Shown: positions 1 through 64,000 of the stretch, piece by piece | How positions within the stretch are numbered: position 1 is the first letter of the stretch | Layout of the letters: the number at the start of each line of letters is the position of its first letter | From: Macrostomum lignano | Taxonomy: Eukaryota | Length of the DNA: 64,000 nt | Assembly (NCBI GenBank): GCA_002269645.1 | Contig: NIVC01001062.1 | Coordinates: 248,001 to 312,000 of the forward strand | Direction of reading: 5' to 3' | Notes under the pieces: model-generated | Seen by the model: only the letters and a program-made list of their open reading frames with translations | Told to the model about the DNA's origin: nothing | The model's database searches: none | Made by a program: the position numbers and the translations under genes

Positions 1-371
1 TCTTGTGTCACCATTGACTGATTTGTGCTGACAGTGTCTTGTGTCACCATTGGTCACTGATTTGTGCTGACAGTGTCTTGTGTCACCATTGACTGATTTG
101 TGCTGACAGTGTCTTGTGTCACCATTGACTGATTTGTGCTGACAGTGTCTTGTGTCACCATTGGTCACTGATTTGTGCTGACAGTGTCTTGTGTCACCAT
201 TGGTCACTGATTTGTGCTGACAGTGTCTTGTGTCACCATTGACTGATTTGTGCTGACAGTGTCTTGTGTCACCATTGGTCACTGATTTGTGCTGACAGTG
301 TCTTGTGTCACCATTGACTGATTTGTGCTGACAGTGTCTTGTGTCACCATTGACTGATTTGTGCTGACAGT
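1..371. repeat. Tandem minisatellite of mixed 36/39-bp units (TCTTGTGTCACCATTG[GTC]ACTGATTTGTGCTGACAGTG); runs off the window start
   Basis: Units start at 1, 37 and 76; the two lengths differ by a GTC insertion. Confidence 0.95.
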
Positions 372-1085
372 GTTAATACTGACAAATGGTGATGCTGAAA
401 CTAAAACTATGATATCATCTTTAAGCAATTACACAAGACGCAGAAATTAAAAACATTTTTAATTTTTCAAAAAAGTTTTCAAAAACAGTGAAAAGCAAAT
501 AAACTTGTTGATTTATTGCAATGTAAAATAGAATTGACTTTAAACTAAAATTATTATTGTCAAAATTAAATTTCTCACACATGGACGACTAAAGTAAAAG
601 GACGGTAGCTAATTTTCTAAACAAAAAGCTCTGTGGAAATCAATAGAGCTATAGGAATGGCAAGCCATAACATAAGATGAACATTGCGCCTGCTTCCTAT
701 CAAAAGCAACAATCAACAATTTTTGTCCTGAGAAAATGTAAAGCTCCATTCTCCGTAATGTTTTTTGTCGGTAAAACCGGCCTCCTAAAATTTTCTAAGG
801 AATATAGGTTCCAGTCCTACTTGCTTGAGTAGTTCTTGGAGCATACTAAATGCACTAGCGATACGACAAATATACGTTCTTTTCCGATCTGCAGCTCATT
901 TCTTAGAATATCGAGTCAAGAGTCCTTCTACTTCAGTTGTCCATGGTCTCAAATCACTAGAGCAAACGATATTTTAATTACAAATTTTGTTGGAACGGTG
1001 ACAAAAACAGTATCTTTGACTAAATTTGTAAAAAGTTTCAGTGAATATTCAAAATTATTCGTGCCGATTGGTTTGACCAGACGCA

Positions 1086-1643
1086 TCAGATGAGCTTCCG
1101 GTCTTTTCCAGTGTTCATAGAGTGGTTCCGGTACATGCCGCACTTTCCAAGCTTCTGTGAAATTTTAATCAAAGTATAGCTGGTTGTTAATGAATTGCAA
1201 GACCCAATCTACTGCGCTGCTAAATGGGAGGTCTCAACCAAGGAGCACCGGGCTAACTAATTAGAGAGCCAATTCTCTGACCATGTCTAAATATCAATTT
1301 ATCGATCTTGAATTCACGTGTTATTCGACATTTCAAAGCTCTCCTCTTGGGGGGCCTTTTTAAGATGATTTTGCATCTAATAAGCGTTGCTCACCTCAGA
1401 GAAAGTCTGAGACACCGGATGGAATGTAGTTGGCATTGTGTGCACTGTGGGCGACATTTTCCCGTAATCCGATGCAGTGGTGCGGTACATTGGATGTACC
1501 GGTTTAACGTTGCCGTACCCTTTAAACCAATCCGGATTGTCAAACCTGTCGGGAATGTTCTGTACGGCGTAGTACTCGGATGTCTTGCTGCCTTGCGGTA
1601 CCCCGCCTGGGCCTGTCGCGTTTGACGAGTCGCTTGAAGCCAT
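1086..1643 (-). CDS. PIERCE1: Piercer of microtubule wall 1 (C9orf116/PIERCE1-like) ciliary microtubule inner protein, 2 exons, 105 aa
   Basis: Exon 1 is 1643-1395 and ends TCT GAG|gtgagc. Exon 2 is 1154-1086 after tttcacag| and reads KLGKCGMYRNHSMNTGKDRKLI*. The motifs RFDNPDWFKGY, YRTTASDYG, PTVHTMP and GMYRNHSMN match my recollection of the C9orf116 family. Confidence 0.85.
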
Positions 1644-3241
1644 CGTGCACGACCTGTAAGCTGGAGGCAGTTAATGGAACAGTCTGCGATGTAAATTGAA
1701 AAAAGTTTAGACTATATCTAGGAATGAAATTTTAGCCTTGAAATGAAAAATATAATATTATCGAAGTTTTTGGACATTAAATGCCGAAATTTCATGGCTC
1801 ACGAGGGAATTTCTGAGATAACAATGCTCATGGGGGAGTTGCTGAGATGTCAAGACTCACGGCTGGGAATAGATGATATGCCAATTGTCGATTGGAAGTT
1901 TTTGATAGGCCAAGCATCAAACGGAGTGTTTAAGAGTTGAGTTTAAGCCACAGCTTCTACAAATTTATATTTGTAGCTAAAAGGGGGTGCTGATATCTTC
2001 GGCTAGGTAGCTGCATGGCTTTTTTGCTTAAAAACCATATAGAAACTAACATTCATTTAGAAACCGACTGTATAAGGACAAAAGATAAATGTGGTTTCTT
2101 CAATTTCTTCATTGAAAATTTTTTGTTAGCTCCCTAACGGAAGGGGTGATTAATTGCTTTTTAATAAAGATCTTCTAAAACTAAAAGATTTAAAGAGCTA
2201 AGTAGCTAAAAATCAACCGTATCAATCAATTCAACTTAGAAGTTTAAATAATAGATCTATCTTAAAGCAATTGTTTTGGCATTTAAATTTTATTTAGGAA
2301 AGTCTAAGTCCAATAATTCATAATAAGATAAAAATGTTGCAAATATTAGCTTTCACTTATGATTGCTTTCTTCTAAATATTAAACAGTTTAGAAGAAAGT
2401 TTAAAGTTCACTTTTTAAAGTTTAGTCAAAGCTGAACTTTCGACTGTTAATTCACTAATAAAAAATAATGTAAAATATGATATTCTAGCTCATTTTTCAA
2501 TCTACAGTGACTATAGAAGCAAATAAATCTACATTTTGTCTACACCCAGCTTAATTTATCAGCAAAACATGAAGACCAATTGTTTTTTAAATAGAATATA
2601 AATTATTTCGGTGGTTACAAAAGGGACAGTATCTCATAACTCATTATCCATTAATTTTTACGGGCAAAAAACAAACTGCAATTCGAATACGAATAGATCA
2701 AGCAGATGAGTAATTTGTCATTGGAATCAGCATATATAGTGTGCACTGTTTTATGATATATATATCTCATACTCAGTATGTCCAATAATGAGAGGAAAAA
2801 CTGAGACTGAAAACGTACAGTTAAAATGTTGATGGATACAATAAGAAAAACAAAACTTTGTAAATAATTATTTTTATAGTAAAGAAAGTATTGTAGGTTA
2901 TTTTTTTGTGAATTTTAAACAAGAAAAGTTAATTCTTATTTTACTGAAGACTTCTGTGATAAACTAGAATGACTCGTCATTCTTTTTCGAAGAAGTTTTT
3001 CATTCTGTTTTATTTAAAGTGTTAAGACAAGTTATTGTTTCAATCGAGCCTTCCTTTTGGCCATTGGCCTCATAACTGACTTATCAAAGTAGAAAGTTCT
3101 TAATTTTTAGCCTTCTCTTAGCGCTAGTGCAAAGTGCACTGTCCCGATCGGACAGTTTCTAATTTTGTGTCAAATAGATAAGATAGGCTAGATAAACTAA
3201 TAGATTAAGACACGACACGAAAACATTGATTTGGCCTAATC

Positions 3242-6200
3242 ATGGTCTATGTTACCCCGTCGGGTAAGTTTTATTGATTATTAAAAAATAATAAGTTTTT
3301 AACTTGAATACATTTCCTTTATGTCCTTTAGGCTTTATTAATTAATATCTTTGCACTTGTAAGCAATTATTGTTGAAGCACTTCATAGTATAAGTTAGGT
3401 CTAGGAGCAGGGTTAGGAGGCCTACTAGGCCTAGGCCTATTGCCTATGATTTATAGGCCTAGGCCTATAATATGGTTTTGCTGAACATACTAGGTCTAGG
3501 CCCTATGGCTATGCCCTAATCTGTGTGTCCATTTATTTTTCTTTAGAAAATATATAACTATAACTATATAGGGCGATTTTCCTCTTTCGTTCGTTGAATT
3601 GTTTTTTCGATTTGAATCGGTGCGTAGACGCGAAAAAGTGACGTGGCAGCATTTGAAATTGTGCCTATTGAAAAAATGATGTGGCAGTAGTGGAAAGGAC
3701 ATGGGGTTGCTGCTGACACATGTCTATGGCACTACTCACCTACTCGGTTCGTGGCGGAGTATAGGCAGCAGCTTGCACTCGCTCCTTGCTCCCCTTCCCA
3801 CTCTCGCATGAGCTTTGACTTATCGCATTGAGTCTTCACTTGTTAAATTTTATTAAATTTTACTCGAACTGCAACATGGCTGGGCGCCCAGCGGCACCTA
3901 CATTCATCGTCCCTCCTGGACAACTGCGTCCCTCGCTGGAGCTATGCGACATAAACTTTACGATGCGCAAGCTGGCCAACATCACAGTCCCAGCATCCCA
4001 TTACTGTCGTTTTCTGACATTACTCAGTAGTCACAACTTGTTTCTGTCGAAAAAATAATTTAACGAACGAAAGAGGAAAATCGCCCTATATAGGCCTATG
4101 CCAAGTTATGCTGAAAGTGAAAATTGCAATGTGATTGTCATATATGCCAAAATTAAAAAATTATGCAATTTTACTTTTGCATTACAACAATAAAAGACCT
4201 TTTTCCATTTTTATGTTTGACATTTAAATTTAGATTATAACAAAATATGTTTTGTGTCTATTATTCCTTTAGGCCTAGGTTTATAATAACTTACAGTTAT
4301 ATAAAGTCCTGGTACTAAAATTATTTTAAATAGCATAATCACATTCTATTAATATTATTTTTTTATTTCCACTCCTGTCAATGTCATGTTTGAACTACAA
4401 CCTTTCTTTGAAATGTTGATATCTTTTGTTACAGAGACTGACGATACTTGCGTTTTTAAATAGCTTTTTGTATAATACTTTTTTGTACAGCAAATGCAAT
4501 TTTGTTGTATACCCAGTATGCCAAATGCATTTTTTAAGATTTGAGCATGCCAAATGAATGTTAAATGAACTATGAAAGGCTAATGCATGCTGGAATTTTC
4601 AAGCAAAAAGGCCACCTTTTTGACTGGCTTGCATGCATAGCAACCATTTACCCAATGTTTTAATTGTATATATGGCAGCTATCTTATATACAATAAGTCA
4701 TACTGTTTAAACTACTATTTGAATTAAGCTTAACAAAAATTAACAATGAATTAAGATTACATTTGGCATATGTATACATGGTGTACATGGGATAAAACAT
4801 TATAAAACAATGCAGTATTGACAGTTTTTTAAAATTAGGTTTAGTTAGTAGTAACAGGGGGTTTTCCTCTGTCTCTATAGATGATCTAACTGCTGTTATC
4901 AAGTTGTAACAGGCCTATTGGCTCTTTTTCTATAAAATCCTAATTGCTCACACCAGTTGTAATAGGGTTAAACTTCTATGCTCTCTTAATGTACTTTTGC
5001 ATAAATGTACTTGGTAGTGGGACTACTTTTCTATTCTACTTCTATATTGGTAGCATCTATCTATCTATTATATGTATTGTACTCTTGGCCTGAGCAGTCT
5101 TTTGGCACTTTATGTTCCTACTATTTACTCCTCTAGAGATTTTCTCTCAGTCCTGGGCATTCCCTAGATTGGAGGGTCACAGCCTTTATGCAATTTTCTT
5201 GCCTTAAAGTGGTTCTTTTGCCCTGAGTCAACCTTTATGCTCTATAATGGTTAATGCCCTGAGGTGACTCTCACTCTTTAGCAGTTTTCTAATACTCAAA
5301 TACTCAAAAGGAAATGACTAAGTCCTTCAAACACTGCAAATAGCAATTTAGTAAAAAGACTAAATTGATTGTACTTGCAAAACTTGCAGAAGAGGCAACA
5401 GACAAAACTGTCCAAGCTCCAAGTTGCTCTAGGGTTGCTCTTCTTGGCCCCTTACTGGCCCTCTATTTATATTGCTTGCATGATATATTTAAAACAAAAT
5501 TTTATTTCATAAACTATTATTTGCTTTCACAACATTTAAGCTAAAAGTATACTAATTTCTTTTTAGTGTAAATTCAAATACAGTATTTTCTAAGAAAAAG
5601 TTTCATAAATGTAGTTAATATCTATACTGGAAGTTATTCTATATTATAAAATGCGGCACACTACATCAGTAGCAATGTGGGGATTTGAGAGAAAGGGTCC
5701 AATTTACTAGGCCTATAGCTATACTGCAGCCAACCCAGATTCTAAAAGGTTACATGTATGCTAGAAAATTCCAGTGTACAAATGACCCCTTTCAAAGTTG
5801 GCATATAAATTCATTCAATTTTTTGGTGTATAAATTTTGGCATACAAATTCATGCCAATTTTTTGCATACAAATTTTGGTAAATAAATTCATGCCATGCA
5901 TGAAAACAGTAATGCAAATTAATGTATTACATAAAATTAAGGAAAATTTGTATAGTCTATAAAGTCAATGATAAACTTTTTGCTTCTATGAATTAAATAG
6001 CAAATAAAATGAGTAAACAAAGTACTAAGAATCTTGGTGGTTGGTTACTGAAGTTGGTTATATTGCTTAGATTGCATAGAGTCTAAAATCTTCTATATTC
6101 TTCTATATTCTAGATAGATCATGTTGTAAGTTCGCTGACTACTCAAATAAAATAAAATTTTGTTAGAACTCAACTCTTAACTTTATTGTTTCTGTAAGAT

Positions 6201-7646
6201 ATGATTATTTAATTAACAATTAAAACAAATTTTAGGCGAGATCATGGAGCAGCGACCATGGAAGATGCCAAACATTTTTAACTGGGCCAGCAGCTTTGTA
6301 CAAGGAGTTGTTATGTTGTAAGTATCTTTATTGCTCCTCTGTGTCTATTTTGTTTATTTATAGCATCTTGTAAAGCTCTTTTAATACCTTATCTGAATTT
6401 TATTGCAGCTTCCAAACATTGATTCCTTTTGATGTGAGTACAAATTTATTTTATCGAATTCTTTCTACTATAGTTAATTAGAATTCAATTTATCAATTCA
6501 CAAGTTAGATACAAAATTTTAATTTCCCATCAATCAGCTGACAAGCAGTGGCTCGCAGGCCAATCGCTACGGCTCAGACTATCGGGCGCCATCGCGCTCT
6601 GCAGCACCTGGCGGAGCAGCCAATGGCAGTGCCCGACGCAGATTTGGCGGATTCAGAGGCAGTAAGAGATGTGATTTTGGTTTTTAGTAGTAGAAGTAGT
6701 AGCAGCAGTAGTAGTAGTATTAGCATTAGTAGTAGTAGAATTAGTATAGCTTTTTGCAGCCCATTTGGGCTTACGCGCATTGAATTTAATCCAAGATACG
6801 TTTGCCAATGTAACAGAGCTTTTGTCTATGGTAGCAAGGCTGGCACAGCGACATTTAATTTGGTCCAACAAGCATCAATTTGGTCCATTTAGTTCATTTG
6901 CAGCTCAGTCCCAGAATTGTGGACCATATGCTAGGCTGTTGAACGAATGTCATTGGCTTGTGATCGAAGCACTCGACGGAGGTGAACACCCTAAGGACAT
7001 TGCAAGGTTGCTGAATGTAAAAGAAAAGGTGGTTTACAGCATCCAGCAGCGCCTTGAAACTCTGCCGGCAGAGATTGCCTGCGAAAGGGTGGCAATCGCC
7101 AAGGCAAGTTGCTCGAGAGCCTCAGGTCCAACTGCTACTCGATGCAGTGGAGACGAACCCTTTGTTGACGTTTCCGAAATGCAGCAGAAGTTGAGGGAAC
7201 AGCTCCAGTTGGTTATCAGATTTCGACTATCAGCAGAGCTCTGGAAAAGCAACTGAAAATTTTTGGTAGAGACGCTGACATTCCAGCGGTGCGCAACAAC
7301 CTGCAGACGGTTGAGAGAAGGCAAGAATTTGTCCAATGGCTCACGAGTGTTTGGACCAAATGGCAAAAGCTCTGTTACATTGGCAAACGTATCTTGGATT
7401 AAATTAAATGCGCGTCAGCCCAAATGGGCTGCAAAATGCTATAGTAGTAGCATTAGTAGTAGTAGAATTCGTAGTAGTAGCATTAGTACTAGTAGTAGTA
7501 CGAGTAGTAGTACTAGTTGTAGTAGTAGTAGTTACATTAGCTGCCTACTGTAACCATATTAATGTCTATTCTAATTACAACAAATTTCTCAAATTTCAGC
7601 GGACGCTCCGAGCGCTCCGCCGTGCGTCGGTGGCGGATGAGGTTAA
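3242..7646 (+). CDS. SELENOK: Selenoprotein K, 5 exons, 99 aa with Sec (UGA at 7638-7640) as the penultimate residue
   Basis: Exons 3242-3263, 6236-6317, 6409-6433, 6538-6661 and 7600-7646. All introns are GT-AG and phase-consistent; total 300 nt. Protein: MVYVTPSGEIMEQRPWKMPNIFNWASSFVQGVVMFFQTLIPFDLTSSGSQANRYGSDYRAPSRSAAPGGAANGSARRRFGGFRGTDAPSAPPCVGGGUG*. The MVY start, PW motif, single TM segment ending FFQTL, G/R/P-rich tail and GGUG end are SelK hallmarks. A SECIS lies downstream. Confidence 0.93.
3571..4086. mobile_element. 516-bp MITE / non-autonomous DNA transposon in SelK intron 1
   Basis: 40-bp terminal inverted repeats at 3571-3610 and 4047-4086 (GGGCGATTTTCCTCTTTCGTTCGTT..., 2 mismatches). 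TATATA on both flanks is compatible with a TA target-site duplication. No transposase ORF. Confidence 0.88.
6747..7441 (+). mobile_element. Non-autonomous Tc1/mariner-like element, copy 1, in SelK intron 4
   Basis: Long TIRs TAGCTTTTTGCAGCCCATTTGGG... / ...CCCAAATGGGCTGCAAAATGCTA flanked by TA, inside a (TAG)n tract. The interior encodes an HTH-like remnant IEALDGGEHPKDIARLLNVKEKVVYSIQQR with no DDE/D domain. A near-identical copy lies at 53143-53884. Confidence 0.85.
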
Positions 7647-8027
7647 TTGCGGCTCTCCCGATTAAATTGGACCGCATCAGGTGGCTGGCTTTTATTGTAG
7701 CTGGTGAAAAGTTTTGTGCAACCTCGCCAGCTATGTTGCCATCCGCCTGTTGTCGCGGTTCAACTGGTTGAGAGCTGCAGTGTCTCTTGGAGTTTTCATT
7801 TTCAATTCAGAACGAACTTTCATTTCCATTGCGTTTCAGCTTCAGTTTTAAATAGAATTTACTTTATTCAGGTGACTAACATTTCTGTACTACTACTAGT
7901 AGTAGTAATAGTATCATTAAAAAAAGTGTTAAAATTTTCCTGGTAATTTTAAAGGTGGGCAGTTTTAATTAGTAAAGTTACGTATTAAAGTTTTATGGCG
8001 GTTAGTTAGTCTGATGAAAATAAATCT

Positions 8028-8467
8028 ACTCATGAGAATCGCCTTCCAATCTGAATCTACTCTCGTGAGAATCGCCCTCCAATCTGAATCTATTCTCATG
8101 AGAATCGCCCTCCAATCTATAAATATATTCTCATGAGAATCGCCCTCCAATCTATGAGTCTACTCTCATGAAAATCGCCCTCCAATCTGAATCTACTCTC
8201 ATGAGAATCGCCCTCCAATCTATAAATATATTCTCATGAGAATCGCCCTCCAATCTATAAATATATTCTCATGAGAATCGCCCTCCAATCTATAAATATA
8301 TTCTCATGAGAATCGCCCTCCAATCTATAAATATATTCTCATGAGAATCGCCCTCCAATCTATAAATATATTCTCATGAGAATCGCCCTCCAATCTATAA
8401 ATATATTCTCATGAGAATCGCCCTCCAATCTATAAATATATTCTCATGAGAATCGCCCTCCAATCTA
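8028..8467. repeat. 35-bp tandem minisatellite (CATGAGAATCGCCCTCCAATCTATAAATATATTCT) between the SelK stop and the SECIS
   Basis: Period 35 (8221 to 8256), about 12 copies, degenerate at the 5' end. Confidence 0.95.
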
Positions 8468-8983
8468 TCTTAATTTACTAAAATCAAGCCTAATAAAGGC
8501 ATTGCTTTGCGCTGGTAATTTCCACTTTAAATTCACACCCTTACCGCCCGGCTGTACACAGTTGACCAAAACAAAAGACTTTTTTGATTTTGTTTAAAAC
8601 TATACAACCTATTTAATTCTGATTAATTGTTCAAATTTTTGTCCGTTTTTAATAGTCATATTGTTTAGTATAGCCATGACTATTTCAAAATTTTGTTTGT
8701 TTTTATTTTTAAAAAAATATCTAGCTGTCAATGTTTTTTCTGTTGTTGCTGACCAACTCGAGTCACAGTCTGTACACTGTCCGGGGGTTCCTATTCTCTC
8801 TAGTCCAGCGAATCTCACCGCGAAAAAAGTGGAAATTACATGCCGAATTTGCAATGACAATATTTATATTATGATTAGAAAAGAAAATACGCTAGATATT
8901 CAGTTAACACTACTGCCGCCACGGATTCAAGTAGTAATATGAAAATATTTTTTTTTCGCATCATTAATAAAGTTTTTCCTATA

Positions 8984-9082
8984 ATGGTTCGCGCTGCCTA
9001 ATGACGCCATCCGAGGTAAACGGAATCATTTGTTCCGGCTTGGATTTGGCTGATAACGAAAGAAAAGCTGCCGTGAGCCCAT
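8984..9082 (+). promoter_or_regulatory. Type-2 SECIS element (selenocysteine insertion sequence), most likely serving SELENOK
   Basis: Core ATGAC 9001-9005 opposite TGAT 9051-9054 (tandem G.A pairs). Helix II is GCCATCCGAG / CTTGGATTTGGC. Apical AAA at 9018-9020, then mini-stem CGGAA/TTCCG. An imperfect helix I (ATGGTTCGCG / CGTGAGCCCAT) closes it. Confidence 0.9.
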
Positions 9083-9595
9083 TCTATTTTCTGTACCAAT
9101 AATATGTAATAATTTCGTTACGTAATCTTATTTTAAAAGTACACATTGTTATGTATAGTATATGCGATCTGCCTTAAATTTTCAGTAATTATCTCTATGA
9201 AGTTTCTTTAGTGAAATACTACTGAATAGTAAAGCTGATTGATTGCGATTGTCTAATCCTTATTTGAGTGTGATTTCCCGTAAATTTTGATTTTTAATTA
9301 TCAATTTTCAAGGTGATTGAGTATTAAAAAATTAATGAGCAAATCAAATTTCAAACAAATAAATACTGCCAAATTAACGATTTTAAGCTGTCATTGGTCT
9401 TATTTAATAATAGTTTTCTTAAGTTTTATTTATTTATTTCTTACTTTTATACAGTTAGATCACTTTCATCAGTCAATAGATTCCTACGGGGTAAATTCTA
9501 ATAAAGAGAGCTTTGCCGTGTATTGGGAGAAAGTTTAAGTGCCTTTGTTTTTTAGTGTCTGTTGTGGAAGGACTTCAAGTAGGCTTCTCACTTTC

Positions 9596-10460
9596 CTTGA
9601 CTTATGTCTGGCCTTTAGTGTCTATGGTCGAATCATCTCCGGTGGGCTTCTCCTCCCGTTCCCTTGACTTATGTCTGGCCTTTAGTGTCTATGGTCGAAT
9701 CATCTCCGGTGGGCTTCTCCTCCCGTTCCCTTGACTTATGTCTGGCCTTTAGTGTCTATGGTCGAATCATCTCCGGTGGGCTTCTCCTCCCGTTCCCTTG
9801 ACTTATGTCTGGCCTTTAGTGTCTATGGTCGAATCATCTCCGGTGGGCTTCTCCTCCCGTTCCCTTGACTTATGTCTGGCCTTTAGTGTCTATGGTCGAA
9901 TCATCTCCGGTGGGCTTCTCCTCCCGTTCCCTTGACTTATGTCTGGCCTTTAGTGTCTATGGTCGAATCATCTCCGGTGGGCTTCTCCTCCCGTTCCCTT
10001 GACTTATGTCTGGCCTTTAGTGTCTATGGTCGAATCATCTCCGGTGGGCTTCTCCTCCCGTTCCCTTGACTTATGTCTGGCCTTTAGTGTCTATGGTCGA
10101 ATCATCTCCGGTGGGCTTCTCCTCCCGTTCCCTTGACTTATGTCTGGCATTTAGTGTCTATGGTCGAATCATCTCCGGTGGGCTTCTCCTCCCTCCCCTT
10201 GACTTATGTCTGGCCTTTAGTGTCTATGGTCGAATCATCTTCGGTGGGCTTCTCCTCCCTCCCTTTGACTATGTCTGGCCTTTAGTGTCTATGGTCGAAT
10301 CATCTCCGGTGGGCTTCTCCTCCCGTTCCCTTGACTTATGTCTGGCCTTTAGTGTCTATGGTCGAATCATCTCCGGTGGGCTTCTCCTCCCTCCCTTTGA
10401 CTATGTCTGGCCTTTAGTGTCTATGGTCGAATCATCTCCGGTGGGCTTCTCCTCCCTTTG
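9596..10460. repeat. 67-bp tandem minisatellite, about 13 copies
   Basis: CTTGACTTATG recurs at 9596, 9663 and onward. The ORFs here are repeat translations. Confidence 0.95.
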
Positions 10461-11900
10461 GCTTATTATGGCTGTAGCCTTTAGTGTCTATGGTAGAAGT
10501 AGCTCTAACTGGCTTTGAAATGGCCGAAATATTATATACTTAACATATACTTAACATTCCATTCAATGATTGTATCTAAACACCGTGCTATTGTTTGACA
10601 ACAAGCATTTTAACCCCTAGTGAAGGAATTAGGATAATCAATCTGATAAAAAATTGCTTTCTCATAGTGTATGGCCAGAAATGCTTTGAGAGGAGTTAAA
10701 ATGGTCATGTTTGAAGTTCAGTCTCAATTCAACCTTTGGGTCCAGTTCTGCAATTATAAAAATGAACATCTATGCCTAAAGACAGTAAATAATTTGCAAG
10801 ATGTACAATTTGAAATACAAACGAGTACTATTGCATGTGCGCATTCGTTTTTGGTAGAGCCAAGGAATTTCCGTGGCTTACACTTGGTAATGCCTTTATT
10901 GTTCTGCCGCATACGCTCGTAGCGCGTGGTCAAAAAAGCTTAGTGCGCGGAGAGCAGACAGGAAGGCTTCTAAAAACATTGACCACTAGCTCTCTCAAAT
11001 AATAATCGAAAGCTTGAGTAAAACGGCTAGCTTTGTAAGTAGCAATATTTTCGTTTTTTGTATCATCAGACTGTTGAATTTTAGTTCAATTGGCACTGTT
11101 GTGTCAAATTTATTAACTGATAGAGTCCTTAAATTAATTCGTTCAAGAGCCAAAAGATCTACCACAAACGACTAGCTTTTTTATACCTTCTAGATTCCTA
11201 AAACTCCAGTGGAAATAAAAAAATAATTGCAATAATTAATAATCATTTATTTTCAACGTAGCCCATTTTTAGCGTGGCCTAGCTACATTAAAGTTTTAGT
11301 TGTAATTCCCGCGGTAACTCCATAGAAATGCCGTGGAATTGAATTAAAAAAAGCTTTCTAAAAATCGAAAAGTAAGTTTCACAAAGACACTAGGCCTCCA
11401 AAGGTTGAAATTTCACATTATCTTTAATATCAACTTAGTTAGACTAAAATTTCGAACTTTTAAAATGAGACACATAAGTCTGCTCTTTAATACTCAAGTG
11501 TCTGTATCATTGATAATATTTATAAGAAATAAACTAGTCGATATAGTCAAGGTGGTCATAATGTTTCAATAACTTAAGTCACTATAACACAAAATAGAAG
11601 CATTTAAGTGGCACCAACTGTTAATTCGAGGGGCCAATTTCAAATCTTCAACCGTATGACCCGAGAAAACTAATTCAGTACTCGTGCTGTACTATAAAAT
11701 AAGCCTAACCAGACGTCCCAAGATCAAGTTCGCGACTCGGGTATTGAAAATTGATCAAAGGGGGGGGGGAATAAACAACGTTTATATTAACAAATGGCCT
11801 CTTAAAAATCATTTCAGACTCGGTTCAGACGCTAGTTCAGTATCGGTTCAGTGCTAGTAATCCGATAACACGTTACACGATTCGCTACCGACAGATTTTA

Positions 11901-13865
11901 ATGGCTAATAACAGGTATAGATTTGTTAGATTGAATGCCTGGCAAGCTACATATCAGTCGTCCTCTTCATCGGAACCGGATCAAAGGCTTGAACGCATCG
12001 ATCAAACTTGTCCGGCAAGTGACGTTCCATGCGCATCAACCAGATTTCAATCCGGTCAAAATTCTGCGAGAACCTGGCGTAACACTGACGCCACAGAATT
12101 TCAACTATTATTTAATCCATTACTAGCAATTGCAACTGACGGATTGTCCAGGCAGAGGGTCTTGCACTCTGACACTCAGCCCAAACAGTTAAAGTCTTTT
12201 AGTTCTCGATCACAGACTGGCAAGTGCAAGAAGTTGCGCTACTACAAAAGCAGAAGCACATCTGACGGCAGAGTATCGCCTGTGCCGCAGACTCTGGACT
12301 TCCGCAATCAGCGATGGGACACGAGTGGAATGCCGGCCTCGATTCCGCAACACCTGTGGGACATGAGACGAGAAGAGAACAGGTGGCAGTCTTTCCACCT
12401 GCCAGATGCCAGCTTCACAGCGGCTCACCTGGTGTCAGTGACGGATCTGGCTGCTGACGGATTCTTCTACCTACAGGAGACGGACAGAGTTAAGTGTGCG
12501 TTCTGCAAGGGTGTGCTCGAGGGCTGGAAGGCTGGCGAACAGGTCCGAGAGGCTCACAGATGCCACTTCCCCACCTGTCCGTTTGTGCTATTCGTCGAGG
12601 TCGGCAACGTGCCTCGAGAGCACAGGGAGCCGGAAGGAGCCTCGAGGTCAGCAAAGCTGGTCGAGGCAGTGCAGTGCAGTGATCAGATCATAGATGAAGC
12701 CGTAGTGATGGTGAACGGAGACTGGAGCATGAAGCTGGTCGCTGAGCTTCCACCGATTGAGGCCGCTCGGCTGAAAGAGTGGGCGCTGGCGTCAAGAGGA
12801 CTTTGTAGTTCAACCTCTGCTGCTGCAGGACGCGTTGTTGATGACGAGCTGGTCGCAGTTGACCTGATAAAGCATCCTCAGCTTCCAGTGTCGAGCGAGG
12901 TAGCGAGATCTGCGTGCTCCGAGAGAGCGCTCACGGAACTGTCTGCTCTGCAGCACAGTCTCGAGAGTGATCCATCGAGTGTGACTGCCAAGCACGTAGA
13001 GTTCAAGACCTACCAAGCGAGGTCGCAGTCTCTGCACTCGTCTCTCGTTCAGCAGCCAGTGTACTTGCTTGCAAAGGCGGGCTTCTTCTACTCGGAAGAC
13101 GAGCGAGCGACCTGCTGCTTCAGCTGTGGACTTCGCGTTAACGACTGGAGCTGCAGCGATGATGTGTGGATTGAGCACGCTAGATGGTCGCCTCGCTGTC
13201 CTCATGTGTTGTTGGAACGAGGCAGCGACTTTGTGCGGACAGTGCACCGACTGTCACCTCCCGTGCAGCACCCGACTTGTGCTGCCTCAGCTCGGCGTCG
13301 CACCGCACTGGTGCAGTCGGGCTCAACTGTATCAGCTAGTTTTGCGACTGTCGACGAGTCCGTTGCCCCTACTGCAGTCCGCAGCAGTCGCGTAGACCAG
13401 TCTCTCGCAGTCACACCTGGAGTCGAGTTCAGAGTCGAGGCCAAAGACATCAATGCCAGAGCCGACCTGCCCGTTTTGAGACTGCTCACTCAGCTCGGAT
13501 TTTCTGCTCTGCAAGTGAAACTGTTCACAGAGCTGCATCTCAGACAGCGAGGCGATGACTTTGCAACATCGGAGCTGTTCCTCGACTTCATGCTCTCCGA
13601 GAGCCGCCGCATGCGCAAGCAGTCGCAGGATCCGGAGGCGTTCTTCGAGAGCAGGATGTCTCAGATTCGGGAGTCTCTGAACCAACAGCCGAGACACCGA
13701 GACACAATCGACTGGAAGATGTGCAAGGTGTGCATGGACAATGAGGTGAACGTCATGCTTCTGGACTGTGGTCATTTAAACATTTGCTCTCTATGTGCCA
13801 ACTCTGTGACCAGCTGCCCAATTTGCAGAGCGTACATTCGCGGTACTGTGTTGATCAAGATTTAG
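11901..13865 (+). CDS. Inhibitor of apoptosis protein (2 BIR, UBA-like, C-terminal RING), single exon, up to 654 aa; start codon uncertain
   Basis: BIR1 is GFFY..DRVKCAFC..W......EAH....PTCPFV. BIR2 is AGFFY......CCFSC..NDW..DD.W.EHARWSPRC. UBA-like segment LTQLGFS...GDDF. RING is CKVC...CGH..C..C....CPICR at the C-terminus. Confidence 0.93.
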   Translation: MANNRYRFVRLNAWQATYQSSSSSEPDQRLERIDQTCPASDVPCASTRFQSGQNSARTWRNTDATEFQLLFNPLLAIATDGLSRQRVLHSDTQPKQLKSFSSRSQTGKCKKLRYYKSRSTSDGRVSPVPQTLDFRNQRWDTSGMPASIPQHLWDMRREENRWQSFHLPDASFTAAHLVSVTDLAADGFFYLQETDRVKCAFCKGVLEGWKAGEQVREAHRCHFPTCPFVLFVEVGNVPREHREPEGASRSAKLVEAVQCSDQIIDEAVVMVNGDWSMKLVAELPPIEAARLKEWALASRGLCSSTSAAAGRVVDDELVAVDLIKHPQLPVSSEVARSACSERALTELSALQHSLESDPSSVTAKHVEFKTYQARSQSLHSSLVQQPVYLLAKAGFFYSEDERATCCFSCGLRVNDWSCSDDVWIEHARWSPRCPHVLLERGSDFVRTVHRLSPPVQHPTCAASARRRTALVQSGSTVSASFATVDESVAPTAVRSSRVDQSLAVTPGVEFRVEAKDINARADLPVLRLLTQLGFSALQVKLFTELHLRQRGDDFATSELFLDFMLSESRRMRKQSQDPEAFFESRMSQIRESLNQQPRHRDTIDWKMCKVCMDNEVNVMLLDCGHLNICSLCANSVTSCPICRAYIRGTVLIKI

Positions 13866-14855
13866 CAAAAGTAATTATTTTATACGAGCGTATGACAACT
13901 TTACATAGATATTTTATATAGTACTCCAAGCTCATGGTTTATTTGTGTTTTTTTAATAATGAAGTACGAGACGTATTTCTATAGCTAACATAAATGCGCA
14001 TTACGTGTATATATGCGATGTAAACATCCTCTGATGTCGGGTCGAGCTGCTTCCGTTGGACTCAGTGTAGCTCTGATACCGCAATATACCCTTAATTATT
14101 AAATTTAACACCAGTTTTGATACTCGTAATTAGTTCGTTTTTTCAAAACACTAAGATAAACACGAATACGTGTATGAATTTCATCAGCTTGTGTTATTGA
14201 CACTTTCGCCTTGATCTTGCAAGTGCATTGTATTGCATTCCCAGTGCGTCGTTTTCAGTATCTGTTTTTTTACACATATTGATGCTCATCTATTTTTATC
14301 GCGTATGAAGATATTTTTATCGAAGTTAATAAATAAATTTTTGTTAATTATTAAGTGCCTGACTTGTCTACTTGCCTATACAACCATTTAAATTTGATAT
14401 AAATTGCAATTATAGTAGTCATTCCATTCTTTGAGATGTCTTCAGCCCCGTTCTGAGTATAAGCCACAAAATTGGTTTCACTACATGGCGTTGTGATGGC
14501 GTCAGTTTTATTCAAAACTAGAAGGGTAAGCATATCGCATACTATATTAAATGTTTAATACTTCTTTTCACTGTAGTTCTCTTTTGCAAGTTTGTCTAAC
14601 CGCAAAGCAGCGTACATGTCAAACAAATTCAAGCTGAATTCATCCGGCGCATATTAATCCTTTAGTTTACACATACTCCATGCGCGGTCGACCGAAAGCA
14701 TCTAAAATTGTACCTCAGGGTGGCAAAATTTAGTCACATTTGGCTGCACGAACAGCATCAAGGCCAGTGCAATGCTTGCAGTTAGTATATAGTCAGTCAT
14801 GAAATAAACTGACACACATTGCCACTTGAAAAGCTACCAGAAGAAGCAGCGAATC

Positions 14856-16433
14856 ATGAATTCGGAAACCTCTTCTGACACTGAGCTGTGCGTCATCTGC
14901 GGCGAACCGGCTCTAGGCTTGGGTCCGTTCTCTCGCTGCCAACTGTGCGATCATCACCTCAAAATTGATTTAGCGGACGCCTACAAGCTGCAACAGTCTG
15001 TTGCTGATGAACTCGACGCCTACTCGAAAGATGTCGCTAATGACTTGGCGGTGGAATCTGACGAACTTGAAAAACACCTGCTGGAGGTTCAGCTGACGCT
15101 CGCCTCTGTACAGCGAGACGTGCAAGAGTACTGTACCCGATTGGCGGAGCAGTATCGGAAGCGCCTTGAGGCTGTTCATGTTTGCCAGCGGAACCTCGAG
15201 GATGTCTGCAGCTACACCGAGGAGGTGGCCACAGCGGAGAAGGCGGACAGCATTGCCGAGGTGGTTCAGCTGGCCGAATCCATGCAGCTGTCGCTTCCAG
15301 ATTTGAAGTCGGACTTTGAAGTTGCGAAGCGGCTGCGTTCGAAGGCCGACGGCGCCGAGCTGCAGTTGCGACGCCTTCGGCAGCTCAAGCGACTGGTTGG
15401 CAACGCGCTAGCTGGCGCCGAGTTGATAGACGTTACGACGGACACTTCGAGCGACTCTGAATCCGCAGTGGTGCCACTGAGAAAAAACTATTATCCTACC
15501 ACCGATTCAATGAAGCATGAGATTAATAAATCGACTGGTTCGATTATAATTACTCATATAGTGGAGCCAGACGGCTGGGTGCACTGGCTGGACGTGTGCA
15601 GCGACACCAGCGGATTCGTTGCTAACCGTTCAGGTCGCATTGTACCCGCCGAGTCAGCTGATTTTGGTAGTGAAGCTCTGTCCCAACAGTGTGTGTTTGC
15701 AGTCCTGTCTGACAAAGAGTATTTGTTTGTCTTTTCGATGCATAGTTCGCGGTGTTTCCGATGCTATTGTCCGATTAATTGGAGAAAGCTTGTCTGGGGT
15801 CTGCACTGCGACCGTCAGCAGTTGTTCATCGCTCAGCCAGATGTAGTGACTGTAGCAGACCTGAGCGGTCGGATTCGTTTTCAAATTAAGACAGACGTGA
15901 ACAACTTTGGAGACGTCTGGGGCATCGGCGGCAACGCAGCCTTCGTGTTTGTATCCAGCGGCAACAAGATTGCTGCATTCGACAAGTTGCGATTCGAATT
16001 CCAGTTCATCATTACGCTGAGGGAATTCCCCGACGCAGACTTGTACAACATGACATGCCTGCATGACTGCATTCTTGTGGCTGACAAGCATCACAACATG
16101 GTGCACCGAGTGTCCATTGAAAACAGACAGCTCGTGACATCCTTTCCGATTAAGGGTGCTAGCGGCATGGCTCAGTTTACTTATCCGTACGACGTGGTCG
16201 TCGACAGCAGAGGCCGCCTGTTCGTCAGCGAATTCCGCAGTCACTCAGTGCGAGTGGTGGACGCTGAAAGCGGCTCACTGCTGCAGACCCTAGGAGTGCC
16301 GGGCGAGAGCGGCAGCGGAGACGGCAAATTCTGCTGTCCATGCGGTCTAGCGGTGCTGACAGGAGGCACGCGCGACCAGCTGATGGTAGCTGATCGCAAT
16401 AATAAGCGACTTCTAGTATTCAACATCGGGTGA
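14856..16433 (+). CDS. TRIM-NHL-like protein (Cys/His zinc region, coiled coil, NHL beta-propeller), single exon, 525 aa
   Basis: First ATG is at 14856. CVIC...CQLCDHH is followed by a heptad-rich region and then NHL-type repeats (FTYPYDVVVDSRGRLFVSE, GKFCCPCGLAV, LMVADRNNKRL). Confidence 0.8.
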   Translation: MNSETSSDTELCVICGEPALGLGPFSRCQLCDHHLKIDLADAYKLQQSVADELDAYSKDVANDLAVESDELEKHLLEVQLTLASVQRDVQEYCTRLAEQYRKRLEAVHVCQRNLEDVCSYTEEVATAEKADSIAEVVQLAESMQLSLPDLKSDFEVAKRLRSKADGAELQLRRLRQLKRLVGNALAGAELIDVTTDTSSDSESAVVPLRKNYYPTTDSMKHEINKSTGSIIITHIVEPDGWVHWLDVCSDTSGFVANRSGRIVPAESADFGSEALSQQCVFAVLSDKEYLFVFSMHSSRCFRCYCPINWRKLVWGLHCDRQQLFIAQPDVVTVADLSGRIRFQIKTDVNNFGDVWGIGGNAAFVFVSSGNKIAAFDKLRFEFQFIITLREFPDADLYNMTCLHDCILVADKHHNMVHRVSIENRQLVTSFPIKGASGMAQFTYPYDVVVDSRGRLFVSEFRSHSVRVVDAESGSLLQTLGVPGESGSGDGKFCCPCGLAVLTGGTRDQLMVADRNNKRLLVFNIG

Positions 16434-17684
16434 AGTCAGACAACTAGCTACTGTACATTTTCGTATTATTGCTGATGCTGATACAAGACAATCAAGTTGA
16501 TCAAATGGAGATGCCAGCTTCATTTTTAATCAAAATTGTTAATAGCTAATCATTTTTATTCAACTATCAAGCATACAACTTATTGGCTATGTTGCCCATA
16601 TGGTCGAGTGCTGCAGAAGTGAACGGGGATTGGTTATTAAACTTGACTGATGAAAGCGAATTGAAAGCCCCACTTCCAAAATAATATTTTTTAAAGCTGA
16701 TGATTGTCAGTTAATTTCTTGCTTCTTGTATACTTTTATTTATATTTATGATGAAAATATTGGCAGGACGAAGCCGAATTCTAATTGTTTCACTTTATGT
16801 TAATGGAACGTGTATAGCTAGCTACATGTAGATAAACATGACCGTTAGTAAACAGGGATTTGTCTCGGTAAGTAAAAACGGGGGAGACTATCGATCCAGT
16901 CAGATATATTAGCCAATAATTGAGCATAATTGAGCATTAAGTTTTAACTTTTAAAATAATAAAATATAGCTCGCATAGCCGCGTAGCTAAATATTAAGAC
17001 GAATACAATTTTTACAGTAAATAGACCACAACACATTCGATGGAATTAACAACAGAAATACGCATCTATAGCAATCAGTGAATTTTTTCAATCAACGATT
17101 TGAACGACTTCAAGATATTTTAAGGCATTGACATAACTCATCGACTTTAGACAAAATTTTGTTACAATTCGAAAATGAGGCTATATAAGGGGACGTTATC
17201 GAAAACTGAAATTATCATGGTAGCTAATTAGTAACAACTAGAAAATTTGAAAACAGTGTAAAATTTGTAAAAATCTGAAAAGATTGAAAGTAAAAACAAG
17301 GAATTCACATTAAATAAAAAAATAGCTAGCTAATCAAAATGTGCTAGCAATCCCGAAGGATATCCCAATGAAAGACCCTCTGTTAGGTAGAAACAAATTA
17401 ATTTTAATTAGGAAGTTTTCAGTCCAAGGGACTGATGTGGTCGCCACACTCCCTCACTAACCCAAGCTGTTGCTGGCACCCATTTTAAAATTGAATTATA
17501 AATATCTTTACAGTACTTGTGAGGTCCCAGTTGCTGATTAACACTGAATTTACATAGCGAATTGCGTAAAACGCCATTGCAAGCTTTTTTTCAGGCTAAA
17601 ATGTCAATATAATGTGGCAGTTAAACTCATGGACAACTAAAATGCTCTTAGAAATACGCTGCACTATAATAATCAATAGCTAGA

Positions 17685-20600
17685 CTAATCAATTGACTGG
17701 TATCGAAAAGAATCCTTAAACCAGACGTCACCTCTCAGTTGGTTAATCTCAGAGGGCAAGTTAAATATTGGTTCGAATTCCGGACCGTAGGCAAAAAACG
17801 GACGCCTGCCCAGTTCGTGTCTGACCATATTTAGCATGGCGCACAGATGGCTCCTTTCGTAGTTCCTTCTGATCACATTGCACAGGGTTTGAATGTACGG
17901 GCTGCCTTTATCTGTGATCCGGATTGCCTTATCACCCTTGGTGACAGCGTACGCGATGAGAAAGTCCATTTTGCTTGAACTGACCCTGCCGTATTGGGAG
18001 CTACGGAGTAGCTGCGCAGAACTTTGACTGCCGGATGAACTCCTTGAGCCTTCGATTATTCGACATCCCTGGATAAAGAACAGCTTCGGCTTATTCTGGA
18101 GCGATTTGCAGTCGTAGAACGGGCTTATGACGTCATCCAGCTCGACATAGTTGCCATCTGAGCCCAACAATTTATCGTATTTGCCGTGCGACATGATAAA
18201 GGCCACAAAGCAGTCAAATTTTGTGTGACGATCGCTGGTGGCGAGTTTCCGAACCAGAGCCAGAAGTTTGTTGGCGTTCTTGTCTCTGTGCACCTGTACT
18301 TCAAAATTTAGCGTCTCTCTGAACAGGCTCTCCAGACGATTAACATCCTGCTGCGAGCCAGTGCGAGTTTGAGAGTCGTCGACAAACTTCTCGTTGTTGA
18401 TAATGAGGCAGATCCCGCGAGGCTTGCTGCGCATCGTGTACTGATAGCCGCGTATCGGTGGCACCACACTCGAATTCTGGCTCGAATAGTCCGGTTCGAA
18501 TAGTTCAAAACGGCCTGAATGAGTACCTCCGAAATCGAAATCAAGCCTGCGTCCTCTGCGCGCTGGTCTACTGGAGTAGGTAGTAGAAGGTTATTAAGCA
18601 ATAGTAAACGACTTTAAAAGCCTCATTTCTATACGAGCTAGGCCATTATACCTTCGTTCAGCATAGAAAACACCTTGCATTAATTCAAGATTTCCACGTG
18701 TCAACTATCAAAAATTCTGCACAAACACAACTCTGCTTAGCAGTCTTCCATCCTTAGAAGGCTCAAGTTTACTAGTGTTGTACTACACTCAATGGCACCG
18801 TCACAATAATTTTTCAACTTATTAATTTTGAAGACACATTTTAAAGTCCAAACCTTGTTGGAGCTGCATGGGCTGCCCAGGTACGATGCCTTTGGCCATC
18901 GAGCTGCAGCAGCACCTCAGTTGCGGCTGTCCGATTTGCCCGCACAGCAAGTTCCATTGCGTCGCCTTGGGAGCTTCTGTGGTAGATACTGGCCCCGTAG
19001 TTAGCCAGCAGTTTCAGCATGTCCGCATGGCCCTTGACGGCCGCTAGGGTAAACGCAGTGTTGCGGTTTTTTCTAGAGCTTGTCTCCAGCTCTAAATTGG
19101 CGTTGCGTTTAATCAACAGTTCGGCAAGCTCTTGAAGATTCTCCTGGGCGCAAAAGTGCAAAGCGCTAAATCCATCTGCCTCCTGGTTGTTGACGCTGGC
19201 CCTTCTATCCAGCAGAAGTACGGCGATAGCCCGACGATTCAACCAGGCGGCTCGAATCAACGGAGTCCGGCTGTCGGAGCTCTTGGCGTTGATGTCAATG
19301 GATGTCTGGTCCAGTAGGATCTTAGCGACTCGGCGGCTGTCCTGCTGCACCGCGATGTGCAACGCCGTGACGCCCAGATCCTGCTGCGCGACGTTGGGAT
19401 CCGCGCCTCGATCCAGCAGCAGCCTGCAGGTGGCCTCGTCATCGTTCCAGGCGGCCGCCATCAGGACGGTCCAGCCCGGGTCCTGCCTAATCCGCTCGTT
19501 GATGCGTCGCTGTAGGGCGCCGCCGCTGGACTCGAGCAAGTAGCGCACCTTTCTCGTATTGCCGTCCATTGCAGCTTTGAAAACCTTCGATATGGTCAGC
19601 TCGTCGGTGTTTTGCGTCGATTTTGACCTGTTTGAAATAGATTCGAGTAAATGGTGGTTTTTTGGGATAAGATGGGTATTTCAGCATCTTGGTCAAGGTC
19701 TTTGTACAGTAGTATATAAAGTCTTTTCATTTCAGCAGGCTCTAGTTGGTGGTTCAAAATATTTAAGGTCTATTTTTTAAACGGGGTCGCTTCACAAGCT
19801 CAAAATTTCACAACCTCGAAAATTTTAGCAGCTTGTGAAATCGCCTGCTAAAATGGTTTTCGAGGTTGTGAAATTTCGAGCTTATGAAGTCGCTTGCTAA
19901 AATTTTCGAGGATATGAAATTTCGAGCTTGTAAAAGCAACCCCCCCCGTGTTGCTTTTACAAGCTCAAAACAAAACGAAACACAAGCTTCACAAGGTTCT
20001 ATGATTAAAACTACGGTCTATGGCTAAGCAATAAGGTATGGTTAAAACTAGTTTCTATGGTAAAACTATGGTCTATGATTAAAACTAGCCAGAGTCAGAG
20101 CTGAACCATTGCGACTAACAACTCCACCGCGCTAGCCTGTATACAGTCTCACATGAGCTCCAACACGACGTTAACCGCGTCTAACTGACGTGCCCGTTTG
20201 GCCTCGTCGCAGATCTGCGGCAGCCATTCGTTGCCGGCCCATTGAGCGTCCAACTGCAGAAGCCGTCTTAGCATTGGCCTCAGGACGTCGAGATGACCGC
20301 GGACAGCTGCGAGCTTGACCGGGCAGAGCGGACTGCCGTTGCCGCCGCCGCCGCCGCTGTTCATCAACTCGTTGAAGCCTGCCCGGCTGACCAGCAACTC
20401 GACCAACGGCCTTGCCGAGTCGAAATCTGCGCAGAAATGAAGCGGCGTCGAACCCCAGGCGTCTCTTATGGACAGCTTGGCGCCGGCGTGCAGCAGCTGG
20501 CTGACGCAGGCCTCGCTCCCGGCTTGGACTGCCGCGTGCAGGGCGGTCGTCTGGCTGGAATTCGTCGACCGAAGATTGACGTGCAAACTGGCGTTACTGC

Positions 20601-21821
20601 TGCGATCTCTTCTGATTGCTTCTAGAAGCAGTTTTAGCGCTTCCGGTTTATCCAATCCAGCTGCTAGCATCAGCGGTGTCTGACCCGTTGTCCGGTCCAT
20701 CGCGATCGCCTGATTGACGCCTTCGCCATCGCTCAGCAAGATGTTTCGAACTCGGTCGAGCCTGTCGCTTCGGATCGCTTTGGTGAGGCTGAGTTGCTTG
20801 GATCGCTTTTGCCTATTGGTGGCGGTAAAAGGTGTAAATGAGGTCGTGCTGCTTGTTTTTAGATTTAAGTTTTTACACTTCCTAGTGAACTCCACCAGGC
20901 CCTTTTGTCCTTTCCGTACTCTTTTCATCAGGAGGCTCCTTGATGATTGACTCACCTCCCGCCAACAACTCTCCAGCTCTTCAACAGGCTGAGCAGTTCA
21001 GGCGAAGCCGGCACGCCTGCCATTTTCACTTGGTCCAAAGCTGTGCAACCCTCGCTATTTACCAGATTTGGATCGGCGCCGCTCGCGTGCAGCAGTCGCA
21101 GCATCTCAACGTGACCATTCAGAGCAGCTAAAGCAAACGCTGTGCTACTCTTGAACTCGGGCCTGGCTGTCCGATTGACCAGTTCATGTGGCGCTTTAGC
21201 CAGAATGCGCTTAGCAATCTCGCGTCTGTCCAGCTGGGCGCAAAGGTGCAACGCGGTGAAGCCGCTCTTTGAGGCCAGGTCAAGCCTGGCGCCACGATCG
21301 ATGAGCAGGCAAGCCAGCTGGACGCTGTTCTCAAACACCGACTTCATCAGAGCGGTGAATCCTTGCTGGCTACTCTGCTGGTTCAGCTGGATGTTCCTAT
21401 GGTCCAGCAGCAGTTTTGCTAGTTCGATGTGACCAAAATCGACGCAGATCATCAATGCGGTGACGTCATTCTTAGCCAACAAGTTCACATTGGCGCCAGC
21501 GTTCAACAGTAGTTTAGCGACGCTAAATAAATTCTGCCTGGCGCAAATGTGCAACGCGCCGAGCCCCGAGCTGTCGCGATGGTCCAGCGGAGACTTCCGT
21601 TCAATCAGCAGCCGGCAGATGTTTACATTTTCGCCATTGGTTGAAGCCGCGGCAGCCATCAGTAGGCTCCTGTTGCGGTCATTTTTGTTGATCCAGCCGG
21701 GTGACAAGCCCTCGCTGAGGTAGCCTCGAACTCTACTATAATCACCTTTTCTACAGGCTTCGTAAAGTTTGTAGTAGAGCTGCTGTTCATTAGGCGCTTT
21801 GGATGCGGATGCAGCTGCCAT
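17685..21821 (-). CDS. Ankyrin-repeat caspase: roughly 17-20 ANK repeats fused to a C-terminal peptidase C14 domain, 4 exons, about 1061 aa
   Basis: Exons 21821-20956, 20812-20153, 19627-18854 and 18570-17685 (3186 nt). Donors AG|gtgagt, AT|gtgaga, AG|gtttgg; acceptors aatag|, aaacag|, ctccag|; all three introns are phase 2. The caspase frame has no upstream ATG and meets a stop just 5' of its acceptor. Caspase motifs: RGICLIINN, TRTGS..D, FIMSHG, KPKLFFIQGCR, DFLIAYA, GSPYIQTLC. Confidence 0.8.
19781..19966. repeat. Foldback / nested inverted repeats in intron 2 of the ANK-caspase gene
   Basis: An imperfect stem of about 40 bp (about 19795-19831 against 19845-19885) and a perfect 17-bp stem GAGCTTGTAAAAGCAAC (19924-19940 / 19950-19966) with a 9-nt loop. 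Confidence 0.8.
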
Positions 21822-22225
21822 CTTCTGGTCAAGTCTGATTGTTTAGTCAACAGCTAAGCAAAAATATGCGATTAAGCTTGGTTGGTTTTCTTAACTTAGA
21901 CCTTGGCTGCAAGTCTCTATACCGCGAGATAAAATCAGAAATGTACGAATATAAATTTCTTGGAATTACTTGGCCCTGCAGCTAAGTCGACACTAACAGA
22001 GAGAGATAGGGAGAGAGAGAGCGAGTGAGCAAAAGCTATTTACATGCACACGCTTAGTCAATCGTAATAGCGTCGCATTAATACCGTTGCATTTGTATCG
22101 CTAGGCATATAGAAGTTCCCCTTTCTCAGTATTGCATGTACATGTATTGCTTGGAAATTCAAAGCATGATCTGCGATAGTTTATGAGTTAAATCAGCTTA
22201 ACTATATACTTACAATACGCAATTG

Positions 22226-22941
<716 letters not shown>

Positions 22942-23372
22942 TAATACAATCAGCATTAAAGTCATTAATCATTTTAACTGACACTGGGGCACAAGATGCA
23001 AACTGTAAATGTCTTTTACGATCGTGAGTACAGCCTTTAGCTATGTTTATTTTGAAAGGTACTTCTGCTTGTAAATTTTGATTAGATTAAAGTTCTACAT
23101 TGAAATGTGTAGTTTATTCCTCGTGTTTTTAATTGATGTCAGCGCACTTCAATTTTGCTTTGCTATAATTTTTGTTTAACTTTTTCATACCATTATTAAA
23201 GTGATAATATTGGCCCTAATCTGGATTCTGATGAAACTCAGCTGCAATAGCTATTGATCTACTAGTTGACTAGGCTAAATTTAGCTCATTAGCTCACAGT
23301 GAGCGCACTGTAGCTTGCAATCATGATGCTATATTTAGCTTTGGCCAAGTACTTTCTTTATTGTCAGCAGTC

Positions 23373-24250
23373 ATGAATATGAAGCAGGAACTCGAAAGCC
23401 GTTGCTACTCAAATGAGTTTTCTCCTAACGACGGCTTCATGCGACATCAGCGATGTCTGAACTGTCGACGTTCAGGTGGAACTATTCGACAAAGTTACAA
23501 TTGTGGCTCGAGATGTCGAAACCGGATGTTTGTCCTTGACGACCCGTCGTCTGGCAGAGCCAATTTGGCCAATCATGGGCACTTGGAAACAAGTGAGTTC
23601 TGCAGCCAAGGCTACTCAACTATTTCAGTTTCTTGTGTGATTATTTCTTAAAGACGAATTACTAAAGTACACATATAGTACAATAATAATAGTACACATG
23701 CTTGTAACATCTTCGAGAGGAGAGGAGAGGAGAGGAGAGGAGAGGAGAGGAGAGGAGAGGAGAGGAGAGGAGAGGAGAGGAGAGGAGAGGAGAGGAGAGG
23801 AGAGGAGAGGAGAGGATGGTTCTGGCGCTCATTTAAATAAAATAGCGTCTCTTCAACTCTAAACTACGAACCTGTCAACACGATTTCAGCTTCTCCACTC
23901 AGGTAGCCTACTCGTTGAACAAAAAAGACCGCTGGAACTTATGGTCTTACGTTGCAGGGTCTCGCGGAGAAGATGCGCTGGGAGGATTGAGACTTCAGCT
24001 ACTCGACTCGAGCTACAACCGACCCCGGAGGCACCAGCGCAGGACTAACAACAGCTCTAATTCCTCAGCGACAGGTAAAAATCGTGAGCACAATCAGAGG
24101 CAGAACAGCCGATACAACCTGGAGCTGCAGTTGGATCCAGGTTGCCATCCGAAATCGCATTTGGACAAACTGATGCTGGACTATGCGCATCGGTGGCGAC
24201 TGCGAGATCGAACTCGGTCTATGAAATATCGCGATTATTTTAGAACTTGA
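23373..24250 (+). CDS. Putative two-exon protein of unknown function, about 170 aa
   Basis: Exon 23373-23592 (ATG preceded by ttgtcagcag; donor A|gtgagt) and exon 23958-24250 (acceptor ttacgttgcag|). Both junctions are phase 1 and both exons are open. No recognisable domain. Confidence 0.45.
23716..23815. repeat. (GAGAG)n microsatellite inside the predicted intron
   Basis: Direct reading. Confidence 0.95.
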
Positions 24251-24300
24251 GCTGCCAGCATTCTTTAGATCAGGGGTCGGCAAACTTTGAATCGCGACGC

Positions 24301-24583
24301 CTCTTCTCTTCTCTCTCTCTTCTCCCTCTTCTCTCTCTTCTCTCTCTCTTCTCTCTCTCTTCTCTCTCTCTTCTCTCTCTTTTCTCTCTTCTCTCTTTCT
24401 TCTCTCTCTTCTCTCTCTTTTCTCTCTTCTCTCTCTCTTCTCTCTCTCTTCTCTCTCTCTTCTCTCTCTTTTCTCTCTTCTCTCTCTCTTCTCTCTCTCT
24501 TCCCTCTTTTCTCTATCTCTTCTCTCTCTTCTCTATCTCTTCTCTCTCTCTTCTCTCTCTTCTCTCTCTCTCTCTTCCTCTCT

Positions 24584-24635
<52 letters not shown>

Positions 24636-25302
24636 CTTTTCTCTCTTCTCTCTCTTTTCTCTCTTCTCTCTCTCTCTCTCTCTTCTCTCTCTCTTCTGTC
24701 TCTTCTCTCTCTCTTCTCTCTCTTCTCTCTTCTCTCTCTCTTCTCTCTCTTCTCTCTCTCTTCTCTCTCTTCTTTCTCTCTTCTCTCTCTTCTCTCTCTT
24801 TTCTCTCTTCTCTCTCTCTCTCTTCCTCTCTCTTCTCTCTCTCTTCTGTCTCTTCTCTCTCTCTTCTCTCTCTTCTCTCTCTTCTCTCTTCTCTCTTCTC
24901 TTCTCTCTCTCTTCTCTCTCTTCTTTCTCTCTTCTCTCTCTTCTCTCTCTCTTCTCTCTCTTCTCTCTCTCTTCTCTCTCTTCTTTCTCTCTTCTCTCTC
25001 TTCTTTCTCTCTTCTCTCTCTTCTTTCTCTATTCTCTCTCTTCTCTCTCTCTTCTCTCTCTTCTTTCTCTCTTCTCTCTCTTCTCTCTCTCTTCTCTCTC
25101 TTCTCTCTCTTTTCTCTCTTCTCTCTCTCTTTTTTCTCTCTTTTCTCTCTTCTCTCTCTCTCTTCCTCTCTCTTCTCTCTCTCTTCTGTCTCTTCTCTCT
25201 CTCTTCTCTCTCTTCTCTCTCTTCTCTCTTTTCTCTTCTCTTCTCTCTCTCTCTCTTCTCTTCTCTCTCTCTCTCTTCTCTCCCTCCTCTCTTCCCTCTC
25301 TT
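24301..25302. repeat. About 1 kb CT-only low-complexity polypyrimidine tract
   Basis: Almost exclusively C/T. The Leu/Ser/Phe ORFs are artefacts. Confidence 0.97.
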
Positions 25303-25972
25303 TTGTTTAGTACAGACTGTACTTTAGCATATCAGTCTATCGATTAACTCGATTGTCTTTAACGCAACAAACGACCTTGTTTTACTTTGTCATATACAGA
25401 GCTTAATTTCAAAGTTTTTAGTTTATAGATTTTATAAATAGTTCTGATTTTTATTATTGTCGTAGCCTGACTTTTTCTCCAGCATATTTCTACCTATTTT
25501 CATCTGATGTGCCGATAGAAATGAATGCGAGTGTATCAGAGAATTTTTTCATCTGATAATAATATTCAGAAACTGTCATATTTGTTTTGTGTTTATATGT
25601 ATATAAGGAAATATATTTTTCTCAAAAATTAACAGTTTTAATTAAGAATTTGTAGACTAAAAGCTGAAATTGTCTTAAATAAATTAATTTTTTCATTTCA
25701 GTCGATAACTATTACTCTTAATAGTAGATAGAGAGTAATATGGGATAATTATCTTAGAAACGATAGTCCTTATCTAGGCATTTTAAAGCCATTAAAGAAT
25801 AACTCATTATAAGTGACATGAAATTTAGATATAGATAGGTAGCTTGTGAGAATTAAGCAGAAAAAATTGAAGCATTTGATGAAAAATAAATTAAAATCAA
25901 TACAATATTTTCACCACAGTGAACAATTCCCATTAATGAAGAAATTCACTGTCGATATCAAATATCTTTGTT

Positions 25973-26310
25973 TCATCATCTCCCATCATCCCAGCTTCAT
26001 CATCTTCATCGCCCTAGCTTCATCATCTCCCATCATCACAGCTTCATCATCTTCATCGCCCTAGCTTCATCATCTTCCATCATCCCAGCTTCATCATCAT
26101 TATCCTAGCTTCATCATCTCCCATCATCCCAGCTTCATCATCTTCATCGTCCTAGCTTCATCATCTCCCATCATCCCAGCTCCATCATCTTCATCGCCCT
26201 AGCTTCATCATCTCCCATCATCTCAGCTTCATCATCTCCCATCGTCCGAGCTTCATCATCTCTCCCATTTTCATCATCTCCCATCATCTTAGCTTCATCA
26301 TATCTCCCAT
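25973..26310. repeat. Degenerate CAT-rich tandem repeat (AGCTTCATCATCT core)
   Basis: Recurrent cagcttcatcatct / ccatcatc. Confidence 0.85.
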
Positions 26311-26536
26311 CTTCATCCTACAACAGAATTTCTAGCTCCACAAAATCTCTTATCTTTATCATCCGCTCGTACCCTCCCAGCTTCATCTTTTTTCTAGCTT
26401 CATCATATCTCCTCAGCTTCATCATACATGTCCATGTATCTCCCAGCTTCACGATATTAGTTAGTTTCACCCCGTCCAAATCCTATAAGAAAAGGCTTCA
26501 AAACGTAGTTATCATTAATATTATAGCTTATGAACT

Positions 26537-29500
26537 TTAGAAGCTCATCTTCCTTCCAGCTGAATTGCTCAAAGCTTCAAGTTCGCTTTCAACCCTAGCA
26601 GTTCCAGCCGTTTTGCAGCGTCGGTACGCACCTACTGACGATTGAGCAGATTGTTCAATCTGTCCTAGGGTCTCCAGCTGGATGCTTGACGTCGTCCCTT
26701 GCCGCTCGGCCTCAATATCGACCACCGTGCACAGGGTTGACGAATTCTCGGGCGCATCCGAACCGGTCTTGGCGGTAAATGTTTTAACCGACGTTTCCGT
26801 TGGCGGCAGGTGCAAATCCACCCAGCTGGCCTGGTTTCTGTCACTAACAGTGGATCTCACCCGCAGGGTTCGCTTGCGTCGATCGCATGCGATGAGGCGG
26901 CCCAGACGGCACAGTTTGTGCCAGAAGCCGTATCTGATTTTGTTGGCGCGTTGTACTCTGTGCAAAAAGTGCATGGTGGACTTGCTCTTGGCGACGCGAT
27001 CGATAAAGCTGACTAGAACCGCGATGAGAAAGTTAAGAGTCAGTATAGCGAACATCAAGATGTAGACAAAGTGCAACACCTTGATCTCGGTCTTCTTGAA
27101 CTCCATGGTCAGAGTGGAGTTGCCAAATCGTCGGGTGGTCGGATCGAACAGGTTCAGCGAGGTGGTGAAGATCCGGTAGAACTCGCCAAGAAAGCTGGGC
27201 ATGTCCATGCTGGCGAACTGGCCCATGTCGGCGCCAACCTGGTGCAAGATGCCGGCAGTCTGAGCCCAGAACAGATTGGCGAATATCACGATGCAGAAGA
27301 TGTAGATTAGGCTAAGCTGCATGAAGCGCTCCAGCACTTGACGAAACATCATCACGGTTTCGCCAAACAATGGCGCACTCTCCATCATGTACAGGAACAG
27401 CAGGTTGACGCACAGGGCGCACATGTGCAAAAAGCAGCCGATGCCTTGAAAGATTGTGTCAAACTCTTGAGCGATGGTTTTCACGGATAGAATCGCTTCG
27501 CTCGATGTAAAATTGAGGCTAACTCGCTGAATAAGTGCGCAAGCGCTGAGCTGTACCAGCCCGAGTGAGCAGGAGTTGGTAATGCTGTTGAAGTAGGTCG
27601 CCAGAAGCCAGTAGCAGATCCAGCAAAGCAGGCACACGATGAGCAGCAGATCGGTGCGCTGAGTGCGTCTCTCGTACAGATGGCGGTAGCGCACGCTGCG
27701 CCACTTCAGCTTGCAGTGGCTGATTGCGACGGATGCCAGCACGCGGAATGGGAACAGCGCCGCTTTAATCAGAATCATCAGGGCGATGACTAAACCCACA
27801 ATTTGCACCACCTTATGCCCGTCCGCTATGTCAATATAAAACGGCGTTGTCTCATTGCAAAAGTTGTTGCGCATTTCAACTATCAGAGCGTCAAGCTTGC
27901 TGCTTTCGAGTCCCATAACGTAGCGCAGCCTCTTCTCGACGTCCTCCTTCGCTAGCATGACGCCGGCGTGGATCGGCACCGTCACTGGCGGCCTGGCAAC
28001 CGGGCTGCACTTCACCGCGGCCAGTGGGTCGGCTGCGGCAGCCGACTCGTGGAAGAAGCCGTACTGCATCGGCATGGGGATGTACAGCATGCACAAGCAG
28101 AGAATCCAGGGCAGCAGTTCGAAGGCCAAAACGATTTTAACGCTCCACGAGATGCCCATGCGCAGCAGGGCCGGGTGCTGCAGGAAGCCGGACTCCTGCA
28201 GGCGGGCGATCTGCTCTGGCGAGGCCAGCGAAGTCAGCAGAACCATCGGCGCTCGATGATACCTGTTGCGATGACTGCCAACGATGTACTCGTCCAACAG
28301 GTAGTTCTTAGTAACTAAGTTGCCATGCACGCTGGAGTGAACGTAGACACCCGGCAGTTCTAATAAGATCACCGCCAGCTCGTAGCACTCCAGGTAGATG
28401 GCTAGTTCCAAACTGTTGAAGTCGAAGTCATCGGTTCGTCTGGCCGTTGCGCGGGTGACCGCCGCACCTCCGGACTCCAGGGCTGTCCGCAGGAACTCAG
28501 CGTAGGCGGCTGTGGGTTTCACCTGCCACATTTTTCAGATTGCGCAATTATTTTTCGAAGTAGTAGCTTTACAAGATTGCATCGCTATATAAAAAAATTA
28601 CGACTTTCCTACTCAAGTTTTACTTTTCCATGTTATGTGTATATTCCTACTGAAAGTACGAGATAAAAGTCCAAAAATGTACTTTTGGGGAGATGGGAAA
28701 TGGGAGGGCGATTTTCTATGGGGGGAGATAGGAGGGGCGATTCTCTATGGTTGAGATGGGAGGGGCGATTCTCTATGGTTGAGATTGGAGGGACGATTCT
28801 CTATGGGGGGTCAATGGGGGGAGATGGGAGGGGCGATTATCTCTATGGGGGGATGGGAGGGGCTATTTTTTATGTGGATATGGGAGGGGCGATTCTCTAT
28901 GGAGAGATGGGAGGGGCGATTCTCTATGGTTGAGATTGGAGGGGCGATTCTCTATGGGGAGATGGGAGGGGCGATTCTCTATGTGGGAGATGGGAGGGGC
29001 GATTCTTTATGGGGAGATGGGAGGGGCGATTCTCTATGTGGGAGATGGGAGGGGCGATTCTCTATGTGGGAGATGGGAGGGGCGATTCTCTATGGGGATA
29101 TGGGAGGGGCGATTCTCTATGGGGAGATGGGAGCGGCGATTCTCTATGTGGGAGATGGGAGCGGCGATTCTCTATGTGGGAGATGGGAGGGGCGATTCTC
29201 TATGGGGATATGGGAGGGGCGATTCTCTATGGGGAGATGGGAGCGGCGATTCTCTATGTGGGAGATGGGAGCGGCGATTCTCTATGTGGGAGATGGAAGG
29301 GGCGATTCTCTATGGGGAGATGGGAGCGGCGATTCTCTATGTGGGAGATGGGAGGGGCGATTCTCTATGTGGGAGATGGGAGGGGCGATACTCTATGGGG
29401 AGATGGGTGGGGCGATTCTCTATGTGGGAGATGGGAGCGGCGATTCTCTATGTGGGAGATGGGAGGGACGATTCTCTATGGGGAGATGGGTGGGGCGATT

Positions 29501-32500
29501 CTCTATGGGGGATGGGAGGGGCGATTTTCTATGGGGAGATGGGAGGGGCTATTCTCTATGTGGGAGATAGGAGGGGCGATTCTCTATGGGGATGGGAGAT
29601 GTGAAGACAGTTAAAATTATATCATTCTACAAATTATTTAATAATTGGCATATTTAGTATGATTCTTAGCTGTCAAATGATGACGATATAGCTAGTCTAA
29701 AAATAAGAGCAAAAAAGTGCAGACGTTATAGTGCAAAACAATCTCTCTGAAGCACAATGGACTAAAACTCAACTGTGCAATAGTTTAGGGTAACTAGGAA
29801 AACATTGACGCGGAATTGCACCAGTTTCTATTAATAGATTGTCTGGAGGGGTAGCTCGCAAAAGCCTCAATTCTAATTGTAAAGTGCACACTGAAATGCC
29901 TACATTTTAAACATTCTAGAGCTAGCTACTAACAGTAGGAGAATAGCATATTGCTAGATATTTTCACTGGCGGAGAGGCAGCGCTTGCGCTACATGGCGA
30001 GACAGTTGCGAGAACGGAGCTGCAGGAGAGAAAAGCCCAGTGCCAGTCAGTGTACACTCTCCGCGGGGATTGATGCTGTGCTATTTTTAGCTCAGTGAGT
30101 GACGCACAGCGAGTGACCACAAGCGGCGGGCGGGCGAGACAGCCATTATAAATAGCGAATAGCCCGGGCTGTGGTGAAAATCAACCTGAGAAAGCGGAAT
30201 AAATAATCCGTTTTATTGCTCCATACTCTACTACACTTTAGATAGATTTTTTACTATTAATAAAAGAATTATCAATAATCATATCATGGGATTATCCGGT
30301 CGACGAAGAGCCAAACCCATCAATCGTAGATCTGCAGCAGCAACAACAAACTCATCGTCTGCTACAGAGGAGGATTTTCACGCTACTCATCGTATTCAGG
30401 AGAGCAAAGTCAGGCGCCTGGGTCACACGTATCGCAGAGTTCTGCACGCCGAGGCCAGAGAGAGGAAGCACACTAATCTGCTGGCATTCCACACCAATAG
30501 AGGCTGGAGTAACAGCCTACTGCCTGCTGAGCAGGCCCGTCATCCAGATAGTCAAGTGTCAACTAATGCTAATTTGTACAATCGGAAAATGGTCAGGCTC
30601 ATGGATAAAGAGTGAGTACTTTGTATTCGATGCTTCCTTGCCTTTTAGCTCAGGTACTGTATAGGCGCTCCTGTCTCTTGGTGGGCGCCTTACTCTTTTC
30701 TCTCAGGCCGATGGGTACCACGTCCAAGAGGTGGCAAAAGCTGAGTTACCAGCTTCCTCGTCATTGGAGCAGTGCCTGTTTTATTGGATAGCAATTTTCG
30801 TGGGGTGACAGTGACCCCTCCTGCCCCCGTACGCCACTTAAGGCCCGTAGGCACCATTACTTATGAGACATGACATCTTATGAGCACTATGTATATCATA
30901 TATCATCAACCAATTCCTTGCGCAGTTTCACTAGCGACGTGACCTACTCTCTAAACAAGAGTCAACGATGGAACTTCATCAAGCAACTGGTAGAAGAGTA
31001 CGATGCCAACGAGGAGTTGAAGTCGCAGAACGTCTTCTTTACCGAAGCCGTCGCCAGAGGACGCAAAGAAGCGTCAGCGAAGAAGTTGCTGACAAACGCA
31101 ACTTACACGGTGAAGGCAGCGGACGAACTGAGACACCACAAGAAGGAGCTCAATAAAAAGATCGTTCGCGAGTCTGCAAAGCAGAAGAAGCTGAGTGCCG
31201 CGGTGCGAAATCAGCTAAAGCAGCAGGTGCTGAACAATGATAGATTCCAGTTTAGCGACCAAGTGAAGAGCATGCAGACGGAGCGACCTCTGATTACCAT
31301 TGGTTCAGCTAGCCGCGGCGGATCCGTGAACAAGGCATCCATCCAGCGAACCTGCAACCTGTGGAATCACCTGTACAAAGTGTCACCCAATGCTGAGGAA
31401 GTCCGGGGTGACCTGCAGCGCGACTACGACAGTCGGATGAGCGTCAGCGTTGGCACCTGCGTGCCCTGCCCTGGCGTCGATGTTAAACGGTGCACCCAGT
31501 CGGAGAAGGAAACAAAGACTGTGAAGCGTTATGACCTTCGACGGCCAAGTCCAAGGAAGAGGGAACGGATGCTTCAGAAGCGGATGCGATTTGAAATGGA
31601 GATGCAATTCGACATGGACGGATGCTGGCATCTGCCGGAGACAACTGCATCTACCGAGGCGGACGAGGAGCTGGATGTCTGCCCTGACCGTCCGACCGAG
31701 TGCATCGCTCTAATTGAGTTTGCTCGACCGAAGATTTCGGCCAATCGGGACAAGAAACTGGCGGCCAAGGAGCGCAAGCTGCGTCATCAGCAGCTGATGG
31801 AGAATAAGAGGAAGCAGCGTAGCAACAGCGACCAGACTTCCGGCGGAAGCTCCGGCTACGACTCAGGCGCGGAGGAGAGCGTGGAGAAGTTCGAAACTCA
31901 GATAGAAACGGTTAAAGAAGTTGATCAATTCGATATTCGGCTGGCTCAGTCGGTGGAGGCCAGTCTATGCTCTCCTCGACCAGTGGTTGCCGTGCCGCGA
32001 GTCGCAGCTCAGACCAGCCGCATTGCTGAGCTGTTTGCTGAGGCTTCGATCTCAAGCGCTCTGGCTATCTCTGCGTCTACACCAAGGAAGCTGGCTGTTA
32101 TGCTGCATCCCGATCTCTCAGAGAGCATCGTTTTCGAAGAGATGGACGAGACAGACTCCGACGGGACTCGGTTCTCGGTTCAGCACTTGCGTCGAAGCGA
32201 TGCAGCGGCTCCGAGAACATCAGCAGCCGAAGTGGCTACTCAGGCTGATCCGTTTGACTTTCTGCGAAGACTTGCAGCTGACGCGGCCTCGAGTGAGCCG
32301 GCGGCTTGTAGGGCTCCCGAAAAGGCAGCTACCGCAGGGGCCACGATCTTGGGCTGGAAGCCAGCAAAGGCGATCTCCGAGTCGGAGGCGCGGCTGGCCG
32401 CAATCCGAGCTCTGCCGATGTTCAATCCGCCATCGACTGTCGCTGTCGATGCCGAGCTGGTGCCCGCTCTAGACTGCGAGATCTGCTGCCAGCAGCTGCC

Positions 32501-35500
32501 TGTCGGCACCGCCGACTCCTTCGCCGATGGTGCTACAATGCTGGGCGAGTGCGGCCACCGCTTCTGCAACCCCTGCTGGCTGCAGCACGTCGCTAGCAGC
32601 GTCGCCGAGGCCGCGCCGACGTCTCGTGTCCGGGCTTCCGGTGCGAGACGCCGCTGGACCCGGCCACGCTGCTGTGGTTCTGCCCGGCCGACCTCGTGTC
32701 GGCTCTGGCCGCAGCCGCCTTCCGATTGTGGCTGTCGGATCGAAGCGAGCAGCGGGTCCAGCGGCGGCTGTGCCCGCTGACGAACTGCGGCAGAGTATTG
32801 GAGAGCCCAGCCGGAGTGAACGCCGTGTGCCAGTGCAGCGGCTGGGGCCTCTGCGTTGGGTGCGGCCAGGAGCCGCATTGGCCGAGCGACTGCGCCACCG
32901 CCTCTAAGTGAGTATCTCTGAATGCACGCACATGCTCTGGCGTCTGTCATCCGTAGCTTCAGTTGTTTATAAATAAACACACATTGATTCTCACTGTTTA
33001 GATATCGCGCCAAGATGAAGTCTCTCGGACACGAGAAGCTTCTGCTAAGCGATCTGAACGCCGAGACCGACGTGAACGCCAAGCAGTGCCCGTCCTGCTT
33101 CCTGCTGATGGAGAAGGGTGTCGGCTGCAATCACATGTCCTGTCCGTGCGGAGAGCACTTCTGCTGGTGGTGCGGTCAGACGATGCGCGACCACAAAAGC
33201 GGTCCCTGCTTTGGCGCCAAAGTCAAGACCCGGTCCGAGTTCCGCGTCCAACGCGTGTTCACCGCGCAGGACTCCTTCCTAGTGCCCAACAGCACCCAGT
33301 CCCGGGCCTATTGTGCCGCAGTTCGAGTTCGCCTCGGCCGAGCCAGCAGTAAGACTTCTCTCGGACTGAGCAACGTCACGGTCAAGAAGCTGGCGAGTCT
33401 GTTCGCGTCCAACTTGATTCGATTTCAGCGAGTCGCCTGGTCCGAGGCCGAACGTCGAGCTCGGGAGACGGCCAGCCGGCTGGTGCGAGCGACAGCGCAC
33501 GCCAGCTACCTGGTGGAGTATTCGTACGCCTACCTGGACAATCAGCGGGTTGAACGGCGTACTGGCACCGCCGTGCGAGCTCTGGGGAGTCACATTGTCC
33601 AGCTGGTTGACTCGATGTCTAGCGAAGCTAAAGTGCAAAGCAAAAGAGGATTCCAGGGGCCGAAGCAGACACGGCTGGCCTGTGAGCGGCTGCTGATGAT
33701 GCTGAGCTGTCTGGAGAGCAAATGCCGGCTGCTGTACTGCATCGTGGCCAATCAGCGAACTCAAGGAACTCGACTTGACCACATAGGGAAGACTTTGAAG
33801 GCGTGAATCGTGACTGATGCTCTTTGCTCCATGAAATAACTGTCAGTTGTATTCAATCATACCAAAGTAGAATGGCTAATCAACTTCTCATGATGGCAAT
33901 AATAAATAAACATCATGATTTATTTATGGCTAAATTGTCCAATAAAATTTTTTTAACTTTGAATCGCTAAAGACAGCTGTCTTTTCTACGAAATCAACCT
34001 TTACTCACCTAATTGGGAGGCCTTTAGAAGATCATTTGGAGCGGGTGTCATTGTTATTACCATAAAGTTTTTCGTAAGATTTCATGTAACAGTGCTATAA
34101 GTACTACTGAAAGTAAGTAATATCCACATGGAATGACGAAACACGTTAGACCCAGACATCACGCGGAAAGACACGGTAAACCAAGCTTAGAGACACGAGG
34201 CACCAAGCTTAAAGACACGGGGCACCAAGCTTAAAGACACGGGGCACCAAGCTTAAAGACACGAGACTGCAAGCTTAAAGACACGAGACTCCAAGCTTAA
34301 AGACACGAGACTGCAAGCTTAAAGACACGAGACTCCAAGCTTAAAGACACGGGGGCACCAAGCTTAAAGACACGGGCACCAAGCTTAAAGACACGAGACT
34401 CCAAGCTTAAAGACACGGGGCACCAAGCTTAAAGACACGAGACTGCAAGCTTAAAGACACGAGACTCCAAGCTTAAAGACACGGGGCACCAAGCTTAAAG
34501 ACACGGGGCACCAAGCTTAAAGACACGAGACTCCAAGCTTAAAGACACGGGGCACCAAGCTTAAAGACACGGGGCACCAAGCTTAAAGACACGAGACTCC
34601 AAGCTTAAAGACACGGGGCACCAAGCTTAAAGACACGGGGCACCAAGCTTAAAGACACGAGACTGCAAGCTTAAAGACACGAGACTCCAAGCTTAAAGAC
34701 ACGGGGCACCAAGCTTAAAGACACGGGCACCAAGCTTAAAGACACGAGACTCCAAGCTTAAAGACACGGGCACCAAGCTTAAAGACACGAGACTGCAAGC
34801 TTAAAGACACGGGGCACCAAGCTTAAAGACACGGGGCACCAAGCTTAAAGACACGAGACTGCAAGCTTAAAGACACGGGGCACCAAGCTTAAAGACACGG
34901 GGCACCAAGCTTAAAGACACGAGACTGCAAGCTTAAAGACACGAGACTCAAGCTTAAAGACACGGGGCACCAAGCTTAAAGACACGAGACTGCAAGCTTA
35001 AAGACACGAGACTCCAAGCTTAAAGACACGAGACTGCAAGCTTAAAGACACGAGACTCCAAGCTTAAAGACACGGGGGCACCAAGCTTAAAGACACGGGG
35101 CACCAAGCTTAAAGACACGAGACTCCAAGCTTAAAGACACGGGGCACCAAGCTTAAAGACACGAGACTGCAAGCTTAAAGACACGAGACTCCAAGCTTAA
35201 AGACACGGGGCACCAAGCTTAAAGACACGGGGCACCAAGCTTAAAGACACGAGACTCCAAGCTTAAAGACACGGGGCACCAAGCTTAAAGACACGGGGCA
35301 CCAAGCTTAAAGACACGAGACTCCAAGCTTAAAGACACGGGGCACCAAGCTTAAAGACACGGGGCACCAAGCTTAAAGACACGAGACTGCAAGCTTAAAG
35401 ACACGAGACTCCAAGCTTAAAGACACGGGGCACCAAGCTTAAAGACACGAGACTGCAAGCTTAAAGACACGAGACTCCAAGCTTAAAGACACGGGGCACC

Positions 35501-38500
35501 AAGCTTAAAGACACGGGGCACCAAGCTTAAAGACACGAGACTCCAAGCTTAAAGACACGGGGCACCAAGCTTAAAGACACGAGACTGCAAGCTTAAAGAC
35601 ACGAGACTCCAAGCTTAAAGACACGGGGCACCAAGCTTAAAGACACGAGACTCCAAGCTTAAAGACACGGGCACCAAGCTTAAAGACACGGGGCACCAAG
35701 CTTAAAGACACGAGACTGCAAGCTTAAAGACACGGGCACCAAGCTTAAAGACACGGGCACCAAGCTTAAAGACACGAGACTGCAAGCTTAAAGACACGGG
35801 GCACCAAGCTTAAAGACACGGGCACCAAGCTTAAAGACACGAGACTCCAAGCTTAAAGACACGAGGGCACCAAGCTTAAAGACACGGGCACCAAGCTTAA
35901 AGACACGAGACTCCAAGCTTAAAGACACGGGGGCACCAAGCTTAAAGACACGGGGCACCAAGCTTAAAGACACGAGACTGCAAGCTTAAAGACACGAGAC
36001 TCCAAGCTTAAAGACACGGGGCACCAAGCTTAAAGACACGGGCACCAAGCTTAAAGACACGAGACTGCAAGCTTAAAGACACGGGGCACCAAGCTTAAAG
36101 ACACGGGCACCAAGCTTAAAGACACGAGACTCCAAGCTTAAAGACACGGGGCACCAAGCTTAAAGACACGGGGCACCAAGCTTAAAGACACGAGACTGCA
36201 AGCTTAAAGACACGAGACTCCAAGCTTAAAGACACGGGGCACCAAGCTTAAAGACACGAGACTCCAAGCTTAAAGACACGGGGCACCAAGCTTAAAGACA
36301 CGGGGCACCAAGCTTAAAGACACGAGACTGCAAGCTTAAAGACACGAGACTGCAAGCTTAAAGACACGGGGCACCAAGCTTAAAGACACGGGGCACCAAG
36401 CTTAAAGACACGAGACTGCAAGCTTAAAGACACGGGGCACCAAGCTTAAAGACACGGGGCACCAAGCTTAAAGACACGAGACTGCAAGCTTAAAGACACG
36501 AGACTCCAAGCTTAAAGACACGGGGCACCAAGCTTAAAGACACGGGGCACCAAGCTTAAAGACACGAGACTGCAAGCTTAAAGACACGGGGCACCAAGCT
36601 TAAAGACACGAGACTGCAAGCTTAAAGACACGAGACTCCAAGCTTAAAGACACGGGGCACCAAGCTTAAAGACACGGGGCACCAAGCTTAAAGACACGAG
36701 ACTGCAAGCTTAAAGACACGGGGCACCAAGCTTAGAGACACGGGACACCAAGCTTAAAGACACGGGCACCAAGCTTAAAGACACGGGGCACCAAGCTTAA
36801 AGACACGAGACTCCAAGCTTAAAGACACGGGGCACCAAGCTTAAAGACACGAGACTGCAAGCTTAAAGACACGAGACTCCAAGCTTAAAGACACGGGGCA
36901 CCAAGCTTAAAGACACGGGGCACCAAGCTTAAAGACACGAGACTGCAAGCTTAAAGACACGGGGCACCAAGCTTAAAGACACGGGGCACCAAGCTTAAAG
37001 ACACGAGACTGCAAGCTTAAAGACACGAGACTGCAAGCTTAAAGACACGGGGCACCAAGCTTAAAGACACGGGGCACCAAGCTTAAAGACACGAGACTGC
37101 AAGCTTAAAGACACGAGACTCCAAGCTTAAAGACACGGGGCACCAAGCTTAAAGACACGAGACTGCAAGCTTAAAGACACGAGACTCCAAGCTTAAAGAC
37201 ACGAGACTGCAAGCTTAAAGACACGAGACTCCAAGCTTAAAGACACGGGGGCACCAAGCTTAAAGACACGGGGCACCAAGCTTAAAGACACGAGACTCCA
37301 AGCTTAAAGACACGGGGCACCAAGCTTAAAGACACGAGACTGCAAGCTTAAAGACACGAGACTCCAAGCTTAAAGACACGGGGCACCAAGCTTAAAGACA
37401 CGGGGCACCAAGCTTAAAGACACGAGACTGCAAGCTTAAAGACACGGGGCACCAAGCTTAAAGACACGGGCACCAAGCTTAAAGACACGAGACTCCAAGC
37501 TTAAAGACACGGGGCACCAAGCTTAAAGACACGGGGCACCAAGCTTAAAGACACGAGACTCCAAGCTTAAAGACACGGGGCACCAAGCTTAAAGACACGA
37601 GACTGCAAGCTTAAAGACACGAGACTCCAAGCTTAAAGACACGGGGCACCAAGCTTAAAGACACGGGCACCAAGCTTAAAGACACGAGACTCCAAGCTTA
37701 AAGACACGGGGCACCAAGCTTAAAGACACGGGGCACCAAGCTTAAAGACACGAGACTGCAAGCTTAAAGACACGGGGCACCAAGCTTAAAGACACGAGAC
37801 TGCAAGCTTAAAGACACGGGGCACCAAGCTTAAAGACACGGGGCACCAAGCTTAAAGACACGAGACTGCAAGCTTAAAGACACGAGACTCCAAGCTTAAA
37901 GACACGAGACTGCAAGCTTAAAGACACGAGACTCCAAGCTTAAAGACACGGGGGCACCAAGCTTAAAGACACGGGGCACCAAGCTTAAAGACACGAGACT
38001 CCAAGCTTAAAGACACGGGGCACCAAGCTTAAAGACACGAGACTGCAAGCTTAAAGACACGAGACTGCAAGCTTAAAGACACGGGGCACCAAGCTTAAAG
38101 ACACGGGGCACCAAGCTTAAAGACACGAGACTGCAAGCTTAAAGACACGAGACCCAAGCTTAAAGACACGGGGCACCAAGCTTAAAGACACGAGACTGCA
38201 AGCTTAAAGACACGAGACTCCAAGCTTAAAGACACGAGACTGCAAGCTTAAAGACACGAGACTCCAAGCTTAAAGACACGGGGGCACCAAGCTTAAAGAC
38301 ACGGGGCACCAAGCTTAAAGACACGAGACTCCAAGCTTAAAGACACGGGGCACCAAGCTTAAAGACACGAGACTGCAAGCTTAAAGACACGAGACTCCAA
38401 GCTTAAAGACACGGGGCACCAAGCTTAAAGACACGGGGCACCAAGCTTAAAGACACGAGACTGCAAGCTTAAAGACACGGGGCACCAAGCTTAAAGACAC

Positions 38501-41500
38501 GGGCACCAAGCTTAAAGACACGAGACTCCAAGCTTAAAGACACGGGGCACCAAGCTTAAAGACACGGGGCACCAAGCTTAAAGACACGAGACTCCAAGCT
38601 TAAAGACACGGGGCACCAAGCTTAAAGACACGAGACTGCAAGCTTAAAGACACGAGACTCCAAGCTTAAAGACACGGGGCACCAAGCTTAAAGACACGGG
38701 GCACCAAGCTTAAAGACACGAGACTCCAAGCTTAAAGACACGGGGCACCAAGCTTAAAGACACGGGGCACCAAGCTTAAAGACACGAGACTGCAAGCTTA
38801 AAGACACGGGGCACCAAGCTTAAAGACACGAGACTGCAAGCTTAAAGACACGGGGCACCAAGCTTAAAGACACGGGGCACCAAGCTTAAAGACACGAGAC
38901 TGCAAGCTTAAAGACACGAGACTCCAAGCTTAAAGACACGAGACTGCAAGCTTAAAGACACGAGACTCCAAGCTTAAAGACACGGGGGCACCAAGCTTAA
39001 AGACACGGGGCACCAAGCTTAAAGACACGAGACTCCAAGCTTAAAGACACGGGGCACCAAGCTTAAAGACACGAGACTGCAAGCTTAAAGACACGAGACT
39101 CCAAGCTTAAAGACACGGGGCACCAAGCTTAAAGACACGGGGCACCAAGCTTAAAGACACGAGACTCCAAGCTTAAAGACACGGGGCACCAAGCTTAAAG
39201 ACACGGGGCACCAAGCTTAAAGACACGAGACTCCAAGCTTAAAGACACGGGGCACCAAGCTTAAAGACACGGGGCACCAAGCTTAAAGACACGAGACTGC
39301 AAGCTTAAAGACACGGGGCACCAAGCTTAAAGACACGGGGCACCAAGCTTAAAGACACGAGACTGCAAGCTTAAAGACACGGGGCACCAAGCTTAAAGAC
39401 ACGAGACTCCAAGCTTAAAGACACGAGGGCACCAAGCTTAAAGACACGGGGCACCAAGCTTAAAGACACGAGACTGCAAGCTTAAAGACACGGGGCACCA
39501 AGCTTAAAGACACGAGACTGCAAGCTTAAAGACACGGGGCACCAAGCTTAAAGACACGGGGCACCAAGCTTAAAGACACGAGACTCCAAGCTTAAAGACA
39601 CTAGGGCACCAAGCTTAAAGACACGGGGCACCAAGCTTAAAGACACGAGACTGCAAGCTTAAAGACACGAGACTCCAAGCTTAAAGACACGAGACTGCAA
39701 GCTTAAAGACACGGGGCACCAAGCTTAAAGACACGGGGCACCAAGCTTAAAGACACGAGACTCCAAGCTTAAAGACACGGGGCACCAAGCTTAAAGACAC
39801 GGGGCACCAAGCTTAAAGACACGAGACTGCAAGCTTAAAGACACGGGGCACCAAGCTTAAAGACACGAGACTGCAAGCTTAAAGACACGGGGCACCAAGC
39901 TTAAAGACACGGGGCACCAAGCTTAAAGACACGAGACTGCAAGCTTAAAGACACGGGGCACCAAGCTTAAAGACACGGGGCACCAAGCTTAAAGACACGA
40001 GACTGCAAGCTTAAAGACACGAGACTCCAAGCTTAAAGACACGGGGCACCAAGCTTAAAGACACGGGGCACCAAGCTTAAAGACACGAGACTGCAAGCTT
40101 AAAGACACGGGGCACCAAGCTTAAAGACACGAGACTGCAAGCTTAAAGACACGAGACTCCAAGCTTAAAGACACGGGGCACCAAGCTTAAAGACACGGGC
40201 ACCAAGCTTAAAGACACGAGACTGCAAGCTTAAAGACACGGGGCACCAAGCTTAGAGACACGGGACACCAAGCTTAAAGACACGGGCACCAAGCTTAAAG
40301 ACACGGGGCACCAAGCTTAAAGACACGAGACTCCAAGCTTAAAGACACGGGGCACCAAGCTTAAAGACACGAGACTGCAAGCTTAAAGACACGAGACTCC
40401 AAGCTTAAAGACACGGGGCACCAAGCTTAAAGACACGGGGCACCAAGCTTAAAGACACGAGACTGCAAGCTTAAAGACACGGGGCACCAAGCTTAAAGAC
40501 ACGGGGCACCAAGCTTAAAGACACGAGACTGCAAGCTTAAAGACACGAGACTGCAAGCTTAAAGACACGGGGCACCAAGCTTAAAGACACGGGGCACCAA
40601 GCTTAAAGACACGAGACTGCAAGCTTAAAGACACGAGACTCCAAGCTTAAAGACACGGGGCACCAAGCTTAAAGACACGAGACTGCAAGCTTAAAGACAC
40701 GAGACTCCAAGCTTAAAGACACGAGACTGCAAGCTTAAAGACACGAGACTCCAAGCTTAAAGACACGGGGGCACCAAGCTTAAAGACACGGGGCACCAAG
40801 CTTAAAGACACGAGACTCAAGCTTAAAGACACGGGGCACCAAGCTTAAAGACACGAGACTGCAAGCTTAAAGACACGAGACTCCAAGCTTAAAGACACGG
40901 GGCACCAAGCTTAAAGACACGGGGCACCAAGCTTAAAGACACGAGACTGCAAGCTTAAAGACACGGGGCACCAAGCTTAAAGACACGAGACTGCAAGCTT
41001 AAAGACACGAGACTCCAAGCTTAAAGACACGGGGCACCAAGCTTAAAGACACGGGCACCAAGCTTAAAGACACGAGACTGCAAGCTTAAAGACACGGGGC
41101 ACCAAGCTTAGAGACACGGGACACCAAGCTTAAAGACACGGGCACCAAGCTTAAAGACACGGGGCACCAAGCTTAAAGACACGAGACTCCAAGCTTAAAG
41201 ACACGGGGCACCAAGCTTAAAGACACGAGACTGCAAGCTTAAAGACACGAGACTCCAAGCTTAAAGACACGGGGCACCAAGCTTAAAGACACGGGGCACC
41301 AAGCTTAAAGACACGAGACTGCAAGCTTAAAGACACGGGGCACCAAGCTTAAAGACACGGGGCACCAAGCTTAAAGACACGAGACTGCAAGCTTAAAGAC
41401 ACGAGACTGCAAGCTTAAAGACACGGGGCACCAAGCTTAAAGACACGGGCACCAAGCTTAAAGACACGAGACTGCAAGCTTAAAGACACGAGACTCCAAG

Positions 41501-44500
41501 CTTAAAGACACGGGGCACCAAGCTTAAAGACACGAGACTGCAAGCTTAAAGACACGAGACTCCAAGCTTAAAGACACGAGACTGCAAGCTTAAAGACACG
41601 AGACTCCAAGCTTAAAGACACGGGGCACCAAGCTTAAAGACACGGGGCACCAAGCTTAAAGACACGAGACTCCAAGCTTAAAGACACGGGGCACCAAGCT
41701 TAAAGACACGAGACTGCAAGCTTAAAGACACGAGACTCCAAGCTTAAAGACACGGGGCACCAAGCTTAAAGACACGGGGCACCAAGCTTAAAGACACGAG
41801 ACTGCAAGCTTAAAGACACGGGGCACCAAGCTTAAAGACACGGGGCACCAAGCTTAAAGACACGAGACTCCAAGCTTAAAGACACGGGGCACCAAGCTTA
41901 AAGACACGGGGCACCAAGCTTAAAGACACGAGACTGCAAGCTTAAAGACACGAGACTCCAAGCTTAAAGACACGGGGCACCAAGCTTAAAGACACGAGAC
42001 TGCAAGCTTAAAGACACGAGACTCCAAGCTTAAAGACACGAGACTGCAAGCTTAAAGACACGAGACTCCAAGCTTAAAGACACGGGGGCACCAAGCTTAA
42101 AGACACGGGGCACCAAGCTTAAAGACACGAGACTCCAAGCTTAAAGACACGGGGCACCAAGCTTAAAGACACGAGACTGCAAGCTTAAAGACACGAGACT
42201 CCAAGCTTAAAGACACGGGGCACCAAGCTTAAAGACACGGGGCACCAAGCTTAAAGACACGAGACTGCAAGCTTAAAGACACGGGGCACCAAGCTTAAAG
42301 ACACGAGACTGCAAGCTTAAAGACACGGGGCACCAAGCTTAAAGACACGGGGCACCAAGCTTAAAGACACGAGACTCCAAGCTTAAAGACACGGGGCACC
42401 AAGCTTAAAGACACGGGGCACCAAGCTTAAAGACACGAGACTGCAAGCTTAAAGACACGAGACTCCAAGCTTAAAGACACGAGACTGCAAGCTTAAAGAC
42501 ACGAGACTCCAAGCTTAAAGACACGGGGCACCAAGCTTAAAGACACGAGACTCCAAGCTTAAAGACACGGGGCACCAAGCTTAAAGACACGGGGCACCAA
42601 GCTTAAAGACACGAGACTGCAAGCTTAAAGACACGGGGCACCAAGCTTAAAGACACGAGACTGCAAGCTTAAAGACACGGGGCACCAAGCTTAAAGACAC
42701 GGGGCACCAAGCTTAAAGACACGAGACTCCAAGCTTAAAGACACGGGCACCAAGCTTAAAGACACGGGGCACCAAGCTTAAAGACACGAGACTGCAAGCT
42801 TAAAGACACGAGACTCCAAGCTTAAAGACACGGGGCACCAAGCTTAAAGACACGGGGCACCAAGCTTAAAGACACGAGACTGCAAGCTTAAAGACACGGG
42901 CACCAAGCTTAAAGACACGAGACTGCAAGCTTAAAGACACGGGGCACCAAGCTTAAAGACACGGGGCACCAAGCTTAAAGACACGAGACTCCAAGCTTAA
43001 AGACACGGGGCACCAAGCTTAAAGACACGAGACTGCAAGCTTAAAGACACGAGACTCCAAGCTTAAAGACACGGGGCACCAAGCTTAAAGACACGGGGCA
43101 CCAAGCTTAAAGACACGAGACTGCAAGCTTAAAGACACGAGACTCCAAGCTTAAAGACACGGGGCACCAAGCTTAAAGACACGAGACTCCAAGCTTAAAG
43201 ACACGGAGGCACCAAGCTTAAAGACACGGGGCACCAAGCTTAAAGACACGAGACTGCAAGCTTAAAGACACGGGGCACCAAGCTTAAAGACACGGGGCAC
43301 CAAGCTTAAAGACACGAGACTGCAAGCTTAAAGACACGGGGCACCAAGCTTAAAGACACGAGACTGCAAGCTTAAAGACACGAGACTCCAAGCTTAAAGA
43401 AACGAGGGCACCAAGCTTAAAGACACGGGGCACCAAGCTTAAAGACACGAGACTCCAAGCTTAAAGACACGGGGCACCAAGCTTAAAGACACGGGGCACC
43501 AAGCTTAAAGACACGAGACTGCAAGCTTAAAGACACGAGACTCCAAGCTTAAAGACACGGGGCACCAAGCTTAAAGACACGGGGCACCAAGCTTAAAGAC
43601 ACGAGACTGCAAGCTTAAAGACACGGGGCACCAAGCTTAAAGACACGGGGCACCAAGCTTAAAGACACGAGACTCCAAGCTTAAAGACACGAGGGCACCA
43701 AGCTTAAAGACACGGGGCACCAAGCTTAAAGACACGAGACTGCAAGCTTAAAGACACGAGACTCCAAGCTTAAAGACACGGGGCACCAAGCTTAAAGACA
43801 CGAGACTCCAAGCTTAAAGACACGGGGCACCAAGCTTAAAGACACGGGGCACCAAGCTTAAAGACACGAGACTGCAAGCTTAAAGACACGGGGCACCAAG
43901 CTTAAGGACACGAGACTGCAAGCTTAAAGACACGGGGCACCAAGCTTAAAGACACGGGGCACCAAGCTTAAAGACACGAGACTCCAAGCTTAAAGACACG
44001 GAGGCACCAAGCTTAAAGACACGGGGCACCAAGCTTAAAGACACGAGACTGCAAGCTTAAAGACACGAGACTCCAAGCTTAAAGACACGGGGCACCAAGC
44101 TTAAAGACACGGGGCACCAAGCTTAAAGACACGAGACTGCAAGCTTAAAGACACGGGGCACCAAGCTTAAAGACACGAGACTGCAAGCTTAAAGACACGG
44201 GGCACCAAGCTTAAAGACACGGGGCACCAAGCTTAAAGACACGAGACTCCAAGCTTAAAGACACGGGGCACCAAGCTTAAAGACACGGGGCACCAAGCTT
44301 AAAGACACGAGACTGCAAGCTTAAAGACACGGGGCACCAAGCTTAAGACACGAGACTGCAAGCTTAAAGACACGGGCACCAAGCTTAAAGACACGGGGCA
44401 CCAAGCTTAAAGACACGAGACTCCAAGCTTAAAGACACGGGGCACCAAGCTTAAAGACACGGGGCACCAAGCTTAAAGACACGAGACTGCAAGCTTAAAG

Positions 44501-47500
44501 ACACGAGACTCCAAGCTTAAAGACACGGGGCACCAAGCTTAAAGACACGGGGCACCAAGCTTAAAGACACGAGACTGCAAGCTTAAAGACACGGGGCACC
44601 AAGCTTAAAGACACGAGACTGCAAGCTTAAAGACACGGGGCACCAAGCTTAAAGACACGGGGCACCAAGCTTAAAGACACGAGACTCCAAGCTTAAAGAC
44701 ACGGGGCACCAAGCTTAAAGACACGAGACTGCAAGCTTAAAGACACGAGACTCCAAGCTTAAAGACACGGGGCACCAAGCTTAAAGACACGGGCACCAAG
44801 CTTAAAGACACGAGACTGCAAGCTTAAAGACACGGGGCACCAAGCTTAAAGACACGGGGCACCAAGCTTAAAGACACGAGACTGCAAGCTTAAAGACACG
44901 AGACTGCAAGCTTAAAGACACGGGGCACCAAGCTTAAAGACACGGGGCACCAAGCTTAAAGACACGAGACTGCAAGCTTAAAGACACGAGACTCCAAGCT
45001 TAAAGACACGGGGCACCAAGCTTAAAGACACGGGGCACCAAGCTTAAAGACACGAGACTCCAAGCTTAAAGACACGGGGCACCAAGCTTAAAGACACGGG
45101 GCACCAAGCTTAAAGACACGAGACTGCAAGCTTAAAGACACGGGGCACCAAGCTTAAGGACACGAGACTGCAAGCTTAAAGACACGGGGCACCAAGCTTA
45201 AAGACACGGGGCACCAAGCTTAAAGACACGAGACTCCAAGCTTAAAGACACGGGGCACCAAGCTTAAAGACACGGGGCACCAAGCTTAAAGACACGAGAC
45301 TGCAAGCTTAAAGACACGAGACTCCAAGCTTAAAGACACGGGGCACCAAGCTTAAAGACACGGGGCACCAAGCTTAAAGACACGAGACTGCAAGCTTAAA
45401 GACACGGGGCACCAAGCTTAAAGACACGAGACTGCAAGCTTAAAGACACGGGGCACCAAGCTTAAAGACACGGGGCACCAAGCTTAAAGACACGAGACTC
45501 CAAGCTTAAAGACACGGGGCACCAAGCTTAAAGACACGAGACTGCAAGCTTAAAGACACGAGACTCCAAGCTTAAAGACACGGGGCACCAAGCTTAAAGA
45601 CACGGGGCACCAAGCTTAAAGACACGAGACTGCAAGCTTAAAGACACGGGGCACCAAGCTTAAAGACACGGGGCACCAAGCTTAAAGACACGAGACTGCA
45701 AGCTTAAAGACACGAGACTGCAAGCTTAAAGACACGGGGCACCAAGCTTAAAGACACGGGGCACCAAGCTTAAAGACACGAGACTGCAAGCTTAAAGACA
45801 CGAGACTCCAAGCTTAAAGACACGGGGCACCAAGCTTAAAGACACGGGGCACCAAGCTTAAAGACACGAGACTGCAAGCTTAAAGACACGGGGCAAAGAC
45901 ACGGGGCAAGCTTAAAGACACGGGGCACCAAGCTTAAAGACACGGGGCACCAAGCTTAAAGACATGGAAAGCAGTATATTCTGTATAAGGTTGATCTAGC
46001 TATAACAATCTACCAGCTGCCCATAATGAATACACATCAAATCATATTTCATAATTGCATTTCAGTCCGCCGCACTGAATCAGATAGCGGAGATCCAAGG
46101 GTTTAATTTAATTTGCCAAGGAGAGCAGCTTTGTGCAGCTTCGCTGTATCAGCAAACATTGGCTGCTGTAGTAACCATGCCGACCTGCATTAGCATGGGA
46201 GCTTTTTGTCACCGTGACGATAGCGCAATCAAATTAATTACAATCGCACTGGACTGGCTATTTTTGAGTGTGTTGACTTTGCCAACCAATATACATTAGC
46301 TGAAGCTCTAGCTGATTCCGATTTTCGTTTTGATAGCTGATTTTCAAAACAAATAAGAGAATCAGTTAAGGATCAGGGCCAGAGAGTTGGAGGCCCCAAA
46401 TTCGAAATGTTTAGTTGAGACGTTAGATCTGGAATCTGGGATTTGGAATCTAGTAGTTGGGACATTTGGAATCTGGAATCTGGAATTGGGACTTCGAAAT
46501 CTAGAATCTGGACTTTGGAACCGGGACTTTGGGATCTAGCATCGGGACTTTGGAATCTGGAATCGGGACTTTAGAATCTGGAATCGGGACTTTGGAATCT
46601 GGAATCGGGACTTTGGAATCTGGAATCGGGACTCTGAAAGCTGAAACCTACGAAATCTAGAATCGGGGTGCTGGAATCTGGAATTGGGACTTTGAAATCT
46701 GGAATCGGGGTGCTGGAATCTGGAATCGGGACTTTATGATCTGGAATCAGAAATTTTTAATCTTGAATCGGGACTGTGGTACCTAGAATCGGGACTTTGG
46801 AACTAGGAATCGGGACTTTGGAATCTGGAATCGGGACTTTGGAATTAGGAATCGGGACTTTGGAATCAGGAATCGGGACTTTGGAATCTAGAATGGAATC
46901 GGGACTTTGAAATCTGGAATTGGGACTTTGAAATCTAGAATCAGGATGCTGGAATCTGGAAACGGGACTTGAGGATCTGGAATCGGGACTCTGGAAGCTG
47001 GAACCGTGACTTTGGAATCTGGAACCGGGACTTCAAAATCTAGAATCGAATTCTGGAATCCAATCAATCCTCACCTGCTGATGGCAGCCCCAGCACAGGG
47101 CATGCAACAGGCTGCACCTGTTCTTGTCCTCCAGACCGAAGATCCTGCCGGGCACCGCGGCGGCCTCAGCCTGCGACGCACTGGACTCTCTCGCCAGCTG
47201 AAACAGTCGCAGGAAGCAGCCTGAGGCCGCGTAAAATGCGCAGAGGTGAGCAACGTAGTGAAAGTCCATATCGGACGTGCTCCAGCTGTTGCAGCTGTCG
47301 TATTCGACTCGAAGGGAACAGATTGACGCCTGCTGATTGCCGTCGAGCTGGGATGACGTCATCGATGTAGCGTTGTCTGCATCCGGGTCGCTTAACTCGT
47401 CCTTCTGTTAATTGATATCGAAAATCGTATATCGTATATGATATCGTATTTCAATCTTAACGGGTATTTAACCAAGTAGATTAACAATAACCGATAATTT

Positions 47501-48758
47501 GATGCCAGTAGGTCAAGGTTGCTCATGTATTCAATTAATATAAAATCTTTAAATATAACAAGGATCGATAATTAAAATAAATTATTAAAATTTAACAATA
47601 ATCGATAATGGCAATGTTTTATCTAAGATTAAGAATAGTTAATAATTACAATAGGTTATTTTTAATTAATAACAATCGATTAATTACTAATAATTTATAA
47701 TTAATAATTAATTACAGTCGGTTGTTGAAAGCTATAACAATAATCGATAGCTACAGTCGGTTCTTTAAATTTATTACCAATCATCGATAATTACAGTAGT
47801 TTTGAAACCCATAACCAATTAACCGCTAACTACAGTCGGCTGTTTAAAGTTATTAACAATAATCGATAACAACAGTCGGTTGTTTGATGCTATTAACAAT
47901 AATCGATAACTACACTCGGTTGTTTGATGTTATTAACAATAATCGATAACTACAATCGGTTTTTTATGTTATTAACAATAATCGATAACTACAGTCGGTT
48001 TTTTAAACCCATTAACAATAATCGATAACTACAGCGGGCTGTTTGATGTTAATAACAATAATCGATAACTACACTCGGTTTTTTATGTTATTAACAATAA
48101 TCGATAACTACAGTCGGTTTTTTATACCCATTAACAATAATCGATAACTACAGCGGGCTGTTTGATGTTATTAACAATAATCGATAACTACAGTCGGCTG
48201 TTTGATGTTATTAACAATAATCGATAACTACAGTCGACTGTTAAAAGTTAATAAAAAAATACATAACTAGTCTTATTTCAATCTAAAAAAACGATATTTT
48301 AATTACATGTCACAATCTACTATCTGAAACTAACAATTGATGACAATAAAACATGTTATTAGACTTGTTATTAAACAAACAAACAGAATCGAACTCTCCC
48401 TCACCAAGCTCATCAGCATGAGGCTGCGAAGGCACTCTTCAAACCTGTCCGGCCGATCATTTTGCATCGATTCAACTAATCGCCAGCTCTCGGCGTCGTT
48501 AGCAACCGCCGACGCGGGAATGACGTAACACCCGTTCAAGTCGTCGTCAGCAATTCTCAGAGCCGGTTTTGAAGAGGCCCTCAATCGAGAACCTGAAGTT
48601 GACCCATCGGACAATGATGGAGCCACTTTGCCGTGACGCTTCAATTTAAATTGACGCATTATCGATTTTTTTATTGAAAATGTTGACGTTGGTCCGGCAT
48701 CATTGTCGCGATTCAGTTCTGTCGTTGAAGAAATTTGCTCAAACTTTTTTGTCGTCAT
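26537..48758 (-). CDS. Divergent TRPV-like ion channel (ankyrin N-terminus, 6 TM), predicted 3 exons, about 889 aa
   Basis: Exons 48758-48405 (TTG|gtgagg), 47404-47075 (aacag| ... CAG|gtgagg) and 28522-26537 (ggcag|), all phase 0. The exon 2/3 junction EDKNRCSLLHALCWGCHQQ|VKPTAAYAEFL...DFNSLELAIYLECYELAVILLE aligns by eye to the last TRPV ankyrin repeats. S5-pore-S6 reads FGETVMMFRQVL...LTLNFLIAVL. The channel call for the last exon is firmer than its linkage to the upstream exons. Confidence 0.7.
28686..29600. repeat. 27/28-bp G-rich minisatellite (GTGGGAGATGGGAGGGGCGATTCTCTAT)
   Basis: Period 28 (29041 to 29069). ORFs in three frames are artefacts. Confidence 0.95.
30286..33806 (+). CDS. 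RBR (RING1-IBR-RING2) E3 ubiquitin ligase, Ariadne-like, 3 exons, with one apparent frameshift near 32609
   Basis: Exons 30286-30611 (GA|gtgagt), 30926-32907 (gcgcag|T ... AA|gtgagt) and 33002-33806 (tttag|A), all phase 2. RING1 is CEIC...CGHRFC..CW. IBR is CP..NC...CQC...C..C.QEPHWPSDC. RING2 is CPSC....KGVGCNHMSC.CGEHFCWWC with the catalytic Cys. One extra G at GAGG 32607-32610 restores the frame (EGRADVSCPGFRC). Confidence 0.85.
34180..45964. repeat. 11.8-kb satellite of about 535 22-bp units: constant CAAGCTTAAAGACACG plus one of three 6-bp tails (GGGCAC, AGACTG, AGACTC)
   Basis: Direct reading. Every unit has a HindIII site (AAGCTT) and TAA on both strands, so the array is non-coding. 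Confidence 0.98.
46430..47060. repeat. Degenerate 21-bp minisatellite (GGAATCTGGAATCGGGACTTT), abutting the TRPV-like exon-2 donor
   Basis: Direct reading. Confidence 0.9.
47700..48240. repeat. 39/40-bp AT-rich minisatellite (ATTAACAATAATCGATAACTACAGTCGG...) in TRPV-like intron 1
   Basis: Units near 47852, 47892, 47932, 47971 and 48011. Confidence 0.92.
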
Positions 48759-48984
48759 CGATCATTATCTTTATCGATTTTTATCGACAAATTTTACTCG
48801 CAAGACATGACGTTGAATTTACTTTCAAAAGTGTGCTGCACCGTATTTATTGCAGATGATTTGCTGGGTCCATCTGCATTCGAACTCTTAGCGCTGATTG
48901 GTTTCAATAGCGAGTGAACTCTCAGCCAATTGGGGGGGGGGGGTAACATTTGGGGAACTGCCCTGTGAACTTCATTGCTATAGC

Positions 48985-50140
48985 ACCCTGTAGCTTTTGA
49001 ATGTGGCGCCCCGAAGCTTTTGAATGTGGCGCCCTGTAGCTTTTGAATGTGGCGCCCTGTAGCTTTTGAATGTGGCGCCCCGAAGCTTTTGAATGTGGCG
49101 CCCTGTAGCTTTTGAATGTGGCGCCCTGTAGCTTTTAAATGTGGCACCCTGTAGCTTTTGAATGTGGCGCCCTGTAGCTTTTAAATGTGGCACCCTGTAG
49201 CTTTTGAATGTGGCGCCCCGAAGCTTTTGAATGTGGCGCCCTGTAGCTTTTGAATGTGGCGCCCTGTAGCTTTTGAATGTGGCGCCCCGAAGCTTTTGAA
49301 TGTGGCGCCCAGTAGCTTTTGAATGTGGCGCCCAGTAGCTTTTGAATGTAGCGCCCAGTAGCTTTTGAATGTGGCGCCCCGTAGCTTTTGAATGTGGCGC
49401 CCCGTAGCTTTTGAATGTGGCGCCCCGTAGCTTTTGAATGTGGCGCTCCGTAGCTTTTGAATGTGGCGCCCCGTAGCTTTTGAATGTGGCACCCCATAGC
49501 TTTTGAATGTGGCACCCCGTAGCTTTTGAATGTGGCGCCCCGAAGCTTTTGAATGTGGCGCCCTGTAGCTTTTGAATGTGGCGCCCCGTAGCTTTTGAAT
49601 GTGGCGCCCCGTAGCTTTTGAATGTGGCGCCCCGTAGCTTTTGAATGTGGCGCCCCGTAGCTTTTGAATGTGGCACCCCGTAGCTTTTGAATGTGGCGCC
49701 CCGTAGCTTTTGAATGTGGCGCCCCGTAGCTTTTGAATGTGGCGTCCCTTACATGTAGCTTTTGAATGTGGCGCCCCGTAGCTTTTGAACGTAGCGCCCC
49801 GTACATGTAGCTTTTAAATGTGGCGCCCCGTAGCTTTTGAATGTGGCGTCCCGTATTTTCTAGATTTGGCGCCCTGTATATTCTAGGTTTGGCGCCCCGT
49901 ATAGTCTAGATGTGGCGCTCCGTATAGTCTAGATTTGGCGCCCCGTATATTCTAGATTTGGCGCCCGTATAGTCTAGATTTGGCGCCCCGTATATTTTAG
50001 ATTTGGCGCCCCGTATAGTCTAGATTTGGCGCCCCGTATAGTCTAGATTTGGCGCCCCGTATATTTTAGATTTGGCGCCCCGTATATTTTAGATTTGGCG
50101 CCCCGTATAGTCTACGGGGTAGACTATAAATTTTGGCGCC
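48985..50140. repeat. 22/23-bp minisatellite (GTGGCGCCCCGTAGCTTTTGAAT) that switches to a second variant (TTGGCGCCCCGTATAGTCTAGAT) near 49855
   Basis: Direct reading. The array ends in short inverted repeats at 50101-50128. Confidence 0.95.
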
Positions 50141-50659
50141 ACTGGACATACTCATTTGGCGACTTGAAAGGGGAAATAATATTGTGAATCGGCTGTGCGG
50201 TCACGTGATAATCAACTATAATAAAAAGCATGATCGTCTTTTGTTAAATTGTTTGCGTAATACATGTATATAGCTCATTTAGTGCTCTGCAACTGCTCCT
50301 CGACTGCATTACTCCCAGATAGGAAGGCTGTAGATGTACACGTGTAGGCACTGACAGTATTTACATGTCTGGCAGTCGATTTTATTGGCTAATTAATTAA
50401 GCGGTACGAACAGCACAAATAAAACTGTCTGTTTGCATTGGCATAGTTACAGCCATGGCATATAATAGTTTCAATAATCTGATCTACGAGTACTATATAC
50501 TGGGCTGATACAGGACTATGCTGCAGTAGAAAAGCAAGTCTATAAGTCAACAAACTGAATCATATGGATTTTCATTGTTACTGGCGGATCAGACCGGCTA
50601 GATTGTGGAAGCGAATTGAGAAGCAAGGATTAAGTAAAGACAGATTAAATTGGGCGAGT

Positions 50660-51005
50660 TAGGGAGGGTGGATTAGGAAGGGCGGATTAGGGAGGGCGGA
50701 TTAGGAAGGGTAGATTAGGGAAGGCGGATTAGACAGGGCGGATTTGGGTGGCGGCTTAGAGAGGGTAGATTAGGGAGGGCAAATTAGAGAGGGCGGATTA
50801 GGGAGGGTAGATTAGGGAGGTTGGATTAGAGAGGGCGGATTAGGGGGGCGGCTTAGAGAGGGCGGATTAGGGAGGGTAGATTAGGGAGGTTGGATTAAAG
50901 AGGGCGGATTAGGGGGGGCGGCTTAGAGAGGGCGGATTAGGGAGGGTAGATTAGGGAGGGCGGATTAGGAAGGCTGGATTAGGGAGGCTGGATTAGGGTG
51001 GATCA
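50660..51005. repeat. 14-bp G-rich repeat (AGGGCGGATTAGGG) containing many TTAGGG motifs
   Basis: Period 14 (50768, 50782, 50796, 50810). Confidence 0.9.
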
Positions 51006-51278
51006 TAGATATGAGGGCGGACTGAATAGGGAAGAGATTGAACAAGGCAGATTAGATCAGGCAGACCGAGAGTAAAGTCTTAAAAGATCGATCATAGAAG
51101 TTTGTTTTTCCTAAGTTACATGCTTAATAATAGTATAGACAGCAGATGAGATACGTTACAAGTATGGTTAGTTATCTAGATATAAGAAATTTATTTGGAA
51201 ATATTAATAACACGTACGCGCCATGTCAAGCTACTAATAGTAGCTCTCACACGCTTATAAAGTTGACTTTTAATAAAA

Positions 51279-51560
51279 TCAGTGTCGATTTCTGTTGTAC
51301 GTCTTTCGCCAGTACCACTTTTTGCTTGGCGGGCTGTCAGCCTCCTGCAGTTGATCCCGTTCAGCAATGGCATTGATCATCGCCTCCTGTCGCTCTTGGT
51401 CCAATTCGTCTTGGTCAGCGGCAGTTCTAGCCATTGCTGACAGTTCGTTGTCGTCGACAAAGTCATCGTCGACATTCGCAGTAAATGAGACGGACACTCG
51501 AGCCAAGGACGCCGCGATTAAGACAAACAGGAGCAGCGAAAAGATGACGGAGTTGTGCAT
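51279..51560 (-). CDS. Small secreted prepropeptide (signal peptide, acidic pro-region, cationic/aromatic C-terminus), 93 aa
   Basis: Hydrophobic N-terminus VIFSLLLFVLIAASLA, a D/E-rich middle and C-terminal KKWYWRKTYNRNRH. AATAAA on the coding strand at 51190-51195 and an AG acceptor-like site about 28 nt upstream of the ATG. Confidence 0.72.
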   Translation of the reverse strand: MHNSVIFSLLLFVLIAASLARVSVSFTANVDDDFVDDNELSAMARTAADQDELDQERQEAMINAIAERDQLQEADSPPSKKWYWRKTYNRNRH

Positions 51561-53142
51561 TTTACCGATGTCGAGAGGTACCTCTTTCTGCTGTGTAATG
51601 CGTTTAAAAAGCTGAGACTTGAAACTTTGTTTGACATAGACAGACAGAACCAGCAGGCTTAAATAGACTCAAAAAATCTGGGATCTGAGCAGACACGCTC
51701 AACATTCCGGCAGAGAAGCCAATTAAGATAAAAATAGACACTGTAATTTAAACGCTAAATTCTTTGCAACAGACAGTTTTATTAATGTGAAAGCACATTG
51801 TGTGCTGTCCTCGGTGGCAGAAAGAGTTTAAGAAAAGAGAGTAAAGACTGGGCAAAGCAAAGCAACTTATAGAAGGCCTTCGTGTTATATAGAATGTATA
51901 AAGCGCACAGTGTCTTTTCTACGGGTACTAAAAATGATCGCGCTTTGTTCTATACTCCAGCGTTAAACAAGGTGGTCAGCCTGGGGGGCTCCCGTGGATC
52001 AGGCCAGGGAAGGGCTCTGCCGCTAGAGTACAGGGGCACATCTACCAGGGACATATAGCCCGAGCAGCCCAGATTGGGACCTGACGTCGTGGCCAGGGAA
52101 AGAAACCTTATTGGGGCTACTAGCCCAAGCCTATGGACTAAGACACCGCTGACCAACAGTGACCAACGGTGCTAAGACCGAGTCCACCCAAGCCACCCCC
52201 AGCAGACAAATCCCGAGAGTGCTAAAAAAAGATTGGAAAAACTTTGAAAAAATTACTGAAAGCGGTCCCAGAGCGGGGAGACCCCGAAGTCTATGGTAAA
52301 GGCTTAATTTTGGAGCGAGTCTGGGCAGCTTATTTACCAAGGGCGAGTCTCCTATCAAGAGGTAGCACCAAACCCTCCTATAGGGCTGCAAGCCTCACCA
52401 CCCAGCTCTAAACAATATTGGAGTATGTAATAAGCTCCAGAGCATGCGCCATCAGCGCTGGAATTGCATGACTTTTTTCAGACAAACTTTGCAAGCGGGT
52501 GGCCCATCTAGTCACTTGTACTTGAACATTTTTCCAAGCCCAAACTACTGACAGTAGTGTAAAAGCATTTCATTTAATCTAGAAAATGAATAAAACTGAA
52601 AACAGCAAAATTCCGAAATATAGAATTTTCTATTATTAAAAAAACCAACTTTGCAAATAAAACAATTATTAGACAAAAGTGCGTTTATTGCTCTGCAAAA
52701 AAGAGAAAAACTGAGTTACAAAATAAAACACAAACACACCGCAACTCGTGTTCTAAAGTTTCATGTAATAAAAGTAGTAAAACTATTTTGTATATTTAGA
52801 TGTCAATAGGAATTTTTAAATAAAAACTTTAAAAAGTTTAATAATTAAGGCTTTTAAATTAAAGCATAACATCACAGAGAAATAAACCAACTATCGCAGT
52901 GGAGAAATTGATAGACAAAATTATGGAAAGTACATGAAAGAAACCTATCACAAAGATTAGTGCTTAAAACACCAGTTTGGAATGTGTACAATGTGCACAT
53001 ATAAGGAGTGTCATGTTTTGTCTCTGGATTATTCACAATTTAAACCAGGTTTACGACAGTAGAAATTAAATAATAAATATACAGAGAGAGGCTAAGCAAT
53101 AATTGCCATGAATAATATATAAATTACAATGTAGAGTATATA

Positions 53143-53884
53143 TAGCTTTTTGCAGCCCATTTGGGCCCACGCGCATTGAATTCAATCCAAGATATGTTTG
53201 TCAAAGTAATGGAGCTTTTGTCTATGGTAACAAGGCTGGCACAGCGGCATTCAATTTGGTCCAAAAAGCATCAATTTGGTCCATTTAGTTCATTTGCAGC
53301 TCAGTCCCAGAATTGTGAACCAAATGCTAGGCTGTTGAATGTCATTAGCTTGTGATCGAAGCACTCGACGGAGGTGAACACCCAAAGGACATTGCAAGGT
53401 TGCTGAATGTAAAAGAAAAGGTGGTTTACAGCATCCAGCAGCGCCTTGAAACTCTGCCGGCAGAGATTGCCTGCGAAAGGGTGGCAATCGCCAAGGAAAG
53501 TTGCTCGAGAGCCTCAGGTCCAACTGCTACTCGATGCAGTGGAGACGAACCCTTTGTTGACGTTGCCGAAATGCAGCAGAAGTTGAGGGAACAGCTCCAG
53601 TTGGTTATCAGATTTCGACTATCAGCAGAGCTCTGGAAAAGCAACTGAAAATTGTTGGTAGAGACGCTGACATTCCAGCGGTGCGCAACAACCTGCAGAC
53701 GGTTGAGAGAAGGCAAGAGTTTGTCCAATGGCTCACGAGTGTTTGGACCAAATGGATGCTTGTTGGACCAAATCAAATGCCGCTGCGCCAGCCCTGCTAC
53801 CATAGACAAAAGCTCTGTTACCTTGGCAAACGTATCTTGGATTAAATTAAATGCGCGCAAGCCCAAATGGGCTGCAAAATGCTA
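53143..53884 (+). mobile_element. Non-autonomous Tc1/mariner-like element, copy 2, with both long TIRs intact
   Basis: TA|TAGCTTTTTGCAGCCCATTTGGG ... CCCAAATGGGCTGCAAAATGCTA|TA. The interior is nearly identical to 6747-7441. Confidence 0.87.
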
Positions 53885-54067
53885 TATTATTTCTAAATTA
53901 GGCACCATTTCTTAGAAAACAAACTAATATAGACAACAACAACAAAGGTGCACCTTCGACGACTTTATAGAGAATATATACAGAGGCAAGAATGTACAAT
54001 GACAATTAAAAAAACTATATGCAAGTCTTATATATCCACATACTCAAAATTGAAATATTCTTCAAAA

Positions 54068-55757
54068 TCAGCTTTGAGTGCACTGACTTTTAGGCCGATT
54101 ATTAACCACATTGCCGTGACTGCCGCTAACACCTGATGACGCATTCAGTGCTGTAGCAGACGATGACATCTGTGTCTGTTGCTGTTGCTGTTGCTGTCTT
54201 TTAGAAGCGGCTTTTGTTTTTGACACAACCGGCGAGGCCGAGCTCCGCCTCTGGCCGGGCACCGGAGCGGGAAAATTGGACGCCGCCGATACAACAGGCA
54301 CTACTGGCTGATTATAACTATAAGGATTGTCAGTACTACTAACAGTAGTAGAAGCCGAACCAGATATTAGCGGAGCCTGCGGCCTGCGCAGATGATAGCC
54401 AACATCGCTGGACAATATCAAATTGTCAGTAGTCAAATATGTTGGATCTAAATCAGCCGCAATGTTCCTGCTAGACTGATGATGCTGAGGTGCCGCTGCC
54501 GGAGGCTGGGCAAGCGCCTGCGGCTGTCTAGACGACATCAAAGGACTGTCGGCAAAATAGTAAGCAGACACGGGTCGCTGCGGTGGTTTCTGATGCTGAG
54601 GTCGACGGAGTGGCTGTTGCTGCTGCTGTTGCTGATAGTGAGTTACTCTGAAAAAGAAAGCGAAAATTTATAGTTCTATTAGGAGGGCACATCGTCCCGC
54701 ATTCCCGTACCGTACACACGCTCACAGAGGGTGTACAGCGGCCCTGACTATCTAGCCGATTCGGGTCTCGGGTAACTTAGAGAGAAAAAAAGACCCAAAC
54801 AAACCTGGATTGCAGCGGACGCTCCTCAATACCTGCTGCACCATTGACAGCCGGAACAGGGCCAGCTGCAGTCGCCGATGCTGTCACGGCCTGTCTCAGC
54901 GATTGTCGAGAGTGAGCATAGCGCGACGGCGCCGCTGCCAACGCTAGCGGGTGTCCACCGCCGCCGTCGCCGCCTGCAGCAAACGGAGCGCTATTGGACG
55001 GATTGTCGTAGATTGGCGAGCCCGGAGCTACAACCGGCAGTCCACCCTGACGCTGCTGGCCGCTGAGCAGATGAAACTCCTCATCAGCTGGGTTGCTGCG
55101 GTCTTCGTAGCCAGCCCGGCCAGTTTGCACCCAGGCATCGACGCTGCGCGATCTTTGTTGACGTTCGTCGTTGGCCTCATCGCCTGCGTCTTCTTCCTCC
55201 TCCTCGCGTCTCCGTCGATGCCGTCGATGACGACGTCGACTACGCCGATGGCGTCGTTCGCTACGACGCAGACGCCATCGACACTCGTCCAATTCGGCGA
55301 TGCACCTCGCCAAACTGGAATCGGCCAGCTCAGTCTCCGACATCACCTGGGCTAACTGAGCCTCAGCGTCCTGCATCCGTCTGGCCAGAGTGAAGTCTCC
55401 ACCACCGCTGCCGACGCCTCCGTTGCCGCAGCGTCGACGTAGTCGATCGGCCTCTTCGGCTAATCGACTCAGGCGATTCTCTAGCTGACGACGCTGGCTA
55501 ATCAGGGCAGCTTCGCGAGCTTCCAGCGAGTTGTCAGCGTCGTCGGTGACAGCCGGTTGGACGCCTCCTCGCTCATGATTGTCACCACCATGATCGTTGC
55601 CATCGTCTGCCCAGCGTCGGCCGAGCTGAGCAGCCAGATCGGCATCCTGGTCGCATAGCTCTCTGGTAGCCTGCACCTGGCGGAATCTGCCCAACTGCTG
55701 CTGTGTGATGGCCTGCAGTCGGATTCTCTGCTGCTGATGCTGTTGCTGATGCATCAT
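54068..55757 (-). CDS. Unknown coiled-coil, low-complexity protein, at least 2 exons
   Basis: Exon 55757-54805 (AG|gtttgt) joins exon 54647-54068 (ctttctttttcag|A) in phase 2, giving ...LQSR VTHYQQQ...RPVSAYYFADSP. Heptad segment LISQRRQLENRLSRLAEEADRL. Family not recognised; the 3' end is uncertain. Confidence 0.6.
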
Positions 55758-55949
55758 TTAGAGTGAAGTTTTACTATTGAAACTACTGCCGATTTGTCTT
55801 GTAAGTAGCAAGCTTAGCGTGTTGGTCTCTTTTTTGGCGAATCTTTGTAGCCGTGGTCATGCATTAGATTTCACAAATAAGTAGCGATCAACTTTCTAGT
55901 AATAACAACGCATTCAAGAATCTTCACTAAAGTTTTCATCTTCTTGTAG

Positions 55950-56925
55950 GCACTAGAAGATCTGGGGAGGAATGGCAGGCCACTAGAGGATCTGGGGAGG
56001 AATGGCAGGCCACTAGAGGATCTGGGGAGGAATGGCAGGCCACTAGAGGATCTGGGGAGGAATGGCAGGCCACTAGAGGATCTGGGGAGGAATGGCAGGC
56101 CACTAGAGAATTTGGGGAGGGAATGGCAGGACACTAGAGGATCTGGGGAGGAATGGCAGGCCACTAGAGGATCTGGGGAGGCCACTAGAGGATCTGGGGA
56201 GGAATGGCAGGCCACTAGAGAATCTGGGGAGGGAATGGCAGGCCACTAGAGGATCTGGGGAGGCCACTAGAGGATCTGGGGAGGAATGGCAGGCCACTAG
56301 AGAATCTGGGGAGGAATGGCAGGCCACTAGAGAATTTGGGGAGGGAATGGCAGGACACTAGAGGATCTGGGGAGGAATGGCAGGCCACTAGAGAATCTGG
56401 GGAGGGAATGGCAGGCCACTAGAGGATCTGGGGAGGCCACTAGAGGATCTGGGGAGGAATGGCAGGCCACTAGAGAATCTGGGGAGGGAATGGCAGGCCA
56501 CTAGAGGATCTGGGGAGGCCACTAGAGGATCTGAAGAGGCCACTAGAGGATCTGGGGAGGAATGGCAGGCCACTAGAGGATCTGGGGAGGAATGGCAGGC
56601 CACTAGAGAATCTGGGGAGGCCACTAGAGGATCTGAAGAGGCCACTAGAGGATCTGGGGAGGAATGGCAGGCCACTAGACTCTAGAGGATCTGGGGAGGG
56701 AATGGCAGGCCACTAGAGGATCTGGGGAGGGAATGGCAGGCCACTAGAGGATCTGGGGAGGCCACTAGAGGATCTGGGGAGGAATGGCAGGCCACTAGAG
56801 AATCTGGGGAGGGAATGGCAGGACACTAGAGGATCTGGGGAGGAATGGCAGGCCATTAGAGGATCTGGGGAGGGAATGGCAGGACACTAGATGACCTGGG
56901 GAGGCCACTAGATGATCTGGGAGGG
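55950..56925. repeat. 30-bp minisatellite (GGCCACTAGAGGATCTGGGGAGGAATGGCA) with shorter variants
   Basis: Period 30 at 55981 and 56011. Confidence 0.95.
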
Positions 56926-57554
56926 AAAAGAAAATAACTAAAAGGAAAGACTGAGAAAAATACAAGCCAATTGGTTTATGCATTTATTGAACTAATACGC
57001 GGACCGATGGTTATGTTTGAAACTAGAAGGTTTTGCAACTAACTAATAAAAATACAAGAAAGGTATTAAAATGCTTAACACTGCTACAGTTTAAATAGTA
57101 AAGCACACATATTTATTTACTGTAATTTTATTCAGCTAACAAATACATGATTTTTTATGACAATACAGATTGTAACCGGATTAAAAGCCCTAAAATAGGG
57201 GCCTAGTCTTATAACGCGACAAAATGCAACGCAAACACACATGCAGTTGGACAAATTAAATAACTTAAAGAGGAAATTAAATGAAACAACTACTTCAAGT
57301 AGTTTCATTATTTACGTTAAATATTAGCTTCCAGAATCGATGGATTAAAATGAAATTAGTGCCCAATTTAAATAACTTTCAAAAAATAGAATACAAACTT
57401 AACCTAATTGAAAACAAATAACAGTGAGTTACAAATTTTTCGCGACATATCGGCACTTAGAAACAATATATTAGAACCAATACGTCTTAATTCATAAGAC
57501 CATTTAGATTGTAACAGAAAATAGAAAATTGTTTAATCAGAAATGAGTTACACG

Positions 57555-58076
57555 ACTTTCGATACATATCGGTTCTTAAAAAATGACTAAATTTAATATT
57601 TCTACCGACTTACAAAAGATGATACTTTGGTTAGAATTTAGCAATCATTTATATAATTTTCGATACATATCGGTCCTTCAAAACTGACTAAACATTTCTA
57701 TTGACTTACAAAAGCTTGTAGTTTGGCTAGAATTCAGCAGTGAGTTATATAACTTTCGATACATATCGGTCCTTATAAACTGACTGAATTTAACAATTTC
57801 TACCGACTTACAAAAGATGATACTTTGGTTAGCATTTAGCAGTGAGTTATATAACTTTCGATACATATCGGTCCTTATAAACTGACTGAATTTAACAATT
57901 TCTACCGACTTACAAAAGATGATACTTTGGTTAGCATTTAGCAGTGAGTTATATAACTTTCGATACATATCGGTCCTTATAAACTGACTGAATTTAACAA
58001 TTTCTACCGACTTACAAAAGATGATACTTTGGTTAGCATTTAGCAGTGAGTTATATAACTTTCGATACATATCGGT
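57555..58076. repeat. 102-bp tandem repeat, about 5 copies, just downstream of the Nup133 stop
   Basis: CGATACATATCGG at 57661, 57757, 57859, 57961 and 58063. Confidence 0.93.
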
Positions 58077-58103
58077 CAACCAACAAAAACTTTAGGAATA
58101 TTT

Positions 58104-61100
58104 TCACGGCACCAGCAGCGGCGCAGCGCGTTCGTGCAGCACTTTAACGTGATATTCGAACTGCGGATTAGAGCGCAACTCGGGCGGCACAGCGGGACAC
58201 TGCAACAGCTGATTGACAGTCGGCGGTCTGGCCAGGTTCAGTTCGCGACCATCTATTAGATCGGAGCAGAGCAGCTCAGCGGTGCGAATGAACACGCTGC
58301 CAGCCATGATATCGCCGGTCATGGACACGGAAGCATCGCCCCCATGCTGCTGCTGGCTCTCCTGCTGAGTGCGAGTCCAGTCAGTCAGGAGTGCCCGAGC
58401 CCACACCAGAGCTCGCAGGGCCTCCCGATCGTCCGACTCGGTCAGGTAGGCCAACAAGTCCAGCGCACGCTTAAATTCCAGCTCGGATTGATCAGCAAAG
58501 CTGTTAGCGGCGTGGCTGGTGAACTTGTCGATTAGTTCGGCGGCGGTGTACACCCGGGTGTACCGCTGACGACGGTGCTGCTGGTTGCCCGGCTTGCTGC
58601 GCTTCGAGGAGTCAGCTTCAATATTGCCAGTCGCATCTGCAAGTAAAGCAAATAAAGATGGAGTTTTACTCAGAGTGCTACTGACCTGATCTACTAAGTA
58701 GTGTGATAGGCGTATCATGCTGAGATACAATTTCAAGTGATAACCAACTTGGGTTAATCTGGAACTAGAAAATTGAGAATCTGGGATGGCAGCCCAGCGA
58801 CTGAGGATCTGGGAGGCTGGTGGCCCAGCAACTGAGGATCTGGGAGGTTGGTGGCCCAGTAACTAAGGATCTGGGAGGCTGATGGCCCAGCAACTGAGGA
58901 TCTGGGAGGCTGGTGGCCCAGCAACTGAGGATCTGCGAGGCTGGTGGCCCAGCAACTGAGGATCTGGGAGGCTAGCCCAGCAACTCAGGATCTGGGAGGC
59001 TGGCCCAGCAACTGAGGATCCGGAAGGCTGGCGGTCTCACCCTCTCCATCCTCGGCATCGCTAATAGCCTCCTCCGGCAGACAGTCCTGATAATCCAGCA
59101 GTTCTAATCCGCAATTAGCCGCTCTTAACGCTTCAGCGGCTCCGCCGCCGCTAGCCAGATAGGCGAGTTTGGCCATAGACAACAGGCTGCGCTTCCGACT
59201 AGCCAGCCGCTTCTCGCTTCTAGCCAGAGCGGAGAGGGTGGCGCCGGCCCGACCGAACTGACCAGAAGCGACCTCCTGTAGCCAGGCCAGCGGCTGAGTC
59301 TCCGGGTGATGATGCTGCTGCTGCTGGCTCTGCTGATTCTGCTGTTGCAATGCTGTCATTCTTAATAGGCAGCCGCGTTTACCTGTGCGCAAATAATAAG
59401 CGGCTAGGTGAGTTGAGAAGCCGGACAATTGCGCCTGGTATCTGGACAGCATCTGCTGCTGCTCCTGACTGTCCGGCAGGCTTTCGCAGACACGAATTAG
59501 CAGATCGAATTCGCGATATCGCTCGGCTAGGGCCACGGCTCTGTCCGGGGCGTCGCATTTCTCCCATAGGGCGAATAAGAGCTCGCGTCTGGTAGGGGAA
59601 AGAAGGGAGGGCGTGGCTGTTAGAGGATGACGCACAGATAATAGAATAAACAGACAGACCGGCAGAGACGGATAGGCAGACAGACAGACACACACAGACA
59701 GGCAAACAAACAGGCAGGCAGACAGACAGACAGAGACAGACAGACAGACAGAAGGCCAGACAGACAAAACAGCCAGACACAGACAGAGACAGACAGACAG
59801 ACAGACCGACAGACAGACAGACAGACAGACAGACACACAGACAATCTCACCGAACAGCCTCAAACTGGTCCCCGCCGCTCAGGCTGGCCAGCACCAGGTC
59901 CAAACAGTCGGCAGTGTCGGACAGCAGTTCGGCGCGTACTCGAGCCTCGGACACGCTCTGGCCAAGGTGGCCAATCAGCTGATTAGCGATGCCGTGCAGC
60001 CACTGGCCGGACCTATCGTAGTCTAGCCAGCGAGACTGCTGCTGCTGCTGCTGCTGCTTCACTCGTCCTTCGCCGCCCAGACGGTCGGTCGAGCGCCGAT
60101 AGGACAGCAGGTCTCTGGCCAGGCCGGCCATGAGAGCACCGGCGTCTAAGAAAAATGAGTTGAGCTCGCGGGCGGTTCGATCAGCTGATTGACGGGCCTG
60201 CTCGAGCTGCTGGGCTAAGGCTGGGAACAGGTCCGGGATGCGACTCACCTGCGGATTAGGGGAGGGGGTCGAGTGGGGGAAGATTAAGAGGAGATTAGAC
60301 TTAATTAGATAAGTACCACAACGCACTGTCAGGCATATCTTACACACATCTCATAATATCTCACACAATCTCGTGATATCTCACACACAATCCCATGGGA
60401 CAGGTATCTCACACATAATCTCATGGTATCTCACACACAATCTTATGGTATCTCAAACACAATTGCATGGTATCTCACACACAATCCCATGGTATCTCAC
60501 ACACAATCCCATGGTATCTCACACACAATCCCATGGGACAGGTATCTCACACATAATCTCATGGTATCTCACACACAATCTTATGGTATCTCAAACACAA
60601 TTGCATGGTATCTCACACACAATCCCATGGTATCTCACACACAATCCCATGGTATCTCACACACAATCCCATGGTATCTCACACACAATCTTATTGTATC
60701 TCACACACAATCCCATGGTATCTCACACACAATCCCATGGTATCTCACACACAATCCCATGGTATCTCACACACAATCCCATGGTATCTCACACACAATC
60801 TCATGGTATCTCACACAGAAAATCCCATGGTATCTCACACACAATCCCATGGTATCTCACACACAATCCCATGGTATCTCACACACAATCCCATGGTATC
60901 TCACACACAATCCCATGGTATCTCACACACAATCCCATGGTATCTCACACACAATTGAAATGGTATCTCACACACAATCCCATGGTATCTCACACACAAT
61001 TCCATGGTATCTCATACACAATCTCATGGTATCTCACACACAATTGCATGGTATTTTACACACAATTGCATGGCATCTCACACACAATTGCATGGTATCT

Positions 61101-63405
61101 CACACACAATTGCATGGTATCTCACATACAATTGCATGGTATCTCACATACAATTGCATGGTATCTCACACACAATTGCATGGTATCTCACACACAATTG
61201 CATGGTATCTCACACACAATCTCTTGGTATCTCACACACAATCCCATGGTATCTCACACACAATCCCATGGGACAGGTATCTCACACATAATCTCATTGT
61301 GTCTCACACACAGTCCTATGGTATCTAACAAACAATTGCATGGTATCTCACATACAATTGCATGGTATCTCACACACAATCCTATGGTATCTCACATACA
61401 ATTGCATGGTATCTCACACACAATTGCATGGTATCTCACACACAATATTGCATGGCATCTCACACACAATTGCATGGTATCTCACACACAATTGCATGGT
61501 ATCTCACACACAATTGCATGGTATCTCACACACAATTGCATGGCATCTCACACAATCCTATGGTATCTCACACACAATCTCATGGTATCACACACACAAT
61601 TGCATGGTATCTCACACACAATTGCATGGCATCTCACACACAATCCCATGGTATCTCACACACAATTGCATGGTATCTCACACACAATTGCATGGTATCT
61701 CACACACAATCCCATGGTATCTCACACACAATTGCATGGTATCTCACACACAATTGCATGGCATCTCACACACAATCCCATGGCATCTCACACACAATCT
61801 GATGGTATCTCACACACAATCCCATGGTATCTCACACACAATCCCATGGTATCTCACACACAATTGCATGGTATCTCACACACAATTCCATGGTATCTCA
61901 CACACAATCCCATGGTATCTCACACACAATCCCATGGTATCTCACACACAATCCCATGGTATCTCACACACAATCCCATGGTATCTCACACACAATCCTA
62001 TGGTATCTCACACACAATTGCATGGTATCTCACACACAATCCCATGGTATCTCACACACAATTGCATGGTATCTCACACACAATTGCATGGCATCTCACA
62101 CACAATCCCATGGCATCTCACACACAATCTGATGGTATCTCACACACAATCCCATGGTATCTCACACACAATCCCATGGTATCTCACACACAATTGCATG
62201 GTATCTCACACACAATTGCATGGCATCTCACACACAATCCCATGGCATCTCACACACAATCTGATGGTATCTCACACACAATCCCATGGTATCTCACACA
62301 CAATCCCATGGTATCTCACACACAATTGCATGGTATCTCACACAATTCCATGGTATCTCACACACAATCCCATGGTATCTCACACACAATCCCATGGTAT
62401 CTCACACACAATCCTATGGTATCTCACACACAATCCCATGGTATCTCACACACAATCTCATGGTATCTCACACACAATCCCATGGTATCTCACACACAAT
62501 CCCATGGTATCTCACACACAATCCCATGGTATCTCACACACAATCCCATGGTATCTCACACACAATCCCATGGTATCTCACACACAATCCCATGGTATCT
62601 CACACACAATCCCATGGTATCTCACACACAATCCCATGGTATCTCACACACAATCCCATGGTATCTCACACACCTCTCGATAGAACAGATCGCTAGCAGT
62701 CAGCGCCATGGCTCCAGGTTGAACCCCAACAGACGATGTTGCCAGACGATCGCCAACAACTCGACCGATGAGGGAGTCGAACAGGGAGCCGGTGTTGCCG
62801 CTGCCGCCACCGCCTGTCCGTAGCAGCTGGGCGCATCGGACAGCTCTGGCGGCCAAGGCCATCTCGGCCAAATCGTGCAAATCGGCCAGCCGAAGTCCCG
62901 GCGGTGGACAGGCCAACAGGCCGGACTCGTTTAGAAATCGCAAATATTGATTAATCCATTGTCGCTTATCGTCTAGGACTCGTTCGATAATCACCGAGTT
63001 CGACGCGATTTGGCATAGTCGAAAATCGTCTACAGCTGAGCTGCTATTGTCGGAGTCGGCATCGGGGTCCGCTGGCCAGCGAGGATCGGCTGTTGGTGGC
63101 CGGTTCAATAAGTAGGCACCGAAGCTGAGCAGGGCCGCGGCCAGCTCGTGACGCGACTCTTCCAACTGTGCGTCGGACGAAGCGGCAACAGCCGATGCGA
63201 ATAGCGACGTCAGCGAGTCGACACTTTGCCGATCCTGACGGGCGCCGCCGCTGACGAAATAGGCGCGAAATGCAGCGGCTAAAAGTGCGCGAGGGTTTTT
63301 TGGGTCGGATTGCTGCTGTTGCTGTTGGTGGCGCTTCTGATGAGGCTGCTGCTGCTGCCTCGACGATGATGAGGATGCGGTTGCCGCCGCTGCTGCTGCA
63401 AGACT
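58104..63405 (-). CDS. NUP133: Nucleoporin Nup133, last four exons (5' part outside the window)
   Basis: Exons 63405-62674, 60248-59851, 59588-59041 and 58636-58104 (2211 nt; phases 0/0/2/1 consistent). Motifs LLAAAFRAY, PTADPRW, LFYRE|VSRI, LAERYREFDLL, YLRTGKRGCLL, LAWLQEV, KRSLLSMAKLA and EFKRALDLL match Nup133 as I recall it. Confidence 0.92.
58785..59025. repeat. 31-bp minisatellite (GGCCCAGCAACTGAGGATCTGGGAGGCTGGT) in the last Nup133 intron
   Basis: Direct reading. Confidence 0.9.
59640..59845. repeat. (GACA)n microsatellite in a Nup133 intron
   Basis: Direct reading. Confidence 0.95.
60345..62673. repeat. 22-bp minisatellite (CACACAATCCCATGGTATCTCA / ...AATTGCATGG...) filling a 2.4-kb Nup133 intron
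   Basis: Period 22 (62521 to 62543). The 816-aa and other ORFs are stop-free repeat translations. Confidence 0.97.
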
Positions 63406-63628
63406 CTAAAGATGAAAATATTATAGTCACTTGTTAGTGCGCGGGCACTGTTAGGGGGGTTGTTGGGTGCATCCATCACCCCGTTATAGCTCGAAATATA
63501 TTGGCATGAGCAGTGAGGTGAGCTTCATGCTTTTTGGTTACTCATTTTCAAAACCACGCTCTTACAATATTAAAATATATTCGGAATTCTAAAATAAAAC
63601 ACGCTTTCCATTAGATAAGAATACCTCA

Positions 63629-63790
63629 GCATGATTTTGTCTGTCTGTCTGCCTGCCTGTCTGTCTGTCTGTCTGTCTGCCTGCCTGTCTGTCTGTCTGA
63701 CTGTCTGCCTGTCTGTCTGTCTGTCTGTCTGTCTGCCTGCCTGTCTGTCTGTCTGTTCTGTCTGTCTGCCTGTTTGTCTGTCTGTGTGAC

Positions 63791-63823
<33 letters not shown>

Positions 63824-63850
63824 TTCTGTCTGTCTGTCCGTCTGTCTGTG

Positions 63851-63907
<57 letters not shown>

Positions 63908-64000
63908 GCCTGCCTGCCTGCCTGCCTGTCTGTCTGTTCTGTCTGTCTGCCTGTCTGTCTGTCTGTGTGACTGTCTGTCTGTCTGTCTGTCTGTCTGTCT
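63629..64000. repeat. (TCTG)n microsatellite, probably intronic in Nup133; runs off the window end
   Basis: Direct reading. Confidence 0.95.

What the first reader, a model, noticed from the sequence alone, without database searches (positions are those of the whole stretch)
17685..21821. Ankyrin-repeat caspase: four separate ORFs splice into one ~1061-aa ANK(n)-caspase protein
Seen: three ANK ORFs and a caspase ORF are in tandem on the minus strand. Each junction has a GT donor and an AG acceptor in matching phase 2. Exons 3 and 4 are open upstream of their listed starts exactly to those acceptors; this restores a full ANK repeat (VFKAAMDGNTRKVRYLL) and a linker. Established: metazoan initiator caspases typically carry CARD or DED prodomains, and I do not know a long ankyrin array as a standard prodomain. 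Inference: a sensor- or scaffold-activated caspase, possibly a lineage-specific immune or death receptor-protease. The weakest link is the exon-3 donor GTTTGG.
Basis: partly seen in the sequence, partly recalled or inferred. Interest (0 to 1): 0.88.

Follow-up and report, generated by a model that had tools for sequence, protein, structure and literature searches.

The report
Flatworm caspase with ankyrin-repeat prodomain
The four reading frames are one real four-exon gene of a Macrostomum flatworm, encoding a cell-death protease (caspase) with a long ankyrin-repeat arm in place of the usual recruitment domain; this type of caspase was already described in flatworms, so the only new point is that it occurs in a free-living species.

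Summary
On the minus strand, exons 21821-20956, 20812-20153, 19627-18854 and 18570-17685 join through three GT..AG introns (143, 525 and 283 nt, all phase 2). They give one 1061-aa protein: about 17-21 ankyrin repeats, a linker, and a canonical caspase domain with its catalytic residues intact.

Three things support the model:
- A Macrostomum lignano UniProt model, 97-98% identical, uses the same three junctions.
- A 62%-identical M. lignano paralog (PAA92194.1) comes from an RNA-seq-based annotation. Its introns sit at the same positions and phases.
- Synonymous-only changes occur in a conserved exon-4 segment that has no start codon of its own.

The novelty claim does not hold. "ANK caspases" of flatworms were reported in 2014 and analysed in 2024 (PMC11463336). 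What is new is modest. That paper says ANK caspases are restricted to parasitic flatworms, yet free-living Macrostomum carries at least five sequence types. One type groups with a monogenean ANK caspase (94% bootstrap). The window gene belongs to a different group with a long repeat array, seen here only in Macrostomum.

Function is untested. The most likely role is an initiator-like caspase recruited or regulated through its ankyrin array.

The parts
20956..21821 (-). Exon 1 (866 nt). Start codon at 21821-21819. Encodes ANK block 1, about 7-8 repeats, aa 1-289 (the last codon is split).
   Evidence: ORF; Ank_2 E=1e-32; the paralog's exon 1 is also 866 nt and phase 2; the frame is closed upstream at 21842.
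20813..20955 (-). Intron 1, 143 nt, phase 2, GTGAGT...CCACCAATAG.
   Evidence: The junction ...WRVVGGR|QKRSKQLSL is used in P0243; the coordinates come from the sequence and the 1061-aa spliced CDS they give. If the intron is retained, the exon-1 frame stops at TGA 20954-20952.
20153..20812 (-). Exon 2 (660 nt, symmetric phase 2-2). Encodes ANK block 2, about 5-6 repeats.
   Evidence: Ank_2 E=5e-26; collinear with paralog aa 289-499.
19628..20152 (-). Intron 2, 525 nt, phase 2, GTGAGA...TTCAAACAG. It contains a foldback (MITE-like) inverted repeat at 19790-19970.
   Evidence: This is the only acceptor in phase with the strong donor at 20152; P0243 uses the same junction...VVLELM|SKSTQNTDEL; inverted repeats.
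18854..19627 (-). Exon 3 (774 nt, symmetric phase 2-2). Encodes ANK block 3, about 7 repeats, a collinear duplicate of block 1.
   Evidence: Ank_2 E=1e-33; the exon-1 and exon-3 blocks are 35% identical over 204 aa, E=1e-24.
18571..18853 (-). Intron 3, 283 nt, phase 2, GTTTGG...CTACTCCAG.
   Evidence: The paralog has AAG|GTTAGA at the homologous position and phase; P0243 uses the junction ...AAHAAPT|SRPARRG.
17685..18570 (-). Exon 4 (886 nt including the TAG stop at 17687-17685). Encodes the linker plus the caspase domain.
   Evidence: Peptidase_C14 E=2e-45; best solved structures are caspase-7 (1.6e-28) and caspase-8.
17712..18425 (-). Caspase catalytic domain (aa 816-1053). His895 is at 18188-18186 and Cys936 (motif QGCRI) at 18065-18063. 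The P1-pocket residues are Arg836, Gln934 and Arg984.
   Evidence: Alignment to caspase-7; coordinates; these residues are invariant in the paralog.
18438..18491 (-). Conserved end of the linker. It holds a candidate prodomain-removal site FEPD794 (paralog AEMD) followed by NSSVVPPIRGYQY (aa 799-811). All of it lies upstream of Met813, the first in-frame ATG of exon 4.
   Evidence: E792, D794 and S796 are invariant. The 13-aa stretch is identical in the paralog despite 6 synonymous nucleotide differences.

Best explanation
This is one four-exon protein-coding gene of Macrostomum lignano or a very close relative. It encodes a 1061-aa 'ANK caspase'. The N-terminal prodomain has three ankyrin-repeat blocks, one per exon, with 17 repeats recognisable by sequence and about 21 helix hairpins in a structure model. 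A low-complexity linker of about 50 aa follows, then a canonical, apparently catalytically competent caspase domain.

Shown here: the gene structure, the domain content, intact catalytic and P1-pocket residues, protein-level constraint on all four exons, and the existence of related proteins.

Inferred (about 40% for this specific mechanism): it acts like an initiator caspase in which the ankyrin array replaces the CARD or DED death-fold. The array binds a still unknown partner or scaffold. This concentrates the zymogen so that caspase domains dimerise. The enzyme then auto-processes at the conserved xExD site (FEPD794) and perhaps at D969, and goes on to cleave executioner caspases or other substrates.
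For: Gene model:
- Frames and splice sites.
- The same junctions in UniProt A0A1I8I0Q1 (P0243), 97-98% identical to the window.
- Paralog PAA92194.1 is 62% identical and collinear end to end. Its three introns have the same positions and phases.
- That paralog's annotation derives from a genome-guided RNA-seq transcriptome, which cuts transcripts at trans-splice sites (PMC5730564).

Coding constraint: 69-82 codons per exon differ synonymously while encoding the same residue. The segment NSSVVPPIRGYQY has no upstream ATG within exon 4, yet it is conserved with only synonymous changes.

Protease: PF00656 E=2e-45; caspase-7 and caspase-8 are the best solved structures, and R, H, Q, C and R align.

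Initiator-like affinity: many of the closest non-flatworm relatives whose domains were checked carry DED (caspase-8/10-like). [quoted passage not shown]

Ankyrin surfaces can bind caspases: designed ankyrin-repeat proteins are cited.
Against: - No RNA data for this exact locus were available, so exon joining here rests on comparison.
- The active-site pentapeptide is QGCRI rather than QACxG.
- The intersubunit linker has a single Asp (D969).
- Ankyrin arrays are not known to self-assemble as death-folds do, so proximity-induced activation needs an unidentified multivalent partner.
- The structure model was uninformative for the caspase part and for domain contacts (pLDDT below 50).
- In a neighbour-joining tree the window gene does not group with the one parasite ANK caspase I recovered. 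Function cannot simply be transferred from that clade, which is itself uncharacterised.
Confidence: 0.72

Rival explanations
1. Autoinhibition or sensor model. The ankyrin array binds its own caspase domain, or keeps it monomeric. It releases the domain when a ligand binds the array or when the linker is cut at FEPD794. The array would then be a regulatory lid, not a recruitment arm.
For: Designed ankyrin-repeat proteins bind and inhibit caspases (references quoted in PMC11463336). A conserved xExD motif sits between the array and the protease. The repeat array is very long, 17-21 units.
Against: There is no evidence of an intramolecular contact, because the structure model is unreliable for the caspase part. 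This model is not exclusive of the recruitment model.
Confidence: 0.2
2. Two products. Exon 4 is expressed on its own, for example spliced-leader trans-spliced at the 18570 acceptor and translated from Met813 as a prodomain-less caspase. Exons 1-3 would then give a separate ankyrin protein.
For: Met813 lies just before the Pfam caspase domain and is conserved in the paralog. Trans-splicing is frequent in M. lignano, at 38.8% of genes.
Against: The 13 residues before Met813 are identical in a 62%-identical paralog, with six synonymous changes and no upstream ATG in the exon. Exon 3 has no stop before its donor. The RNA-based annotation pipeline that cuts at trans-splice sites kept the paralog as one 1067-aa product. 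A short isoform in addition to the long one is not excluded.
Confidence: 0.06
3. A silent or decaying duplicate. The locus is one of many copies in a hidden-polyploid genome and is not functional.
For: M. lignano has extensive duplications and at least five ANK-caspase sequence types. The active-site motif is the unusual QGCRI. Only a chimeric model (A0A1I8I0Q1, 2049 aa) was recovered for this copy.
Against: There are 1061 uninterrupted codons. All six splice sites are intact. The catalytic dyad and P1 pocket are intact. The 2-3% differences from P0243 introduce no stops.
Confidence: 0.07
4. Targeting model. The ankyrin array anchors an active protease to a membrane protein or the cytoskeleton for local, possibly non-apoptotic, proteolysis. 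It would not control activation.
For: Long ankyrin arrays such as those of ankyrins are the top non-caspase hits. It is established general knowledge that such arrays typically tether membrane proteins.
Against: There is no transmembrane, ZU5 or death domain, and no partner is known. Similarity to ankyrins is only generic repeat similarity, at 21-27% identity.
Confidence: 0.12

Closest known systems
Macrostomum lignano PAA92194.1 / PAA51086.1 (BOX15_Mlig008053g1, 1067 aa, 'hypothetical protein')
   Same: 62% identity, collinear over the whole length. Same three ANK blocks plus caspase. Same four exons, with introns at identical positions and phase. Exon 1 is 866 nt in both.
   Different: A divergent paralog, not the same locus. 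Its introns are 1795, 228 and 166 nt against 143, 525 and 283 nt here. Its motif is QACRP against QGCRI. Its intersubunit linker is longer, with three Asp sites. No IAP or NHL neighbours occur within 10 kb.
UniProt A0A1I8I0Q1 (M. lignano, 2049 aa, 'ANK_REP_REGION domain-containing protein')
   Same: 97-98% identical to the window across all four exons, using the same three junctions. It continues to match the window for another 16 kb, so it represents the same locus or an allele or homeologue.
   Different: A chimeric model. After the caspase it runs into the antisense strand of the neighbouring NHL gene and further sequence. It lacks the last residues of the caspase.
Platyhelminth 'ANK caspases' (Horkan et al. 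2024, PMC11463336; first noted in Schistosoma, Lee et al. 2014). The example recovered here is Cichlidogyrus casuarinus KAL3319427.1.
   Same: Ankyrin pro-domain followed by a caspase domain. Found in flatworms. The caspase domain lies near the DED caspases.
   Different: The paper states they are restricted to parasitic flatworms. The monogenean protein is 799 aa with few detectable repeats. In my tree it groups with the short M. lignano ANK caspase PAA94436.1 (94% bootstrap), not with the window gene. The window protein has a much longer array in three modules.
Other M. lignano ANK-containing caspases: PAA56209.1 (723 aa), A0A1I8GZW9/PAA73468.1 (about 650 aa), PAA94436.1 (599 aa), and PAA47029.1 (ANK + protein kinase + caspase, 1060 aa)
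   Same: ANK repeats lie N-terminal to a Peptidase_C14 domain. The window gene groups weakly with all of these except PAA94436.1 (44% bootstrap).
   Different: 28-29% identity in the region compared. Their arrays are shorter, and one has an inserted kinase domain.
DED initiator caspases (caspase-8/10)
   Same: Long N-terminal prodomain plus a C-terminal caspase domain. They are among the nearest non-flatworm relatives of the protease domain.
   Different: No DED or any other death-fold was detected in the window protein. According to PMC11463336, FADD, the DED-caspase activator, is absent from flatworms.
ANK-caspase models outside flatworms: Sanderia malayensis EP00794_P009253 (jellyfish) and the Alitta virens ANK caspase reported in PMC11463336
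   Same: Ankyrin repeats and a caspase domain occur in one predicted protein.
   Different: They are not close in sequence. The jellyfish model has two ANK-caspase units and may be a merged prediction. These are probably independent fusions.

Membership tests
Caspases (peptidase family C14A) | Significant match to the caspase domain profile across both the p20 and p10 parts | tested here: met
   PF00656 E=2.3e-45, 155 bits against a cutoff of 21.4, covering profile positions 1-212 of 233. Caspase-7 structure 1shj E=1.6e-28 over residues 8-256.
Caspases (peptidase family C14A) | Catalytic His-Cys dyad in the SHG and QxCxx motifs | tested here: met
   IMSHG (His895) and IQGCRI (Cys936) align with caspase-7 LLSHG and IQACRG. 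The fifth position is Ile instead of Gly.
Caspases (peptidase family C14A) | The Arg/Gln/Arg triad that binds the P1 aspartate | tested here: met
   Arg836, Gln934 and Arg984 align with the corresponding caspase-7 residues and are invariant in the paralog.
Caspases (peptidase family C14A) | Asp-specific endopeptidase activity | not testable with these tools
   Needs a recombinant enzyme and a substrate assay.
Platyhelminth ANK caspases (Horkan et al. 2024) | Ankyrin pro-domain and caspase domain in a single polypeptide | tested here: met
   The spliced model is 1061 aa. The junctions are shared with P0243 and with the RNA-based paralog annotation. The linker upstream of the first Met of exon 4 is under coding constraint. 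No RNA evidence for this exact locus.
Platyhelminth ANK caspases (Horkan et al. 2024) | Flatworm origin | tested here: met
   97-98% identity to a M. lignano UniProt entry over more than 20 kb of the locus.
Platyhelminth ANK caspases (Horkan et al. 2024) | Membership of the monophyletic ANK-caspase clade that contains the parasite sequences | tested here: inconclusive
   Neighbour-joining tree with 100 bootstraps. The window gene pairs with PAA92194 (100%). The monogenean ANK caspase pairs with M. lignano PAA94436 (94%). Monophyly of all flatworm ANK caspases was recovered in only 2% of replicates, and the deep nodes are unresolved. Only one parasite sequence was available.
Platyhelminth ANK caspases (Horkan et al. 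2024) | Restriction to parasitic species (a distribution claimed in the paper, not a structural feature) | tested here: not met
   Macrostomum is free-living, and it has at least five ANK-caspase sequence types confirmed by Pfam.
CARD/DED initiator caspases | Death-fold (CARD or DED) prodomain | tested here: not met
   No CARD, DED or Death hit at E<=0.01 in any of the four exon translations; only ankyrin families and PF00656 were found.
Metacaspases, orthocaspases and paracaspases fused to repeats | Protease domain closer to metacaspase or orthocaspase than to animal caspases | tested here: not met
   The best hits are animal caspases throughout: caspase-7, -8 and -3 structures, and coral, mollusc and vertebrate caspases.

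The most novel reading that the evidence does not exclude
ANK caspases did not arise with parasitism. They would already have been present, and diversified, in the common ancestor of Macrostomorpha and Neodermata (early Rhabditophora). Macrostomum would retain both an orthologue of the parasite-type ANK caspase (PAA94436-type) and a lineage-specific radiation. That radiation includes this 1061-aa form with three repeat blocks and an ANK-kinase-caspase. This would overturn the published 'parasite-specific' scenario. It would also make the function of a candidate anthelmintic target class testable in a free-living flatworm with RNAi and transgenesis.
Probability: 0.5. Interest if true: 0.45.

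Novelty: new member of a known kind. Interest (0 to 1): 0.33.

Why it matters
The architecture itself is not a discovery. It is published, and the protein is already in public databases as an uncharacterised entry.

The value is corrective and practical. The only comparative study I found states that ANK caspases are confined to parasitic flatworms, and links their origin to parasitism and the loss of DED caspases. The evidence here shows a multi-member ANK-caspase family in a free-living flatworm. One member groups with a monogenean ANK caspase. If this holds with full sampling, the evolutionary scenario needs revising.

Macrostomum lignano is transgenic and regeneration-competent. It would therefore be a convenient system for finding out what an ankyrin prodomain does for a caspase: which partner it binds, how it is activated, and what its substrates are. 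None of this is known experimentally for any ANK caspase.

Tried and rejected
1. First splice models. I first tried a 17- or 35-nt intron 1 (acceptors at 20939 and 20921). I rejected these once P0243 showed the acceptor at 20813 (143 nt). That acceptor removes a 36-aa linker absent from the paralog and gives 1061 aa.
2. Acceptor CGAAG|G at 19585 for exon 3. It is out of phase with the donor at 20152 (568 nt). Only 19628 fits.
3. The look-up of encoding contigs on the neighbouring IAP ORF found no record.
4. The word-indexed homology searches were lossy. The caspase-only query missed both M. lignano proteins. The full-length query missed P0243. The trimmed five-sequence profile missed P0121, P0272 and P0335. 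Absence from those lists is therefore not evidence of absence. The exhaustive HMMER search was decisive.
5. Synteny. No IAP, NHL, channel or RBR homologues were found within 10 kb of the paralog gene in L001.
6. Structure prediction with a two-row alignment. The ankyrin part was usable (pLDDT 60-84). The caspase part was below 50. I drew no inter-domain inference and ran no fold search.
7. Neighbour-joining trees. Shallow pairs are well supported, but the deep branching is unresolved. The monophyly of all flatworm ANK caspases, and their position relative to DED caspases, could not be tested properly.
8. Literature searches for 'Peptidase_C14 + ankyrin' and 'Schistosoma + caspase + ankyrin repeats' returned nothing relevant. 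The supplements of PMC11463336 are not held, so I could not check which M. lignano sequences its authors used.
9. The bacterial promoter and terminator scan of the 3' flank is irrelevant for a eukaryote and was ignored.
Full report
**What is in the sequence.**
Between 17685 and 21821 the minus strand carries four consecutive ORFs of 289, 268, 242 and 260 aa. Pfam assigns the first three to ankyrin-repeat families (Ank_2 E=1e-32, 5e-26 and 1e-33) and the fourth to the caspase domain PF00656 (E=2.3e-45). The window is eukaryotic. It has long exons, many mini- and microsatellites, and neighbouring animal-type genes.

**Splice model.**
A map of the open frames shows exon 1 in one frame, exons 2 and 3 in a second, and exon 4 in the first again. 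My first attempts used the nearest in-phase acceptors for intron 1 (17 or 35 nt) and gave 1097-1103 aa. These turned out to be wrong.

The correct structure is:
- Exon 1: 21821-20956.
- Intron 1: 143 nt, GTGAGT...AATAG.
- Exon 2: 20812-20153.
- Intron 2: 525 nt, GTGAGA...AACAG.
- Exon 3: 19627-18854.
- Intron 3: 283 nt, GTTTGG...TCCAG.
- Exon 4: 18570-17685.

All three introns are phase 2. The CDS is 3186 nt and encodes 1061 aa with only the terminal stop. The exon-3 and exon-4 frames remain open 52 and 20 nt beyond their acceptors.

**Independent support for joining the exons.**
1. An exhaustive HMMER search with the caspase domain returned P0243, which is UniProt A0A1I8I0Q1 from Macrostomum lignano.
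   - It is 97-98% identical to the window in all four exons and uses the same three junctions.
   - It also matches the window further downstream, at 16244-14985 and 1604-1395.
   - The window is therefore M. lignano or a very close relative.
   - That model is otherwise chimeric, since it runs into the antisense strand of the next gene.
2. The full-length model hits PAA92194.1 (P0121), a 1067-aa M. lignano 'hypothetical protein' carrying ANK and PF00656 domains. BLASTP gives 58% identity and 99% coverage. A global alignment gives 62% identity and is collinear.
   - In its locus (L001, NIVC01000059.1) I reconstructed the exons that reproduce the protein exactly.
   - There are four exons, and exon 1 is again 866 nt.
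   - The donors are GAA|GTGAGT, AAT|GTAAGA and AAG|GTTAGA.
   - The introns are at the same positions and all phase 2.
3. The GenBank annotation of that assembly comes from a genome-guided RNA-seq transcriptome. Its pipeline cuts transcripts at trans-splice and poly(A) sites (PMC5730564). The paralog's ANK-caspase fusion therefore rests on RNA evidence.
4. All four exons show protein-level constraint between the paralogs, with 69-82 synonymously different codons per exon that encode identical residues. In particular, NSSVVPPIRGYQY (aa 799-811) is identical in both despite six synonymous changes. It lies upstream of the first in-frame ATG of exon 4 (Met813), so it can only be translated from upstream exons.

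**Anatomy of the protein.**
- A profile seeded on the ankyrin consensus finds 17 repeat units.
- An AlphaFold2 model shows 21 helix hairpins running without a long break from aa 12 to 760, at pLDDT about 60-84.
- The caspase part of that model is unreliable because the alignment had only two rows.
- Each of exons 1-3 encodes one ANK block that begins with a capping half-repeat.
- The exon-1 and exon-3 blocks are collinear duplicates, 35% identical over 204 aa, E=1e-24.
- Exons 2 and 3 are symmetric (phase 2-2, 660 and 774 nt). This is what exon duplication or shuffling would leave behind.
- The linker (aa 767-815) is poorly conserved, except for an xExD motif (FEPD794; AEMD in the paralog) and the stretch that follows it.
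- The caspase domain aligns with caspase-7, caspase-8, a chain deposited only as 'Caspase' (3sir_A) and caspase-3 structures (best E=1.6e-28). It retains Arg836, His895, Gln934, Cys936 and Arg984.
- The pentapeptide is QGCRI.
- The intersubunit linker contains one Asp (D969), conserved as K[ML]D|F.

**What is already known.**
Horkan et al. 2024 (Genome Biol Evol, PMC11463336) describe 'ANK caspases' as a clade-specific flatworm caspase type with an ankyrin pro-domain.
- They note it was first identified in Schistosoma (Lee et al. 2014, Trends Parasitol).
- They place it as sister to the DED caspases.
- They suggest these enzymes may be initiators.
- They also report an ANK caspase in the annelid Alitta virens.

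A search of the literature for 'ANK caspase' and its variants found only this paper and its preprint.

**Where the present locus differs from the published picture.**
[quoted passage not shown] The databases show otherwise. Besides the window type (A0A1I8I0Q1) and PAA92194.1/PAA51086.1, M. lignano has:
- PAA56209.1 (723 aa).
- A0A1I8GZW9/PAA73468.1 (about 650 aa).
- PAA94436.1 (599 aa).

All three carry Pfam-significant ankyrin repeats N-terminal to PF00656. The 'kinase' caspase PAA47029.1 also has ankyrin repeats before the kinase domain.

Among the 150 best caspase-domain hits I also found a monogenean ANK caspase (Cichlidogyrus casuarinus KAL3319427.1, 799 aa) and a jellyfish model with ANK-caspase units (Sanderia malayensis). 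Of the long non-flatworm hits whose domains I checked, the commonest prodomain is DED (caspase-8/10-like).

**Phylogenetic position (tentative).**
I built a neighbour-joining tree from 213 aligned caspase-domain columns with 100 bootstraps.
- The window gene pairs with PAA92194 (100%).
- M. lignano PAA94436 pairs with the monogenean ANK caspase (94%).
- The window pair groups weakly (44%) with PAA56209, A0A1I8GZW9 and the ANK-kinase caspase.
- A single clade of all flatworm ANK caspases was recovered in only 2% of replicates, and the deep nodes are unresolved.

My reading is that Macrostomum has an orthologue of the parasite-type ANK caspase plus a lineage-specific set of longer forms, to which the window gene belongs. 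Whether all of them descend from one fusion event is open.

**Mechanism.**
Nothing is known experimentally for any ANK caspase. The best-supported inference is an initiator-like enzyme. The reasons are:
- a very long prodomain;
- a protease domain with affinity to DED caspases;
- flatworms lacking FADD;
- a conserved xExD site between the prodomain and the protease;
- intact catalytic machinery.

On this view the ankyrin array would supply the protein-protein interface that CARD or DED supplies elsewhere. Three rivals remain:
- An autoinhibitory or sensor role for the array. Ankyrin scaffolds can bind and inhibit caspases.
- Pure subcellular targeting.
- Less likely, a separately expressed short caspase or a non-functional duplicate.

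These are scored in the rival list.

**Context.**
The caspase gene ends at 17685. An NHL-repeat ORF (14826-16433, +) and an IAP-type ORF with two BIR domains and a RING (11901-13865, +) follow in convergent orientation. The proximity of an IAP and a caspase is suggestive, but it is not conserved at the paralog locus and was not pursued further.

**Verdict.**
The observation and the gene model are correct. The protein is a real ANK-prodomain caspase. The kind is already known, and this very protein family is already in databases. The residual interest is that it sits in a free-living flatworm as part of an unreported multi-member family, which contradicts a published distribution claim.

Noticed in passing
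window 11901-13865 (+): A single-exon 654-aa IAP-type gene with two BIR domains (PF00653 E=3e-26) and a C-terminal RING. It lies 3.8 kb beyond the 3' end of the ANK-caspase gene, in convergent orientation. It could be a regulator of the caspase. It is not syntenic at the paralog locus.
   Followed up: partly
window 14826-16433 (+): A 535-aa ORF with an NHL repeat (PF01436) and an N-terminal Cys-rich region, lying between the IAP and the caspase gene. Its antisense strand was wrongly incorporated into UniProt model A0A1I8I0Q1.
   Followed up: partly
window 34167-45895: An 11.7-kb satellite of a 22-nt unit, AAAGACACGGGGCACCAAGCTT, with about 534 copies at 88% matches. It has a strong strand asymmetry, AT skew about 0.55.
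   Followed up: no
window 22224-22941, 24301-25302, 48986-50107, 60336-62673, 63638-64000 and others: An unusually dense set of micro- and minisatellites: (TGTC)n, CT-rich 9-20-nt units, and 22-23-nt units. They create long spurious ORFs on both strands.
   Followed up: no
window 19790-19970 (inside intron 2): A foldback, MITE-like element. It has inverted repeats of 33-40 nt at 90-94% complementarity, plus a 21-nt hairpin at 19920-19970.
   Followed up: no
window 20153-20812 and 18854-19627: Exons 2 and 3 are symmetric (phase 2-2, lengths divisible by 3), so each could be skipped without breaking the frame. The ANK blocks of exons 1 and 3 are collinear duplicates, E=1e-24.
   Followed up: partly
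window 30870-32780 and 33015-33806 (+): Two adjacent ORFs with a RING (PF00097) and an IBR domain (PF01485). This is probably one RBR-type E3 ligase gene split by a short intron.
   Followed up: no
window 26537-28531 (-): A 664-aa ORF with several hydrophobic segments that looks like a membrane or channel protein, but it has no Pfam hit at E<=0.001.
   Followed up: no
related proteins P0305, P0365, P0375 (not in the window): Among the nearest caspase-domain relatives are other unusual fusions: an Acropora millepora 'GT4-conflict' glycosyltransferase + caspase, a Ptychodera flava LRR + caspase, and M. lignano ANK + protein kinase + caspase.
   Followed up: partly
tool behaviour: The word-indexed protein search missed hits that were 51-98% identical and that the exhaustive HMMER search found. 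Negative results from the word-indexed search should not be read as absence.
   Followed up: yes
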